Assembly: GCF_021869535.1 (NCBI RefSeq) | Contig: NW_026262679.1 | Coordinates: forward strand, 92,839,982 to 92,903,981 | Length of the DNA: 64,000 nt | From: Mytilus californianus | Lineage: Eukaryota | Reading direction: 5' to 3' | Part shown: positions 1-64,000 of the stretch, piece after piece | How positions within the stretch are numbered: the stretch's first letter is position 1 | Layout of the letters: every line of letters begins with the position of its first letter | Translations under genes and position numbers: made by a program | The notes under the pieces: model-generated | Database searches by the model: none | What the model was told of the DNA's origin: nothing | Seen by the model: the letters and a program-made list of their open reading frames with translations, nothing else

Positions 1-1900
1 TTATGATGTACATGTCAGTCTTGCAGGTTTTATTTGACCTTGACCTCATTTTCACGGTTCATTGCTCAGTGTTAAGTTTTTGTGTTTTGGTCTGTTTTTC
101 TAAAACTATAAGCAATAGGTCAACTATATTTGTTGTATGGAAGGATTGTAAGCTGTACATGTCTGCCTGGCATGGTTCATCTTACCTTGACCTCATTTTC
201 ATGGTTCATTGGTCAATGTTTAGTTTTCTTGGTTAAGTCTGTATCTTAGAAACTATAAACAATAGGTCAACAATATTTAGTGTATTGAATGATTGTAAGG
301 TGTACATGTATTTCTTGTTTGGTTTATATGATCATGACCTCATTTTCTTGGATCATGTCAAGTGTATGTAATAGTTGTAGTAAAGCTTTATATTTAGGAC
401 TATCAACATAATATCAATGATTAGTAAAGAAGGCGAGACATTTCAGCGTGTGCACTATTGGGGTTCATTCTTCAATGTTCAGTTTTTGTCGAGCCTGCGA
501 CTTTTGTCGCAGAAAGCTCGACATAGGGATAGCGATCCGGCGGCGGCTACGGCGGCGGCGGCGGCGTTAGCTAACTTCTTAAAAGCTTTATATTTTAGAA
601 GATGGAAGACCTGGATGCTTCATACTTTGTATATGGATGCCTCATGTTACGAAGTTTCCGTCAGTCACATGTCCAATGTCCTTGACCTCATTTTCATGGT
701 TCAGTAACTACTTGAAAAAAAAGTTCAGATTTTTTGTAATGTTAAATTCTCTCTTATTATAAGTAATAGGATAACTATATTTGGTATGTGCGTACCTTGC
801 AAGGTCCTCATGCCCGTCAGACAGTTTTCACTTGACCTCGACCTCATTTCATGGATCAGTGAACAAGGTTAAGTTTTCGTGGTCAAGTCCATATCTCAGA
901 TACTATAAGCAATAGGTCTAGTATATTCGGTGTATGGAAGGACTGTAAGGTGTACATGTCCAACTGGCAGGTGTCATCTGACCTTGACCTCATTTTCATG
1001 GTTCAGTGGTTATAGTTAAGTTTTTGTGTTTTGGTCTGTTTTTCTTATACTGTATGCAATAGGTCTACTATATTTGGTGTATGGAATGATTGTAAGGTGT
1101 ACATGTCTAGCTGGCAGGTGTCATCTGACCTTGACCTCATTTTCATGGTTCAGTGGTCAAAGTTAAGTTTTTGAGTTTTGGTCTTTCTTTCTAATACTGC
1201 ATGCAATAGGTCAGCTATATTTGGTGTATGGAATGATTGTAAGGTGTACATGTCTAGCTGGCAGGTGTCATCTTACCTTGACCTCATTTTCATGGTTCAG
1301 TGGTCAAAGTTAAGTTTTTGAGTTTTGGTCTTTTTTTCTAATACTATATGCAATAGTTCAACTATATTTGGTGTATGGAAATATTTTATGATCTATATGT
1401 CAGTTACGCAGGTTTTATTTGACCTTGACCTCATTTTCAAGGTTCATTGCTCAGTGTTAAGTTTTTGTGTTTTCGTCTGTTTTTCTTAAACTATAAGCAA
1501 TAGGTCAACTATATTTGTTGTATGGAAGAATTGTTAGCTGTACATGCCTGCCTAGCATGGTTCATCTGACCTTGACCTCATTTTCATGGTCATTGGTCAA
1601 TGTTTAGTTTACTTGGTTAATGTTAAGTTTATGTGACAGTTGTAATAAAGCTTTATATTTAGGACTATCAACATAATATCAATGATTAGTAAAGAAGGCG
1701 AGACATTTCAGCGTGTGCACTCTTGTTGTAATTAGGTCAGTTTCTCAGATGCTATAAGCATGATAAGCAAGAGGCTGACTATATTTGGTGTATGGAATGA
1801 TTGTAATATTTACATGTCTGTCTGGTACATGTAGGGTTCATCTGACCTTGACCTCATCTACATGGATCATTGACAATGTTTATTTTATGTGATACTTAAG
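1..1900. repeat. Satellite-like tandem array, unit about 150 bp. Core motif 'gaccttgacctcattttcatggttcag ... aggtgtacatgtc' recurs at about 36, 189, 340, 675, 830, 978, 1128, 1270, 1422, 1568 and 1846. Variant units and a higher-order segment lie at 410-720.
   Basis: Direct reading shows about 12 units in register, spaced about 145-152 bp apart, with 80-95% identity between neighbours. The ORFs at 3-236 and 417-707 lie inside the array and are artefacts. Confidence 0.85.
539..567. repeat. (GGC)n microsatellite embedded in a satellite variant unit
   Basis: The run 'cggcggcggctacggcggcggcggcggcg' is visible. It produces the poly-Ala stretch of the spurious ORF 417-707. Confidence 0.9.
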
Positions 1901-3643
1901 GTAAAACCTTCATATGAAAGATTCCATTAAAGGTTCAATCATGATAAGTTCAGCAGGTGAGACATTTCAGCGTTTGCACTCTTGTTTCAATAGAATTATA
2001 AGATTTGACTAATGAAAATGTACTTTGGACTGACAAATTACATACAGTGACAGTCTAAATGTCCCATAAGACGAAATTATTTTCAAAAACTGGCCTGACT
2101 CATATAATAAATGTTCAAACTTGTACATGTGTTGTACAGTACTGTCATTATTGATAGGATACAGATTTGAAAGTACACATGCACCTACTGTATGTTTGTA
2201 TTTAATAGATGCATTTATCTACTTGAAATGAAGAACAAAGTATATTTAATGGTTTTAATTATGTTTTACATGCAGCAGTTGTTCACCTGTACATGCATGT
2301 ATCTGTTTGATCTTATGCATGTACATTTTGTAAGTTATCAACTTCCTCAGACATCATTGTAAACTGTAAATGTACATTACTGGTACATGTTCAAATATAT
2401 CTATATTCATGCTAAAAAAGTATATTTTGTGCTTTTTGAATTTTTGAATTTTTTACAAGTTATGCATGTTTATGTATAACTACAATCATAACAATGTACA
2501 TGTATATATATAAGGAGATATTGAGCAAGGGTCAGGAAGCGGTCATATTTACCTGAGCAGTCATGTTAAATTTTGTCAAAAAGAACCACAGTTTTAATAA
2601 ATATTCAGAACTAGATCTAGAACATCCAGGAAAATGCTTCCAAGCTTAGGTTTGATTTTGTGGTTATAGATTTCTCTTGCAGCATGCTTAATCTCCTTTT
2701 AATTATTACCAGTAAATCACTGGTAGTGGTATATAATACATGTATACAATAACAAAACATGTACATGTAGGTTCACTAAGATTTAAATGCAAGGTTATTT
2801 AAGGTAAAGTATACATGTACAAAATGTACATGTGTTTAAACACACCATTTTAGCAGTATTATATAAGCACAACATAAATATAGTAAAACTGTGACAATTC
2901 TGCTTCTAGTGGTACCCAATAGCAACCAGAAACCACTCCATAATCTAAATAATAATTTAAATTTATTGAAAAAAATGTGGATTTATATCAAAAGAAAATA
3001 CATAAAAACACAAGTGACAAAAACTTTTGTGGAGGCAAGTTTTGCATATATCAATATGGATTACAATCTCTGATATTTCTGTCAATTCAATTTTATTTTT
3101 GCACCAAACTATCCTGTTTTCTCTTCATTTGTAGATGTTTAGCCAAAATCACTCTTGGTGGTGAATTTTCACACTGAATGATGGTGATTCACTTAAAAAG
3201 TTCTTAAATCAGATTGTTATCACCAAATATCACCCTGATTTACAGTGAATCAATGCTCACCAGCTATAGCTATTTTTGGTGGAATCTCTTTGTGTACACT
3301 ACACCACTTGCATTTCAAAAAAGAGGGCTTAACATAATAATTTAAGACCTAACCAAGATGTGGATACAGGATTTAGAAAAAGGGGAGGGGGAGCTTAACA
3401 AGACAATGTTGGGAATGAGGCTTGTATAAGCCTTAGTAATGCAGAAATCATATTTGTAGCTCCATAAAGGGGATAGGTTTGGGCCGTGCATTATAACCCT
3501 GTTCAAAGACAAATATTCTGACACACTTCAGAGTGAGACATTTTACAAAAAAAGTTTGTTTAAAGAAGGTGTGCAAGCTAAGGAATCTCAATAAATCTAC
3601 CTGTTTATTTTCACATGTTTCAGGAACTGATCTATTTTTTCAG

Positions 3644-3773
3644 GATGGTTAAGTGGTAAAGAAGCACTGTATATGGAGTCATTGACGGAGGAGCAGATAG
3701 GACAAGACATTGTGGAGGCTCTGAAAAAATTCCTTAATAAAAAAGACATTCCACAGCCAAGAAAAGTCATCAG
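3644..3773 (+). CDS. Internal exon of a flavin-containing polyamine oxidase / spermine oxidase family gene (PAOX/SMOX-like). Translation: (G)WLSGKEALYMESLTEEQIGQDIVEALKKFLNKKDIPQPRKVIR.
   Basis: Acceptor 'tctattttttcag|GATGG' at 3641-3643 and donor 'CAG|gtaaga' at 3774. An in-frame stop lies just upstream of the acceptor (tga at 3628-3630). 'WLSGxEA..ME.L..E.....L..FL..'-type sequence matches the substrate-domain region of animal PAOX/SMOX. Phase 2 at the 3' end matches the next exon. Confidence 0.75.
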
Positions 3774-5476
3774 GTAAGAAGACATTTTAAACAATTATTC
3801 ATGTTTACTTACACTTTACATACATTTACATTTACATGATCAGATATTTTTGTGACCCATGTTTTTACTGGATCATGCATATTATATGTTTCTTCAAATT
3901 ATTGATTAAAGTACTGATTGACATGCATATGTCATTCATCTGGCATGACAAACCCTCCTTCAACCAGAGAGTGACTATATGTGGATGGTCATTAGTTGAT
4001 TTTTTTGCATTTTGACATCATCTATACTTATATCAATCTTTCATATTGAGGCAGGCATATGCATGGCCCCTAAATGGAAAATTTTCCCCTGGGTACTTCA
4101 GTTTATATATCTCAGGTATCAACTTGTATATTTTGATATCAATTTTAAATAACTTGTACTTCTACAAGTCCTCCCTTTATCTGTCATCTAGGGTTGTACG
4201 TGACTTGGAACATGTATATACTTTTAATCATGGGTAATCGTTCAGATAATTCAGGTGTGTTGGGTTTTTCTACCTGTCTTTTTTTTATACCACTCTTTTC
4301 TCACACCCCCTTCAATCATTTTTGTAGCATTGTATACCTGATACAAATGTTAAACATGTAAACAGGTAAAATACTCAGACTTTTGATGTTGTAATGAGAT
4401 ATTTAACAATTACAATAGGTATTTCCTGTACAAGCCTTAAAAATCAGCAGATCTAGACCAGCTTGAATGAAATTCACATAGCTGAATCTGTTTCTCAATA
4501 TTCACATATTTTAGTCAGATCTTAGTATTGATTGTTGAAATATCTGTGTAAAGATTTTTTTTCATTTTCAATTGCAAAAAAGATTAGATGACACAGTTTT
4601 AACAAGTGAATCACTAGAAATTGATGATTATTGGATAATAGATTTGTGATTCATGGGTATATTTTAATTTGATCAGGTTTAGAAGTTGTATGATTCATCT
4701 TTTCTTCAAAAGTTGATGAGAGAATGTATACCCAAAGCATTATGTATGTATTTAAATGTTTTCCACATACATGTACATATTCAAAGTTTAATTAAAATAT
4801 AAACTGTGGACTTGTTTGCCTTAGAGAATTAATAAATACATGTAAATACCTTGACTTGAAAGAAGTATTAAAATATGAATAAGATATTAAGTATACTTGA
4901 TAGAGTGCATGTGAAACCGCACATTATTAAAATTCTGTCAGTTTGTCAAAGTCATCGTAATGCACTTGTTTCGTTCAATGACTTAAAGCACTCAGTTTAA
5001 AACAATTTATATCTTACTTCAATAAGGAAAATCTAAAAACAAAACAACAATAAACAATAAGCAAACTAAGCAAGAAAAGTAAGACTAAAATATGAACCAA
5101 AACTATTTCATTTCAAAATAAAAATAAATGTTAGTCACAAAACCTATAATTCCTAATAGAAGAAATATAAGTTCAAATTAATTATCTCATACTTCATATG
5201 TATTGAATAGTTTTGTATTATTATATTAAATTGAAAAAATACTATAGTAAAAAGTTCATACCCAGTCAATAGTTTTTGAAACTATTAACCAGTTAATAGT
5301 CTTTTTACTGGAAACTGTTTGCTTCCAGTACTGTAAATAGTTTTTTTTACCTGTTAACTCAGGTTAATAGTATTTTTCATACTATTCCTAAAAAATAGTC
5401 AATTTGTTCATCTGTAATTGTATAAAGAATATATACATTTTTTGTACACACTGAGGAGTAATAATAAAAAACATTA

Positions 5477-5952
5477 GGCCAAAAAAAAATATATGTCTGT
5501 TTAAGGTTACATACTTTCAAAAAATAGGGTAGGTAGGTCGGTATTTCCATTTTATTCTATTTTTTCATTTTATTTTTTGTGACATGATTTTGAGTCATGC
5601 GGTTTTGTCTTGTCGTGGTCCGAGTTGATCATGGGCCAAGTTTACCAGTATTTTTAATGATTGGATTATTTCCCTTGGTAATTGGTTGGAAAAAAATGGC
5701 GGCAAAGTGTTTATTTCTTCACACGAGTTGTGAATTTCCTTAAAACATATTGTCATATTCACGATTGTGAACATTGGGATGTATCAGGCAATTGATTTAT
5801 ATTATTTGCAACACTAACTTCGCTTTTGACACGAGTTCAGTTTATTTTTCACTTTAAGACGGAAATAAAATAACTTAGGATCGGCGCTCAAAAATAGGGT
5901 CGGTCTGGTGACCGTAAACAGACATATATTTTTTTATGGCCTTATAAGAATC
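5477..5952. mobile_element. MITE of about 476 bp with about 34-bp terminal inverted repeats (ggccaaaaaaaaatatatgtctgtttaaggttac / gtgaccgtaaacagacatatatttttttatggcc), flanked by TTA target-site duplication (5474-5476 and 5953-5955). PIF/Harbinger-type by TSD.
   Basis: The TIRs are read directly and are reverse complements with 2-3 mismatches. The TTA triplet sits immediately outside both ends. There is no coding capacity inside. Confidence 0.7.
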
Positions 5953-6956
5953 ATTCAGCTTTGAAAGATCAACAAGCAATCATATTTTAAAAAGAGACAT
6001 TATAAGCTGTCAAATTCATTACAAGTACCGCCAAATTAACTCAAACTCTAGTTTGTTTGATTTTTAACATACTATATCACCAGATACTTACCTTGAGTTT
6101 TCAGTAATGCAAGCATTCTTTGGTGCAGTTTGTTTGTAAAGCTCAGTGCTTTTGTTGGCTTTTTAAATTGTATTAATATTATAAATTAAAGTCAAGTATT
6201 TTTACTTAATTGATATTTTTTTGCACATTCTCCTCTGTATTTTCGTAACTCCTTGTACAGAGTGTCTGTCCCCTGAAGAATATTAGAAAAAGAGGGAGGT
6301 TGAATGTTTTCAAAATACATAAATAAAAAAAATTATATTAAATACTGAAAAAGGCTAAAACAAGGTCCAACAATGCGATACCCTCATGGCCATTGGGTAG
6401 TCAAGGTCGTTCAACACCCTTGTAGTAATGGTATTCCCAAACCAGTTAGACCTTACCATACATTAATTTGTCTGTTCCAAGTCAGAGAACTCCTTGGTGG
6501 TTATCTTTGTTTATATCTAAATGTCTGGACCTGGAGCAATTTATATGGATTTACATTAAATGTCGGGACCTGGAGCATGTAAGATCTGACCCATCTGGAC
6601 TAACATTAGCCACTTGTCTATTGTTGAATATAGTATATTGACCTTTTGAATTAGATGTCTTATTGCAGTGTCATTTAGGTAAACTTCACATAGATCTATT
6701 TCTGTTCCTTTATTTTTAAACTTAAATATTTCATACATTTCACTTCGCTGGAAGCATATATCTTTGTATGAATACAATCTAGATAAAAGACAGAACTACT
6801 TGTAATGTCTTGTAGTTTGTGACAACTTATGTTACATTTAAGTGGCTTTTAATGTCCTCATCTTAAGAACTGAAGAAGGTATTCTAGACGATTTGTGGAT
6901 TGCAGCTTGAAGAACATATATTTGTATATTATGGATAGTACTTGTTAAGACTGCTA

Positions 6957-6975
6957 TGCACACACACACACACAA
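6957..6975. repeat. (CA)n microsatellite
   Basis: 'gcacacacacacacacaat' is read directly. Confidence 0.9.
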
Positions 6976-7039
6976 TAATTAAGGTGCCATTATTAATGCA
7001 CATGCATATAGAATTCTTGCATATTTTTATGCCTCCACC

Positions 7040-7300
7040 CTAGGCAACAGGGGCATTAAGTGTTACCCTTGACCGTTCGTCTTTCTGTCCTTCTGTCCGT
7101 CCCATTTTTTGTTTCCGCACTCTAACTTAAGTTTGCCTCATGCAAATTTTATGAAACTCATACACAATGCTAAGAACCAAAACTTGCAGACAGAGATCGA
7201 ATTTGGGCAGTGAGTCATTTACCCTTCTAGAATTATGCCCCTTTTTAACATGGAAAATTGCAAAGCTTGAGCAGGGGCATTTGTGTCCTCAGACAATTTC
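7040..7300 (+). mobile_element. Solo copy, without internal tandem array, of the same non-autonomous family as the 5' flank of the composite elements at 16260 and 40226. Shared motif 'ttccgcactctaacttaagtttgcc...tatgaaactcatacacaatgct...gaatttggg...gcaggggcat'.
   Basis: It shares motifs with 14240-14480 and with 16390-16440 ('ttttcgcactctaactttagtttaagtgaatgg'). The GTC-rich stretch 'cgtctttctgtccttctgtccgtcc' parallels the (GTC)n tract of the composite element. Confidence 0.5.
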
Positions 7301-10300
7301 TCCTTTTATTATTTGAATCTTTCATGTTGCTGTTTATAGGAGAGTTTGAAGTTTAGTCATATCAGAACTAGGGACAGGAAGATCTGATAACCTTTTGTAA
7401 GACATTTCTGTTCCTGTCAATATATGGTCAAATGCTTCATTCTTTTTGCAGAAACAGTCTGATTTCATTGTACATAATTCTTTTGTGTGCTTTTTGTTAT
7501 TCAACTGGCGAGCATTAAAAAATATGGAGGATTGAGATCATTTAAAATATAGCTTTAACCTACTAAATGTTCATGTGCCTCTCAGAAACCTCATCAGTGT
7601 TTGTCACATGTTTGCCAATGTGATACAGCTCCACAAATGACTTCGTTACATATCCTCAGATAAGGGATATGTTTCCAATGTTCAAATATTCTATAAGGAA
7701 TTATTACTTTATATTTTAAATAGCACATATAAGGGGACACTGCCTATATGTATAAATTGTATTCAACACTTAATATTACTGGAATATAGAATCCTGGACA
7801 ACATCATGATTCTGCATAAACTGTTACTTAAATGGATAAGTTCTTGGACATTTTTCGTTCAGTAGGGAAGTCATTGAAATTGTTATGATCTTCATTTATT
7901 TGTAATTATGACTGTTTATAAATTTTTCTTTGTATATACATTGTTTTGGTATACTGGTGAAATTGTATAAATGTATACAGCTTTAAGCATTACATTTTTA
8001 TATGAAAATACTCAAATAGTTCATTGTCATAATTCAGCCCTGCAAGGAATAAATACCTGGATTTATACTCTTTCATGTGAAATAGTTGCACAGAATTAAC
8101 AAAACTTGTAATTTATTTGAAATGTACTGTATAGTATTGAATTTGAGTTTGACTCTTTTAAGCCATACATGCCAAATAATACACTAATACACTATACATG
8201 CCAAATAATACACTACATTCAGTTGAAGGTTTGATATCTTCCGAAGGCTACAAACACATATTTTACTATAGATCTTCAAGGTCATATATCATATATACTG
8301 TAGTCACCGTTATTTGCAGTGTACCTTTTTTTTTTGTAATTCAATAATAGGTTAAGTGACTATCAGCATGATCAGCACATACAGTATAAGTCAGCTGTAG
8401 GTATTATGTTGTATTTATATTTACACATAGTTCCTGGTTGTTTTTTTTTGGCCTACATGTGCTGGAATAAATCATTTTTTTTCAATGGGTTGGAATTAAG
8501 ATACATTTTAAATCTTTTGTAATCAACTGAGTTTTTTTTTTTTGTGTATAGAAGCCCAGTTTTGATGTTTTCAAATGTGAAATCCATATGAACAAGCTGA
8601 TTGAAATTTATAGGTAATGAAAGCGTGACAATCAGGACATTAATAAAAGTGCTTTTAATTTGAAGAAAATAAGGTGCATTGTATAAATGCTCGTGCATTG
8701 TTCTATGCATCTACCGTACAGTTCCAGCATGTGTGTTAGACATTTAATATCTGATTTTATTGTCAAGCATACCGGTATATAATCATCATTTAAAAATAAT
8801 TTGTTATTTAATTTACATTTTTGAAGACCTTGAAATTATTTAAATAAAATTTAACATGTTTATAATTTGCCTTTTAGATATATAACATCTAGACAGATTT
8901 CCTGGCGGCAATATTTTGAAATTATTTATTCATGATAGTGACCTATACCTTCAGGCGCACAAAAGTTTTTGTAAGCTATCAAAAAGTTTCATGTTAAGAA
9001 TTTTCCTGAAGTTTGTTGTGACCAACTACCGTAAAAAAATTAAACCTTTTTAAATGTCACCAGTTTCATAATATAGTCTGGTAAATTTGTTTTATTTTCT
9101 AAAAATAGCTTAAATATGATATATTTATGAGACATTAAGCTTAAGTTATTTGCTACTAGTGTTAAAAGTTATTTGCCACTAGTGTTAAGAGTTGTTCATA
9201 TGTTCATGCATCAGACTTAAGCTTTTATTTGACACTAGGAACCGCAATGAGTTTATTCACAAAATGTAGTGATAACATCATGAAATCGAAATGCAGACAG
9301 TAAATATAAGAAGATGTGGTATGAGTGCCAATGAGACAACTCTCCATCCAAGTCAAAATTTATAAAAGTAAACCATTATAGGTCAAAGTACGGTCTTCAA
9401 CACGGAGCCTTGGCTCACACCGAACAGCAAGCTATAAAGGGCCCCAAAAATTACTAGTGTAAAACCATTCAAACGGGAAACCAACGATCTAATCTATATA
9501 TAAAAAACGAGAAACGAGAAACATTTATGAACCACATCAACAAACGACAACTACTGAACATCAGATTCCTGACTTAGGACAGGTGCAAACAATTGCAGCG
9601 GGTTTAAACGTTTTAATGGTACCAAACCTTCACACACAAAATGCACACATGTGGCTGCATGGATATTTTTTTGTGGGAATTGCAAAATTGCACAAATTTA
9701 ATAATGATAATATGATTCTATATTAAAAAAGTGTAGCACATTTTAGGCTAGTCTTACAACTAATCTTCCTGGAGTCCCTCATGAAATACAGTACAAAAAA
9801 ATAAAGCATGGGGAAAACAAGAACAATCATGATGATTGGTTTATTTTGTTGCTTGCTTTAGTCCAATGAAAATAGATCCTGGAGGAATCCTCACACAACT
9901 ATAATTATGTAAATTGTATGATCCTGCAAGGGCAATTGATATTGACCTAAGGATAGAATTTACTTAAAGTCATTAATAACCCTTTGATTGCTGCTGGTAT
10001 TCAGGGGTTAAAAACCGTAGAGTGCCAAAAGCTTAGCTTTTGATTTGAAAATTAAATTGGAAAATGTCATAGATCTTAAAGGAAGCATATCAATTGTGCA
10101 AATTCAATGTTTGCCATCTTGAAGAAGTTCTGCTTGGATGGATGACGGGTGTTAGCTCAATTACTTTACTGACCTTACTTTTTTTTTTAAATTGATTATA
10201 GTAACAGGGTTGCAAAAAGGGGTCCTGATCCTTAAATTATTAAAAACTTTTTAAAAATCTACAGATAACACATTTTGTTGACAATGACTTTATCCTACAC

Positions 10301-11959
10301 CCATCTTGGTGTAGATATCTTTTGACAATGGACACATTCAGTTCCAAGTTCAATTTACCCGTTTGTTCCTATATCCTGTTTGATTTCATATACAAACATA
10401 TATAGCGGGTCATATGGTCAAGCTTTTATTTACTTGACCAGTCTGTACTTTAATGGTCATGGCCAAATGTCCTATGAGATTCGAAAATGACTGCTTTTTG
10501 TTTATAACCTTCTATGGGCTTTCAGTTCATTTATAAACTAATGTATGTAAATGGCCATGGGATATATGGTAGTAATTATGCCATAGCACAAAACTGTCAT
10601 TTAAATGGAATACATATCTGACAATTTCTAATTAGTTACAGGTTTTTTGCAACTTTCAGAGTTTAAACCAATTAATCAGTCTGAATTTAGAAAATCTTGA
10701 ATCAACATGATATCTTGAGAAGAAATGTATAATATTTGCCAATATAATCGATTATGTATTTACATGTACTGCTTCAGGGAATGTAGGTATATTGTGCATA
10801 AATATTAGTGGTAAAGTTTATCTTTGTTTACTTTAGAAGTAGTGAAAATTACCTGTCCTATTCAAAATAACTGAAATATGCCAAGTAGTGTACATTTGAT
10901 GGTAGGAGATGCTGGAATTGTAGTTTGATAAATAGGATAAAATGTTACGATACAGTGCATGGGCATAAGTTTATTGGTCACTTGTGATTTGCCACTATAT
11001 CTCAAATAAAACCAAATTTAAAAAATATTGTAGATTCATTTCTAGTTAGATTTGAGTTGACTTGGAACAAATAGAAACAGATTCGTCACTAGGGCTGTAA
11101 CAATACACCAACCTAATGATATAATAGGTATCGTGATACAAGGGTGACAATACCATACATACTCAATACCCAACCTTGTATTAGTACATGTACTAATGTA
11201 GTCTAATAGCAAACTACCTTTGTTCTGTTTTTTTTTGTGTGTTTAGTAAACCTGCTGTTCCTTTAGTGTTGCTAAAATACATAAAATTTCAAATATTTAT
11301 TTAAACCAACATTCAACTGTAAACAACCCAGCCATGCTAGCCATTTTCATAGAAACAATTTGTAACACGAGTTTGATTGACCGATAACACTTGGAGTTTA
11401 TTGGACGGGAACTGAACTGAAATACGTATAAAATGAATCGAAAATCGAACCAAACAAAAATATTGCAGTTCATCGATCCTTCAATGTATTGTTTCACTAC
11501 TATTTGTCACAGGTTTATTTTTTTTATTTGGTTATAATTTTGTTAAGATTTCTCATTTTCTGGTGATGTAAACACAGTATTTATTATACCTCCACCTGAC
11601 TAGATCACCATAGTCTAGTTTTTGTTTGGCTGTTTGATATATATTACAACTAACACAAATCTAAATTGTTTTCATAAATTAGTGTTTACATAAGTAGAAA
11701 ATTGAAACAACTGAAAAGACAAAATGATTATTTAATAAACAAATAAACATCAAAAATGAATAAATAAATACCAGTACAACAATAGTCAGGATTCTGTGAT
11801 TGTCGTTGGTTACTGTTTGCAATATTTGTTTTAATCTGGTTGTTGGTTTTCATTTTTGTCAGGCTATCAGTGTAAACTACTGGTATAAAGCATTTTATTT
11901 CAGAATGCAGATGACATGGAGGCTCCATACCTTGTATATAGAATCCTTCAGTAAGAAGT

Positions 11960-12640
11960 TTCTTGGATATGACCATTCTCTTTGACCTCATTTTCATGGT
12001 TTAGTGACTGCTACTAAAAACTGTATAGTTTATGCATTTTTTTTTTTGTCCTGTGAATTTCTCACTTATTATGAGTAATGGGATAATATTTGGTCTATGT
12101 AATCCTTGCTAGGTCTTCATGTCTGTCAGACAGGGTTCACCTGACCTCAACCTCCATTCATTGATCAGTGATCAAGGTTAAAGTTATGTGATTAGGTCCG
12201 TTTCTCAGATACTTTAAGCAGCAGGTCAACTATAGTATAAGTGGTTTATGGAATGACTGTAAGATCTACATATCAGACTGGCAGGTTTTATCTGACCTTG
12301 ACCTCATTTAACATAGTTCATTGGTCGATGTTAAGTTTTTGTGTTGTGGTATGTATTTCAGATACTATAAGCAATAGGTCATCAATATTTGGTGTATGTA
12401 GTGATTGTAAGGTTACATGTTTGTCTGGTAGGTATCTATTAACCTTGGCCTTATTTTCTTGTTTCATTTGTCAATGTTAAGTTTTTGTGTTGTGGGTCTG
12501 TTTCTCAGATCTATACTATAAGCATAAAGTCAATTATATTTGGTATATGGAATTATTTTAGGATGTGCATGTTGGTCTGGCTGGGTTCATCTGACCTTGA
12601 CCTGATTAACTTAGATCATTGATCAGTTTATGTGATACTT
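11960..12640. repeat. Second array of the same roughly 150-bp satellite as 1-1900, about 4-5 units. It includes a duplicated higher-order segment homologous to 580-920.
   Basis: 'gacctcattttcatggtttag' occurs at 11985, with related units at 12150, 12295, 12430 and 12595. The segments 11890-12230 and 580-920 align block-by-block. Confidence 0.8.
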
Positions 12641-13212
12641 GTAGTAAAACCTCATCTTAAACATGTTAAAGACTCAACATAAAATCCATCAAGATCATTT
12701 AAGCAGAATTATTGCACATTTTGTCATGCTGGTGCCTTTTATTTATCAGAATTTAAAATTAGTTTTGCTGCCCTTGTCGGCAATTGTTCTTACTAGCTCA
12801 TTTTAGTATCAACACTCTAAACAATGCAACAATAATCTATCAATGGGAGAATATTAACATTATACAATAATTTTAATAAATCAACATTTAGAAATTTCTT
12901 AATCTTAGAGAGTTATGCATAAAAAGAGTCTAGGCCATATTAAAAGAAACATAAGTAATTAACATATATTAGCCTGTCCATAACAAATAAAAATCAATTC
13001 TAACACCAAATTTTTTTTCGATTGATGATTCTTGAAGAATATTATTCTCAATAGTAAGAACAGCTTCTGCTTTCTGGAAATGCAGTCTTTGTCTTGTACC
13101 TATAACCATACATCCATACATACAAAGTTTTGATTATTAACTTTATTTCCATTAAAAAGTCAATGGTCAATGTAATAAAAAGAATAAAACTCATCGAAGA
13201 ATTCAAATATTT

Positions 13213-13366
13213 AAGGAATGACTGTAATGTTTTTTCTGTCTATGAAGAAATAACATCAAAAATGTTGTGCACACTTAATAACCCGCATAGCGGGTTATTT
13301 TAAAGTGTGCACCACATTTTTTATGATATTTCGAATAGACAGAAAAAATATTACAGTCATTTCTTA
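13213..13366. mobile_element. Foldback / hairpin element of about 154 bp with near-perfect arms of about 73 bp around a palindromic centre 'aataacccgcatagcgggttatt'
   Basis: The left arm 'aaggaatgactgtaatgttttttctgtctatgaagaaataacatcaaaaatgttgtgcacactt' is the reverse complement of the right arm 'aagtgtgcaccacattttttatgatatttcgaatagacagaaaaaatattacagtcatttctt'. Confidence 0.65.
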
Positions 13367-14239
13367 TAATTTAATTCTTTATTCCATTTTAAACCGGAGT
13401 AAATCATGAAAAAACGTTGACGACGTCACGGTCACATGACAAAATTATGTCTATGAGCTGATAAACAAAACAACGTCAGCCAATCAGAAGACGCGTTACA
13501 TCCAAAATTAAATTATTGAAAAATATTCCAACTCATGATATTAACTCATGCGCTATTAACATTCTTGAATTAATTTGTTGTTTGGTCACATGTTGAATAT
13601 TTTTCTATATTTGAATTCTTGGATTTGTTATTCTATAAATAATAGTTGTTTATCCCCACATCTTCAGTCTCTGATGGATAGTTGTCTCATACCACATTTC
13701 TTCAAATTTTATATTCAGATTATTCTGCATCTTTTTTGTAAAAATGAAACCATAAACACATTCAACATTTAACTGTAAAAAGTGTGTTGTTGTATGAACT
13801 ACTAATTGGCAAAAACATTTAGGTGACCAATAATTGTTTTACGTGAATTTTACTGTATGAATAGAATTTTTAGTTTTATATTGGATTCTTCTTGACTGCA
13901 TTCATGGTTTTGAAAGAAATTGAATTTAAGTGAAAAAAGCAAATAACAAATCTATACTTTCCAATCACTGTTTACATGTACTGAACAAGCTGTTGAAAAT
14001 GAGTCCATTCATGATAATTGACAACTTATTTGCTATTATCTTAGGAAGAATCAATATGAAAATGATATATCTGACACTGAAAATCCTCAGATTGCAGATG
14101 TTTATCAGCTTGTTATATTTTTAGAAACTGACCTTCTTTCCAAAGGGGAGGAGTTCATGTGGCAGGTACTGACCATTCCTGAAATACTGTTCTTCATTAC
14201 GTTACGTACAGATAGGCCAAAATTCATCATTTAAGCTAA

Positions 14240-14480
14240 AGCGCTATTTTTTATGCCCCCACTGTTCTATACTATAGTCCTGGAAAAATTGCTGAATTTT
14301 TTGTTTTTGCTCTCTAACTTTAGTTTGCCTGAACCAAATGTTATGAAACTTATACACAATGCTTATTACAATAAAACACAGATCAAGTTTGAATTTGGGT
14401 GGCGTCACTTTTACAGTTCTTTAGTTATGTTTCTTTATAATGTTATATGCAAGCAGGGGCATCATCTGTGTTCCATGGAC
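14240..14480 (+). mobile_element. Second solo copy of the 'ttttttatgccccc...ctctaactttagtttgcc...tatgaaacttatacacaatgct...gaatttggg...gcaggggcat' non-autonomous family (see 7040-7300)
   Basis: It aligns motif-by-motif with 7040-7300. The ORF at 14253-14567 is an artefact. Confidence 0.5.
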
Positions 14481-15519
14481 ATATTCTCCATTTATTTATT
14501 AAATTTTTATTTGTTTTGTTATTTAACTTTCTTCCATGCACATATATCTAATCTTTTACAACCCTGATAAACATGGTAAGTGTCAAAAAATTGAAATAAA
14601 CCATACATGTATTTAATAAAACAATATTCCAAAGTTTCCAGGAACTTCAATATAAGTGCAAAACCATATTCCATAATATCTAACAATTTCATCATAACCA
14701 TTGTTAACATGTAAATTAAATGGATTTTATTTTAAGGAAATGTATTGGTTGAATAGGTAGACAGGGGAAAAGGATATTTAGTGGATATACATATAGAACA
14801 TAGATGACTTTCACATTCCTGCATTTACCCAAACATTCTTAATGTCACTATGCTAATATTATTACATCACAGTAAGAGTCTATGTTCACAATGTTATTAA
14901 TGCCAATCAACCTCTGGATAAAGTAAATTTAAAGGAACTAAAAATTTGTCTATTTCCAAATATACTCGGAAATAACTGTAATTTTTGCAACGCAGGAATA
15001 GTGCTATTATTACTGTTTTTCATCTGGGTAGTCGTAATCCATTGGAAGGTCTTCCAAGAACTCTCAACTTTAAGCAAGATCAGTTTTGCCCTTATGGTCT
15101 ACTGTTATAACTAAAAAATTTACACAATCGTTTTGAAGCTACTTGTACAGTAGTTGTCAAAAAAAAAGCATAAATTATGAATACACCCTGCTGTGTTGCC
15201 AAATAGTAAGGTTTCCAAGTCTTAACTAAAGTTATAAGCATTTAAATTCCATTCATGGAATTAGACTGACCTTGGAACAAAGAGTACGTATCCATTAGTC
15301 TTAGCAGATGTGATGTATTTGTTTAACATTATGACTTTCACCAGAGGTTATTCAATCCTTGCACAGGGAGAGTTAATGTAAATCTAAAATCTCTCTGGAC
15401 ATGAGAGAGATTATCCAGAATGAAAGCTATTATCAAGATATGAAATATTTACTGGCAACATGGAATTCTATATTGATTTTTCCTTGTTCCATGCATTTGA
15501 AGTAAATGGTTCACAAAAT

Positions 15520-15720
15520 TGTAATTTTTTTATGGTACACGTTGCATATACATGTACTAGTAATAAAATTATGGTGGATATAATAATATATTTAACCATA
15601 GATGAAAGAATAAGTTGTCCTAAATAGATGATAATGATTTTTTGATTGAATATAAGAATTTATTCTGTTGACAGTTTGTAAGTTCAAATAAATGTGGGCC
15701 AAGATGAGAGTCTTTCTTTT
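15520..15720 (+). repeat. Roughly 200-bp segment directly repeated at 19030-19230 ('tacatgtactagtaataaaattatggtggatataataatatatttaaccatagatg...gttcaaataaatgtgggccaagatgagagtctttc'). The pair brackets the composite element region.
   Basis: Both copies are read directly with about 90% identity and the same orientation. They lie 3.5 kb apart and enclose 15780-18960. Confidence 0.75.
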
Positions 15721-15779
15721 AAAAGTATGGCAAGTTTTGTTATGTGGGATAATTTCATCACAAAGGCCACCTATAGACC

Positions 15780-16200
15780 ATTTTTAGCTCACCTGGCCTA
15801 AAAGGCCAAGTGAGCTTTACTCATCATCTCCTCTGAAACTACGGGGCCAAATTTAACCAAACTTGGCCACAATCATCATGAGGGTATCTAGTTTAAAAAA
15901 TGTGTCTGATGACCCTGCCTGCCAAACAACATGGCCGACATGGCTAAAAATAGAACATAGGGGTAAAATGCAGTTTTTGGCTTATATCTCTGAAACTAAA
16001 AGCAAATGAGGTAAAAATGTTTATCAGGTTTAGATCTATCTGCCCTGAAATTTTCAGACGAATCAGACAACCTGTTGTTTGGTTGCTGCCCCTGAATTGG
16101 TAATTTTAAGGAAATTTTGCAGTTTTTGGTTATTATCTTAAATATTATTATAGATAGAGATAAACTGTAAACAGCAATAATGTTCAGCAAAGTACGATCT
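15780..16200 (+). mobile_element. Repeat unit beginning with a 13-bp-stem hairpin 'tagctcacctggcc-taaaa-ggccaagtgagct' (15787-15818). A related copy in the same orientation lies at 18590-18960 ('gggccaaat..aaccaaacttggcc..atcat..agggtatct..gatgaccctgcc..acatggccg.catggctaaaaata').
   Basis: The two segments share a colinear set of motifs. The hairpin is read directly, with one mismatch in the stem. Confidence 0.5.
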
Positions 16201-16259
16201 ACAAATAAGTCAATATGACCAAAATTGTCAATTGACCCCTAAAGAAGTTATTGTCCTTT

Positions 16260-16323
16260 ATAGTCAATTTTTCGTAAATTTTTATACGACCGCAAAAAAA
16301 TTTTTGTGGTCGTATATTGGTAT

Positions 16324-16380
<57 letters not shown>

Positions 16381-18580
16381 CGGCGTCGTCCGAAGACACA
16401 TTGGTTTTCGCACTCTAACTTTAGTTTAAGTGAATGGATCTCTATGAAATTTTACCATAAGGTTCAATACCACAAAAGGAAGGTTGGGATTGATTTTGGG
16501 GGTTATGGTACCAACAGTAAAGGAATTAGGGGCCAAAAGGGGCCAAAAATAAGCATTTTTGTAACTTCCAGACATAACTTGTGTGTTAGTGTATGGATCT
16601 CTCTGACATTGTACCACAAGGTTCCATATCACAAAAGGAATGCTGGGATTGATTTTGGGGGTAATTGCCTCAAGATTTTAGGAATTAGGGGCCAAAAAAG
16701 GGGCAAAAAACAAGCATTTTTCTAGTTTCATGATAATAACTTGTGTGTAAGTGTATGGATCTTTCTGAATTTGTACTACAAGGTTCCATATCACAAAGGG
16801 AAAGCTGGAATTGAGTTTGGGGGTAATTGCCCAAAACGTTTAGGAATAAGGGGCCAAAAAGGGGCCAAAAATAAGCATTTTTCTAGTTTCCAGACAATAA
16901 CTTGTGTTAAAGTGTATGGATCTCTCTGAAATTGTACCACAAGGTTCCATATCACACAGGGAATGCTGGGATTGATTTTGGGGGTAATTGCCTCAAAATA
17001 TTAGGAATTAGGGGCCAAAAAAGGGGCAAAAAACAAGCATTTTTCTAGTTTCATGATAATAACTTGTGTGTAAGTGTATGGATCTTTCTGAAATTGTACT
17101 ACAAGGTTCCATATCACAAAGGGAAAGCTGGAATTGAGTTTGGGGGTAATTGCCCTAAATGTTTAGGAATTTGGGGCCAAAAAGGGGCCAAAAAACACAT
17201 TTTTTTTAGTTTCCAGACAATAACTTGTGTTCAAGTGTATGGATCTCTCTGAAATTGTACTGCAAGGTACCATACCACAAAGGGAAGGCTGGGATTGAGT
17301 TTGGGGGTGATGAATCATAAGAGAGTTCAAAAGATTTGGGGGGGGGGGATTTTTTTTTTTCCTTTTTTTTCTTTTTTTCCTTTTTTTTTTCTTTTAAAAT
17401 TTTCCATTTTAAGTTGGTTATTTCTGATTTATATTTAAAAGCAAATAATAATGATATGGTAGGAGATACACACCAAACAGGATGTGTAAATTTTTATATA
17501 ATAAGTATTGTGCAATAGCAAGAAATTTTCAATTGCACAGTATTGCACAATAGCAAGAAATCTTCAATTGCACAGTATTGCGCAATAGCAAGAAATCTTC
17601 AATTGCACAGTATTGCGCAATAGCAAGAAATATCCAATAGCACAATATTGCGCAATAGCAAGAAATTGTTAATTGTACAGTATTGCGCAATAGCAGGAAA
17701 TATTCAATTGCACAGTATTGTGCAAAAGAAGATACTTCGTATAAATTGCTTATTTCTTGACCAATTTCAATGGGGTTTTATTCTTGAATTCTTGGGGTTC
17801 TTTAATATGCTGAATCTAACCGTGTATTAAGTTTTTGGATTTTGGGCGCCGTTTTTAAATTGGTCCACATTGAGGTCCAAAGGGTCCAAAATTAAACTTT
17901 GTTTGATTTCATCAAAAATTAAATTATTGGGGTTCTTTGATATGCCGAATCTAACCGTGTATTTAGATTCTTAATTTTTGGTTCCGTTTTCAAATTGGGT
18001 CTACATTAAGGTCCAAAGGGTCCAAAATTAAACTTAGTTTGATTTTAACAAAAATTGAATTCCAGGGGTTCTTTGATATGCCGAATCTAAACATGTATTT
18101 AGATTTTTGATAATGGGCCCAGTTTTCAAGTTGGTCCAAATCGGGGTCCAAAATTAAACTTTGTTTGATTTCAACAAAAATTGAATATATGGGGTTCTTT
18201 GATATGCTGAATCTAACCATGTATTTAGATTTTTGATTTTTGGGCCCCGTTATCAACTTTGTCCACATTGAGGTCAAAAGGGTCCAATATTAAACTTTGT
18301 TTGATTTCATCAAAAATTGAATTCTTGGGGTTCTTTGATATGCTGAATCTAACCATGTATTTAGATTTTGGATATTGGACCATAATAGGTGAATGTCCAA
18401 TTTAAAATTTTTAAGTTCTTAGACCACATTCATTCTGTGTCAGAAACCTATGCTGTGTCAAATATTTAATCACAATCCAAATGCAAAGCTGTATCAAGCT
18501 TGAATGTTGTGTCCATACTTGCCCCAACTGTTCAGGGTTCGACCTCTGCGGTCGTATCAAGCTGCGCCCTGCGGAGCATT
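16260..18580 (+). mobile_element. Composite non-autonomous 'pearl'/Helentron-like element, copy A, laid out as follows:
- 5' hairpin 'tatacgaccgcaaaaaaatttttgtggtcgtata' (16283-16318)
- (GTC)19 (16324-16380)
- about 5.7 units of a roughly 160-bp tandem repeat (16400-17325)
- G/T homopolymer block (17334-17400)
- 7 units of a 32-bp repeat 'cacagtattgcgcaatagcaagaaatcttcaattg' (17500-17720)
- 5 units of a roughly 131-bp repeat (17760-18400)
- conserved 3' terminus '...ccccaactgttcagggttcgacctctgcggtcgtatcaagctgcgccctgcggagc' (18520-18578)
   Basis: All sub-arrays are read directly, with 161-bp spacing between 16741 and 17064 over two units. The 3' motif 'tgcggtcgtata' is the reverse complement of the 5' 'tatacgaccgca'. 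The same architecture recurs at 40226-44190. The ORFs at 16199-16399 (poly-Arg), 16232-16429 (poly-Ser), 16306-16725 (poly-Val), 16741-16929 and 17064-17252 are repeat artefacts. Confidence 0.7.
16324..16380. repeat. (GTC)n microsatellite, 19 units
   Basis: Read directly. Confidence 0.95.
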
Positions 18581-19554
18581 TTATTTAAATCTTTTACAAA
18601 AATCTTCTTCACTTAATCTACTGGGCCAAATAGAATTAAACTTTGCCACAATTTTCAATAGGGTATCTTGATTGCAAAATGTATCCGATGACCCTGCCAT
18701 CCAACTGACATGGCCGCCATGGCTAAAAATAAAATTTGGGGGTTCACTATAGAAGTCTAAGGGAAAATCAAAAAACAATTTCAAATGGTCTCAACTTGAA
18801 AACTAATTTAAATAATGATAAGGGGTCTTCAGTAACTATTGTAAGACTAAAATAGGATGACCTGCTTTTAAATTATTTAATTTAACTAATGGGCCAAATT
18901 AAACCAAACTTGGCCTCAATCATTATTAGGGTATCTAATACTGTTTATTATGATTTTAACCTAATTTTACATGATTTCCAATAACACAGTCGATACAGGT
19001 GAGCAACACAGGCTCTTGAGAGCCTCTAGTTTATGGTACACTTTGCAAATACATGTACTGGTAATAAAATTATGGTGGATATAATAATATATTTAACCAT
19101 AGATGCAAGGATAAGTTCTCCTAAATAGATGATAATGATTTTTTATTGAATATTTATATATATATAAGTGTTTGTTCTGGTGACAGTTTGCAAGTTCAAA
19201 TAAATGTGGGCCAAGATGAGAGTCTTTCATTTGACAGTGGTGAAACAGCACAACATAAGAACAAACTATAAAAATCAGTTGAAAAAAGCTTTAACTCATC
19301 AGATCAATACAAAGCAGGAAAACATCAAACAAAAACACAGACTGGACGTGGCAGGGTATTTATCCATCCCTCATCCCTAACAACAAAAAGACACCAAGTA
19401 CAGAAGTCAGTTTTGCTGATTCACTTGCAATAGAAAAACTCAAGTTTTGAAAAGATTCCAATAGACAACAACCCAACAACAAAATGAAACAAAAGAGATT
19501 ACTAGAGATCAGCATAGGGTCTTTAGTACCAGAAAAGTGTTCTAGTTCAGACTA

Positions 19555-19704
19555 AGACCCCGTTCACACAAGCTTTTTTTGAATTGATCTAAATTTGAAT
19601 CTATCTAAATAAAACCAGTTAGCGTTCACATTATAAATCGATCTAAAGTGAACCGATCTTACTAGTTTAAATCTATCTAAATGTCCAAGTGTGAACGGGT
19701 TCTA
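19555..19704. mobile_element. Small MITE of about 150 bp with 15-bp TIRs (agaccccgttcacac / gtgtgaacgggttct) and internal short direct repeats ('atctaaat')
   Basis: The TIRs are read directly with one mismatch. Confidence 0.55.
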
Positions 19705-21574
19705 TGTGTCAAACTCTAAGCCTCCTCCTAACAACTGACAATATATGCTTCAGAGAATAATACACCATGCGATACTAGTGAATCCGTTATTTTAACTTGC
19801 CGGAGATTTTCTGCAGATCTTAAATCAGACAGAGAACTGTAGATTGAATGACTTTGATTTTGAGGAAGAAAGTTATACAGATTTGTGTAATGTTGACTTA
19901 CATGATGAAAATACTTGTGAACTAATATTTCTGAATGTTATATCATTATTTAAATCACAAATATTGGTGTTAAATATTTCTGTCGTATGTTTATAATTCA
20001 TCAAACAAGTCATATTCTAAATGGGAGATGAAACAAAGAGCTCTGTACTTTGATATGGGTTATATATATACTAAGTATATTTATTTATTTCATCTTTGTT
20101 ACTGAGTTATTTCAGGTCTAAGCCTAAGGATATGACCAATTATTGACCTAAGCCATTATTCACCGTCAGTAAACTTCCTACATATTGGCTAATATCGCTT
20201 ATGTACATTAATTAATATTGTAGTACTTTCAGATAATGAATATTGGAATATATGATTTGTTGCTTAATTTAGACATAGATGATCCATTTACATACATGTA
20301 ATTGATGAGATGAAGGTATTAAGGGGGGGAAACACACCTGAAATAAGTAAATACTGTCTGGTGTCAAATGAAATGTATATTTGTACATGTTAAATGTTCG
20401 TCACAGGCAATGTGTGAAAATAAGAGTCTGATATCTGCAGCTGGAAATTTTTCCTTTTTTGCCAGATACTGTGTGAATTTGCTGATCTTTTCTCCCAGCA
20501 TTTCAAGTCTTGTTTTATAAGGCTTACAAATTCTACAATTAAGCTCTAGAAGTCGGGTTATTAAAAAAAGAAGACATTTTGAACACAGGTGGTGGTTGTT
20601 GTCACTAGTTGAGCAGATACTTATTTGGATGAGCCTCAGTCTTTGGTGGTATTATCACAATCATTAGTTGTCTGTGTTTTGTGGACTGTTTTTAGGCTTT
20701 TTCCTTTTGGCAAAAGTGTTGGTTTTTCTTTGACATGGTTTTTGATTACACCAATGGTATCTTCTTGTTTTCTGAAAGTTTTACTGGATTTAAAGTCATG
20801 AGGTTTTTGTAATCCATTTGACAATAGGAATGATTGGAACAGTCTTCTTCCCCGTTTTTGGAGTTTTTATTATATATAATATCAAAAAATAGGTTTGGCA
20901 TAAAACAACAAATAGGTTTCTTAGATCTTACTACAATGCTTTATATGTGAAGTGAATATCCAAACAGGATCTATATTAGTATACCTAGATATATAAATAA
21001 AAGTAAACAAATTCCTCTGAATCTGACATTTTATATGAAATATGTAAGTAAACCAATTACATAAATCTTAGAATTTTTATACAAAGTATGTACAGTATAC
21101 CTTAAACAACAATTTTTTTTACATATGAAGTTTTACATTTGTAATTTTGTGAATTGTTTAAAAATTGATTTAATTAAAATTTTTCTTTTCAAATAAACTA
21201 AGCAATATAATTTTCATAATCTTATCTGAAGTTGTCTAATATTCTGAGTTTTTTATAGACCGATTCTGTGCTAGGCTGAGTTTGTGAGGTCGATTTTGTT
21301 ATAGGCTGAGTTTGTTTTAGTCTGAGAATGTTATTGGCCGAGTCATTAGGGAGTCGAGCGGAAGTAGTAGTCATAATATTAGTAACTGATGGTAATGACA
21401 GAAAGGATTATTTCCCAACTAACCTAAAATGGATATTTGTTAGGAAAGATAAGACTACAGTTTGTATACTACTCTTAGGGTATAGAGCCTATTGATTTAT
21501 GTAATCTAGAAGTCATCAGGTTGCTGTCCTATTGACATATATCCCCCACTTCACCTTTTATTCATATGTATGTC

Positions 21575-21782
21575 CACTGTGTATCATCACCACCGGATAT
21601 AGGTAACCTTGGCCTGGTTCTCTGTTCATTGTCTAAGAAAAACTACATTACTGTACATATACCAAAATATTGGTACCCAGGTAGCTATACACTGGTACGT
21701 GTACAGTAATGTTGTATTTCTTAGACAATGAACAGAGAACCAGGCCAAGGTTACCTATATTGGGTGGTGATGATACACAGTG
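21575..21782. repeat. Long near-perfect palindrome with arms of about 90 bp and a spacer of about 30 bp. Example arm: 'caccaccggatataggtaaccttggcctggttctctgttcattgtctaagaaaaactacattactgtaca'.
   Basis: The left arm 21575-21662 is the reverse complement of the right arm 21697-21782, with very few mismatches. Confidence 0.8.
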
Positions 21783-24700
21783 ATGTCTGTCAGTAGCCAC
21801 TTGTCATTATAACTCATAATAAATGCTGTATAGGCTTTTTGCTACCTCTAGTTTTGAAGTTAGTAAAAGATGATCAGCATATGATCACTTAGGTATGACA
21901 TTGTTCCCAATTTCTACACCTATGGTCTAAAAATGTTTTGCTTAGGTATGTTTAACAAGAAGACGGATGTTAGAATGTTAAGGTCTGACACATGTACCCT
22001 ATTAGGTTATATGATGTATGTAGTCCATTTCTTTTAACTGACATATTAAGGTCAAGACTTCTATTTCAGAGGTGTGAGTTAATGAGTTTTGGGTCAATTT
22101 GTAACTATATATGGTGAAAGAATTTATATATAACAGTTTACTAACTGTGTCTTACAACATGTACAATATATGTCTCAATATATTAACAGTCAAACCTGTT
22201 ACAAGATTTAGCATGCATATGTTGAGCTAATCTTACAATTGTTCAAATTGTTTGAGGGCCTCAGTCCTGTTAATGTTAGGCAACTCACACAAGTTTTGAC
22301 GATTTTCACTTAGTTACTGTATAATTCATTATTCTTTCATTCCTCTATATAACTTTCATCAATCACCTTTGAATATTGAATTTGGTTGAAAATAGTGACA
22401 AACTAATTAAGTGTTATATTCATAGCTGATGGTTTAATGGTGTCAGTTCCACATATAAACATTTCCAGAAATTTGGATTTCCATGTGCAAAATTGATGCT
22501 GATAATATGTTTTAGTCAGAATTCTAAGACAAAGCAAGGTTTCTGAAAACCAAACCATAATATAGTGGTTAGCCAAGTTATCCTCTGGAAAAGGGGGAGA
22601 ATCTGACTTCATTAATCATATGCTTGAAAAAATGTGATCAAAAGAAAACAAACTTCCTAATAAATTACATGTGTTTGCTTTGACAGTGGATTCTTGTATA
22701 TATACATGTAGCTGGCATATTCCTCTTCTTGTCCTTGGAGATAAACAAATATGTTTCAGGCTGACTGTACATAATTATATTTGCCAATGTCAACAAATAT
22801 TCACAGAAATTATATGAAAAGAAATCTATGTATTTTGAAATTGATTTCTCTTTTGAAACTATACAATAACAATGATTAGACATACACCATTCACTCATTG
22901 TGAAATATATACGGCTATATTTATTCAAACATTCAAACGCTTGACCTCCATCTAAGAATAAAGATTATGTTTTTCTTATTCGAAACCAATCAATAATATC
23001 AAAATTGTATCTGACACAACATGTGATGTGGAAGTTAGAAATTCTTGTTTGAAATTAAAATTTCCTTCCATTATTTCATAACATATTGGATGATGAAGTT
23101 ATGACCTAGTTATCTGACTTATTGATGATGTGTTGTGAAATATGTTCAAGATTTAAATGTTTGTCATGAGTAAACAGTCCCAGTTACTAGACAAACATTT
23201 TGCGTACATGTAAAGGGTGGGTTAAGTACATTTCTGAGTATTAAATCAAGTTTATATTTATTTGTCCTTGGGTAAACTTCCTCCTGCTTGTTCTTTCATT
23301 AAAAAATTTAGAATCTCAATTTAATTATGACATAAAAATTACGTTTAAAAGGAAATATTCATCTGTTGACAGGATGTTATGTGATCATTGATTTCTCCAC
23401 CTACACTGGATTAGTAACAGTGAAAACCTTCATTACTATAACAAAGATTGCGCCACATTTTGTGGCATCTGTCAAGGTGTGGGGTTTGTTTGCGTCTCTC
23501 ACGAATTTAAATATTCTTTTGTCTAGTATGTTTAAAGCAGAGCATTTCATAAATTTATGATTCAGTTTTTATCATTGTTGCTTGGTTAAAAGCAGTCCTT
23601 GGAAACACTCTTGAGTTCTGTAATTATGAGTAATGAGAATCAGGCATGGCTTAAATGTAATGCAACAGGCTGAGAATTACAAGAAAACAAGGAAATTGTG
23701 GATTGTTTGAAAAAGACATAAAAATATACCTGTTTAGGAAATCAGTTCATTTTGGTTCATTTATTTTGTATTTGTTTATTTTAAAATATGTAGTATGTTT
23801 AAACTAAAGGAAGACATGCTTTTGATGGTCATGTTTTGATCAGGAAGAGACTTGACTGAATAAACAGGAAAACCCTGTATAAACAACTGTCTCCCTTCCC
23901 TTTTTCTCCACAATAAAGCTCTAGAGTACATGGATTGTTTATTAGTTTAAAGATAATTTGTGAGAGCTTTTCCTAGAATTTGAATTTTCCACTAAAGCAT
24001 TGGTATCGATTAGGGATAAAAATCCTTCATTTAAATATATAAATATTAGCATAGTGCAATATGTTGCCAAATGGAATTTAATATTTTTAAATTTAATATG
24101 ATACTTAAAAATGAAGTGAGCTGGTGCATGTACATATATTATTGAATATTATTAAAATCACTAAACAATCAAATTCTTCCTTTTCCTCAATCTTTCACAA
24201 CTAGATATGATTTTTTTTTATTAAACCTTTCTTTAAAAAGCATACCCCATCATCATGATCATGGTAAAATCATTTTTTTTTTCAAATCTGATAGAAGACT
24301 TTTCATTTAAAAAAAGCCTTTTCATCCAGCAACGCATTACATAATCATGAGATGTTTCTTAGTTTTTTCCGTCCCAGGGTCAAATGTTGTGTGGTGAGAC
24401 ATATAATTAAATATGCTTATCTAGCATGTTTAGTGACAATGTTAATTTTGTTTTGCATGCAATGATAGTCGTGGTAGGCTAGACATTCATATTACTTTTC
24501 CTTTTGCAGCAACACCTGCATTACCAATTTGCAAATAATCTCGTTATATATCATCTTCTCTTTGACTTGATCTTATCCTCTTTTACCTTAGAATACCAAA
24601 AAATTGTACAGAGGTAGTTTATGATGAGACCTTGTTACCTGACCTTGACTAAATTTTCATACTCCAGTGGGCTGGTAAATTTTTCAGGATTAAGTCATTA

Positions 24701-26039
24701 GCCCAGTGGTTGGGTTGTTTTCAGGATGAGGTTCCTTAGTAATTCTGTTTATAAGTCACTGATAACAGATATTTGGAATATATGTCTGTCTGTTTTATGT
24801 CAAATGACCCTGACGGTCTGACCTCACACTCTAATGTCACAGTGGGTTTTGAAGAGGTCACATGTAGTTTGAGGATGAGATCTGTTCCTCAGTAAGTACA
24901 CATGATAGGACAACAATATTTTGTACCAGTATGTGGTATAGTTGTGACCTCAATTTCAGGTTTCAGTGAAATTATTAGGTTCTAAGACAGTGTTTGTCTC
25001 TCAGTAAATGTCAGTAATTGGTCAACTATATTTGATCTTTAGAATCATTGTTACAATGTATGTGTAAATGTCTGTCCAACAGGTTTAACCTGACCTTGAC
25101 CTCATTTTCATGGTTCAGTGAATCAGATTTTGCTTATTAATTCTGTTACTTACTTGTTAGATTCAATACCTGTAGTCTATTATATGTTCCTGTTTCAACA
25201 TATCATTCAGTCATAATCATTTACATGAGACATTTCTGTGTGTCCTCTTTCGTTATTAATTTGTTTTTATGGTTATTATAATATTGTGGTTTTCTTGTAG
25301 GCATTATGATCTATCTTTAATGACATTTTTTTGCTGCATGTGATAATTGTTAAATTTACTAAGCTAGATTTGTTTGCATTTAGGGTTTCCGCAATTTTTT
25401 TGTTTATTCATAAGGCTTAATTAGTATGAGTCATTTACATGTATGGTTAATATGAAAAAATTGTGGACAGACAACATTTCATCATGTATCCAAAGTTGTA
25501 TTTTGAAATTCTTTGTTTGATAAGTACATTTTAATCTAATTTAAACTTAATTATCATAAAATTGTCATCTTCAGTGACAAACAGAGATATAGTAAACTAG
25601 AAATAATGTCCTTGTTACAATTTAATGCACATATTTTATTTATTTATAAACTGCATATTTCACCAATATGAGTCAAGCATATATAACACAATTACATGTT
25701 ACAGTAGCAGTACTTGAAGCTACAATGTATTCAGTTTGTAAAGGGACCAGAAGATATTTCTGATGCTCAGCTGAAAATGATTGATGAGAATTTATCAAGT
25801 CGGATAAGTCCAGTTGCAGGAATCCATCTGAAAGTGTATGTTTGCAAACATTTAAAGAGAATTTTTGCTATCTTAGTTTATAAAAGCTATTTTTACATTG
25901 TCTGAATATCAGAATCCAGTCTCAGACTATATTACAGCACTTTTTTAAGAAGAAAGACAACTCTAGCAGATTTGTTCATTTATGAACTATAAGTTACAGT
26001 CTAATGGTCACATGGTCACTTATGAAGTTGCTTCTTAAG

Positions 26040-26700
26040 TATTGTGTTCTGAATGGCTGGGAATAAATAAACTCATCATAAATACCAGGATTGAAATTTT
26101 GTATTTGGGCCAGACGCGTGTTTCGTCTACAAAAGACTCATCAGTGACGCTCGAATAAAAAAAAGTTAAAAAGGCCAAATAAAGTATGAAGTTGAAGAGC
26201 ATTGAGGACCAAAAATTCCTAAAAGTTTTGACAAATACAGCTAAGGTAATCTATTCCTGAGGTAGAAAAGCCTTAGTATTTCAAAAATTCAAAGTTTTGT
26301 AAACAGTTAATTTATAATTATGACCATATTAATGATAATTCATGTCAACAGACAAGTGCTGACTACTTGGCTGGTGATACCCTCGGGGAATAAAAACTCC
26401 ACCAGCAGTGGCATCGACCCAGTGGTTGTAAATAAACTCATCATAGATACCAGAATTGAAATTTTGTATTTGCGCCAGACGTGTGTTTCGTCTACAAAAG
26501 TCTCATCAGTGACGCTCGAATCAAAAATAGTTAAAAAGGCCAAATAAAGTATGAAGTTGAAGAGCATTGAGGACCAAAAATTCCTAAAAGTTTTGACAGA
26601 TACAGCTAAGGTAATCTATTCCTGGGGTAGAAAAGCCTTAGTATTTCAAAAATTCAAAGTTTTGTAAACAGTTGATTTATAATTAATATTTAAAATATAG
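26040..26700 (+). repeat. Two direct tandem copies (about 26046-26330 and 26375-26690) of a roughly 300-bp interspersed repeat containing 'tcgtctacaaaagactcatcagtgacgctcgaat'. The family is also present inverted at 46900-48130.
   Basis: Blocks read directly are near-identical. Examples are 'ataccaggattgaaattttgtatttgggccagacgcgtgtttcgtctacaaaag' and 'gaggaccaaaaattcctaaaagttttgacaaatacagctaaggtaatctattcctg'. Confidence 0.75.
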
Positions 26701-28949
26701 TGGTACCAATGCCTATCTTTTTGTGGCTATGAAATTAAACAGTTATCTAGCCTTTTTTCAATCTGCCTGTAGATTTTGAGCAGACTTTTGTATATAAGTA
26801 TATAATGGTAAATAACAGTTTGAGTTACAGTTTGCCGTGTTACATTACATCTAGTTCTATAATAAAACATCACAGTTCATGGTAATAGTACAATATTAAC
26901 TAGTACTGAATTCATACCTCTCAGGACCTTACTTTCACAGCTTATATGATAGAGGTGCAAATATAAGTCAAAATTAATTGGTTTGGCATTTAAGGGTATT
27001 GGTTAATTTGTACTTGTAAAGTTTAGATCCAAACTTGTTAAGGATTCTCTAATATTCTTATTTATTTTGCTTGCTAAATGGGTACATGGTTGTACTTTTC
27101 TGAATCATCGGAATGAAAGAATGGTTTATTAACTTTCATCTGCAAACACTTAAAAAACAACAGTAGTTGTTGAAATCACAACATGTTCCAGTTTAGCTAA
27201 CATTAACATATAGACTGTCATGTTTGCCTTGAAGGAAAATTGATGAACTAATCGGTTGAATGTAACCACTAAAATATTGTAGACTGTCTGCTTTCATATA
27301 CTCTTTCTTTGAAATTTTTTTTTTATATGAACTTAATTTATTTGTATTTTTTCTGTTTTTCCCTGTTACCCAATCAAAACTCTGTGTGCTGTACAGGAAA
27401 TTCACTGAAATCCTGTACAATACTCTGAATATTTTAATGAAAATTCTTGTGCACATTAAAGGATTTTCAGTTATTAGAATTTCATGTATCAAATTAAATA
27501 TTCAATTCCAGCCTCAGTTCTATTCTAATTATATACTTGTCCTTAGCCTTCCTGAATAGAGAACATTTTTTACAAAAGCCATGTTTGATTTATATAGGTA
27601 ACGCTTGAAAAATACTAACTTTCATTAGAAAATTGAGATTTCTTAAAAAAATTATACACCTTCCTAGATGGAGACTGTTTAGATTTTGTACTTTTGGTAT
27701 GTCTGGCATTTGAAATAAAGTAAATGTTATAAGATTAACTATTTTAATCCAGGTTTTTGCACTTGGAAGAAAATAATCTGTTCAACAAAGCTGAGTTAAA
27801 AGGTATTACACAGGTTAAATTCCAGTATTTATTTCAGTAGATAGTTAGACAGTTGTTATGCACTATTAGGCAAATTTAACCATATGTCATTCAAAACAAA
27901 ATTTTGCCTCAAGTGTAAACAAAGTTTTCAGATCCGCCTGGCCCCAGACATTAAACAAATTTATTTCACTATAATTAACTTCATGGTAAAGTTTTTTCAC
28001 TATACATATAAATTCAAAGTCATTGAACTGTTGTTTATTATCTTTTTTATAGTTTATTCAAGTCTATATTATTTTAAAAGGATATTTTTTATTAATGTCA
28101 TAGCTGTATGGTATATGTCATGAGGTTAAACTTTCCATAGAAATACACAATAAAACCAGAAATAACAAAAATATACAAGTCTATACCACAATGTCAAACT
28201 TTTATTGTCTGGAGTCCAGACAAGTTAAGGCTACCAAAGAGTTGCCATTAAGACTAAAAACTTTTGCAGAACAAAAAGCGCAGTATTTAAAAAAAAACAG
28301 ACAAGCACCAAGGTTCCTGACTTTGTGGTTCAATATTCAGGGAAATGTTTTTGCATTGCACAATCCTTAGAAATTTGGCTTATGAATAAACAAAGTACTT
28401 TTGATGTTTAATATGAAGAGTACTTTTTGTACTGTAGATGTTAAAAAACAGAAGTCCTTGTTCTGTATTTATAATGTTTTTTTGTTTGCTGAAAAAAACC
28501 TGAGATTTTTTTTTGTAGATTCTGTTGCAATAACTTGACAATGTGTTGTTCTGATTATGCAGTAATCATTAATTGAACTTTGTCACTTAAATCCTTGTTA
28601 TTTGATCCCCTTGTTGGGACCTTGATAGGAAAAATTATGTTTCATTTGTAAAGAAAAGGGATATGATGCCCCTCTATATCGTCCACCAACATGTTTTGAT
28701 CATCTTATATAAAGCAGAAAAAAGTATATTTATGCTGCACAACACCTTATGAATCAACAAATTTTTTTAAAGAACAATCTTACAAAAAAAAAATATACAT
28801 TTCAGCATATCTTTCTATCAATTTTTATTGGTTGTGAAAAAAAATGCAGGACCTTGTGTCAACTTTAGAGCAGTTCATGTTTCCTTGCCTTAATAAGTAC
28901 TCTTTTACTTTATGTTGATAAGAAAGAAAGGGATTACCACGTTTGTAGA

Positions 28950-29800
28950 GATACTATACTTCTTGAGATGCAATCTTTTATTAGTACCCTAGAAGGGGAC
29001 TTTAGGTTTTCACTCTGTCTGTCTGTCTGTCTGTTCATCCGTTAGTCCGGGAAATCAGTTTTCCACACTTTTTTTCTTCATGCTTGAATATATCGATTTG
29101 ATATTTGGTGTATTGTTTTATCATGACAAGTTACAGATCAAGTTCGAATTTTGTTCCGGTCTGATGATTTTGTGCAGAGTTATGGTTCTTTGACATAGAA
29201 AATTCACTAAAATAATCAGTTTTCTGCACTTTTTTTTGTCATTCTTGAAGATAATGATTTGATAATTGGTATATAGTTTTATCATGACAAGTTACAGTTC
29301 AAGTTGGAATTTTGTTCTGGTCAGATGATTGTGTGCAGAGTTAAGGTCCTTGGACTTAGAAAATTCACTCAAATAATCAGTTTTTCACACTTTTTTTCGT
29401 CATGCTTGAAGATATTGATTTGATGGACTTAGAAAATTCACTCAAATAATCAGTTTTTCGCACTTTTTTTCGTCATGCTTGAAGATATTGATTTGAAAAT
29501 TATTATATTGTTTTATCATGACAAGTTACAGATCAAGTTGGAATTTTGTTCTGGTCTGATGATTTTGTGCAGAGTAATGGTCCTTGGACTTAGAAAATTC
29601 ACTTAGATAATCAGTTTTCAACACTTTTTTTCGTCATGCTTGGAGATATTGACTTAATATTTGTTATATAATTTACACCATGACAAGTTATAGATCAAAT
29701 TAGAATTTTGTTCCAATACAATGAATTTTTAACCGATAGGGGACTATGTATTGCCATGCAATACTCACAGAATGCTTGATTTTATCTGGTATCTAAGAAT
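28950..29800 (+). mobile_element. Non-autonomous element with about 4.5 internal tandem units of about 185 bp ('cagttttccacactttttttcttcatgcttgaagatattgatttgat...gacaagttacagatcaagttcgaattttgttccggtctgatgattttgtgcagagttatggt'). It begins with a 'cccctagaaggggactttagg' hairpin and a (CTGT)5 tract, and ends '...aaccgataggggactatgtattgccatgcaatac'.
   Basis: The units are read directly. A second copy with about 2.5 units and the same terminal motifs lies at 44275-44830. Confidence 0.65.
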
Positions 29801-31702
29801 TGCTTTATCATGGTAATTGCACAATATCAAATTGTGCAATTGTTTTTTCCAATCAGTTCTTCACTACATTGGTTTTTCTGATGTATGTATGCATATTATT
29901 TTCCCCCCCACTAATAGGATATATGAGAAGTGTTTATACCATGTGATGTTTTGACTGTAAAGGAGCAAAGGTCACTCAGAGCTGTTCTAGATATAAGACA
30001 ATATTTTTGTCAAATAAAAGCCTTGTTTCTCAACCATTGTATCCCTAGATGTCACATGAATGTTTGTAAATAAACTATATTTGTGTTATTATCTTTTTCA
30101 CTAAAGGCCAGTAAGTATAAATGAAAGTTAAAAGTTGACTAATATTGGCAGTGGTCCAAATGTTACCATATGTTTGAAATTCTATTAAATGATCTATTAA
30201 TTGTTATATTGATACCTGGTCAGGTAATTGAATATACTGTAAAACATGTCTACTTCTTCTTCTTTAAGTTCATTAGTAGAAAATTGATGCAAATGTGTGT
30301 CTTGTAGCTGAGCTATTCAAATTGTAATAGATATCTTATGACGTTTTTGTCTGTTGTTGTGATGGATCTTCATAGTTGATAAAAAATTGGATGAAATTTC
30401 CAAGTTTCTTATTAATTTATTTAAATGAATGATGCAAGGAAGATTAGACCTGATTTGAATAAAAAAAAATTTGGTAGAGGTATAAGATGAATTTTCCATT
30501 CTGAGAATTAAACACATTATTAAAAAAGTCGCACAAACTAAACAAATACAAGAAATTAAGCAGAAAAGGAAATACGTCAAGAAACAAGTGTTATGAATTT
30601 ATGAGGGATTGTTACGAGTCTTGAAACATTGTTGAGTGATAATTTCACACAATTTATTTTCTTTTAGCTTATAAGAAGATCTCTCTCATTACTTGGACTG
30701 TGAAACAATCATTTCAAGTCAAAATGCCTCAATGGTCTTATGTAAGGTTGCTTATCTGAAGTTGGTTTGGTGAAGGGTTCTAGGTTTGATTTTATTCATA
30801 AACCAAAGACCTTAAAATTGCCATTTGCTGCTTCTTTATCATGCAAACTGCATTAAGAATATATCAGAATATAATATACTTGAACAGACAAAAATCCCTT
30901 TCCTCATTAAACTCCAGAAAATATTGAAGGGGTCATATGAAAAGAGATAGTTGTCAAATGCAGGGTAAATAATTTGTGAGCAGTGCTATTTTTTTTTCTA
31001 TTTTGCATTGTATTTATATGACTGATTTATTGTCTCTTTAGAAAAATGATTTATGGGATAGTGTCTGACCAATTAATTTACATGGAATAGTAATAGACTA
31101 AATGTATTATATACCATAGTAAATGACTTATTAATCAGGTCTATATATTGATTTTAGCTGCATAATGGGTTTTGACATGGCAGTTAGTGTCTTTACAAAA
31201 ATAGAAAAAAGTAGGTTAGTGAAATGAGGGTAATAAATTAAAAAGCTGATTTTTTTTTCTGAAGTATTTTCAAATAATTTCTCATTAATGAGTCTGTCTT
31301 GGACCTTGAATGTGTTTAATTGAAAGAGTTGGTCCCTGTTTTACATATTTTTTTGTACTTCTAAGATCTCAAATTTTTGTTATAACTAGTGCTGTTCTTT
31401 TCATAATCTGTAGAAAATTACTTTTGTTTTGGTTGATCAGATTTTATATCTGAAAAGGGAGATTTCAAATCTCTACTCGGACACTTGACTCCAGAGAGAG
31501 ATTTCATTATTTTTTTAAACAGAGAAATTGTAGAGTTTACAACTATGTATGTATATGGGTATGGGTATGGTCATTTGATTACATACAAGTATACAATATA
31601 CAGTCATATCATTATGACTGCCCAAGGAGCTCAGATCTCTACCATGGCAGTAGAACAGATGTATTTTTTCCATGAGATTATATTCTAGCTTGTCTTTTTC
31701 AG

Positions 31703-31820
31703 GACCAGATGGGGAAATAACCCTTACACTAGAGGATCATATAGTTTCCTGAAAGTAGGAGCTCAGGCTGTAGACGTAGATGCTCTATCAGAACCCTTAA
31801 TGGGATCAGAATCTGATAAG
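31703..31820 (+). CDS. Exon of the PAOX/SMOX-like amine oxidase gene. Translation: (R)TRWGNNPYTRGSYSFLKVGAQAVDVDALSEPLMGSESDK.
   Basis: Acceptor 'tgtctttttcag|G' at 31701-31702 and donor 'AAG|gtgagg' at 31821. The first G completes the AGG codon carried over from exon 3644-3773, giving '...KVIR-T-RWGNNPYTRGSYS', which is the 'RS.W.S.PYTRGSYSY' signature of polyamine oxidases. Confidence 0.8.
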
Positions 31821-34092
31821 GTGAGGGATTATTAAAAAACTTGAATGGATAAAAAAAGTGAATTTCTTGACATGAGAAAACAGGGCCAACTACTTGATTA
31901 ATGTCCAGTTGCCAATATTACATATTCAGGATGATTTCAAAGTGGGTCGACTGGGATGGAGATTGGGAAATTTGGCCTGGGCTGCCAATTAAAAAGAGAA
32001 AGTTTGATAGGGGAGGAAATGTGGTCTTGCAACAGGCAACCTGCTCACCCACCAATGAGATGTTGTAAGAAAGTTTAAACACACAGAGAGTGTGACTTTC
32101 TTTCAACACAGGATATCAGATATAACTTCCCCATTCAAACTGGGCAGAAAAAACGGTTCTAGATGAGATATTATACTTGATGGACATATATAAAAAAAAA
32201 TGTTATTTGATGATCTTATGTTATGCCAAATAATTTTTAGGGATAAAGAGTATAGAATGCACATGAGAACTAGACAAAAATAGTGATATATTATTGAAGG
32301 ATAACATAACTGAAATTGGTAACAAATTCTGGGATAGGAATGAAATTATGTGTGGAATAAAGATATATATATATCTATATCTTCCTGTGTATAACACACA
32401 CACATACACACAGTCAAAAGGGTTTTTAGATTTTTTTTATTATCAAAATCAGAAAAAAGAAGGAAAATTATCTGAGCACTACCTGACTCCATGTCAACAT
32501 ATCATAAACAATCCTTTATATTGACAAACTAGTGTTTACTTTAGTTACCTGTAATTCTTTTCTTGACCTACTTTCAAAGAATGATCCATTATAGATTTTT
32601 TATTAGCATTGACCAGGTTATATTATTTAAGTCTGTTTAAGTTTTTGTTTAGGTGGAGGATATTGATTAAAAAGAAAAGTACATGATGTATATGCATATA
32701 CTTTAAACTTTCTTTTGATTATGTTTAGATTATCTTTACTCTGTGTTCTGCTTAAATAGAATAAGTTTTGTAATATATTTTTATGAGAATGTTCTTTACA
32801 TTTTGAGACATTTAGCTTTAGGTCAGGAGATTGTTATACTGTACATATATAAAGTTTAGGTTCAAAGAAGGTCAGTTTGAAATAATAAATGATGTCCTAC
32901 AAATTTCTAATTTTTTGGCATGAAGAAGATACATCCAAATAGTCCAAAAAATTCAGGAGTACCCATGCTTGTTTTTATGCAACAAGTACTTAAAATGTAG
33001 CTTGTATCAGACATGTTGTAAAAAAGGACTATTTAAATACATGTTTTCTAAAATATATTTGTTCTGTAGTTTTCTGGAAAATTGATGCTTTAAACTTACT
33101 CATTTTTGTGGTAACTTTTCTGTGTTTAACCCTTTAAACTGACTTGATTTATTTTCAAAGTTTGTTGATGTATTCATATAAGAAAAGAACAACATTTTAC
33201 ATATTCATGAAGATTTATATTGGCATAAAAAAAAATTCTACTTGCAAAAGTCACATAAATAATTTGCCCCATTAATGAGTTGGTTTTCAGTATCTTAAAG
33301 CCATGTTTCTAAGCTTTAAAAAATACAGACTATTTTGGGATACCTGTGCTTCTATTTCACTAGTGAACAACAACACATAATGTTGAAGTTTTGGAGAAGA
33401 ATTGACAAATTTTCTCTAAATCTTTTTGTCTTGTGTTGCCAACAGGTAAATCTATTTATATCATATGAAGCTAAGAATTTAAAAAAAAACACAATAAAAA
33501 TCACCAGATGGCAGTGTATGACCTCAACTTAACAAAAAAGCGAGAGTCATCATGTCACTAACAATAAAAAATGAAAATATTTTGGATAAACAACCTGACC
33601 TAATTGATTTCATCTGTTATTTCACATTCTTATCAAGTTATTGATTGTTAATTATGTATTTCCCTCATGCACAAATAATAACAATCAAATCAAGGTTGAA
33701 AAGCCCTAAACCATTTCTATTCCAAACATTGCCAAATGGTTATAGAAATATACAACAAAACATGAATGAGCATAGTCCTCAATTGAATTAATTACTTTTA
33801 CAATTGTTTATGTTAAAATGTTATGGAATACAGTCTAAAACAAAAACACTTTTTAGTCAATTTATTTGAATTCATTATAAATGAGATTACTATGAATGCA
33901 TTTTTTTACACATCCAAAATTGGGTGTTTTGTTTGCCTTTTTCATTCATTGCATGTTTGCTAGTATTCTTAAAATATTGTACATTACAGATAAGCAATGC
34001 ACATGTATGATATATATTTCTCGAATAACTTTCATTGGGTATGCTGATTGCTGAATACCAAAAATGATGGAAGCTAAATAAATAATACATAA

Positions 34093-34296
<204 letters not shown>

Positions 34297-35000
34297 TGAT
34301 AGTTGTTATGTAGTCTCATTTTATGTTGTATCATACTGACACAAATTTATGAGAGTTATGAATGGTGCAAATGGTCATATATTATTTCTCATTTTATAGC
34401 ATTATCTCCAATTAACTTACCAATACCCTTTAATTTACTGCGTATGATATTTTAGTGTCCATTTTATAATATTTGTAAAGTTTATTTTACTGTCAGAGTT
34501 TGATTTGCATAAAGCTAATTTTTCTGTGACCTCTGTATTAGCAAGTGGAAATGGCAAATTTTATAATTATATGCTTGAAATTTACTTTTTTTTAACTGAC
34601 AAATCTTGTTGAAAATGTATTACGTGGAAGTATAGACTTTAGCTGATCTATATCACATACAAGTGGACTAAATAGAAACATTGTTTTAAGATGTATTGAA
34701 TAAGACACCATTAAACTTTATATTTTGAAAGAAAACAACAATTTTGAATTTTGTCACTTGCACTTCATTGGTCAAATTTCTTTTATCACTTGAACTTTTG
34801 AGTATTGGTATGAAAATTACCCCTTTTAAATGTAAATACATTTTTAGGAAATTACTAATGAAAACAAATCTTTTTGACAAGTCTGTAGAATACCTGGATT
34901 TTTTATTTTTTTTCATAAAGACCTGTTAATTAGAATATCAATAGTTTTCTGTTGACCCATTCTTTTATAGGAGCCATTGACCTCAGTATATTTTTTTGTC

Positions 35001-35030
35001 GTTTTTTTTTTTTTTTTTTTTTTTTAAAGA
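35001..35030. repeat. Poly(T) homopolymer of about 30 nt. A similar run is at 36318-36352.
   Basis: Read directly. Confidence 0.9.
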
Positions 35031-36312
35031 AAAAGGGATTTTATAGATTGATACTTTTAACCAATAGAAAACAAGAAACTAATGATTATACAAGAGCATA
35101 ATAATTTCTTGGAGAGTTGTCCCCTTCTAAAATACATAACACAAACTCTTCATTGTATTTGTTCATTCATATATTATAGTACAAAGGTCTTTTATGAGCT
35201 GTTTTATTAAATGCTTAGGGATCTAATATTCAAGAAATAGTCCGAAATTTTTCAGGAAAGTCAGCAGGCCTGAAGAGATTCTTTAGGTATCTTGAACTAT
35301 TCCATTCATAGTTTTATCAATATAACAGGCCTATCATAAAAGCTGCAGACCTCAATTGAACATTGATTCAAAAGGATGGTACATGTATCTTTTATTTTTT
35401 AATGTTTTGATATTATTTTCACAAAAGTTCTTGATTTTATGAAAGGTTCAGCTTTTATACATGTACTTCCTTCTACACAAATTAAGCACAAAACCAGCAT
35501 CTTGGAATTTTAGCTGTATAATATTTTTATGTCAAAGGTAAATGTTGTTGAATTTTGGAGTGAAAATTTCACATTATAAGTAGCAACTGCAAACTTAGTG
35601 GAAATTTAACACATACAAAAATCCAAAATGCTGATTTGATCACCTAATAACCTCAGGAATAATTAAAAGATAAATCAGTATGTTGGCATTGTGTAGAATT
35701 AATTCAATTTTTATTTATATCACATTGTATTGTCACCTATGAGCGGGTCTTTTAATACCTCAGACTACCAACACGTTAACGTTATTTATTAAATTTATAG
35801 CCAATTCTGTTTGAACACAGTTTATGCATTTTGTTAAAATATCTCCACATATATTTATCATACGATCATTTAAACTATGTTAATTTTTGCTGATTGATGA
35901 AGGATAATGTTTTGTTATTTGGGCTTTTGAGAAATTTTAGAAATGGTGCTCACTGGACAAGGGAGGTTATCCTCTGTTCACAGAAAAACATATTTTACAC
36001 AGCTTTGAATGGAAATTCTTAAATTGAATTGTTCATTGACTACAGGTATTTATAATTGTAGTGAATCAGTCATTGACTACAGGTATTTATAATTGTAGTC
36101 ACTGGCAATGAATGTTTGCAAATGAATTGTTCAGTCTTGTTGCAGAGTTTTTTATTTACTTTGTTCTACCTCATGAGTTTTGTTCAATTTACCATGTTGA
36201 TCTAACATCTTTTTGAGAATGCCACTGTCAGTATGCTACAAAACATAGAAGTGTTTTGATTATTTTTCTAGGGTGTCGCTGTCATTATACTACAAACAAA
36301 GAAAGTTTTTTG

Positions 36313-36349
<37 letters not shown>

Positions 36350-38437
36350 GTGTCTATTTTAATTTTTTTAAATTTTATTTGTTTTGCTGATTGTTCCTTT
36401 CAATTTTTTTTAAGAATTTATATTATACAACGAAGGTGGACCAAAGATGAATTTTACATCTTTGTCTCTGAGAAGTATTTTCTCTCAGCATAACTTGCAA
36501 AATAATGAAGTTGTTAATAAATTTCCACAAAATTATTTAAATCTGTTGTCTCCATTTTCAAATTCCTTGTCAAGAGGAACAAAAGCTGATGACAGTAATG
36601 TTTGCAGAAAATATATAACTTTTCTCTGTTGGGACTGTATATTTTTGCAATGAAACAGTTAAAAAAGGTCAAGTTGCAAAAGTTGCCAAAAATAAGGGAA
36701 AATGATAAAATTTAGAATGTAAGTTTGTATAGTTTGCTTTGGTGTATCTATTGGTTCTTATGCACTGATAGTTGGATTGATTGAAGAACGTGTCCTCTTT
36801 TTTTTTTCCACGTATAAGGATGTTGAATGAAAATGTTTTAGTTTGTCAGATTTAAAAAAAAAGGAAAACATTTGAACTTTGAAAAATGTAATGCAATGTA
36901 TGTTTCATTTAAGTATATCATCACATATTTATTTATGTCATTTTTTCCCTAGTCAGTCAGTGGTATATATTGTAGTTATTTAGAATTTCTGTAATATTCG
37001 GAACTTGTATTTTTAATCATCAGTGATTGTGCAACCATAGCGTCAGAGTTTTTGAAAATGTGTCAGTATGAACTTTTAACATTACAAGAAAGTTATAAAG
37101 ATGAATTGGAAATCATACAAAAAAAATTAATGTTCAACTTTTATTTTAAATGAGAAGACTAATAATAAGTTATATTTAATATAACAGTCAACGAAATTTA
37201 CACACATGATAAGTCAAGAGTGCTTAAATTTCACATTTGTAAACTCTGATGTTATGTATGTAGAATAGTAAGTTATTTCTTACAGGGCTTTTCTAGAAAA
37301 AAATAATCAAGGGTGAAAATAAAAAAATTAATAATGTTGAAGTATGAGTAAAAGTTTTTTTATTTTAATTTCTCCGGGATTAGGGAAAAGAATCCGAAAA
37401 CTGTTGTCATTTAATTTGGTTGGAACAATTTTCATGTTTTTAGAAAATCAATAGTCTAAATTTTTTATTTTTATTATTTACGTGCAAGTGAGAACTGGAT
37501 TTAGTCAAGTCTTTAATTTAAATTTGGTTTGGGAATCTACTTATCAAACCATGAAAATATCCAATAAAATGTAAATAATGGTGTTTGTTTGATACCAAAA
37601 CTGTTTCTAGAAAGGCCCTTTTTTTTTTTATCATCGACATAAATTACGTTTGATGCCAAGTGAATTTATAAAAATTGTGCAATTGATTTTTTTTTAATTC
37701 TGTATCAATCTTGAATGTATCTGTACATGTATGTTCTAAGTAAATTAAGTCATGAATGCTAATCTAATTTATACTCTGTACATCAGAACTTGAATGTGTA
37801 CATGTTGAAATCAATGTCAATTCAGCTCAATTGTCACATGACACTGCAAAGGCTTGTTTTGTCTTCTTAAGGTTTTCTTTTCACCTTCTCTGACTTGTCT
37901 GTTAAAATTAAAAAGAGTTCCAACTATCTTCTGCCTACTGGTTCTTAGGGAACCATATCGTGGCCTCATTTAATAGATATTTTGCATGTTTAACTAAATT
38001 AATATTGAGTTGTTTAATATGGTGTTAGAGAAGTAAATTTACTGAAAAATAGAAAGTATAGACGACCAAAAGAAGTCTATGGTATGGTCAGCCATGGTCA
38101 ACATGCTGCTTCCATGCTGAGTAAACTAAAATAGGAGAAACCTTTTTTAATTCACACTACTCATGTTCTATATCTATACCATTGATGATCGTCTCACCCA
38201 TTTATTATAGTTATTAGCGTAATTATGAAACTTTGGTAAAATAAGCTAATATCTTGTATATTAGACATCAGTATAGTAAAACATGTCAGATTCTTGTTCA
38301 AGTACAGACATTTTACTTTAATATATCAAGAGAATGGTGTCTCTGAAATTTGACCAAGGCAAGTTGAAGTTCGCCCATGTTGTATGTTACAAATTTTGCA
38401 TTTATCATGTTTTTTTCTTGGTTTTTAAGTGATCAAA

Positions 38438-38552
38438 TGATCACCTAAAAGACCAAGACATTAAAGCAAAATCACAATATCACTTAAAAGACCAGGACAT
38501 TAATGAAAAATCACACAATCACGTAAAAGACCAGGACATAAATGCACAAAAT
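38438..38552. repeat. Minisatellite of about 3 units of about 39 bp ('atcac.taaaagaccaggacattaa.g.aaaatcaca')
   Basis: Read directly. Confidence 0.7.
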
Positions 38553-41493
38553 TACATGAATGCTTTGGGTTCTGAATCTTTGAAATTAAAACAAGTCATA
38601 TGATTCAAATTTTTCATATCATAAATGAAGAAAAAACAAGCCTTTACTTGAATAATTGAAACTACCTTAATTTAAAGTTGACATTGACAACTTGTCAGGA
38701 TTATTATATCTTGAGATTTTCATTTAGTAATAATATTATTATGTTGTTTTCATTTGTTTGATTATGTTCATTTATCAGCAATCTAATAATTTAAAACCGT
38801 CCATGGGATGAAAATTATGCCATGCAAACTGGAGTAGGTTTTTATTTCCCTAAAGTTGGTAGATAACAATATGTGAATTAAAAAACAACCATGACAAAAT
38901 GTTGCCTTGGATTTGTTTTGCTAGAGAATGTACTGCACTTTTGTTTGGCTATGCCTTTCTGATGTTTAATTGAAATTGAAATTTTATCTCTCATAAAAGC
39001 ATTATGACCTTGAGAAGTCCTTGATTCTATATTTGAAATAATAGTAGGAAATATTACTTACTTCAGGTGTTTTCATGCAAGTACATTTTTTAAGAATTGT
39101 TTTTCAAAATAATTTAAAGAAAAAACTATGTATAAGTTGTTTCAGATTTTTTTTTTCAAAATACAAATGCCAAACAGTTACTGTTCTTGAATTAAAAGGC
39201 ATTATTCTATGTTATTGAACAAAAAGGAAATGAGAAGTACAATAAGGGGTTCAACACTCCCAAAAGATATTTTGTTTTTTGTTTTATTTAATGTATTTAA
39301 TATGTCAAAAATTTGTTATCAACAGACTTGCCAAACACCAAGAGAGATGAATATTATTTGGAGGCAGAATTATAGTCAATTTTAGGTTTGAATTGAACAG
39401 TCGATTTGATTTGATGTAGTAAAATGTTCTCATACGGAGACAGTTGTAAGATACACAGAAATTACACCTGATAATCAAGCAAAACAAATATAAGTCATTG
39501 CAAATTTGTTTGTTAGTTTTTGATGAATTGAAATACATTTACAAGATTTTAACAGATGTTTTATGAAATGGCAGAGTTGTATTGTTAAACTTTTCTATTT
39601 TCTTGTAGATAGGGTAATGTAATCTTTTGTGTCCCATACTCCAGATGATTTCTTTGAGATTATTTTATTAATGTCATTATTCAAAAATGTTTTTCCATTG
39701 TATTTACACTTGAGAACAAATTATAAGGTAATTAAAAAGAATTCTATAGAAACAGATGAGGGGGTCTTAACATTTTAACATAAATATAATGTATAATGGA
39801 ATGAGAAATCAAATAATTTATCTCTAGTTCTGTTTAAAAACTTTAAACAAATATCCCAAAAATTTGAATCAGATGTACATGAGTAATTTTGAAAATTGAA
39901 TCCTCCTGAAACAAAACAACACAGAATGGATTGCTCTGTATTGGAGTTAGGGAACCAGTTTCTATGAAGGACTAGGGATTACATTGTCCTGTCTAATTGT
40001 AGATCAGAATTAATGGATGGTGTGTTAGATTGCTCAGTGCTGGCTATAGCAGCATACTTATTGTCACATTAAAATGTTCTGAGTATTAAATAAAGTATAA
40101 TAAATATATCGACAGTTCACTTTTATTTTTAATATCACTAAAAGGAGACATGGGGTAAATTTCAATGAGACAGCAACCCATGTATTTAAGTGAAACAAAA
40201 ATAAACATTTAGCGGTCATAATTTTTATACAACCGCAAAACAAACTTTTGTGTTCGTATAATGGTATCATGTCAGCGTCTTTGTCCGAAGACACATTTAG
40301 TTTCCGGTCAATAACTTTAGTTTAAATGAATGGATCTCTTATGAAATTTTACCAGAAGGTTCAATACCACAAAAGGAAGGTTGGGATTGATTTTGGGGGT
40401 TATGGTACCAATAGTTTTGGAATTAGGGGCCAAAAACAAGCATTTTTGTAGTTTCAGGACAATAACTTGTGTGTAAGTGTATGGATCTCTCTGAAATTGT
40501 ACCACAAGGTTCCATATCACAAAGGGAAGGCTTGGATTGAGTTTGGGGTAGTTGCCCCAAAAGTTCAGGAATTAGGGGCAAAAAAGGGGCCAAGAACAAG
40601 CATTTTTCTAGTTTCCAGACAATAACTTGTGTTTAAGTGTATGGATCTCTCTGAATTTGTAATACAAGGTTCCATACCTCAAAGGGAAGGCTGGGATTGA
40701 GTTTGGGGGTAATTACTCCAAGGAGGGGGTTCAAAAAGTTTGGAGGGGATTTTTTTTTCAAATTTAATTTGGGGTTTCATATTTTTTTCTTCGAGATTTT
40801 TCAAAATTTCAAATTTTGGGGGGGGGGGGGGGGGGGGGGGGGGGTGGATATTTATTTCATACTTTTTTTTTTTTTTCTAAAAATTTTCCATTTTTACATT
40901 GATTTATATATAAAAGCAGCAAATACTGATGTGGCAGGAGATACACACCAAACAGGGTGTGTAAATTATTATATATAACAGATTAACAGTATTCCGCAAT
41001 AACAAGAAATCTTCACTTGCATAGTATTGCGCAATAGCAAGAAATCTTCAATTGCATTGCACAGTATTGCGCAATAGCAAGAAATCTTCAATTGCACAGT
41101 ATTGCGCAATAGCAAGAAATCTTCTATTGCACAATAGCAAGAAATCTTCAATTGCACAGTAATGCACAATAGCAAGAAATCTTCAATTGCACAGTATTGC
41201 ACAATAGCACATTATTATACGACCGCAAACAATTTTTGAGGTTGTATATTGGTATGATGTTGGCGTCTTCGTTGTCGTCATCCGATGACACATTGGTTTT
41301 TGCACAATAACTTTAAGTGAATGGATCTCTATGAAATATTACCACAAGGTTCAATACAACAAAAGGAAGGTTGGGATTGATTTTGGGGGTTATGGTACCA
41401 ACAGTTAAGGAATTAGAGGCCAAAAATAAGCATTTTTCTAGTTTCCAGACAATAACTTGTGGAACAGTGTATGGATCTCTCTGAAATTATACC

Positions 41494-42693
41494 TTTTTTT
41501 CTTTTATTCTCATAAAGCCAATGCATTACATCAGTACAGAGATAACAACAATAACTATTTACAATATATACAAAACAAGGAGAGAGGTTACAGAAGTCAC
41601 TAGCCAGGAGGACAAACAAAAGTATTAACATTTTTTATAAATAAACAAAATTTCTTCAGGACTGGTTTTCGTGTACTCGACATAAGTTCCGAGAATTTAA
41701 ATGTATTATGTCGTTGTACAAAATAGGAGGATAAATACTCTGTACGTTTTTGGGCGAAAAAAGTACATTCAAATATATAGTGATATTCGTCACCAATTTG
41801 TCGATTGTTACATTGATGGCAAACACAGTTTTCTCTCAATATATTTTTCCTGTTTCAATCAGCAATTTGTTATTAGTTGTTCGAAATCGACAAAGAACAA
41901 CGGCATCTTTAAAGTCCAAAATATTAAAATATTCCTCAAATTCCCAGTTTTTCTTAAAAATTTTGTAGTTTATAGCTTTTGATGAATTTTGAATAAGGGA
42001 ATTCCAATTCTGAAGAAACTGGTCTAATAATCTTTGCTTTATAACAGTTTTTAACCAATCTTTATCTATAAAATTTTGTGTTTCCCATATATATGAGAAA
42101 CCACGATCTTGAAATATTTTTTTGACAAATAGAATCCATTTATTCTGCATGTTATAATGAGCATTCATATGGCGAGAAAGTTGATACAATATAAAGGAAA
42201 ACTTTGCTTGTTTGCCGGAAATCAAATTTGCCCAAAATAATACTGCTTGAACTTTTATATCTATGTCAACCGGATGGCGACCTAGTTCCCCGTAAACCAC
42301 ATAATTTGGTGTTGAGGATTTCAGATTTAAAAGTAATTTACAGAATTTTAAATGTATCTTTTCTAATACCTCATTATTACTAAAACCCCATACTTCGCAC
42401 CCATACAACAGAATGGGCTTGACAATTTTGTCAAAAAGATCTAGCTGACATTTTATGGAAAGCTGATACATCCTTCCCATTTTCAGGACTTCGTACATGG
42501 CTTTTAAGGCCGTATCGGATAAATGTTTTTTCGTCATATTAAAATTCCCTGTTTTAGTAAAAATAATTCCCAAATAGTTAAACTGCTTTACTATCTCAAT
42601 GTTAGTGTCATTGTAAGAAAATCTGAGATTTTTTGGCAAACGTCCAAAACCAAACACTAAAGCTTTGGTTTTGTCAACGTTTACTTTCAATTT
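41494..42693 (-). mobile_element. 5'-truncated non-LTR retrotransposon (LINE) inserted in the 160-bp repeat array. It retains the C-terminal RT (thumb) region and a CCHC-type zinc knuckle, and has a short poly(A) tail, seen as tttttttt at 41494-41500 on the + strand.
   Basis: The minus-strand ORFs at 41836-42759 and 41600-41839 carry RT-like C-terminal motifs. The tail 'CHQCNNRQIGDEYHYIFECTFF' fits the C-x2-C-x~12-H-x4-C pattern of CR1/L2/RTE-type LINE ORF2 ends. The 160-bp repeat 'ctctgaaattatacc' stops at the poly-T and resumes at 'accacaagtttgtataccacaaaggga' at 42694. The first 25 or so residues of the 307-aa ORF are repeat-derived read-through. Confidence 0.75.
41600..42680 (-). pseudogene. 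LINE ORF2 fragment (RT C-terminal part plus CCHC), 5'-truncated, with one frameshift between 41836 and 41839
   Basis: Two overlapping ORFs in different frames. There are no N-terminal RT motifs (Y/FxDD is not seen) and no endonuclease, so it is a dead copy. Confidence 0.7.
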
Positions 42694-42924
42694 CCAAACC
42701 ACAAGTTTGTATACCACAAAGGGATGGTTAGGATTTGCTTTGGGAGGGTTATGACTCAAACTGTTTAGGAATTAGGGGCAAAAAACGGGGAAAAACAAGG
42801 GTGTCCTGGTTAATGGACAAATACTTTAGTACAAAACATAATTTAAAGCAGTGTAAGGGAGGTAATTCAAATAATGGTTAATGAACAATTAAGACAATTT
42901 AAAAGCAGTGTAAGGGAGGTAATC

Positions 42925-42976
42925 CAAATACAGAGTTTTGATTACCTCCCTTACACTGCTTTTAAATTATGTTTAA
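42925..42976. repeat. Perfect 22-bp-stem hairpin 'gcagtgtaagggaggtaatccaaatacagagttttgattacctcccttacactgc'. A third direct copy of the arm lies at 42848-42869.
   Basis: Read directly. Confidence 0.8.
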
Positions 42977-44274
42977 AGAAATGCATATTTATAAAGGAAG
43001 ACCAGTAAAAATATCTGCAAATGTTGCATCTTTTTTTTTTACAAAAAAATCCATATGAAAGATTTTACACCATATTTTAAATTCTATTATAAAATAGATT
43101 AAGTTAGCACTATGGTAAATTTAAATGGGTAATTATGGTTGCAAACTCCAATGGAAATTTAAATTGAGATTATGACCATATCTTGAGGGAAAGAATTTTT
43201 TTGGGGGAAAAAAAGGGGGGGGGGGGGGTTAAAAAGAAATTGTGGGGGTCAATTTTTTCTCATTTCAGATTTCAGAAATTGAAAAGAAAAATTCTTCAAA
43301 TATTATTTTTTTGGCAAAAAAAAAAGTGTGTGGGAGGGGGAGGCTTAATATGCAATAGCATAGTGTATTACACAAAAGCAAAAAAAAAAGGGGGATAAAT
43401 TTTTTATTTATTTTTTGTGGGGGAGGGGGGGGGGGGTCAATTCGCAACAGCAGAGTGTATTGCATAAAAGCAAAAAATTGAATATAAATTCAAATCATAT
43501 AACTAATTCTAAGTTCTTTGACTACAGTTATTCTGTGTCAGAAACCTTTTATGTGTCAAATATTTAATTACAATCCAAATTCAGTCCTGCGTCAAGCGCG
43601 AATATTGCGTCCATTTTTGCCCCAACTGTTCAGGGTTGGACCTCTGTGGTCGTATCCAGCTGCGCTCGGCGAAGCAATTTATTGGGCAATAGCACAGTAT
43701 TGCGCAATATCACAGGATTGCTCAATAGCACAGTATTGTGCAATAGCAAGATATCTTCAATTGAAAATAAATACAAATCTTTTAACCAATTTCAATGGGA
43801 TTCATTTAAAGTCTTTAATTTTGGGGGGTTCTAACCTTGTATTACTATTTTGGATATTGGGCCCCATTTTAAAATTGGTCTACATTGAGATCCAACGGGT
43901 CCAAAATTAAACTTCAGTTGGTTTGATTTCATCAAAAACTGAATTATTGAGGCTCTGTGATATGCTGAATCTTATTGTGCATTTAGATTTTTTATTTTGG
44001 GCCCTGTTTTCACATAAGTCCATATTAAGGTTTGAAGGGTCCAAAATTAAACTTTGTTTGATTTCAACTAAAATAATTTTTGGTGTTTTTTTATGTGCTT
44101 GAATATTGTGTCCAAATTTGCCCCAACTGTTCAGGGTTCGACCTCTGCGGTCGTATCAGGCTGCGCTCAGCGAAGCATTTTATTGGAATTTGATGATATT
44201 TTTTTTCGTGAAGTAAGATTGAAAAAGAAAGGTGCATGAGACAACAATTAGATATAACAACAATTTCAAAGGAA

Positions 44275-44830
44275 TATCTCTTTTATTAGTCCCCTACTGA
44301 CGAAGTCGAAGGGGACTTTAGGTTTACACTCCGTCAGTCTGGCAAATCAGTTTTCCACACTCTTTTTCTTCGTGCTTGAAGATATTGATTTGATATTTGT
44401 TGCATTGTTTTATCATGACAAGTTACAGATCAAGTTTGAATTTTGTTCCAGTCTGACGATTTTGTGCAGAGTTATGGTCCTTGGACTTAAAAAAAATTCA
44501 CCCAAATAATCAGTTTTCCTCACTTTTTTTCTTCATGCTTGAAGATATTGATTTGATAATTGGTATAAAGTTTTATCATGACAAGTTACAGATCAAGTTC
44601 GAATTTTGTTCTGGTCTGATGATTTTGTGCAGAATTATGGTCCTTAGACTTAGAAAATTCACTCAAATAATCAATTTTCCACATTTTTTTTCGTCATGCT
44701 TGACTTGATACTTGTTATATAGTTTACACCATGACAAATTACCGATCAAGTTAGCATTTGGTTCCAGTACAATGAATTTTAAACCGAAAGGGGACTATGT
44801 ATTGCCAGGCAATACTCATAGAATGCTTAT
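44275..44830 (+). mobile_element. Second copy of the 185-bp-tandem element (see 28950-29800), with about 2.5 units. It begins with the 'cccctactgacgaagtcgaaggggactttagg' hairpin and ends '...aaaccgaaaggggactatgtattgccaggcaatac'.
   Basis: It aligns with 28950-29800 and lies immediately downstream of composite element B. The ORF at 44481-44708 is an artefact. Confidence 0.65.
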
Positions 44831-46899
44831 TACTATTTGTGTGTCCCAATTGATGAAGTAGTGGGAAAAAAAGAGGCAGAAGATAGATACCAATGAGACA
44901 ATCAAAAATCATAAATCCCAGAAATAAAAATAATACCATGGTAACGAAACGAAAAAAGACTAAAACCAAACAGTTTACAAAACCCTAAGAGAGACAAAGG
45001 CATGCTGAAATTGTCAGTGTCAGAGATGTCAACTATTGTTAAGTTAGTGATAAGGTCACTTTTAGGTGAACCACCAAGTCAATGATATTGTGTATGCAGT
45101 TGTATTAGCATCGGCACATGTCTCATTTCCATGAAGATAATTGCCATCCATTGACTTTAAAACTTTTGCAAAGTTTACATGTTCAAGGTTGTAACTAGTT
45201 CAGTGTAAGCAAAACTACTAATGGTAAGTCAATAATTTATTGGTATGCATTTGTATAAGCGTTGATACATATCAATTCCATGGAGATAATCTGGCCCTTC
45301 CCCTGAGTTGTAGTCCATTGACATTGCTTAATTTCCATGTTGAATGTTGCCCTGTTATTGTAACATTTTCATCATACTTCCAAATTATACACAAGAACAT
45401 CACTGTACCATCACTTTATGTATGGTCTTTAGTGATGAACAAAAATGTCACATCTGACACCTGGAAAAAGACAACCTCTTGCATAAGGAAAATACCCATC
45501 ATACAAAAAATAATATGTATTGCTATGGATTATTGCTGATGGTCTTGCGATATTTTTCTGATTTGAAATTATCTGTAAACTGCATTGAGCTATGTTCTGA
45601 ACTAATTAACTTACAGATTATAGAAGTTGAATTGAATCGGTAAGAAATATTTGTCAGTGAACGTTACACAATTACTAAAGACAATCGTAGATTCGATCCT
45701 GGCAATTGATCTGATTCTGTATTATAATATTTGCTACTCAATGTTAAGCAACCAAATATTAACCGTGGATTCCAGTCATGACTCAAAAATAGAAAAAAAG
45801 GAAGATTAGGAAAAAGTTAACATTCTCCTTTTAGGTGTAAAAGTCAGAAATCGTCAAACCTGAAAAGAACACTTCGTATGTGGACAGTCCAAAACTTAAG
45901 GCTGGAACCCTTGAATAAACTAGCATCAAGGAAACTATTTGACTGAAACTGTGTTTGCAGGGGAAACACTGCTTTGTATTAGAACTACACACTGATTCTT
46001 AACCTGCTAAATCAATAGATGAAATTCCATAGTGCCTCCTTTTCAACACATTTCATTTTATTTTTCTAGTCTCGCACTTCCGAAGCATTGGTATCATTAA
46101 CGGTTTTGATGGGAGTTAACATATAGTCAAAAGTTTTTTAAATATTCGCTGTGATCGTCTCTTCTTTGTCTGTACACCTGTCTCGTCTGTGCTTCGGCCT
46201 CTTGCTTTTCATTTTTATATTTTTGCTGTGTGAATACCCAAAATCCTTGAGAAAAATATAAACTTTGTGCACAATTCTATTATTCACTAAAGATTCTGTA
46301 ATGTATCACTTGAGAAATAGTTATAGTTGGTTACAAAATGCGAATTGCTATTCGATTCTAGAGGTAATGCAAAATACATGTCTTGTCCATGGGACACTAC
46401 AAAAATCATTTAGATCAGAAAACAGAATTTGATGAACACAATAAAATTATGCAGAGAAATCTGTGAAGTATCATTGAAATTCAGAATAGAGTTGAGGATC
46501 CAAGTGAACAACATTAATTTGACTGCATCAGATGCGCATTTCGACTATTAATCTCTCTTCAGTGGTGCTAGTGGCCAAAATGTTTGAAAATAATCCAAAA
46601 CATAATACAAACAAACAAAAAGTGAAGTCTTAAAAAAACAATACCACGATTCTATATACTAGTATTTGTCATATAATTGTTACCTTAGCTTGTTTGCGTT
46701 TCGGGTTTTTTATTTTGCTATTTGCTGTTCGTCCTTCAAAGTTACGTTGCGCATTGTAAATATCATATCTGGATTGATCCATTTGTTGAAAAGTAACAAA
46801 GGATTAGCAATTGCTGTTGAATCTCTTCACAGCTTGTATACATTTGATATATGCACTTATTTGTATATAATTGATAAATTATTAAGAAACTAAGGTTCC

Positions 46900-48130
46900 A
46901 TCTTCCCCAACCAAGTTGACCGTAGATGAATTTGGTAATTATTTTAAGGTTCTTTTTTTTTGTCACGAAGCCGTTTCGGTTTTTATACATCATTGGCTTT
47001 CAAAATATTCGACTATGAGCGTTTCCGATGAAGGTGAATCCAAAAAAGTTATTTCGGACGCATAACATTTATATACTAGTAGTGTTATTTTTTATAGCAC
47101 TGGGTCGATACCGCTGCTGGTGGACTACTAGTATCGGTCCCCGAGGGTGTCATCAGCTCATTAGTCAGTACTTCGGTACTGATTAACTCGACATAGATAC
47201 CAGGATTAACATTGTGTACGACCGACGAGATTTATAACATAACTTTCCTAAATTGTCCGTTTATGAATTGATAAAGTATGAAGAAAGTAAGGTTCCAAAT
47301 CCCCAGGCAATGTTGAGATAGATTTATCTATTATTTTAAGGTCCATTTTTGGTCATAACGCACTTGAATTGTTTCGGTTCTTATACATTGTTGGCTAGAT
47401 TATTATATCATAAGCCTGGTATCTTTAATGAGTTTTAACCACTGGGTCGATGTCACTGCTGGTAGGGGATTCCTACCCGAGGGTATCACCAGCTAAGTAG
47501 TCAGCACTTGTGTGTTGACATGAATTATAATAAACTACCTGTTTAATAAACTTTGAATTGTTCGAAATACTAAGGATTTGTCTACCCCAGGAACAGATTA
47601 CCTTAGCTGTACTTAGCAAAACCATTCGGAATCAACGGTCCTCAATGCTCTTCAATTTAATTCGTTCTTTATTTGGCCTTTTAATTTTTTTATTCGAGCA
47701 TCACTGATGAGTCTTTTGTAGACGAAACGTACATCTGGCGTACACAATTATAAGCCTGGTATATTTGATGATTTTTTTTATTTACAAACACTGGGTCGAT
47801 GCCACTGCTGGTGGAGATTTCACCCCGAGTGTACCACCAGCCCAGTAGTCAGTATTTGTGTATTGACATGAATTATCCTTGATATGATCATACTTTTAAA
47901 AGAACTGTTCACAAGACTTTGAATTGTTCGAAATACTAAAAAAATTCTACCCCAGGAATAGATTACTAGTACCGTAGCTGTATTTAGCAAAACCTTTCGG
48001 AATAATGGTGCTCAATGCTTTTTAACTTTGTACTTCATTAAGTCATTAAACTGTTTTGATTCGAGCGTCATTGATGAGTCTTTTGTAGACGAAACGCTCT
48101 TCTGGTGTACAAACTTATAAGTCTGACATC
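46900..48130 (-). repeat. Three tandem copies, each about 330-360 bp, of the roughly 300-bp repeat family of 26040-26700, in reverse orientation. Each contains a stem-loop 'cactgctggtgg...ccaccagc'.
   Basis: 'attcgagcatcactgatgagtcttttgtagacgaaacg' at 47700 and 48060 is the reverse complement of 'cgtttcgtctacaaaagactcatcagtgacgctcgaat' at 26128. 'gggtcgat(a/g)ccgctgctggtgg' repeats at 47103, 47450 and 47793. Confidence 0.75.
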
Positions 48131-48639
48131 TTTGATGAGTTTTTTCACTACGTATTAATTAACGTTTACCGCATGTTTCACTTTGTCCACACATGTATAT
48201 TATGACTTCATTCTAGCTGACTATGCTGTAAGGGATTCCCATACTAGTATGGTATACCAAGGATTCGACACGTGATTATTTTCAGACATGAGATTTGGGT
48301 ATCAGTATTGTCATAGGGGAGTATGGGTAAGACACACTACGCAGATTTTGATTTTGTGTTTTTATTTTACATCATATGGTCTAGATAAACAAAGAGAGGG
48401 GCGTGTGGGTTGGTTTAATACATCACATTTTGAGAACGGACCAAATGAGTCTGGAATCTGTGTTGTTCTTTATTGTTTATGTGTCTGCATTTGTTCGGAG
48501 GAGTCATGTGTTGGTGGTTGAAGTGATCGGTTGTTTTTTTTTCTTTTAGATATCTCTTATCCCTTTTTATTTACTGGACAAAATATTGTTTCATAAAATT
48601 AATTTGTATAAAATTGGACAGACAATTGAAATGGCGCAA

Positions 48640-49140
48640 AAGAAGAAGAAAAAGAAAGGTGATGTGGTATTATTGTAAATGAGACAACTATCCACCAGAC
48701 TCCAAATGATGTAAATGTAAGCAGCTTTAGTTACCATACGTTCTTCAACAATTAGCAAACCCATACAGAATAGTCAACTAAAGCCCCGACATGACAAAAT
48801 GTGAAACAATTCAAACGAGAAAATCAAGCCTGATTTAAGAGAAAAATCGAGTCTGATTTAAGACAAAACAACAAACAAAAAACAAATATGACCGAAAGCA
48901 ACCAACGACGACCACTGGATTACAGGCTCCTGACTTGGGTCAGTCACATAAAGAATGCGGCGGGCTTATGAGCACACAGTCCTGTTCTAACCAGAGACAG
49001 CGGTATAACAACACGACATGGAAATTGCTTGACTCATCCAATTGATACGAAGCACAAAAAACAATTAACATAAAGACACAAACTACCGATCTTAGAGTTC
49101 TCGCTGTTACTGAAGGCTAGTTCAAAGCCAATTACAACTA
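48640..49140. mobile_element. Copy of a dispersed SINE/MITE-like family marked by '...tgagacaactctccatccaag...ttcttcaacacggagc...cctgacttgggtcag...'. Other fragments are at 9290-9640, 40130-40200, 58400-58620 and 62000-62270.
   Basis: Motifs are shared across five loci: 'aatgagacaactctccatccaagtc' at 9333, 'aatgagacaactatccaccagactc' at 48669, 'gtgagacaactctctatacacgtg' at 58428 and 'aatgagacagcaaccc' at 62025 and 40165. 'tcttcaacacggagc' occurs at 9395 and 62235. Confidence 0.45.
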
Positions 49141-49716
49141 ATGAGCAAAACATTGTATTTCTCTCATACTAAAGTATCAATAAATTCACATCAAAAGGAT
49201 TTAGTGTAAGACGTCATAAACAGGCCGACAAGCAACAATAGTTAGTTATGTTTTTAATTTATCAAAAACAAAATCAAGTATGTACCTTCTACAACAATAT
49301 TAAAAAAATCTTATTATGGTGTGTTAAATTGGTATCCTTATTTAAAGGACCAAAGAGTATTCTTATTTTATACTTGTACTTGTCACAAACTTATTGCATG
49401 TAGTTTATATGACATTAAACATTTGCATTAAAGAAAAAAACTAATTCGACTTGCTGACCTTCTTCAGTTAAACGTGTTGAAGATTATCAATAATTAAAAA
49501 GCTGTTACACGATTATGCACTTAAAAGACTCAGTTGCACTTCACCTGCATATTAACATAACATGTCAATCACATGTCCTATGGCGTTTAAAACAAACAAT
49601 GCTACTGTTATTGGTTTAACAATAACGTCATTCTCGTGCATAAGACTTGCATCACAGTCAAGTAGTGCAAATGAATCCAAATGTTTCCTTCGGTTTAAAA
49701 TATATATATATATATA

Positions 49717-50430
49717 TGTTTAGTCTAGGTGGCCGAATGGTCTAGAGCGCTTGACACAGTGCAGGCGGTGTTATCTCGATATCCCAATAGCATGAGTTCG
49801 AATCCCGGCGAGGAAAGAACATAATTATTTCTGTGACTGCATCATACGATCCTTTAGTACAGATAACTTAGCTAATCTGCAATCAATTCCATCTTTATGC
49901 CTAATATATCATGTACTGTGTTACAACTCTGGATTCTACAGACGAGGAAAGGTAACACTAGGCCACCGAAAGCTGAATTTTTAGTTCAATCTAGGTGGCC
50001 GAGTGGTCTAGAGCGCTGGACACAGTGCAGGCGGTGTTGTCTCAATATCCCAATAGCACGAGTTCGAATCCAGGCGAGGGAAGAAAAAAAAATGTGCTTC
50101 CGCAAATTTACAGATCTAACATTGTTGGGCTGTTATTTAGACGAATTATGTATACAGAATGTTTTTTTCAGCCTTGCATCACCATCACTGGTGATCCGAT
50201 GGATAAAATTTGTCGTAGAGTTGTCACTGGTTCAGACGTACTTATAATATAATTATTTCTGTGACTGCATCCTACATTAATTTGTAAGATCCTCTACGAT
50301 AGATAATTCAGCAAGGCGATTTGGTGCCACGATATCTCAAGTAGCACGAGTTCGAATTCCGGCCAGGGAAGAACAAACAGATCTAACATTGTTGGGCTGT
50401 TATTTAGACGAATTATATATATAAATTGCC
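49717..50430 (+). mobile_element. Tandem array of about 2.5 units of about 267 bp of a tRNA-derived SINE-like sequence. Each unit has a tRNA-like head with an A box 'TGGCCGAATGG' and a B box 'GAGTTCGAATCC', then a tail 'ataattatttctgtgactgcatc...acagatctaacattgttgggctgttatttagacgaattat'.
   Basis: Heads are at 49719-49815 and 49986-50085, and a partial head at 50330-50365. The pol III box consensus is read directly. The acceptor stem does not pair, so these are not functional tRNA genes. The ORFs at 49897-50247 and 49995-50252 are artefacts. Confidence 0.65.
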
Positions 50431-50462
50431 TAACAAGGTAATTTTAACACACTATTGAGTAT

Positions 50463-50760
50463 GTAAATATTAGAATATTACAGCCGATTTCATTGAGTGT
50501 GTAGGCAAAGGTAATATCTTTGGTTAGCTTGCTTGTTAGCTGAACCGTGAAGTCATTATTAGGTCAGGTATACTACCCTCCTTTCGAAGTAGCCTAGTCC
50601 AACAGACAGATAGATTGGTTATCCGTCGGACTAGTCTACTCTTAAAGGAGGGTAGTTTACCGAACCTAATAATGACTTCACGGTTCAGCTAGCAAGCAAG
50701 CTAACCAAAGATATTACCATTGCCTACACACTCAATGAAATCGGCTGTAAAAATATTTAC
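50463..50760. mobile_element. Near-perfect foldback element with arms of about 125-140 bp ('cagccgatttcattgagtgtgtaggcaaaggtaatatctttggttagcttgcttgttagctgaaccgtgaagtcattattaggt...') and a centre near 50614
   Basis: The arm 50481-50603 is the reverse complement of 50625-50747 with only a few mismatches. It lies immediately 3' of the PLE on the - strand. Confidence 0.8.
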
Positions 50761-51001
50761 AATGCGATAAAAAATAAACGCAATATTTCGCTAGACAAAA
50801 TAGCTTCATCAAGCGTGCGTCTATCCAGGTGAAATCGGATGTAGATAAGAAACTTTTGCAGCTCGCTGTACATGAATTTCGCTGCTTTGTAAAGAATTCA
50901 AAATTTGGATGAAGTTCAAGATTATATATTTATTTACAAAATTGGTTTTCAACGTCCATTGGCCAATATTACAGGATTAAAAGGACTTGCTGTTCACTAA
51001 A

Positions 51002-51340
51002 TTATTCTTTATCTTTCCTGTATCTTTTCTCGTCTTTTTCATTAAGCCCATCAGGTTCTAAAGTGTGGAGCTGGTGGATCCAAAAGTCTTCTCTTCTCCT
51101 TCTCGCCGTGGTGTCCCACTCAGTGTTTACCTCTATTATTTGGAAAGTAACATTATCAAAAGGATGTTTCTTTGAGCGAAGATGTCTTGTGAGAGGACAG
51201 TTTTTGTTGGTTTTGTACCATGAACGATGGTTTTTTAGCCGAATATTAAATTTGTCCATTGTTTCTCCCACATACTGAATGCAACAGGTCTTACATGTTA
51301 ATATATAAATTGAGTTCTCCGTTTTACAGTTGGAATTTGA
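51002..51340 (-). pseudogene. GIY-YIG endonuclease domain of the PLE
   Basis: GIY is present as 'SIY', YIG as 'YVG-ET', followed by 'R.K.H' and the 'E..I..L.T..P.GLN' tail, all read from the minus-strand translation. The track ORF 51002-51271 begins at an internal GTG. Confidence 0.75.
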
Positions 51341-52017
51341 GTAGATGGTATAACTTTGTTTTGTAAAGGAGCCGATGAAAGAACTGCTTGTATTGGCAGC
51401 TTTACAACATAAGCAATTCCTTCTCCCACATTGTTTGTAGCAACCGGGAGGTGGAGTTGGTTGCTTTGTTTATACAGCTGTCACTAATTTGTCACGGATG
51501 TTTTTAGGTCCGCTGAAGGCCATGACTGGTGGTGAGAAAAATACTTTTTTTTAAATTGGAGTCATTTTCTAGAATGTTCCAATGCTTTTGAACAATGGAT
51601 GACACATTTTTAAAATCAGGATGGTAAGTCAGTACAAGAGGAGTTCTGTTGACTCCTTTGCTTACTCCAGAAGTTCTGTTTGCTTTTTCGAAGACTGTAT
51701 CAATGCTGTTGTTATTGTATCCTCGAACAACAAGATGTTTACGTAGTTGTCCAAGTCTTGCATTTTGCTTATTTTCGGTTGAGCATATTCTCTTGATTTG
51801 CAATGCCTTGCTGAATGGGATACCACGGGAGCAGAGTTTAGGATGGCAACTTTTTAGGAGAGAGAAACTGATGTCTGTCCGTTTTTTTCGTATGGAGATC
51901 CGTTATAATGGTTCCGTTCTGGATGTAACTCATAGTATCAAGGAAGTTCATTTTCTCCATTGATGTTTCGTGTTTAAATTTAATTAAATGATGGAAAGAG
52001 TTACAGTGTTCTAGAAA

Positions 52018-52620
52018 TTAAATCAGATGGTCTTGTGAATCTGTCCATTTAAAATCAATATCGTCAATAAATCGAAACCATGATAATGGCTGGTATGGAG
52101 CACTATCCAAGAGGCGTTTCAGAAGTGTAACAAGGCACTCAGTTGGAGGATTTTTGTCACTAAGAGTGTTCCATACCTCTTCACACGCCGCTATTCCTTC
52201 GTCTTGTGGAATGTTGGTATATAAAGAAGACACGTCCATGGATGCTAGTATGGTATTGTTTGGTAGAGGATTAAGGCTTTCTATTTTCTTTAAATAATCA
52301 GTCGTATCTTGAATGTAAGAGGGTAGTTCTTTAACATGCGGTCTTAAGTGATGGTCTACGGATAATTTTTCAGTTGGGTGACTATTCGCTGAAACAGTAG
52401 GTCGACCTGGATTGCCAGTTTTGTGTATTTTAGGCAACATATAGAATCTTCCAGCCTTTGCTTCGTTCACAAGAGGTCGACGATATTCAAAGGTGTCATT
52501 ATCGATATGCTTTTGGTCGTACATCTCTTGAAGGGTGGTGTTGATCTTTCGAATGGTAGTTTGTGTTGGATCTGTGGTTAATTGCTTGTAAAATTGGAGT
52601 TTGACAGTTGACGATTCCAC
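52018..52620 (-). pseudogene. RT domain fragment of the PLE (motifs 1, 2, A and C)
   Basis: The 200-aa ORF carries 'LPKIHK', 'RPTVS', 'DVSSLYTNIP' and 'FIDDI'. There are only about 45 residues between motif A and motif C, so motif B is deleted. The upstream continuation is in another frame. Confidence 0.7.
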
Positions 52621-53219
52621 TTAATTTGCTATGTAATCTGTTTTATTCATGACAACCACAGCGCCCCCTTTGTCTGTAGGTTTTATTACAATACCCTCTT
52701 GTTCTTTTAACGCTTTCAAACGATGCTTTCTGACTTGGATAAATTATAATTTCTCTTATGTGTTATGCTGGATTTTATATCAGACCTCTCGTAGTTAATA
52801 AATGACTCCAAGTTTTCGTTTTTACTTTTTGGTGGTTTCCATGAACTTTTCTTCCTAAATTTTGGGACGGGCGTGACTTTTTCATTGTCCTCAGTATCTG
52901 AATCTGTTAATCCGGCTTCTTCAAGCTGTTTCTTGTCTCTATTGTAGAAAAGACGTTTACGTTTGAAAGATTTATATATATATTGTAACGATCTGGGGTT
53001 TTCTTGTCAGGATATACCCGTCGTTACTTATGTGGGCCTCTGGTGAAGGAAGTAATAATAAACATCATATTGGAGTTCATAAATTGTATTAATACTATTA
53101 TTTCTGTTTAAGCAATACAACAAATACAGTGGTTCATAAAACCAAATACGTTAATAATATATACAATAAGTAATACAGCAAGGTGCATTACTTGCACCAA
53201 GCTAATAAAATAGTTCTTC

Positions 53220-53470
53220 TAGCGCTCGATGCAAGAAAATCTACTTGGGACACGGCATTCTAATATTCTGCATACTTGGTGCAGGAAAATCTACTTGGGA
53301 CACTGCATTCTAAAACTCTGGATACTTGGTACAAGAAAATCTACTTGGGACACTGCACTCTAATACTCTGCGTACTTGGTACAAGAAAATCTACTTGGGA
53401 CTCTGCATTCTAATACTCTGCGTACTTGGTGCAGGAAAATCTACTTGGGGCACTGCGTTATAAAACTCTG
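53220..53470. repeat. Minisatellite of about 4.5 units of 60 bp ('gcaagaaaatctacttgggacactgcattctaatactctgcgtacttggt')
   Basis: Read directly. The units diverge at only a few positions. Confidence 0.85.
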
Positions 53471-54347
53471 CATACTTAGTGCATGGTTAGCGATTTACCC
53501 GAGCAAACAGTACGTCAGCATTTTTATATGAAGACTTGGTTAATTATCAAGTCTATTAAATAATATCACCAAGCACTTTTACTTGGTGCAGCAAATTATA
53601 ATTTGAGAGATACTGCTAACTGCATGGAGGTTCTTGGAGAGAAGCTCCCAGTAGGAACATGCGTTCCGTATTTTAAACAAAATCGTCGTTACGTGTGACG
53701 TAATACACAAGTTATTCATAAACAAGAACAGGAACACGTAACGTTACATTTGGCGCGTTATACTGAAACTAATTATAAACAAATACAAAATGAACAACTA
53801 CACACATAAATTAAGTCGATATATAGATTTAAAGAAGTCAGTATATAATGTAAGGTTCAGGTAAGCTATTTCTTCTGTAAAATACGCCGAAACAGAACAC
53901 AACAACGGACATCTGCATGTACCAAGTGTGGAACGGAGACCACAGTGATAATATAAACACATCTATCTTGTTTACACAAGTTAAACCACAGTAAAATTAT
54001 CAGCTTTCAAATCACTGGGGCGTAACAATATATATATATATGAATAAGGAGGTGTTAATTGGTATACGTCAGTAAGGACACACAAAAACAACAGAAAAGA
54101 CACATCTAAAGAAACGTAGAGGTTGATTTACGTGAGCTACAATTACAATTACAATATTACGTGAAATGCTATCTAGAGGTCGACGTCTTCAATAATAAAT
54201 ACATTTCTTTATCATGTATTAAGCTCTATTTAATTGCTCGGAATTTAAATATAACGAAAGACAACCCCTAACAATGTTCCTGACTTGAAACAGGCACTTT
54301 GAGATAATGCAAATAAAGATCGTTTATAGAATATAATATCAGTATTA

Positions 54348-54588
54348 GAGCTTATTTCCTAATGCTTGTAGATTGAATTTTGGTTGGCTTGCTTGCTTTG
54401 CTTGTATACATTGTATGGATGATATCCTGGAGGTTAGGAATCTAAATATAATATATACAGGTTTAACTCCGCCTATTTATATTGTATGCAGATGTCAATC
54501 TTAATTACAATGCTTGAGAAAACATTCATCCACACAAAGCAAGCAAGCCAACCAAAGTCTTACTATACAAGCATTAGGAAATAAGCTC
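54348..54588. mobile_element. MITE-like element of about 240 bp with imperfect TIRs of about 50 bp ('gagcttatttcctaatgcttgta...ggttggcttgcttgctttg')
   Basis: The ends are reverse complements. The 'ggtt(a/g)gcttgcttg' motif is shared with the 50463-50760 foldback. Confidence 0.6.
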
Positions 54589-57500
54589 TAAAGATGTCCA
54601 AAACACAGGTAAAAATACAAGTAAAACAATGCAAAATAACTCACTGTATTAAAGAATGATCGAAATTATTGAAAGAAAGTTCTCACACTACTAAATCTGC
54701 TAGTATAAAAAACATGCCTTCTTACATACATATTCTAATATCGGTCACTTTACTTTGAGAGTGATTTCACACAGTAACTTAATGAACAGTGCAGAAAACA
54801 CGATACGGTGCAATTTCACCAAAAATAAAGTGTAGAGAATTGAAACATAAGTAGTTTGTAGTAGTATTTCAAACTCCCAGCCTCCCAGAAAACTAGTCAC
54901 AATGATATCAAAACAACCGTATATCTATAACATTTATCGATAATTCTATAAGTTTATTAAACATAAAAGATAGGTCTTATACTTGTTTCCTTTATTAAAG
55001 AATTGAATACTTCTTTTTATGATTTTATTGGATGTAAAGGGGTTGACCGAAACACATTGTGTATGACGCGGAAGCGCTTCATGTTAAAAATCGATCAACG
55101 CTTTTACAACCCTAAAAAGAAGAATTAAATTCTTATAATTACATTTTATACTACCACCATGAAAATTAATAGTTATATAAAGCTTTTGTTTTGTTTTACA
55201 ATGCACTAATTTAACATTGTCACGAATATCACGTGCAGCCATAGTTTTTGTATTTTATTTAGGAATTGAAGGATTATTGAGAAGCATTCAATTCGTATAT
55301 TTACATTTTTATGCTACAACCATGAAATTAAGAGTTATATCAAGCTTTTTTTCGTTTTTCTATGCATTGTTTTAGTTTTAACATTGTTACGGATAACACG
55401 TGCAAGCTGTTGTATTTTATACGGAAATAAAATATGATATTGGAGAGCCTCACGACTGTGGTCAGCCAATCAAAATAACGGATTTAAATGAAACATACAT
55501 ATAATGTAATATCATACGGAAACAAAATATGATATTGGAGTGCTTCGCGATTGCTGCCATCCAATCAAAATTACGGATGCTAACGAAACATACATGCAAT
55601 GTAATGTATTAATAAAACCACAAAAGTCTTCCTTTATAGAAATACCACTTTTATTAAATTCCTGAAAGTCAAATCATACTTTATATCAAATCCCTATATT
55701 TGTAATGAAAGTTCGTGTTCTATTTGTGACCAATTTATGTTATATGAATCCCGGTGGTTAAAATGATTCTATTCCAGTACAAGAGAACGCAACAAGTCCT
55801 ATTTGTGAACATCATGCGCATATAACATTTAGTTTATATATATGTACTGTATGTTTGTTGAATAGCACGTCAATCACTCAACAGTAAACACCCACGTCAT
55901 GCAGCAGCTGTTCCAAAGACATTAATATTCGTCACAGTTAACATGACGATGTTCGAACATTCAAATTATAATATTGACCTTTGCTGAATGTAAGCGAAAC
56001 TATTCTGAAATGTTTTTCTGATGTATTTTTTATATTGTGAAAGAAGTTTTGAAATAAAAATCAACGTTATACATGTATTATCAAGTTATAATAAACATAG
56101 TCGTACCCAGGTTGTACCTTGTCATCATGTATTACCGAGGTAAAGGTTTATGTGTCCTCATCACTCATTCCTTCATAGACACTGTACAGTACATTATTAT
56201 AAACATTTTTGATAAAAAATCTACCGAAGATATTTCTTGTCTAAATCAATTTTTTTTTCCTGTAAATACAGAAATGTCTGCAGTTTCTTGCAATAATTAT
56301 GAAATATATTTATGATTTACATTTTTGTGAAATCACTGTTTAAAGATCTTTAAATCTCCAACATTTGATATTTTTGTTTACAGGCAAATAGTTTGTTGTT
56401 GGAGAAAAGTGATTTTTTGGTAATAAGAATTAATGAAATTTAACTGTAAATGGAGTTACAGTAAATTCAGCTTAATTTAACTTTTGAATAAGATGACGGA
56501 TTAATTGATAGCTGAAAAAAAGTCAAAATTGAAAAACAAAATTCATCAAAGAATACTAATACACAAAGGAGTGTCAATGGTATAAAATGATCAACAATAT
56601 TAGCACTGATGGACAAATACACTACACAATCCTGAAATAATGCACAGGAAAATGTTTTAAATTGCTGACACATTAATAGTATTATACAAAAATATAAAAT
56701 CTTTAAGTTAAGCACAAAAAGTAAAATGTAAATGAGGTAAATGTCAGATGAACCCTGCCAGACAGACATGTACACTTTACAATCATACTATTCACCAAAT
56801 ATAGTTAGTCTATCCTATTGTTTTAATATAGTATCTGGGAAACATTTATAGAGTATAGTGGGGAAAGTAGCTTCTCTAGGTAATGTTAACGAATGCTCTT
56901 TTGGTGGAATAACGGGTAGCTGTCAGTAAAGAGTATGCCTGCTCACTTTTGTTGGGTAGTAGACCAAAAACGAGTTAGTAAATAGCTTCATAGACCATTG
57001 GGTTTATTGTGTAGAGTTGAGCAAACTGAGAATGGTACCCTCCAAAGGAGATGTATTAGTCCAATTTATTTAATATTATGGTCAATGATTTATTTTGTTA
57101 AATTTCACAATTTACAAATGACGGTGCTATATGGAAATCAGTTTCATGCATTAAGTTTTTTTTCAAAAAAAATACAAGACTAGATAATATATGTAAATGG
57201 TTCTCTGAAGGAAGTTTTAAAATTTCTCCAAGTAAAAACTGTTAGGAAATTAACTAGAAGGAAAAATATATATCCTCACAACTTGGCAAACATATATTAG
57301 AAACGGTTTTAAGCAGAGGCGGATTTAGGGGTGGGGCAGGGTTAGTTTTTGACCATGTCTTTAAAAACTGTGCTTTATATGAAATAATAGGGAAATTTGG
57401 GATATATGAAACACCTTTGACCTAAGACTAGATATTTTGCAAATGAAATAGAGTTAAAAGTTTGATATTTAAACAGGATCGAGGAATAAAAAAAATAAGA

Positions 57501-60184
57501 AGCTACTGAGTGTATTTCATTATATCTAGGTAAATACGCCTTTATCCGGTTTAGATTACCAATCCATTCAGTTGAATTACTGGTGCAACCTTCAAATTTA
57601 CTGCAAAAATGTGTATAATACGTTATTTTAGATATTCAGAGGGGATCTGGGCTCATATTCCCTGTCAGTGTTTTATATCTCCTTAGCCGCCAGGCGAAGT
57701 GCATATAGATTACTGACATGGTATATAATCCAATACCCGAATAACAATTATATTATACTGGAGTGTCCTGATCTCAACATTAATTACCATTCTATCTTTG
57801 CTTTTGTTCACAGGTTATATGAGCTCACAGAGTTCACATACCCTGTCAAGGTAACCAATCAAAATGCATGATAAATGCCTCCTTATTATTTGCAACGTCG
57901 CTAATACAACGCGTTGGATGTGTTCTGATCTACCCCACAGTTCAGCAAACATATTTAAGATGAAATTAAAAGAACATGAAAAAAAATGAAGTACGATGTT
58001 TTTATATATACGATAATACTGCGGATCGACGCCGTGTGTTGCAATCGTTATATAGCGTAAGGGAATTAACTCAATTCATCTCGTTAAAGAAGATCAGTTG
58101 CAGAAGAGTCTATACCAAAATTTACGAATGGCTAGTTGAATAATTCTGCTGCCTAACTTACAATTGATACTTTGTATGTAAAATTGTGAAAATGGGAGCG
58201 AGACAATTAAGTGGCGGATCTAGGATTTTAAAAAATCGGGAGGGGCACACCGAAAAACTAAGTTAGCAGGACGGCAGAGAAAATTTGTAAAAAAGTACTG
58301 CAACCACACATTCTCCACAACACGTAAGGACCGGTCCCTTCGCCTCCTCCTGTTAACATTGACACTGTATTCGTTATAAAAGAGTTATTAACATATCAGT
58401 ATAAATGAATAAGATTATGGTTGCCAGTGAGACAACTCTCTATACACGTGAACACTTACAGGTCAATCCACGACCTTTCACAATGCGCAAACACCCATAC
58501 CGTATAGTAAACTTTAAAAGGCACTGGTGTTACAAAATGTAAACAACTTTGAAAGAAAACCCCAACGACATCCAGTGCATTTTAGATTCATGGCTTATGT
58601 CTGACCCAAAAACATCACTGAAGACACATTAATTGTCGAAATGCCCATCTGGTGCAGTAAAATTGGTACCGTTAATATCATTATAGCAGTATTGAAAATT
58701 CTTCGTACATGTAAAAACAATTTGAACATGGAAAGCATTTAAAAAAAAATACCATGGAGTGTTTGTAAGCGAGATGCTGGTAACAGAAAGACAACATCAT
58801 GTCCAAATACATACAAGCGAAAAGATAAGACAACAAATGAACTTGGTGAAAACTAAAGATAAGCAACACGATTCCCATTACCATGGATGGGTTTGGATAT
58901 TCTTTAAGTTCCCTTATGGTCATATATAGCGCTACACGTGTCGAGGTACTTATATACCCTTGGCTTTCAATTTTTGGGGTTTATAGAGCGTCCCTGATGA
59001 AGGTAATGTCCAGGAAAGTGCTCCAGGCCCACCAAATTCATTATTTTTTTTTCATTTTCCAATCCCACTAAAAAATGGTAATCGATAAAATACTAATTGA
59101 AGAGGAAAAAACTGATTCTACTTTTCTTTTAAGTATAATTCTAACATCACTCACCAGTTTATTTTTTTAAGATAAAACTGACAATGTCTGGATAGGATAA
59201 ATGATTTTATTTACTAAAAACAGACTTATTGCCAAAACTACGGTGGTAAGGTTGCATTTCTAATATGAATAGAGCTGGAAATGCAAAAGTATGTGTCTGG
59301 CGTCTGTTAATGAAACAATTCTAGTTAGGCCCGGTTCTGCTTTCTATGATGAACTTGCATCTTCAACATCTACAACATAATAGAACAACAATAATAGTAA
59401 AATTTATTATCAATATAGCTGTAAAAAAGAATCAGAGAATGGACAATACTGATTTTTTAAAAGTTTTTATGGTAATTTTCCGACAATTTTCATAACTGTT
59501 ACAGATGAATTATTTTAACTGTTATGTAATAATAAAGAACACGCGCTTCCTGTTTTGCAACTTTGGATCTGAATGAAACCTTATGAAATATTTCAGTGAT
59601 GAATCTAATGACTTTGATTATTGTTGGAGCAATTTCTTCCCAAAAATATTAATAATTTTGAATTAAATCAAATCTGTAATTACAGTCTCTTTTTTGCGAT
59701 ATTTTTTCCTATTTAAAAATTTTGTCACGTTAACTCGTGACTTTTGTTTCAAAGTGCTTGTACCATGTCAGTAGCTTGAAAGATATTTACAAATTATCAA
59801 GTAAACATTCGTATGCAGGCAAAAGCAAAATGAAAGTATAAACATATGTGCTTTTGAATGAAAGGTCAACATTCAATCATAGATTAGGAACGTTGTCAAT
59901 AATTGTCTTCTATTATTTATCAATAATTAAGTTGTTTTCTTCTTTTAGTAATGGAAATCGTTTTTGGCAAGGCCAATTAAACTCCCTCCTTTTTATAGAG
60001 CTTTACACGTGATTATTTGTTGAGGACTGAATGCGGAACTCTTACATGTCTTTTGCTTGTTCAATTTTGTGGCGTGGGGATGCTATCACACGGACGAACG
60101 TCCAATATCTCTTCTAATTGATATTATTTAAAGCTAATATTTCGTATGAACTTGATACTAAAATTCAGTATAAGGGATACTTGC

Positions 60185-60466
60185 TTAAAACAATGAGATT
60201 AACGTCAGTGCTGATAGATCCATCTACAGTTGTTGCTGTACATGTGTATACCCCCGCATCATTTATAGTTACACCAAGAATAAAAAAGTCATCACTATCA
60301 ACTATCGTATACATTCGCCTTTCTTGTGCAGCAGGAAAATCATCTACACCATCTTTTGACCATGAAATGATCGGACTTGATCGACCAGTAGCAGAACATT
60401 CAAATCTAGCAAATTTTCCTTTTTCCACCCAGACGTCAGATGGTTTCTTGATAAAACGAATGTTTT
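60185..60466 (-). CDS. Exon encoding a complete immunoglobulin I-set/C2 domain of an IgSF adhesion-type protein. Translation: (E)NIRFIKKPSDVWVEKGKFARFECSATGRSSPIISWSKDGVDDFPAAQERRMYTIVDSDDFFILGVTINDAGVYTCTATTVDGSISTDVNLIVL.
   Basis: Minus-strand acceptor 'cgtatttttacag|AAAAC' (the + strand 'ctg' is at 60467-60469). Candidate GC-AG donor 'TTTTAA|gcaagt' (the + strand 'acttgc' is at 60179-60184). The exon is 282 bp, phase 1 at both ends. Canonical Ig features are present: 'V.EG....F.C.A.G.P.P.I.W.KDG...' through 'D.G.Y.C.A.N'. Confidence 0.7.
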
Positions 60467-61730
60467 CTGTAAAAATACGTCAATCCTTTGGAATTAGTTT
60501 TCCTTCCACATAATGTAGACGGTGTTGTTTTCCCTTCGGTATACACCACATCTAACTCTTTATATGTTTGTTAAATAGATTTAATAAATTTAGCTGCACA
60601 ACTGGCGAGCTGATGCCATAATGATATGTTTTTTTTATGTACTATCATAGTCTAAGTGTTGTGGTTTAAGGATTAAATACTTTATGTTCGGTTGAGGAAC
60701 GAATGAGAACATAATTATAGATAACTTTGGACCAAATTAACATAACAGTCACTACTCTGGTCATACATGAATCACCGTCCTCAACTTTACAACTAATCTT
60801 ACTAGAAAAGTGTATATAACATTTCAGGTAACAAAGCAATTTTACTTCCAATGTGCTAGTTGTTTATAGTGAACAGTTGTACAATCTTTGTTACACAACA
60901 TGATCTGACATAAGCTCAAACTGAAACAGGAAGACCCGAGTGCAAGTTTTAAAAATTGCATGAAATATTGATGCATTGCGCGAGGGTTCTTCATTTCCTG
61001 TTTAGATATTGTCCGTCCTGTGAAAACCATGTGTACCTGTGCATTGTGTGCAATACTTTATATTTACTAAAACGGCCAAAATGATTAGATATTGGCCGGC
61101 CTATCTTGTTCAAAACGTTAAATTTTGCTGTCCCCGCATGAGTGGAAAAAGGCACGGATCATTTATCTTGTGAGTTGCGGGTGTTTTTTTAAACAAATAA
61201 TTGATTATAACTTTAATCATATACAAACTATTTTAAACATGGTGGTTAAACATGAATTGCTCTGATTGTTTTGGTTAAATAAATTAATACTAATCTCAAC
61301 TACAGAAAGACAATTTCTTTCTTAAAAATGAGAATTTCCGAAGCAAAACTATATACGTAAATTATTTATAATAAAAAATATACATAGTATTATTTAATCA
61401 GTCAGTAAATCAATATTATTGTTTTTGCAATGTTTGCACCTTCTTATACAGTTTTCTTTTCATACGAAACATTTTCGTTCACCTTTCCAAAATGAATATA
61501 TACTCTGAGTTTTGGTATACTATCAGTTTCATTTCGGATTGTCATTTAAGGAACTATCGAAATCTAAAGGAGAACATTTATTGATTCTAAATAAATATAT
61601 GCATAAAGCTGTAGGACTATTGGAAAATATTAAAGACAAATTTTACAACTGATTGATAATATCTAAAATCATCACTATTATGTTATGGGCTTGTGAAACT
61701 CATAACACTATATCAATTCATTGTAATTAC

Positions 61731-61950
61731 CATTAACGGCATTCACGTTAAGTAAAACCATTCTTCTAACTGTATTCTTAGCACTAACTTGACATTCGTA
61801 TTCTCCTGCATCACCTGGTTTGACATCCGTAATAATCAAATTCCAATCGTTTGTTCCTGTTGCATGTTGAATTGATATACGTGAATCAGAAGTGAACACA
61901 TATTGTCCAATGGTTAATGGATGGACATCAGAAATACGTCTCCAGATAAC
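61731..61950 (-). CDS. Exon encoding the C-terminal two-thirds (strands C-G) of an Ig V-set-like domain of the same IgSF gene. Translation: VIWRRISDVHPLTIGQYVFTSDSRISIQHATGTNDWNLIITDVKPGDAGEYECQVSAKNTVRRMVLLNVNAVN.
   Basis: Acceptor 'atatcaatatgcag|GTTATC' on the - strand. Donor 'AATG|gtaatt' (the + strand 'aattac' is at 61725-61730). Phase 0 then phase 1 fits the downstream phase-1 exon. 'W.R......L.IG..V.T.D.R.S......W.L.I..V...D.G.Y.CQV' is the pattern of first Ig domains in IgLON, lachesin, DPR and Kirrel-type neural CAMs. The B-strand Cys must lie in an upstream exon that was not found in the window. Confidence 0.65.
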
Positions 61951-64000
61951 CTGCATATTGATATATGTGCTTAAAACTTATTTTTGATGTCATATAAGTA
62001 AAGAAGATTTGGGGGTCAATAGTAATGAGACAGCAACCCTTAGACAACAAAAGACACAGAAGTTAATTGAATGATCTATGTGTATTTTTTATGGAGTGAT
62101 CTTCATAGCAATAGAAAAACAAAGGATATGGGGTATCCAGCCATGACACAAAATCAGTACATGCACAGCAAAATAAAAACACACTAAAAGCAAAGGAACA
62201 GCGCTTTTATTGCTGTTCTTCATCTCAAAGTCACAGCGAGCCCTTCAACACGGAGCAAAAATTCTTACCTCACTGCAAGTTTAAGACGGCCCCTAGCACT
62301 GGTTTGAGTGGAATTCTTTGCAAAAATAATTTGGGTAATTTTGATAGACTTTATAAGTATATTTGTGGTCTAGTGTATTTTTTGCAAATGCAAAAATTGT
62401 AATGTGTTCTAGCAAAAATAACTTATACAGCTTAATGTGGTTCCTGTTGCTCAGTTGTTATTTTTCTTTATTGTATTTTGTAGACTGTTGTTTGTCTTTT
62501 CTTAATTTTTCGTTTTTTGTTTGCCATGTCAGTTCGTTTTCGACTTATGAGTTTGAATATCCCTTTGAAATATTCCGCCTGTCTTAATAGCAATGACAGC
62601 AATCATGTAGACATACAAATGACATCACTGTTTTTATCTATTGATGTACTTTTCACAATGTCGTCGTTATAAGATGCATGTTTGTAGTCTAGTCTATATT
62701 CTGCAAACGGTTCATTTACATAAATACATGTCTTGTTTATTGAAGAATATAATGCTAACTTGCTTTCAAAAGTTGGAATGTGTTCAAGCAAAATATACTT
62801 ATACCTTTGTATCTGACTTTCAAATAAAACAAATTTCGTTAAACTGACAAATATATATGCAACTATAAAGAGTGGTTCATCTATGAAACTTGATCCACGT
62901 AGCAGAGCAAATCAATGATAAATATGCATTGTTTCAAACTAGATACTAGTTATCTTCTTTATAGAACTGAATGCTGTGTTTATTGTGAAAATGAAACAGG
63001 TAACTTCCCTTTTTTCATGGAGAGCAGATATAAAAAAAAAAGTCCAGTATCTAATTCTGATTTTTACAAATCTTCAAAAGTAAACGTTAGCGTAAATACC
63101 TTTTGAATCTGAAAGTAAACCCTAAACACAAAAAATCGAGTGAACTCATCTAGTGAGACGAAAGCAGTATCACGCCACGTGGAATCAATTTAACGTCATT
63201 TAGCTTATCATAACATATTATTTAATTTCAATACGTATTATACATGTTCATCGTTTGTAAACAATTAATTATCACATATTTCTATAAAAATATTCATATT
63301 TACAATATGAAAGGTCAACCACTATTTCAAATTGATTAATTTTGCGATTTATTCTTTTAAACATAAAAGTTTGCAGGATGTCATTTTGTTTGAACGTTTC
63401 CGGTAAAGGTAAGTCCAGAAATGCGTTTCGGACGCACCAAATATTTAAATTATTTCATTTTACAAAAACAATTTATACGATCACACCAGTATCTTTATCT
63501 AAATAAAAGATATACTTTTTATATGCCGTCCGTCAGTAAACTATGAATTAGCAATATGCCGTCCGTCAGTAAACTATGAATTAGCAAAGTACATTGTAGT
63601 TACGAAGATTTTATAGTGGCAATAGGAAAAAACTAAAATAATTGGAATAGGCAAACCATGAAATAGTCAACTTTACATGCGAATTAAGTAAATACAAATA
63701 AAATGTTTAACAAGGTTTAGAGCCAAACAAGGATAATGCTTGAAGTTTTAGAACGATATAAAAAGAAAGTCCGGGTTACCATATGAACAAAACATAACAC
63801 TCATACATAAATCTAGAGATATCAAAAAGTTTATCATCGGAAACATGGCAAGATGAGGAACCCCCAAGAAAACAAAACAACATGTGTATATATTTTAAAG
63901 GAGTAGGCTCGGTAAGACCCCTTTTTGGCCCCAAAATATAGCATTTTACAAATTTGTTGAAAATGTATACTTTTAGCTATTCATTGGAAAGTAGAATACT

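Follow-up and report, generated by a model that had tools for sequence, protein, structure and literature searches.

A mussel element carrying three tandem arrays shows the structural hallmarks of non-autonomous Helentrons

We have analyzed a single bounded, non-coding element of ~2.3 kb, here called copy A, which lies at positions 16278-18585 (forward strand) of a 64-kb stretch of Mytilus californianus DNA; the whole of that stretch is referred to below as the window. Copy A is very probably a non-autonomous Helentron (HINE), of the class to which DINE-1, oyster pearl and Cg_HINE, clam DTC84 and mussel MgE belong. The structural hallmarks of non-autonomous Helentrons are all present in it: subterminal repeats, a 5' hairpin, a 3' stem-loop, and a microsatellite that follows the left flank and is itself followed by central tandem repeats. 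This anatomy matches the published definition of HINEs (PMC4067079, PMC7492417) and bears out the preliminary description of this DNA, which had likened the element to pearl, CvA and other Helentron-associated repeats.

Anatomy of copy A

All parts of the composite element that had been recognized from the letters of the sequence are present in the order proposed. The approximate 5' boundary is a terminal A/T string, ATTTT (16278-16282), from which point the 5' ends of copy A, of two further copies in the window (B and C) and of a metagenomic fragment (L004) are conserved; their consensus onset is A-T-T-x-T-T-A-T-A and the DNA upstream is unrelated. The 5' palindromic hairpin (16283-16316) is formed by a subterminal inverted repeat, TATACGACCGCA (16283-16294), and an internal complement, TGTGGTCGTATA (16305-16316). 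Its arms, measured as 16283-16298 and 16301-16316, are 94% complementary, and the DNA fold has an energy of -12.8 kcal/mol (z = -5.4). The hairpin is weaker in the other copies (z = -1.3 in B and -3.5 in C); it can be written as the pattern TATACRACCGCAAA-N8-14-GTATAWTGGTAT. Next comes a (GTC)n microsatellite (16324-16390), with the pure (GTC)19 that had been described at 16324-16380 and degenerate units after it. Short or degenerate GTC/GTY runs occupy the matching position in B, C and L004.

The central array, previously given a period of 160 bp, has a period of 161 bp and extends over 16402-17311 (16416-17308 according to TRF), with 5.6 monomers (A1-A6) delimited by TRF, nhmmer monomer boundaries and an identity matrix. 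TRF also reports a higher-order period of 323 bp. The array starts with a core-like monomer, A1, continues with a dimer present in duplicate (A2-A5) and closes with a truncated monomer, A6. A linker (17312-17503) follows, in which the poly-G/T block noted earlier appears as poly-G and then poly-T(C) (~17337-17395), succeeded by ~100 bp of unique AT-rich spacer; collinear regions are found in copy B (40723-40985) and in the metagenomic fragment L005. Two more arrays had been detected correctly, albeit with periods of 32 and 131 bp that our analysis revises to 35 and 136 bp. The 35-bp minisatellite (17504-17732) has 6.6 units, every one with the perfect palindrome TATTGCGCAATA, and is also found in copy B (40986-41209 and 43684-43763) and L002. 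The 136-bp array (17784-18378; TRF) has 4.5 monomers and a higher-order period of 262 bp, and recurs in copy B (43800-44098), L002, L004, L009 and L010.

The conserved 3' region (18379-18585) is 94-97% identical to that of L002 and 84% identical to that of copy C. It contains a local palindrome, CGACC..GGTCG (18540-18554), the 3' subterminal inverted repeat TGCGGTCGTATC (18547-18558), a short stem-loop GCTGCGCCCTGCGGAGC (18561-18577) and a terminal TTTTATT (18579-18585); its 3' block can be written as CCAACTGTTCAGGGTTSGACCTCTGYGGTCGTAT. The 3' end is GC-rich, as had been stated, with 56% GC in its last 66 bp and 32% in the window. Folding predicts the stem-loop, GCTGCG(C)..(G)CGxAGC, for A, B, C and L002, and it is conserved in L003, which makes 5 of 6 3' ends; the fold of L001 does not recover it. 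The stem has only 3+3 bp, includes a conserved mismatch and shows no covariation.

The subterminal repeats form a pair of 14 nt with 93% complementarity (16281-16294 and 18547-18560) around a 12-bp core. In copy A, as in B and C, TATACGACCGCA lies 5 nt from the conserved 5' boundary and TGCGGTCGTATC 27 nt from the 3' boundary. The 3' motif had been called the exact inverse of the 5' arm; in copy A the match is 11 of 12 positions, and the exact form, TGCGGTCGTATA, occurs in L001-L003. With at most one mismatch the TATACGACCGCA 12-mer is found 6 times in the window, against 0.06 expected. When two mismatches are allowed, the 5' arm, the hairpin arm and the inverted 3' arm each occur exactly once in every one of A, B and C.

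Copy A is itself an insertion within a HINE-like element of a different family (15781-19035, forward strand), which has a 5' hairpin AGCTCACCTGGCC..GGCCAAGTGAGCT, a 3' end CAGGTGAGC and a palindrome AGGCTCTTGAGAGCCT.

Copies of the family in the window and elsewhere

Copy B (40221-44184, forward strand) belongs to the same family and repeats the module order of copy A. Its 35-bp array is broken by copy C (41211-43683, forward strand) and resumes beyond the 3' end of the latter. Copy C has both the hairpin and the conserved 3' end, and between them what is left of the GTC run, ~2 monomers of the 161-bp array and a different 3' region containing poly-G; neither the 35-bp nor the 136-bp array is present in it. 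Within its 161-bp array lies a sequence foreign to the element, a 5'-truncated fragment of a non-LTR retrotransposon covering the C-terminal side of the reverse transcriptase (41494-42696, reverse strand), past which the array continues in register at 42697. The ORF of this fragment (41836-42759) has homologues with PF00078, one of them named as a Mytilus edulis reverse transcriptase. The copies are old, A and B being 71-88% identical, and give no sign of present-day activity.

Similarity between the copies ends sharply at 16277/78 and at 18585. The same termini and modules were also found at unrelated loci: in eight metagenome-assembly fragments (L001-L005 and L008-L010) and in one gene model of Mytilus galloprovincialis. 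L001-L003 were recovered through the 3' motif, and a spurious ORF of the 161-bp array, used as a query, yielded 5 short contigs with further copies. When ORFs of the 136-bp array, the 35-bp array and the 3' end were joined into one query, the gene model was the sole match; it has a 136-bp monomer and then the 3' end, ordered as in copy A. L004 has a full 5' end adjoining spliced-looking coding DNA, and L003 carries another array, with a period of ~80 bp, upstream of the same 3' region. No copy was seen in ~93 kb of other mussel-type genomic DNA (five stretches around reverse-transcriptase homologues, including Mytilus edulis GCA_905397895.1), and scans of viral contigs with 3 patterns and of prokaryotic genome contigs with 2 patterns gave no match.

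These distributions bear on whether the element is mobile at all. Satellites that merely lie side by side, with A and B produced by local segmental duplication, would be in keeping with the location of A, B and C within 28 kb of one another and with the lack of copies in the ~93 kb just mentioned. We find this explanation scarcely credible: A, B and C are bordered by unrelated DNA that reaches to the very edge of the conserved termini, copy C sits inside copy B, and the same ends and modules are present on unrelated contigs of several samples and in the M. galloprovincialis gene model.

Class assignment

The flanks of A, B and C, the three complete copies, have no direct repeat that is shared or consistent, so that the absence of a target-site duplication that had been anticipated holds for these three. 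With the ends set by conservation, the flanks read ..cgtaa|..|taaatc for A, ..gtcata|..|ggaatt for B and ..tagcac|..|gggcaa for C; the adjoining bases are thus A|T, A|G and C|G, with no clear T^T. The one target that can be reconstructed, that of C within the 35-bp array of B, is ambiguous by up to ~6 nt. The ends of the element are themselves T-rich (ATTTTT... and ...TTTTATT or ...GGTT). A chimeric empty site built from the flanks of copy A matched only itself and the internal repeat of the host element, and no unoccupied site for A was found in the DNA searched.

The 12-bp inverted repeat near either end could also be taken as the mark of a cut-and-paste MITE, with inverted repeats, a dinucleotide AA/TT duplication and a DDE transposase. 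Pearl, DTC84 and DINE-1 were all first classified as MITEs. Both ends being A/T-rich, a TT or AA duplication is possible at single-base resolution, and an AA target-site duplication was proposed in the older literature for such an architecture (PMC3879986). The repeats of copy A are, however, subterminal and asymmetric, with ~5 nt outside the 5' repeat and ~27 nt outside the 3' repeat, and these outer ends are unrelated, while a 5' repeat within a hairpin and a 3' repeat followed by a stem-loop constitute the Helentron pattern. Since, in addition, A, B and C have no consistent flanking duplication and this architectural class has been reassigned to Helentrons (PMC4067079, PMC7492417), we regard a MITE as very improbable.

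Assignment to the Helentrons does not extend to the canonical Helitrons, which have a 5' TC, a 3' CTRR, a hairpin ~11 bp from the 3' end, insertion between A and T, and no inverted repeats (PMC4067079). The element begins with ATTTTTATAC and ends in ...GCATTTTATT or ...CACCTGGTT, and it has inverted repeats; canonical Helitrons were thus rejected. With them falls the Helitron-like A^T insertion of the preliminary description, which implied a 5' TC and a 3' CTRR where the ends are ATTTTTATAC... and ...TTTTATT or ...CCTGGTT.

No ORF for a Rep, helicase or endonuclease protein is present in the window, and no Rep/helicase partner was found elsewhere, scans of the available collections yielding only short metagenome fragments. 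Only two ORFs in the window reach 150 aa, both without a Pfam domain; the homologues of one of them are reverse transcriptases, which identifies it as a LINE fragment and not a Helentron protein. A SINE would have a head derived from tRNA, 5S or 7SL with a pol III promoter, and an A-rich or simple-repeat tail with a target-site duplication. ARAGORN found no tRNA-like sequence in the window, and in 15700-19100 none of the Rfam families rose above chance level; SINEs and structured RNAs were therefore rejected as explanations. A full-text literature search with six diagnostic oligomers returned chance primer matches only and no relevant paper.

Growth and origin of the arrays

The monomers of the 161-bp array are position-specific. 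The first monomers of the three copies (A1, B1 and C1) share 90-93% identity with one another and 77-83% with their own neighbours, and the last monomers A6 and B3 are 93% identical; this shows that the array travels with the element. Between these fixed ends, A2 and A4 are 93% identical and A3 and A5 97% identical, whereas the monomers of copy A are 78-91% identical to those of copy B, position-matched first and last pairs excepted. The array of copy A has thus grown in place, after insertion, by duplication of a dimer at 93-97% identity, in agreement with the earlier suggestion that arrays expand inside the element.

That suggestion had rested on two short elements, near 7040-7300 and 14240-14480, taken to be copies without arrays. 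They prove to be single-core HINE elements of another family (7022-7316 and 14245-14504), with the termini TTATGCCCCCAC...GCAGGGGCAT and only a ~105-bp core homologous to the copy A family. What had been read as a 'flank' shared with it, cgcactctaac..., turns out to be where the first 161-bp monomer begins. The first monomers of A, B and C are matched by a profile built from the single-core family, with E = 3e-10, 5e-8 and 3.5e-5, respectively. At least five HINE-like families are present in the window and three of them have a homologous core of ~105-160 bp in common, which supports the view that the central arrays derive from the core of the element itself and are not captured satellites. The 136-bp and 161-bp monomers give a local alignment with z = 2.0 and marginal collinear matches in reciprocal nhmmer searches (E = 0.085-1.9). 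The 147-bp arrays of the window (1-1686 and 12159-12650) have no detectable similarity to the 161-bp monomer.

Module order among lineages

Two orders of modules are seen among the copies. In A, B and L005 the order is 161-bp array, poly-G/T block, 35-bp array, 136-bp array and 3' end; in L002, L004, L009 and L010 it is 165-bp array, 136/139-bp array, 35-bp array, unique sequence with poly-G, and 3' end. Since lineages carry the same modules in different orders, whole modules appear to have been exchanged between copies. The family could thus be a modular carrier of several satellites (161/165, 136/139 and 35 bp, and the ~80-bp repeat of L003), whose arrays are exchanged, permuted or dropped among lineages that keep Helentron-type ends, by recombination or by rolling-circle template switching. 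We put this forward as a possibility only, and a doubtful one.

The same differences in order can be accommodated if copy A is a mosaic, its 5' half (hairpin, GTC, 161-bp array and poly-G/T) and its 3' half (35-bp and 136-bp arrays and 3' end) having come from two HINE lineages and been joined by recombination, gene conversion or rolling-circle template switching. Such an origin would be an alternative for the multiple arrays alone and leaves the HINE class untouched; we hold it tentatively, at somewhat less than even weight. The 136-bp array and 3' end of copy A are 83-97% identical to those of L002 and L004, whereas its 161-bp array reaches just 70-81%, a disparity that faster divergence of the 161-bp array could also produce. 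Copy C, which has the family termini and neither of the two 3' arrays, and L003, with its different array upstream of the same 3' region, also fit a mosaic. On the other hand, no internal termini or second hairpin were found inside copy A, and B, L005 and the M. galloprovincialis gene model all repeat the order of copy A, so that a mosaic, if real, must have formed once and then been transposed as a unit.

A model for the spread of the family

Under the HINE assignment, copy A, which encodes nothing, would be moved in trans by the Rep/helicase(/endonuclease) protein of a Helentron. This protein would recognize the 12-bp subterminal inverted repeats, the 5' hairpin and the 3' stem-loop, and copying would probably proceed by rolling-circle, single-strand transposition into A/T-rich DNA, leaving no target-site duplication. 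The entire interior moves with the element, from the (GTC)n and the 161-bp array through the poly-G/T block to the 35-bp and 136-bp arrays. Of these, the 161-bp array would have arisen by tandem duplication of the element's own ~160-bp core, of the kind seen in the single-core HINE families of the window. Its first and last monomer variants would stay fixed while internal monomers are gained or lost in place by unequal exchange or slippage, and whole modules would be swapped between copies of the family.

Bivalve genomes are unusual in that most of their satellite-like DNA consists of short arrays scattered in euchromatin, and passengers of Helentrons are the proposed carriers. Against this background the copy A family is a well-documented but ordinary instance of HINEs spreading satellite DNA. 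Copy A is a clean example from a mussel genome of a satellite-carrying HINE and refines the known picture rather than changing it; a single 64-kb window displays arrays travelling with an element, growth of an array after insertion, and copies inserted into one another and into other HINE families. If the modular-carrier reading were true, one family would assemble and spread a small 'satellite library', and would offer a tractable natural system for the study of how satellite repertoires are built.

Comparison with known systems

The closest parallels to copy A were drawn at the level of published architecture. Like copy A, the Cg_HINE elements of Crassostrea gigas (Vojvoda Zeljko et al. 2020, PMC7492417) have a left flank in which a few bases separate an 11-12-bp subterminal inverted repeat from its internal complement, a short microsatellite of degenerate GTC-type units, central arrays in which monomers of 140-180 bp mostly number fewer than 6, and a right-flank inverted repeat followed by a palindrome; they too lack a target-site duplication and are often inserted in other repeats. 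Copy A differs in having three arrays (161, 35 and 136 bp) and a homopolymer block where Cg_HINE has one array and exceptionally two, the 35-bp minisatellite lying outside the 100-500-bp range surveyed for Cg_HINE (PMC7492417). The earlier remark that copy A has more arrays than are usually described therefore stands as a matter of degree only, as HINEs with two consecutive arrays have been published (PMC7492417). At the same architectural level, the copy A family also differs from Cg_HINE in that array order varies between subfamilies.

DTC84, by its description, has the same succession of flank, microsatellite, up to ~5 core repeats and flank, and its array is similarly ordered, with monomer variants at fixed positions whatever the copy number. 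Unlike copy A it has a single array and an ACGG/ACGA tetranucleotide microsatellite, and it was taken for a MITE that duplicates an AA target site. The pearl elements of Crassostrea virginica (CvA, CvE and CvG) and MgE of Mytilus galloprovincialis resemble copy A, again by description, in their near-end inverted repeats and up to ~6 core repeats of ~160 bp. These core repeats resemble bivalve satellite DNAs, and pearl also has a microsatellite (PMC3879986, PMC7492417); MgE is reported to be without one (PMC3879986), in contrast to the (GTC)19 of copy A, and each pearl element has one type of array where copy A has three. The DINE-1 elements and other HINEs (Thomas et al. 2014, PMC4067079) share with copy A subterminal inverted repeats, 12-15 bp long in their case, with 2-4 nt outside the 5' repeat and tens of nt outside the 3' one, an internal repeat beside the 5' repeat, a microsatellite, central tandem repeats, a short 3' stem-loop, T strings at the boundaries and the lack of a target-site duplication. 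For that group autonomous Helentrons and a preference for TT targets are described; with ends set by conservation, the flanks of A, B and C have no clear T^T.

Structure and boundaries of the composite element

Copy A of the composite element lies at 16278-18585 on the plus strand, as do all of its parts, which were identified by direct reading of 16000-18900 and by Tandem Repeats Finder. The element opens with a 34-nt hairpin, TATACGACCGCAAAAA/TTTTTGTGGTCGTATA (16283-16316), whose arms are 94% complementary and which folds as single-stranded DNA at -12.8 kcal/mol (z = -5.4 relative to shuffled sequences). A pure (GTC)19 microsatellite follows (16324-16380), with degenerate units continuing to 16390, and then 5.6 copies of a 161-bp repeat (16416-17308) with a 323-bp higher-order period. 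Beyond these are a poly-G run and a T-rich run (~17337-17395), a spacer of ~100 bp, 6.6 copies of a 35-bp repeat (17504-17732), 4.5 copies of a 136-bp repeat (17784-18378) and a 207-bp 3' region ending at 18585, the final 66 bp of which are 56% GC, compared with 32% for the window. Every component listed in the preliminary description is present in the order given there; the two shorter arrays had been assigned periods of 32 and 131 bp, which these measurements correct. The 3' inverted motif, TGCGGTCGTATC (18547-18558), had been called the exact inverse of the 5' 12-mer and matches it at 11 of 12 positions. When extended, this subterminal inverted repeat pair is 14 nt long with 93% complementarity, and the 3' repeat itself sits within a small palindrome, CGACC..GGTCG. 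The 5' 12-mer occurs six times in the window with at most one mismatch, against 0.06 expected.

BLAST of 16200-18650 against the window located two more copies, B (40221-44184) and C (41211-43683). The modules of B and their order are identical to those of A; C interrupts the 35-bp array of B, which resumes directly after the 3' end of C. With at most 2 mismatches allowed, the 5' arm, the hairpin arm and the inverted 3' arm each occur exactly once in every one of the three copies. Alignment of the ends placed the 5' limit at A-T-T-(T/A)-T-T-A-T-A, five bases ahead of the 12-mer, and the 3' limit seven bases past ...GCGGAGCA; these last seven bases read TTTTATT in both A and B, ATTTATT in C and, outside the window, YCTGGTT, and the sequence outside the conserved ends is unrelated between copies. 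Copy A is a single unit that has defined limits and is repeated. At the boundaries set by alignment, A, B and C have no consistent direct repeat on their flanks, in keeping with the earlier expectation that target-site duplications would be absent. The only target that can be reconstructed is the junction of C in B, whose position is ambiguous by up to ~6 nt because the target (…AGTATT…) is A/T-rich, as are the ends of the element.

Copy C itself carries a 5'-truncated non-LTR retrotransposon fragment (41494-42696, minus strand) that cleanly interrupts one 161-bp monomer, the array being back in register at 42697. The 307-aa ORF of this fragment has hundreds of homologues, many with PF00078 and one bearing the name of a reverse transcriptase from Mytilus edulis.

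Copies outside the window and module order

A metagenome scan with a 25-nt 3' motif found three contigs (L001-L003). In all of them TGCGGTCGTATA is exact and the stem-loop region is the same, and the sequence downstream is unrelated. Spurious protein predictions on the 161-bp array led to five further contigs. The metagenomic copy L004, which adjoins apparent exons, has a complete 5' end: …aattttTATATGACCGC…GGTCGTATA, then (GTC)5, then the array. The prediction that copies elsewhere would have the same termini was thus borne out. A Mytilus galloprovincialis gene model contains a translated 136-bp monomer followed by the translated 3' end. This model and the Mytilus edulis homologue of the retrotransposon fragment in copy C mark the host as a mytilid-type mussel; no copy of the family was found in ~93 kb of other mussel-type DNA.

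The interior modules are permuted among these copies. In A, B and the metagenomic copy L005 the order is 161-bp array, poly-G/T, 35-bp array, 136-bp array, 3' end. In L002, L004, L009 and L010 a 165-bp array leads directly to a 136/139-bp array, followed by the 35-bp array, a unique poly-G-containing stretch and the 3' end. Copy C is without the 35-bp and 136-bp arrays, and L003 has a different array of ~80 bp. The 136-bp array and 3' end of copy A share 83-97% identity with L002 and L004, while its 161-bp array shares only 70-81% with theirs. This suggests that modules have been exchanged between lineages, although the uneven identity along copy A could alternatively reflect unequal rates of divergence. 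The L003 copy (~1445-1698 of that locus), in which the array with a period of ~80 bp stands ahead of the family's conserved 3' region, is a further sign of interchangeable interior modules. The 136-bp monomer may be a diverged 161-bp monomer; profile comparison of the two gave only marginal collinear matches.

Origin and behaviour of the 161-bp array

The monomer identity matrix shows that variants of the 161-bp monomer are position-specific across copies. A1, B1 and C1, which open the arrays of the three copies, are 90-93% identical to each other and 77-83% identical to their own neighbours, and the last monomers A6 and B3 are 93% identical; therefore the ancestral element already had an ordered array. 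Within copy A, A2 and A4 share 93% identity and A3 and A5 97%, and the array was therefore enlarged later by in-place duplication of a dimer, which agrees with the proposal that arrays expand inside the element.

Two short elements, at 7022-7316 (with a GTCY-type microsatellite) and 14245-14504, had been described as solo, array-less versions of copy A. They have 5' TTATGCCCCCAC, 3' GCAGGGGCAT and a small 3' palindrome of their own; since these ends differ from those of copy A, they belong to a separate family of non-autonomous Helentrons (HINEs). The 161-bp monomer profile matches both elements over ~105 collinear positions (E = 1.7e-5 and 5.6e-4), and the best matches of the reverse profile are A1, B1 and C1 (E = 3e-10, 5e-8 and 3.5e-5). 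Judged by these profiles, the single core is homologous to a 161-bp monomer. The flank said to be shared with copy A (cgcactctaac…) is thus where the first monomer begins. Together, the monomer pattern and the single-core homology favour arrays that would have been made from the element's own core and later altered in length locus by locus.

Other HINE-like families and repeats

At least five HINE-like families occur in the window. Copy A is nested in an element of another family (15781-19035) with different ends: a 5' hairpin, AGCTCACCTGGCC..GGCCAAGTGAGCT (15786-15816), and a 3' CAGGTGAGC with the perfect palindrome AGGCTCTTGAGAGCCT after it (19010-19025). Internal repeats of this host element (15823-15964 and 18603-18744) are ~78% identical, and its 3' end is also found in reverse orientation at ~40-81 of L003. 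This nesting and the number of families agree with reports that such elements are often inserted into other repeats (PMC7492417).

A third family (28977-29790 and 44283-44830) has a hairpin, AGTMCCCT..AGGGGACT, a 161-163-bp array, a 3' AGGGGACTA and the palindrome GTATTGCCAnGCAATAC, with (TCTG)5 at 29014-29034. Its second copy begins ~100 bp past the end of copy B. The monomer of this third family shows a weak relationship to the single-core family (E = 3.5e-4). A further family is arranged head to tail at 1-1985 and is also seen at 12159-12650, 24992-25146 and 56727-56813. After its 3' end, GGCGAGACATTTCAGCGTGTGCACT (~433-470), the next 5' hairpin, TCGAGCCTGCGAC..GTCGCAG..GCTCGA, comes within ~10 bp, with (CGG)n (538-566) and then a 147-bp array (833-1610) beyond it; further occurrences of the 3' end are at ~1695-1725 and ~1957-1985. 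Rolling-circle elements are able to yield head-to-tail copies.

A ~365-bp tandem repeat, with two units 96% identical, is present on opposite strands 21 kb apart (26064-26685 and 47437-48114). Each unit has a hammerhead-ribozyme-like core, CUGAUGAG...GACGAAAC, and is similar in this to retrozymes and Penelope-like elements with their minimal hammerheads. Rfam matches, all below the gathering score, are to Hammerhead_1 at 26107-26150 (minus strand; 24.2 bits, E = 0.0022), 26472-26515 (minus) and 47698-47741 (plus), and to Hammerhead_3 at 48062-48100 (plus; 22.5 bits). Two long, near-perfect foldbacks at 50478-50750 (129-nt arms, 91% complementarity, 15-nt loop) and 21575-21782 (103-nt arms, 89%, 2-nt loop) may be foldback or MITE-type elements.

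Classification and comparison with known elements

Several other classes were considered. The canonical Helitron features (5' TC, 3' CTRR and an A^T target) are all absent from the family's ends, and the Helitron-like A^T insertion signature that had been proposed does not apply. Copy A lacks the tRNA-like head and Rfam match of an element derived from tRNA or structured RNA, and has neither terminal inverted repeats nor a duplication of fixed length. ORF and Pfam searches of the window found no Rep/helicase ORF of an autonomous partner.

The anatomy of copy A matches the published definition of HINEs point for point, which upholds its initial comparison with pearl/CvA and Helentron-associated elements. 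In HINEs, subterminal inverted repeats of 11-15 bp lie near the 5' end and tens of bases inside the 3' end. The 5' repeat is accompanied by an internal repeat complementary to it, and the 3' repeat is followed by a palindrome. The interior holds a short microsatellite of the GTC type and central tandem repeats with units of 140-180 bp; strings of T mark the boundaries, and there is no target-site duplication (PMC4067079, PMC7492417). HINEs with satellite-like arrays are well documented in oysters, clams, Drosophila and Mytilus, in the last as MgE (PMC7492417, PMC4067079, PMC3879986). In the literature searched, we found no paper on the copy A family and none surveying HINEs in Mytilus. The ordered-array pattern has already been described for DTC84 (PMC3879986), and the copy A family shows the same. 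Copy A does have three arrays, as the claim of more arrays than usual would have it, but elements with two arrays have been published (PMC7492417). Three arrays and a microsatellite, in an order permuted among subfamilies, are an incremental extension of known HINEs, and the family is an addition of modest significance to that class.

Follow-up and report, generated by a model that had tools for sequence, protein, structure and literature searches.

A probable nest of two HINE-type mobile elements and a truncated LINE in Mytilus californianus

A 64,000-nt stretch of Mytilus californianus DNA (GCF_021869535.1 NW_026262679.1:92839982-92903981, referred to here as the window) was analyzed, and positions 40226-44184 were found to hold non-coding Helentron-type mobile DNA with short satellite arrays, in an ordinary kind of repeat pile-up. 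We consider it very probable that this region is composed of a HINE that contains another copy of its own family, the latter being interrupted in turn by a truncated LINE. Judged by published HINE anatomy, the composite element is classed as a HINE, that is, a non-autonomous Helentron, in the class to which the pearl, MgE, and Cg_HINE elements of bivalves belong; a link to a Helentron transposase would follow from that anatomy. An earlier note on this DNA had recognized the composite structure, which stands, and had not named its class. The locus matters little beyond annotation. It offers a clean, internally controlled case of one HINE inserted into another of its own family, lets the insertion site of the family be reconstructed from a periodic array, and shows a LINE that interrupts a monomer with no target lost; annotators should call such regions nested HINE and LINE, not satellite DNA and not a gene. 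The positions of the features are collected in Table 1.

Table 1. Features of the intact copy A and of the nested region (positions counted from the first letter of the window).
Feature	Positions	Strand	Evidence or remark
Copy A, intact reference copy	16283-18585	+	Comparison with both nested copies
Outer HINE, 5′ subTIR TATACAACCGC and nearby complement (decayed 5′ hairpin)	40226-40260	+	Motif search, DNA fold
Outer HINE, 161-bp array, 2.6 monomers (Bo1, Bo2, partial Bo3)	40312-40714	+	Monomer alignment
Outer HINE, G-run/T-run low complexity and unique spacer	40715-40985	+	Colinear with copy A 17309-17503
Outer HINE, 35-bp array (18-bp sub-period), left part, cut by inner element	40986-41215	+	Junction within 41210-41215
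Inner HINE, 5′ subTIR TATACGACCGC and complementary repeat (5′ hairpin)	41216-41248	+	Motif search, DNA fold
Inner HINE, degenerate GTC-type microsatellite remnant	41255-41290	+	
Inner HINE, 161-bp array: Bi1 (41303-41452) and first 41 nt of Bi2 (41453-41493)	41303-41493	+	
5′-truncated non-LTR retrotransposon (LINE) fragment	41494-42696	-	Protein and DNA homology
Junction nucleotides AACC	42697-42700	.	ACC 42698-42700 repeats ACC 41491-41493
Inner HINE, rest of split monomer Bi2	42701-42834	+	Monomer alignment
Inner HINE, internal region	42835-43444	+	~40-nt unit direct-direct-inverted at 42834-42974; G/T-rich low complexity
Inner HINE, vestige of one 35-bp unit and right flank	43445-43683	+	
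Inner right flank: 3′ subTIR TGTGGTCGTAT, palindrome GCT.GCG...CGC.AGC, end ..GCAATTTATT	43645-43655 (subTIR); 43659-43675 (palindrome)	+	
Outer HINE, 35/18-bp array, continuation	43684-43763	+	Array periodicity, copy A comparison
Outer HINE, 136-bp array, ~2.3 diverged units	43780-44104	+	Copy A comparison
Outer HINE, right flank: 3′ subTIR TGCGGTCGTAT (44146-44156), palindrome (44160-44176), end ..GCATTTTATT	44105-44184	+	

The family opens at its 5′ end with an 11-nt subterminal inverted repeat (subTIR) and a nearby complement, then has a (GTC)n microsatellite and tandem arrays, and closes with a 3′ subTIR and a short palindrome behind it; its ends are T-rich and its coding capacity is zero. 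Copy A displays these parts in the order 5′ hairpin, (GTC)22, 161-bp array (5.6 units), G/T-rich spacer, 35-bp array (6.6 units), 136-bp array (4.5 units), and 3′ flank; as the earlier note had proposed, the nested region (copy B) keeps this block order, with blastn HSPs down to E = 2 × 10−156. The complementary repeat lies 7-9 nt downstream of the 5′ subTIR and gives rise to the 5′ hairpin, with arms TATACAACCGC..GTGTTCGTATA in the outer copy and TATACGACCGC..GAGGTTGTATA in the inner. The 5′ subTIR was identical in copy A and the inner copy, with one substitution in the outer. Matches to the 5′ motif numbered 10 (own complements counted) vs 3.2 expected, a count reached by none of the shuffles. 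The predicted DNA fold of the hairpin was -12.8 kcal/mol (z = -6.1) in copy A, -7.7 kcal/mol (z = -4.9) in the inner copy, and -5.3 kcal/mol (z = -1.5) in the outer, which is decayed and the weakest of the three. At the other end, the 3′ terminus motif GACCTCTG(C/T)GGTCGTATC was matched three times (43639-43656, 44140-44157, and 18541-18558 in copy A) vs 0.01 expected from shuffles, and the 5′ sequence (T)ATACGACCGCA was found to be complementary to the 3′ sequence TGCGGTCGTAT(C) at 11 of 12 positions in copy A and 10 of 12 in each B copy. All three copies keep the 3′ palindrome, GCT.GCG(3 nt)CGC.AGC, which stops 8 nt short of the ..TTTATT end, within the 8-35 nt range of HINEs; its stem is short (6 bp), with modest fold z-scores of -1.7 to -3.0. 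Over the final 60 nt the three copies were 88.3, 93.3, and 90.0% identical, and under the rule of Thomas et al. 2014 they are accordingly assigned, by sequence, to the same Helentron family and subfamily.

Between the flanks, every copy had the 161-bp array; copy A and the outer copy also had arrays of 35 and 136 bp, and the orientation was fixed throughout. A GTC run was detected in copy A and at one outside locus (L020), and degenerate remnants only in both B copies. The edge monomers of the 161-bp arrays were position-specific, being 85-87% identical across copies vs 70-82% to internal monomers; therefore, the arrays travel with the element and are not homogenised in place. The ORFs of the HINEs were short and repeat-derived only, with zero protein-family matches, the sole real coding remnant being the inserted LINE, and no Rep/helicase ORF was found within the 64-kb window. 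A tRNA scan of 39800-45000 returned none, and the sole Rfam match in the same interval, to a plant miRNA, was rejected as a generic hairpin below threshold (30 bits vs a 64-bit gathering score).

The two B elements are nested, not tandem. The earlier note had placed two 5′ hairpins and two 3′ terminus motifs in copy B, which were found to begin at 40226 and 41216 and at 43639 and 44140, respectively, and had allowed for elements either in tandem or one inside the other; their order (5′ end, 5′ end, 3′ end, 3′ end) and the split 35-bp array show the second option to be right. The outer element (40226-41215, then 43684-44184) breaks off within its 35-bp array at ~41210-41215, and a complete inner element (~41216-43683), from 5′ hairpin to 3′ terminus, comes next. 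From 43684 the outer 35-bp array, 136-bp array, and 3′ tail continue, the latter two being absent until past the 3′ terminus of the inner element. Excision of 41216-43683 leaves a sequence that is colinear with copy A over the junction, inside the 35-bp array; in the 1,492-bp element left by deletion of 41216-43682, positions 640-1406 aligned to copy A 17381-18081 as a single HSP spanning the junction. Two tandem elements, or one element duplicated locally or by unequal crossover, with no insertion, could be envisaged from the shared orientation of the copies and from the tandem copies that Helitron-type elements are known to form (introduction of PMC7492417), and we regard this as extremely improbable. 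A tandem pair would run 5′ to 3′ and then 5′ to 3′ again, and is ruled out by the observed order and by the HSP across the rejoined junction; recent duplication is ruled out because the inner and outer copies are only ~80-82% identical in their common left flank and first monomer, and homologous crossover is unable to bring a left flank into the interior of the 35-bp array.

The nested reading is also consistent with the sequence of the junction. After rejoining, it reads CACAtTAT/TGgGCAATAGCACAG (slash, point of joining), the 18-mer of the array itself being CACAGTATTGCGCAATAGCACAG. A cut at T^T restores a regular 18-mer, with the boundary ambiguous by ~5 nt (T-strings); if the 5′ T-string TTATT is assigned wholly to the element, the rejoined unit is irregular (11 nt vs 18). 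Because both termini and the target are T-rich, the element ends can be fixed to ~5 nt at best. The inner copy entered a T-rich point of the outer 35/18-bp array in the same orientation as the outer copy; flanks were T-rich in all five cases examined, and the T-string at 40221-40225 may belong to the outer element. That the assembly wrongly joined same-family repeats from different loci is a concern for any region composed of high-copy repeats, and here it has next to no probability: each junction either coincides exactly with the end of an element or leaves a regular repeat unit restored, as would not be so for a mis-join in shared repeat. The inner copy is structurally reduced. Its internal region has no 35-bp or 136-bp array, and low-stringency alignment of 42800-43510 with the other copies gave low-complexity matches and one weak match to the last 35-bp unit only. 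Since 42835-43444 matches nothing else in the sequences compared, further insertions may be hidden there.

The inner copy is itself interrupted by the LINE. In line with the earlier note, a minus-strand, 5′-truncated LINE was found to split the monomer array within a 161-bp unit, with a precise junction at 41493/41494 where its A-rich tail (..GAGAATAAAAGAAAAAAA, minus strand) adjoins the repeat; in minus-strand reading, ..AATAAAAGAAAAAAA stands directly against the monomer. Of the limits given there for the LINE (41494-42693), 41494 was retained, while the 5′ junction lies at 42696-42700. The fragment comprises the C-terminal part of the RT ORF, from just past the YADD box to the CCHC motif, then a ~100-nt 3′ UTR, an AATAAA signal, and a short A-rich tail, and carries one small out-of-frame deletion near 41838. 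RT relatives numbered 562 (best E = 2 × 10−145), many with PF00078 and the YADD box just upstream of the matched part; the fragment lacks the RT core, and Pfam accordingly gave no hit on it. Along the ORF, protein homology sets in at W22 (codon 42694-42696), mid-RT, and DNA homology to a related LINE (71% over 41503-42696) ends there, though that LINE extends further 5′. Because both homologies stop exactly at the junction, the 307-codon frame is 21 codons of read-through joined to a dead LINE, and a chimeric ORF, in which the LINE would run on into the repeat, was rejected. In the second 161-bp monomer the LINE sits at position 41, with no loss of target sequence. This monomer, Bi2, diverges more than any other (66-78% identity to the rest), and removal of 41494-42700 joins its flanking parts into a normal 161-bp unit, the reconstruction that the earlier note had proposed.

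The only candidate target-site duplication at the LINE ends, also sought on the suggestion of the earlier note, was ACC (41491-41493 and 42698-42700); a 3-nt repeat is fairly frequent by chance and not significant alone, and any duplication is at most 3 bp. Target-site duplications of L1 elements are 7-20 bp, and any here, at 0-3 bp, is much shorter. In other respects the insertion resembles those of 5′-truncated LINEs: it retains the C-terminal RT region, is truncated within the RT domain, has an AATAAA signal and an A-rich tail where it meets the monomer, and interrupts its target precisely. It is dead-on-arrival and lies in the opposite orientation to the inner copy.

The nest fixes a relative order of events: the outer copy was in place before the inner, and the array before the LINE. 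The second agrees with the sequence proposed in the earlier note, array formation and then LINE insertion; the description of the LINE as dated holds for relative order and not for any dating beyond it. The 5′ hairpin is preserved best in copy A, next best in the inner copy, and least in the outer, which fits an outer copy of greater age than the inner. Nesting leaves the order of the inner insertion and the LINE insertion free, so the LINE may already have been in the inner element at a previous location and been carried with it into the outer. The reading frame of the LINE is mostly open (one out-of-frame deletion, no stop in 386 codons), so that whether it is younger or older than the inner copy is not obvious. 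This course of events is nonetheless unlikely, as it adds the assumption of a 1.2-kb passenger, and no second copy of the LINE or of the inner internal region was found in the 64-kb window or the fetched loci.

The features described here are those listed for HINEs in PMC4067079 and PMC7492417. From the latter (2020), the oyster elements are alike in (i) a left flank with 5′ subTIR, complementary repeat, and GTC-type microsatellite; (ii) central ~160-bp tandem repeats in a single orientation, with two different arrays carried consecutively in some; (iii) a right flank with the 3′ subTIR and then a palindrome; and (iv) T-rich flanks and insertions into other repeats. The oyster elements enter T-rich sites without target duplication, as the mussel family may also do. 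The present host is a mytilid, and the likeness is one of described anatomy, not sequence comparison; the mussel family differs in its three arrays (161, 35, and 136 bp) and G/T-rich spacer. Self-nesting is not described for the oyster elements in the available text of PMC7492417, from which the word ‘nested’ is absent. DINE-1 of Drosophila and the mite and mosquito HINEs (Thomas, Vadnagara and Pritham 2014, PMC4067079) similarly have subTIRs, an inverted repeat by the 5′ subTIR, a microsatellite, central repeats, a 3′ stem-loop, and boundary T strings; they prefer to insert at TT, as the mussel family may. The mussel 3′ subTIR, in contrast, is 28 nt from the 3′ end of the element vs 38-60 nt in mite HINEs, and the mussel subTIR is 11 nt vs 12-15 nt in the HINEs of PMC4067079. 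By description only, not sequence, the family is also like pearl (CvA, CvE, and CvG of Crassostrea virginica), DTC84 of Donax trunculus, and MgE of Mytilus galloprovincialis (Gaffney 2003; Satovic and Plohl 2013, PMC3879986; Kourtidis 2006), which are modular and MITE-like, with a flank L, up to ~6 core repeats of ~160 bp, a microsatellite, and a flank R with inverted motifs. MgE shares its host genus, Mytilus, with the present family and is reported without a microsatellite, whereas copy A has one. Primers for the BIV160 satellite had no match in the window at up to 6 mismatches.

Outside the window, a Mytilus edulis contig matched its repeats at up to 92% identity, as fits a Mytilus-like host, and independent partial HINE copies were found in loci L016 and L020-L022. 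A protein search with the translated HINE array detected five short ORFs on short contigs, leading to three partial copies. A metagenome scan with the 18-nt 3′ motif returned 16 loci, of which only L016 (1.1 kb) had a real 3′ end; the other 15 were GC-rich (49-70% G+C) and otherwise dissimilar to the element and were therefore taken as chance matches, probably microbial. Three loci around related LINE proteins (L017 and L018 from an ENA assembly, L019 from Mytilus edulis) served for placing the LINE junction and contained no HINE-family copy. An exact look-up of the window’s LINE ORF in the contig collection gave no record, and a full-text literature search for the subTIR strings returned unrelated primer sequences only.

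By analogy with the named families, a gene-less HINE would be moved by a Helentron Rep/helicase/endonuclease protein encoded elsewhere. Its recognition sites would be the subterminal repeats of both ends together with the 3′ palindrome, and it would place the element in T-rich DNA (TT) with no duplication of the target; the LINE would have entered by target-primed reverse transcription that halted early. Once one element has inserted into another of its family, the transposase could pair ends across the two copies, either the outer 5′ with the inner 3′ or the inner 5′ with the outer 3′, and so might launch chimeric elements with duplicated or re-ordered arrays. That the nest is a snapshot of how the HINE family generates new module combinations is a doubtful, though conceivable, proposition. 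If true, such mixed pairing of ends could explain the 161-bp array joined directly to the 136-bp array in L020 and L022, which have no spacer and 35-bp array between the two, as copy A and the outer copy do.

Copy B had been described in the earlier note as repeating the block order of the intact reference element, copy A, with two 5′ hairpins and two 3′ terminus motifs, so that two elements were either in tandem or nested. The block order was borne out by blastn of 16200-18700 against 40100-44300 (HSPs to E = 2e-156), and both pairs of termini were located, the hairpins as TATACGACCGCAAA with a nearby complement and the 3′ motifs as GACCTCTGCGGTCGTATC. The 5′ motif was matched 10 times against 3.2 expected (0 of 100 shuffles reached 10), while 0.01 occurrences were expected of the 3′ motif, which is present once in copy A and twice in copy B. 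Of the two arrangements, nesting is supported and tandem placement is rejected: the termini run in the order 5′, 5′, 3′, 3′, and the 35-bp array is split. When 41216-43682 was excised, the rejoined element measured 1,492 bp and gave a single HSP with copy A that spanned the junction, with rejoined positions 640-1406 aligning to 17381-18081 of copy A straight across it. The rejoined sequence reads CACAtTAT before the junction and TGgGCAATAGCACAG after it; compared with the 18-nt sub-repeat that the 35-bp array itself contains (CACAGTATTGCGCAATAGCACAG), it can be read as an insertion of the inner copy between two T's, with nothing duplicated or lost. An alternative cut, in which TTATT is given wholly to the element, leaves an irregular 11-nt unit. 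As T-rich sequence makes up both termini as well as the target, the boundary can be placed only to within about 5 nt.

Coordinates of the elements, termini, open reading frames and further repeat families in the window
Feature	Position	Strand	Description
Copy A, 5′ motif and complement	16283/16303		TATACGACCGCAAA
Copy A, 3′ motif	18541		GACCTCTGCGGTCGTATC
Outer copy, left part	40220-41209		matches 5′ hairpin, 161-bp array, G/T-rich spacer and 35-bp array of copy A
Outer copy, 5′ motif and complement	40226/40247		TATACGACCGCAAA
Inner copy, left part	41211-41493		second match to 5′ hairpin and 161-bp array of copy A
Inner copy, 5′ motif and complement	41216/41235		TATACGACCGCAAA
LINE, second ORF	41600-41839	-	79 codons
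LINE, first ORF	41836-42759	-	307 codons
Inner copy, monomer remainder	42698-42799		further 161-bp monomer
Inner copy, 3′ flank	43507-43683		matches 3′ flank of copy A
Inner copy, 3′ motif	43639		GACCTCTGCGGTCGTATC
Outer copy, resumed part	43687-44184		matches 35-bp array, 136-bp array and 3′ flank of copy A
Outer copy, 3′ motif	44140		GACCTCTGCGGTCGTATC
Second HINE-like family	28975-29775; 44285-44830		two copies
Second family, 161-163-bp array	29053-29652; 44345-44703		
Third HINE-like family	1-1730		
Third family, 147-bp arrays	7-356; 833-1610		
Third family, common 3′ segment	about 432-456; about 1697-1721		..GGCGAGACATTTCAGCGTGTGCACT
Third family, 5′ inverted repeat	about 487-525		GTCGAGCCTGCGAC..GTCGCAG..GCTCGAC
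Third family, (GGC)n run	538-565		
Further ORF	52018-52620	-	200 codons, reverse-transcriptase-like (..SWFRFIDDIDF..)

The second 161-bp monomer of the inner copy (Bi2) was in turn found to be interrupted by a LINE. The minus-strand orientation and the splitting of the array given previously for this LINE (41494-42693) were retained, while its 5′ junction was moved to 42696-42700. Among the 562 reverse-transcriptase relatives of its two ORFs, the best reached E = 2e-145 at 75% identity, and one is a protein named by its source as Mytilus edulis. When five relatives were aligned with the 307-codon frame, homology was seen to set in precisely at W22 (WKLKVNVDKTK; codon 42694-42696); the relatives go on upstream to include the YADD box, but the 21 codons that precede W22 in the window are unrelated to them. 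Likewise, a related LINE at database locus L017 (71% identity) aligned with 41503-42696 and ended there though L017 continues 5′. At the opposite end, the minus strand terminates in ..GAGAATAAAAGAAAAAAA, directly adjoining the monomer at 41493, in agreement with the precise poly(A)/repeat junction claimed earlier. On the monomer, the left flank (to 41492) covers positions 1-40 and the right flank (from 42698) positions 39-139, and without 41494-42700 the monomer reads ..GAAATTaTACC followed by ACAAG.., compared with the consensus ..GAAATTGTACCACAAG... The insertion is upheld on both of the refuting conditions set in the earlier note, as the monomer halves join to a normal unit and the LINE homology stops at W22 (42696) rather than continuing into the repeat. 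This leaves the four nucleotides AACC (42697-42700) at the junction; the sole candidate for the target-site duplication sought there is ACC, which matches 41491-41493 and leaves an extra A. This LINE copy was never autonomous: all sequence 5′ of RT motif 6 is missing, and a small deletion near 41838 shifts its reading frame. In ENA ERZ26273167, a 390-residue LINE protein (P0002) is encoded twice on the 470-kb contig ctg47922, at L017 and L018, which are separated by about 15 kb and have identical neighbouring called genes; this suggests a segmental duplication in that contig's genome.

Alignments of copy A and the outer and inner copies revealed a common anatomy, in which the 5′ end bears a short T-string and the tandem arrays have a fixed orientation. 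Near the 3′ end lies TGCGGTCGTAT, to which the 11-nt 5′ repeat ATACGACCGCA is reverse-complementary (11/12 in copy A, 10/12 in the B copies), and a second complementary copy 7-9 nt past the 5′ repeat forms the 5′ hairpin (DNA folds of -12.8 kcal/mol in copy A, -7.7 in the inner copy, and -5.3 in the outer). A GTC microsatellite has 22 units in copy A, is present as a run in database locus L020, and survives as remnants in the B copies. Located 3′ of the 3′ repeat is a conserved interrupted palindrome, GCT.GCG...CGC.AGC, that ends 8 nt ahead of the common end ..GCA(T/A)TTTATT. No protein coding was found inside the element. Because the 11-nt subterminal inverted repeat is the same in the three copies but for one substitution in the outer, and the last 60 nt are 88-93% identical, the Thomas et al. 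rule places the three in one family and subfamily. Feature for feature, the layout matches the one published for HINEs, which are non-autonomous Helentron derivatives found in mites, mosquitoes, and Drosophila, where they are termed DINE-1 (PMC4067079), and described as Cg_HINE in the oyster Crassostrea gigas (PMC7492417). HINE reports describe GTC-type microsatellites, boundary T-strings, and a preference for T-rich/TT sites without target duplication (PMC4067079, PMC7492417). The mussel copies depart from this in the distance between 3′ repeat and end, which is 28 nt as against 38-60 nt in mite HINE families. Compared by description only, the pearl, DTC84, and MgE elements of the older bivalve literature have the same architecture as the mussel element; MgE, from Mytilus galloprovincialis, is said to be without a microsatellite. 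The copy A family may even be an already described one, MgE.

In the inner copy the element is reduced to two monomers, the segment 42835-43444, the remnant of a single 35-bp unit, and then the 3′ flank; the 136-bp array is absent, and 42835-43444 had no match among the sequences compared. Within the inner element, an approximately 40-nt unit (..TTTAAAGCAGTGTAAGGGAGGTAAT..) occurs at 42834-42974 in two direct copies and one inverted copy (RNA fold -57 kcal/mol, z = -9.6) and may be a small foldback element or else belong to the inner copy's subfamily. A match of this region to the plant miRNA MIR408 (30 bits vs the 64-bit gathering score) was judged to be a generic-hairpin artefact.

Monomer divergence within and between copies, a comparison proposed in the earlier note, revealed that identity tracks position in the element, not locus. 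The first monomers (A1, Bo1, and Bi1 of copy A, outer, and inner) were 85-87% identical to one another but shared only 70-82% with the internal monomers of the array that each belongs to, while internal monomers were 85-95% alike within as well as between copies. Copy A displayed a two-monomer higher-order pattern (A2-A4 95%, A3-A5 93%), which fits the 323-bp period detected by TRF; the interrupted Bi2 was the most divergent monomer (66-78%). Thus, the arrays descend from master copies and did not undergo local homogenisation.

Partial copies on unrelated short contigs indicate by their arrangement that the family is modular: in L020 the 5′ end is followed by the 161-bp array and directly by the 136-bp array, L022 joins the two arrays in the same way, in L021 a 161-bp array is followed by the G/T-rich spacer, and L016 has one 3′ end. 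The oyster (C. gigas) elements are described as likewise modular, with two arrays in consecutive order. At L020 2795-3616 and L022 1-718, where neither the G/T-rich spacer nor the 35-bp array is present between the arrays, all 161-bp monomers resemble the first-monomer type of the window.

The outer copy was certainly in place before the inner entered it, and the array of the inner copy is certainly older than the LINE that split it, the latter order being the one proposed in the earlier note. Hairpin and microsatellite are best preserved in copy A, followed by the inner and then the outer copy, which agrees with a greater age of the outer copy. The LINE may have arrived either before or after the inner copy reached its present site; the order of outer, then inner, then LINE is simpler. 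The chronology is a relative one. By analogy with the families concerned, from which the mechanism is drawn, a Helentron Rep/helicase/endonuclease protein acting in trans would have moved the HINE copies by recognising their subterminal repeats and 3′ palindrome, and the LINE would have arrived through target-primed reverse transcription that ended early.

At about 32% G+C the window is AT-rich, and it was found to contain no long genes; its only five ORFs of at least 130 codons are all repeat- or transposon-derived. Its repeats share up to 92% identity with one M. edulis contig, which together with the M. edulis protein among the LINE's relatives identifies the host as a mytilid mussel or something closely related. 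The locus is a normal transposon nest in a mussel genome in which, to judge from a single window, HINE-like elements abound. At least two HINE-like families beyond that of copy A were observed. The second has a 5′ hairpin of TTAGT(A/C)CCCT..AGGGGACT, a (GTCT)n microsatellite, and a 3′ end in which a AGGGGACTA repeat is followed by the palindrome GTATTGCCATGCAATAC; the copy at 44285 begins only 100 bp past the end of the outer element, and related sequence is present in M. edulis (L019, 11669-11854). The third family combines an inverted repeat, a (GGC)n run, and two arrays with a common 3′ segment. The 200-codon ORF on the minus strand is presumably another retroelement fragment.

Follow-up and report, generated by a model that had tools for sequence, protein, structure and literature searches.

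We found that the region between a palindromic foldback at 50481 and a second one ending at 54588 is very likely a stack of independent transposon insertions in a genome of the mytilid-mussel type: a Penelope-like element (PLE) that entered a (TA)n tract, a foldback (foldback 1) that was nested in it later, and another foldback (foldback 2) that arrived separately. Here and below, the window is the whole 64-kb stretch of DNA that was analyzed. The identity, boundaries and decay of the PLE were demonstrated here, as were the TA/TA flanks of foldback 1 and the fact that paralogous copies lack it. The PLE includes neither foldback and does not depend on them. Since foldback 1 is nested in the PLE tail and foldback 2 lies about 1.4 kb off, the hairpins are not the PLE's own ends. 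These are ordinary nested transposons, and the arrangement, which consists of known types of element, is of small scientific value. The features of the region are as follows.

49718-50413, plus strand: host repeat of 266-288-bp units with the GAGTTCGAATCC motif and a TA-rich end (direct repeats D3, D4 and D6)
50414-50423, no strand: (TA)5 tract at the PLE 3' end, the target microsatellite on the 3' side, read from the sequence
50425-50480, minus strand: last 56 nt of the PLE 3' UTR, severed by foldback 1, with the end ...AAATTACCTTGTTAGGCAAT at 50425
50481-50747, no strand: foldback 1, MITE-like and 267 bp long, a palindrome over its whole length (ends CAGCCGATTTCATTGAG.../...CTCAATGAAATCGGCTG; inverted repeat I1)
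50748-51001, minus strand: proximal 3' UTR of the PLE, which aligns to the Mytilus loci L001-L006, L017 and L018
51002-52950, minus strand: decayed PLE coding region (stop codon 51002-51004; 79% protein identity to P0001, the best homologue), in the order N-terminal conserved region, RT, thumb/HTH region, Zn-finger-like linker, GIY-YIG with CCHH
52951-52973, plus strand: 23-nt inverted PLE copy (snap-back) at the 5' junction, copying the sequence just upstream of the truncation point
52973-52983, no strand: (TA)n tract at the PLE 5' junction, the target microsatellite on the 5' side (inverted repeat I5)
52986-54027, no strand: non-PLE segment of ~1.04 kb with (TA)n at both ends (second tract 54028-54041), containing a minisatellite
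54348-54588, no strand: foldback 2, a 241-bp MITE-like palindromic element with ends GAGCTTATTTCCTAATGCTTGTA (inverted repeats I2 and I3)

A degenerate Penelope-like element with a GIY-YIG endonuclease

The element in the window is a degenerate PLE with a C-terminal GIY-YIG endonuclease. The hallmarks listed in the original prediction were all read in the minus-strand translation, i.e., DKG, LPKIHK, RPTVS, motif A (SMDVSSLYTNIP), motif C (RFIDDI) and the GIY-YIG domain, with DKG (region KPTDKGGAVVVM) located upstream of the core RT as in PLE-type RTs. The GIY-YIG domain, whose absence had been named as the point that would overturn the PLE call, survived the translation check and matched the Pfam model PF01541 above its cut-off (E = 2.1e-5; 25.2 bits vs 22.6). 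In all, 2267 homologues were found. P0001, the best of them, covered 99% of the query at 79% identity, and proteins from Mytilus edulis, M. trossulus and M. coruscus belonged to its cluster. Pfam RVT_1 was present in homologues, and P0001 contained both RVT_1 and GIY-YIG. All invariant columns of the endonuclease (C80, C83, Y87-V88-G89, R98, H102, H117, H123, E148 and N164) were kept in the window translation, and the domain showed the CCHH motif, with two Cys between GIY and YIG, together with the catalytic R, H, E and N. Between RT and endonuclease we also found a Zn-finger-like CX2-5CxxC linker (CYKQCGRRNCLCC), in which C40 and C43 were invariant across 9 homologues and retained in the window copy. 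Such a linker has been defined for Neptune/Nematis-type PLEs (PMC8557442).

By its CCHH-motif C-terminal endonuclease and Zn-finger-like linker, the element is of the Neptune/Nematis type, the two names being taken here as one class. Like canonical C-terminal-endonuclease PLEs of this type (Arkhipova 2006; Craig et al. 2021, PMC8557442), the element has a CxxC linker upstream of GIY-YIG, is inserted into (TA)n, is 5'-truncated and carries an inverted piece at the 5' junction, and head-to-head and partial-tandem copies occur in related genomes. It differs from them in that neither the window copy nor the intact Mytilus copies yielded a canonical hammerhead, and in that the window copy is dead.

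The PLE spans 50425-52973 on the minus strand, is 5'-truncated and has (TA)n tracts on both sides. Its DNA identity was about 88-90% to a young family of M. trossulus, M. edulis and M. coruscus, and 88-90% to L001. The original prediction of an old copy with a broken ORF and no RT motif B held: a deletion of ~120 nt at 52116-52119 takes out residues 327-367 of the closest homologue, motif B (QIDGTSMGTKMAPSYAN) included, and at least seven frameshifting indels were present. At the 5' junction, positions 205-227 of L001 corresponded to window positions 52951-52973 on the same strand, and L001 from 227 onward corresponded to the opposite strand from 52951 down. The (TA)n tract of the host repeat at 49718-50413 is the target of the PLE, and this repeat also adjoins PLE copies in L003, L004 and L018 (72-81% identity). 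A tRNA origin for the host repeat was rejected, as neither ARAGORN nor Rfam made a call. The PLE would have integrated by target-primed reverse transcription into (TA)n at the end of the host repeat; it would have been 5'-truncated on arrival, with the 23-nt snap-back at its 5' junction, and would then have decayed to ~10-12% divergence, with the motif B deletion and the frameshifts. In PLEs, (TA)n targeting goes with the Zn-finger linker, and typical copies are truncated or lie in tandem or inverted order (PMC8557442).

Related copies and the 3' end of the family

Copies or fragments spanning the site of foldback 1 (n = 15) were obtained from M. trossulus, M. coruscus and M. edulis. Those in L002-L006, L017 and L018 aligned to the window from 52951 down to 50750 and then straight to 50479 and on to 50404. 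The true 3' ends of family copies were ...TTAGGCAAT or a form 98 nt longer, both abutting (TA)n. The 3' end motif of the family was found at 50444-50425 of the window with (TA)n next to it, an order also seen in L005 and L003, and the stretch 50425-50480 was 85-92% identical to the 3' termini of Mytilus copies (blastn). Also, a 9-bp 3' hairpin (TGTAAATAT/ATATTTACA; arms 50753-50761 and 50462-50470) was present in every family copy and belongs to the PLE.

The Mytilus family copies were ~99% identical, i.e., young, and included head-to-head pairs and pLTR-like redundancy. For example, a head-to-head junction was located at 5879/5880 of L002, and pairs were also seen in L003, L004 and L018. Counting head-to-head and tandem copies together, this insertion architecture, which is characteristic of PLEs, occurred in L002-L004, L006 and L018. 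Rfam searches detected no hammerhead in the 64-kb window at the gathering threshold. Of the intact Mytilus copies, L005 had none at E ≤ 10, the limit also applied to 49500-55500 with the same outcome, and L003, L004 and L006 had none at E ≤ 1. Similarly, a scan for the CUGANGA-stem-GAAA core found no hammerhead, which is a typical and not a universal feature of PLEs; the sole hammerhead-like trace was a degenerate CUUGAUGA...GAAA string in the PLE 3' UTR. All features of the family fit published PLE descriptions, and it may serve as material for PLE integration studies. With regard to annotation, the palindrome beside the endonuclease is best entered as a nested, probable MITE and not as a PLE terminus, and the 3' end of the family is now placed. 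Because PLEs are often mis-delimited, the corrected 3' end helps to set the family boundaries.

Foldback 1 is nested in the PLE 3' UTR

Foldback 1 is a nested insertion in the PLE 3' UTR, 56 nt short of the real PLE 3' end. A near-perfect 300-bp foldback had been proposed at 50463-50760. The palindrome is real, with arms of 129 nt each (50478-50606 and 50622-50750; 91% complementary) and a DNA fold of -124.8 kcal/mol (z = -30). At the outer edge of that proposal, however, 9 bp (50462-50470 and 50753-50761) belong to the PLE's own hairpin. Weak Rfam matches to miRNA families at 50561-50669 merely reflect the foldback 1 hairpin.

Foldback 1 is flanked by TA at 50479-50480 and TA at 50748-50749, and it was absent from all 15 family copies spanning its site in the three Mytilus species. 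When foldback 1 and one TA (50481-50749) were excised, the remaining sequence aligned without gaps with 4 empty paralogous sites, and the TA target-site duplication was found on comparison with the empty site. In the young M. trossulus subfamily the empty site has AA in place of this TA, so the target TA is reconstructed for the window lineage only. Duplications of the PIF/Harbinger (TWA) and piggyBac (TTAA) types were rejected, as the flanks TTA...TAA are not directly repeated and the alignment became gapless only when the element was taken out together with 2 nt. The window self-BLAST showed no similarity of foldback 1 to the PLE or to other parts of the 64-kb window, and no ORF of at least 40 aa was found inside it. 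At a later stage than the PLE, a 267-bp non-autonomous DNA transposon with CAG...CTG ends would have inserted at a TA and duplicated it, the target TA lying in the loop of the small hairpin that the PLE itself has at its 3' terminus.

These data bear on the possibility that the foldbacks are terminal structures of the PLE itself, such as an unusual pseudo-LTR or inverted terminal repeat. Inverted and tandem arrangements at PLE termini are indeed known (PMC8557442), the window family makes head-to-head pairs in Mytilus (L002, L003, L004 and L018) and a motif is common to both palindromes. However, none of the 15 family copies from three species carried either foldback, so that the preset comparison of other copies, in which recurrence at copy ends was scored, refuted this idea. 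Besides, 56 nt of PLE sequence continue past foldback 1 up to the normal 3' end of the family, 1.37 kb of unrelated DNA separates foldback 2 from the PLE, and neither foldback resembled any PLE sequence. We regard terminal structures of this kind as practically out of the question. The original prediction had also placed foldback 1 as a bracket on one side of the PLE, with the PLE possibly trapped between the foldbacks. This was not the case, as PLE sequence runs on past foldback 1 to 50425: foldback 1 sits within the PLE 3' UTR, and foldback 2 is far outside in unrelated DNA.

Another explanation, which we consider quite unlikely, is that foldback 1 is a palindrome made locally, e.g., by hairpin-provoked replication or repair at the PLE 3' hairpin. 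It would account for the precise position of a whole-length palindrome within the loop of a 9-bp hairpin that was there before, and no other copy of foldback 1 was found in any data searched. However, the 267 nt of foldback 1 are unrelated to the flanking PLE, and thus they are not an inverted duplication of local DNA. The discrete CAG...CTG ends, the TA/TA flanks and the exact colinearity once the element is removed also argue against local formation, as do the positioned subterminal block and the similar ends that foldback 1 has in common with an independent element 3.6 kb away.

Foldback 2 and the neighboring sequence

The palindrome predicted at 54348-54588 was confirmed by its inverted arms and fold (z = -10.7). 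Foldback 2 has perfect inverted termini (26-nt arms, 54345-54370 and 54566-54591), subterminal inverted repeats (29-nt inner arms, 90%) and a non-palindromic core, and its largest ORF is 43 aa. TA was read in the sequence at 54346-54347 and 54589-54590; a TA duplication at this site can only be inferred, because an empty site is lacking. Foldback 2 is located 1.37 kb past the PLE 5' end in non-PLE sequence, and the DNA in between had no homology to any PLE copy. A 241-bp TA-flanked inverted-repeat element would have inserted separately at this distance beyond the PLE.

Neither PLE proteins nor any of the Mytilus loci searched had homology to the intervening segment at 52986-54027. Its minisatellite, previously described as having a 60-bp period at 53220-53470, was redefined by TRF as 5.1 copies of a 50-bp period at 53230-53483. 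This 1.04-kb segment was also considered as the missing 5' part of the PLE, a reading rejected for its lack of homology to copies of full length. The short internal tandem array recalls tandem-repeat-containing bivalve MITEs (DTC84 of Donax trunculus, PMC3879986); the segment differs from them in that no terminal structure or homology has been established for it, and the likeness is a lead for this segment and not for the foldbacks.

Two TA-flanked palindromes with a common subterminal block, 3.6 kb apart and flanking most of the PLE, could also be viewed as the ends of one composite DNA transposon that carries the PLE and the minisatellite segment as cargo. However, each foldback is complete with its own TA/TA flanks, the termini of the two differ, and their overall similarity is limited to ~30 nt. 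Moreover, as foldback 1 splits the PLE 3' UTR, the cargo would start in the middle of the PLE, and no second copy of the whole unit was found in the window or in the Mytilus loci searched. A composite element is therefore extremely improbable, and separate insertions remain the preferred reading.

Relationship and classification of the foldbacks

When the two palindromes were aligned to each other, the common 'ggtt(a/g)gcttgcttg' core of the original prediction proved to be real and longer than first noted, extending over ~25-30 nt as GTAAnA(T)CTTTGGTTrGCTTGCTTG. Its offset from the element end is 30 in one foldback and 28 in the other. The local alignment score was 38, compared with 18.8 ± 2.5 (maximum 28) in 300 shuffles. 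The similarity is limited to this subterminal block, and the terminal sequences differ (CAGCCGATTTC vs GAGCTTATTTC). The proposed relatedness of the palindromes thus held in a weak form: apart from the one subterminal block, what they have in common is the likeness of their TA-flanked (C/G)AGC... ends. Judged from these sequence features, foldbacks 1 and 2 are probably distantly related TA-targeting MITEs. Both have the terminal inverted repeats, small size and lack of an ORF by which MITEs are recognized.

No second copy of either foldback was found in the 64-kb window (self-BLAST) or in eight Mytilus loci (~125 kb), and in JGI metagenome contigs the two-sided motif pattern and the 22-nt terminus of foldback 1 had 0 matches each. 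Ten matches of the shared 18-mer in IMG/VR viral contigs were rejected as chance, the inverted partner being absent from all of them. A 50-aa stop-free frame of foldback 1, once translated, gave no candidates in the protein database. The structure of the foldbacks and the insertion polymorphism suggest that they are multi-copy and mobile, a status that we only infer because no second copy was found in the window, the Mytilus loci or the JGI contigs. They may have been mobilized by a Tc1/mariner-type transposase.

TA-targeting Tc1/mariner MITEs, either Stowaway-like or pogo-derived, offer the closest general comparison. The foldbacks resemble them in size (241-267 bp), lack of coding capacity, terminal inverted repeats, TA/TA flanks and strong hairpin potential, and foldback 1 also in its CAG...CTG ends. 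They differ in that foldback 1 is palindromic over its whole length and not at the termini alone, in that no autonomous partner or further copies were identified in the data searched, and in that the two foldbacks have just the ~25-30-nt subterminal block in common. Drosophila FB elements duplicate 9 bp of their target, and their kilobase-scale arms consist of tandem subrepeats. Long inverted arms able to snap back are common to them and to the foldbacks, whereas the arms of foldback 1 are ~130 nt and free of subrepeats, and its flanking duplication is 2 bp. Bivalve genomes are rich in MITEs and Tc1/mariner elements (PMC10294476).

A broader proposal, which we put forward as tentative and rather doubtful when its two parts are taken jointly, is that the mytilid PLE family seen here is a canonical C-terminal-endonuclease lineage whose hammerhead ribozyme was lost and whose reverse transcription is primed by annealing of (TA)n target DNA to internal UAUA tracts of terminally redundant RNA, and that the foldbacks belong to an undescribed lineage of TA-targeting, whole-length-palindromic MITEs sharing a conserved subterminal protein-binding block. 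Such priming would explain the two alternative 3' ends of the PLE family, ...GGCAAT|CTATA and ...GGCACTTATA, both of which lie on (TA)n.

Nested elements and identity of the Penelope-like element

The region is a routine nest of transposons built on a (TA)n-bearing host repeat: a Penelope-like element (PLE) is inserted there, a MITE (small non-autonomous DNA transposon) within the PLE, and a second MITE lies close by. These elements are new but unremarkable representatives of already known kinds.

Features of the region (window positions)
41836-42759, minus strand: 307-aa ORF
49718-50413: repeat with the GAGTTCGAATCC motif (tRNA box-B-like) and a TA-rich tract at its end
50425-52973, minus strand: decayed PLE
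50481-50747: foldback 1, a 267-bp palindrome
52986-54027: ~1.04-kb segment, with (TA)n on each side (52973-52983 and 54028-54041)
53230-53483: minisatellite within this segment, 5.1 copies
54348-54588: foldback 2, a 241-bp palindromic element
55118-55605: two adjoining short tandem arrays (162 bp x 1.9 and 95 bp x 2.0)

The window is eukaryotic, AT-rich (GC 0.28-0.38) and repeat-laden, and its long ORFs are transposon remnants only. By eye, the 307-aa ORF looks like the C-terminal portion of a reverse transcriptase of the non-LTR (LINE) type; if this reading holds, it would be a further transposon remnant. The original prediction described the sequence well overall, and the PLE motifs and GIY-YIG endonuclease that it had read on the minus strand were recovered when this strand was translated in three frames from 53050 to 50900. 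We found KPTDKGGAVVVM, LPKIHK and RPTVS scattered across the three frames, together with RT motif A (SMDVSSLYTNIP), motif C (RFIDDI) and an endonuclease segment reading SIYILTCKTCCIQYVGET...RLKNHRS...EPDGLNE. A conceptual protein stitched together from the frames scored 25.2 bits against Pfam GIY-YIG (curated cut-off 22.6) and, used as query, had 2267 homologues; the best, P0001, contains RVT_1 and GIY-YIG domains and matched 99% of the query length with 79% identity. Alignment with nine homologues revealed that the window copy retains the invariant linker CxxC, the CCHH motif (two His and the CxxC that separates GIY from YIG) and every catalytic residue (R, H, E and N). Its clade placement, Neptune versus Nematis, is provisional and comes from motifs only.

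The closest relatives of the element were all from the genus Mytilus, which makes a mytilid bivalve the most likely origin of the window. Three species, Mytilus edulis, M. trossulus and M. coruscus, contribute proteins annotated as "uncharacterized" to the P0001 cluster. For comparison we used one 2.4-kb contig (L001) and seven genomic loci (L002-L006, L017 and L018). L001 aligned to window positions 52951-52116 and 52119-50950 with 88.5% identity; ~120 nt are missing from the window PLE at 52116-52119, a deletion that removed P0001 residues 327-367, including RT motif B. In a global alignment the window PLE was 90.1% identical, and its reading frame was shifted by indels at least 7 times.

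Boundaries and (TA)n targets

Homology with every genomic copy extended to window position 50750 and then again from 50479 to ~50404-50414. The family's terminal motif, AAATTAC(A/C)TTGTTAGGCAAT, is at 50444-50425, beyond foldback 1; the original prediction had misplaced the PLE edges. (TA)n tracts bound the element at 50414-50423 and 52973-52983, and likewise occur at the ends of other family copies; one Mytilus copy has (CT)n at its 3' end instead. Targeting of (TA)n has been reported in PLE clades bearing a Zn-finger-like linker (Craig et al., PMC8557442). Two alternative 3' ends are used in the Mytilus family, each followed by (TA)n: ...TTAGGCAAT|CTATA (...GGCAAT) and, 98 nt beyond it, ...GGCACTTATA (L002 8683; L003 8737 and 2744; L004 8750; L005 8750; L006 2143, 6842 and 7609). 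In tandem units this 98-nt stretch runs on into the 5' UTR of the next copy. The two ends suggest that priming relies on microhomology with UAUA tracts inside an RNA that is terminally redundant.

The GAGTTCGAATCC repeat (~266-440 bp) lies directly 3' of the window PLE and, in either orientation, less than ~100 bp from PLE copies in three Mytilus loci (L003 8870-10613, L004 8858-10529 and L018 956-1673). Its (TA)n tracts are probably frequent PLE landing sites. No tRNA was detected in the repeat by ARAGORN or Rfam.

At the other end, the window PLE is 5'-truncated relative to full-length units, and positions 52951-52973 repeat, in inverted orientation, the 23 nt that lie immediately upstream of where the truncation falls, a small snap-back such as PLE integration often leaves. 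An independent M. trossulus copy (L003 5265) is truncated within ~3 nt of the same position as the window copy (52951). This common position, L005 6230-6233, lies in a T-rich run and may be a hot spot for truncation or template switching. The ~1.04-kb segment that follows may be another (TA)n-targeted insertion; it had no homology to PLE proteins or Mytilus loci, and no terminal structure was identified in it. Its minisatellite has a period of 50 bp, not 60 bp as first estimated.

Foldback elements

Both palindromes proposed originally are real and far beyond chance, with fold z-scores of -30 (foldback 1) and -10.7 (foldback 2). It had been considered that they might be the PLE's own termini; however, other family copies end in ordinary sequence without foldbacks, the very outcome that the original prediction had named as its refutation. 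Foldback 1 (267 nt) was absent in 15 of 15 site-spanning copies or fragments from three species. It starts with CAGCCGATTTC, finishes with GAAATCGGCTG and has TA on both sides, and deletion of the foldback plus one TA gave a gapless alignment with empty copies, including an M. coruscus copy of the window PLE's older subfamily. Foldback 1 sits in the loop of a 9-bp hairpin (TGTAAATAT/ATATTTACA), a native part of the PLE 3' UTR that was found in all copies; because this hairpin surrounds foldback 1, the palindrome seemed to reach 50463-50760. No similarity of foldback 1 to the PLE or elsewhere in the window was found. Its absence from family copies, the TA flanks, the gapless excision and the native hairpin together argue that foldback 1 is a later insertion into the PLE and not a PLE terminus.

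Foldback 2 is located 1.37 kb past the 5' junction of the PLE. Its ends are perfect over 23 nt (26 nt with flanking bases), and its interior contains a second subterminal inverted-repeat pair and a non-palindromic core; TA|GAGCTT...AAGCTC|TA is an alternative reading. The proposed kinship of the two palindromes had weak support. A common block, GTAAnA(T)CTTTGGTTrGCTTGCTTG, lies 30 (foldback 1) and 28 nt (foldback 2) from the ends and had a local score of 38 (18.8±2.5, maximum 28, in 300 shuffles), with its 16-nt core nowhere else in the window. The termini are loosely alike, (C/G)AGCnnATTTC, but the foldbacks did not align outside these parts. Most economically, the foldbacks represent two non-autonomous DNA transposon families that target TA, are distantly related and share a subterminal block, possibly a transposase-binding site. 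TA duplication and CAG ends suggest a possible assignment to the Tc1/mariner/pogo superfamily. Bivalves are rich in MITEs and Tc1/mariner elements (PMC10294476). Since no second copy of either foldback was found in the 64-kb window, ~125 kb of Mytilus loci or JGI metagenome contigs, we infer their mobility only from the terminal structure, the TA flanks and the clean insertion polymorphism seen across PLE paralogues. The 18-mer shared by the foldbacks had 10 matches in IMG/VR viral contigs, all without an inverted partner and judged to be chance matches, and a translated stop-free frame of foldback 1 (50 aa) had no candidates in the protein database.

Hammerhead search and Mytilus copies

Hammerhead ribozymes are typical of canonical PLEs, although not universal. 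None was detected by Rfam and a core-motif scan in the window copy or intact Mytilus copies. The older subfamily has only a degenerate CUUGAUGA...GAAA string in its 3' UTR, which reads CUUGAUGA-AGCUA...UAGC-GAAA (window ~50770-50805, minus strand; L006 ~7640-7700). This string is similar to the hammerhead core but has one extra U, had no Rfam match, and may be a relic or coincidence. Younger copies read CUUGAUAA at this site.

The family ORF probably starts upstream of the 776-aa NCBI models, at ATGGATAGCGCACAGCATTTC..., giving MDSAQHFKKLRSL...; with this start it would match the N-terminus of P0007, a 915-aa homologue. The upstream region precedes the annotated ATG in L003, L004 and L006 (for example, L004 5560-6000). 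The family is young in M. trossulus, as copies there are 98.5-99.4% identical among themselves. These copies are often head-to-head or in partial tandem, as has been described for PLEs generally (PMC8557442). Head-to-head inverted pairs of intact copies were observed at L002 5879/5880, L018 9071-10662, L003 and L004; the L002 junction is a perfect palindrome, and both of its arms have identical flanks.
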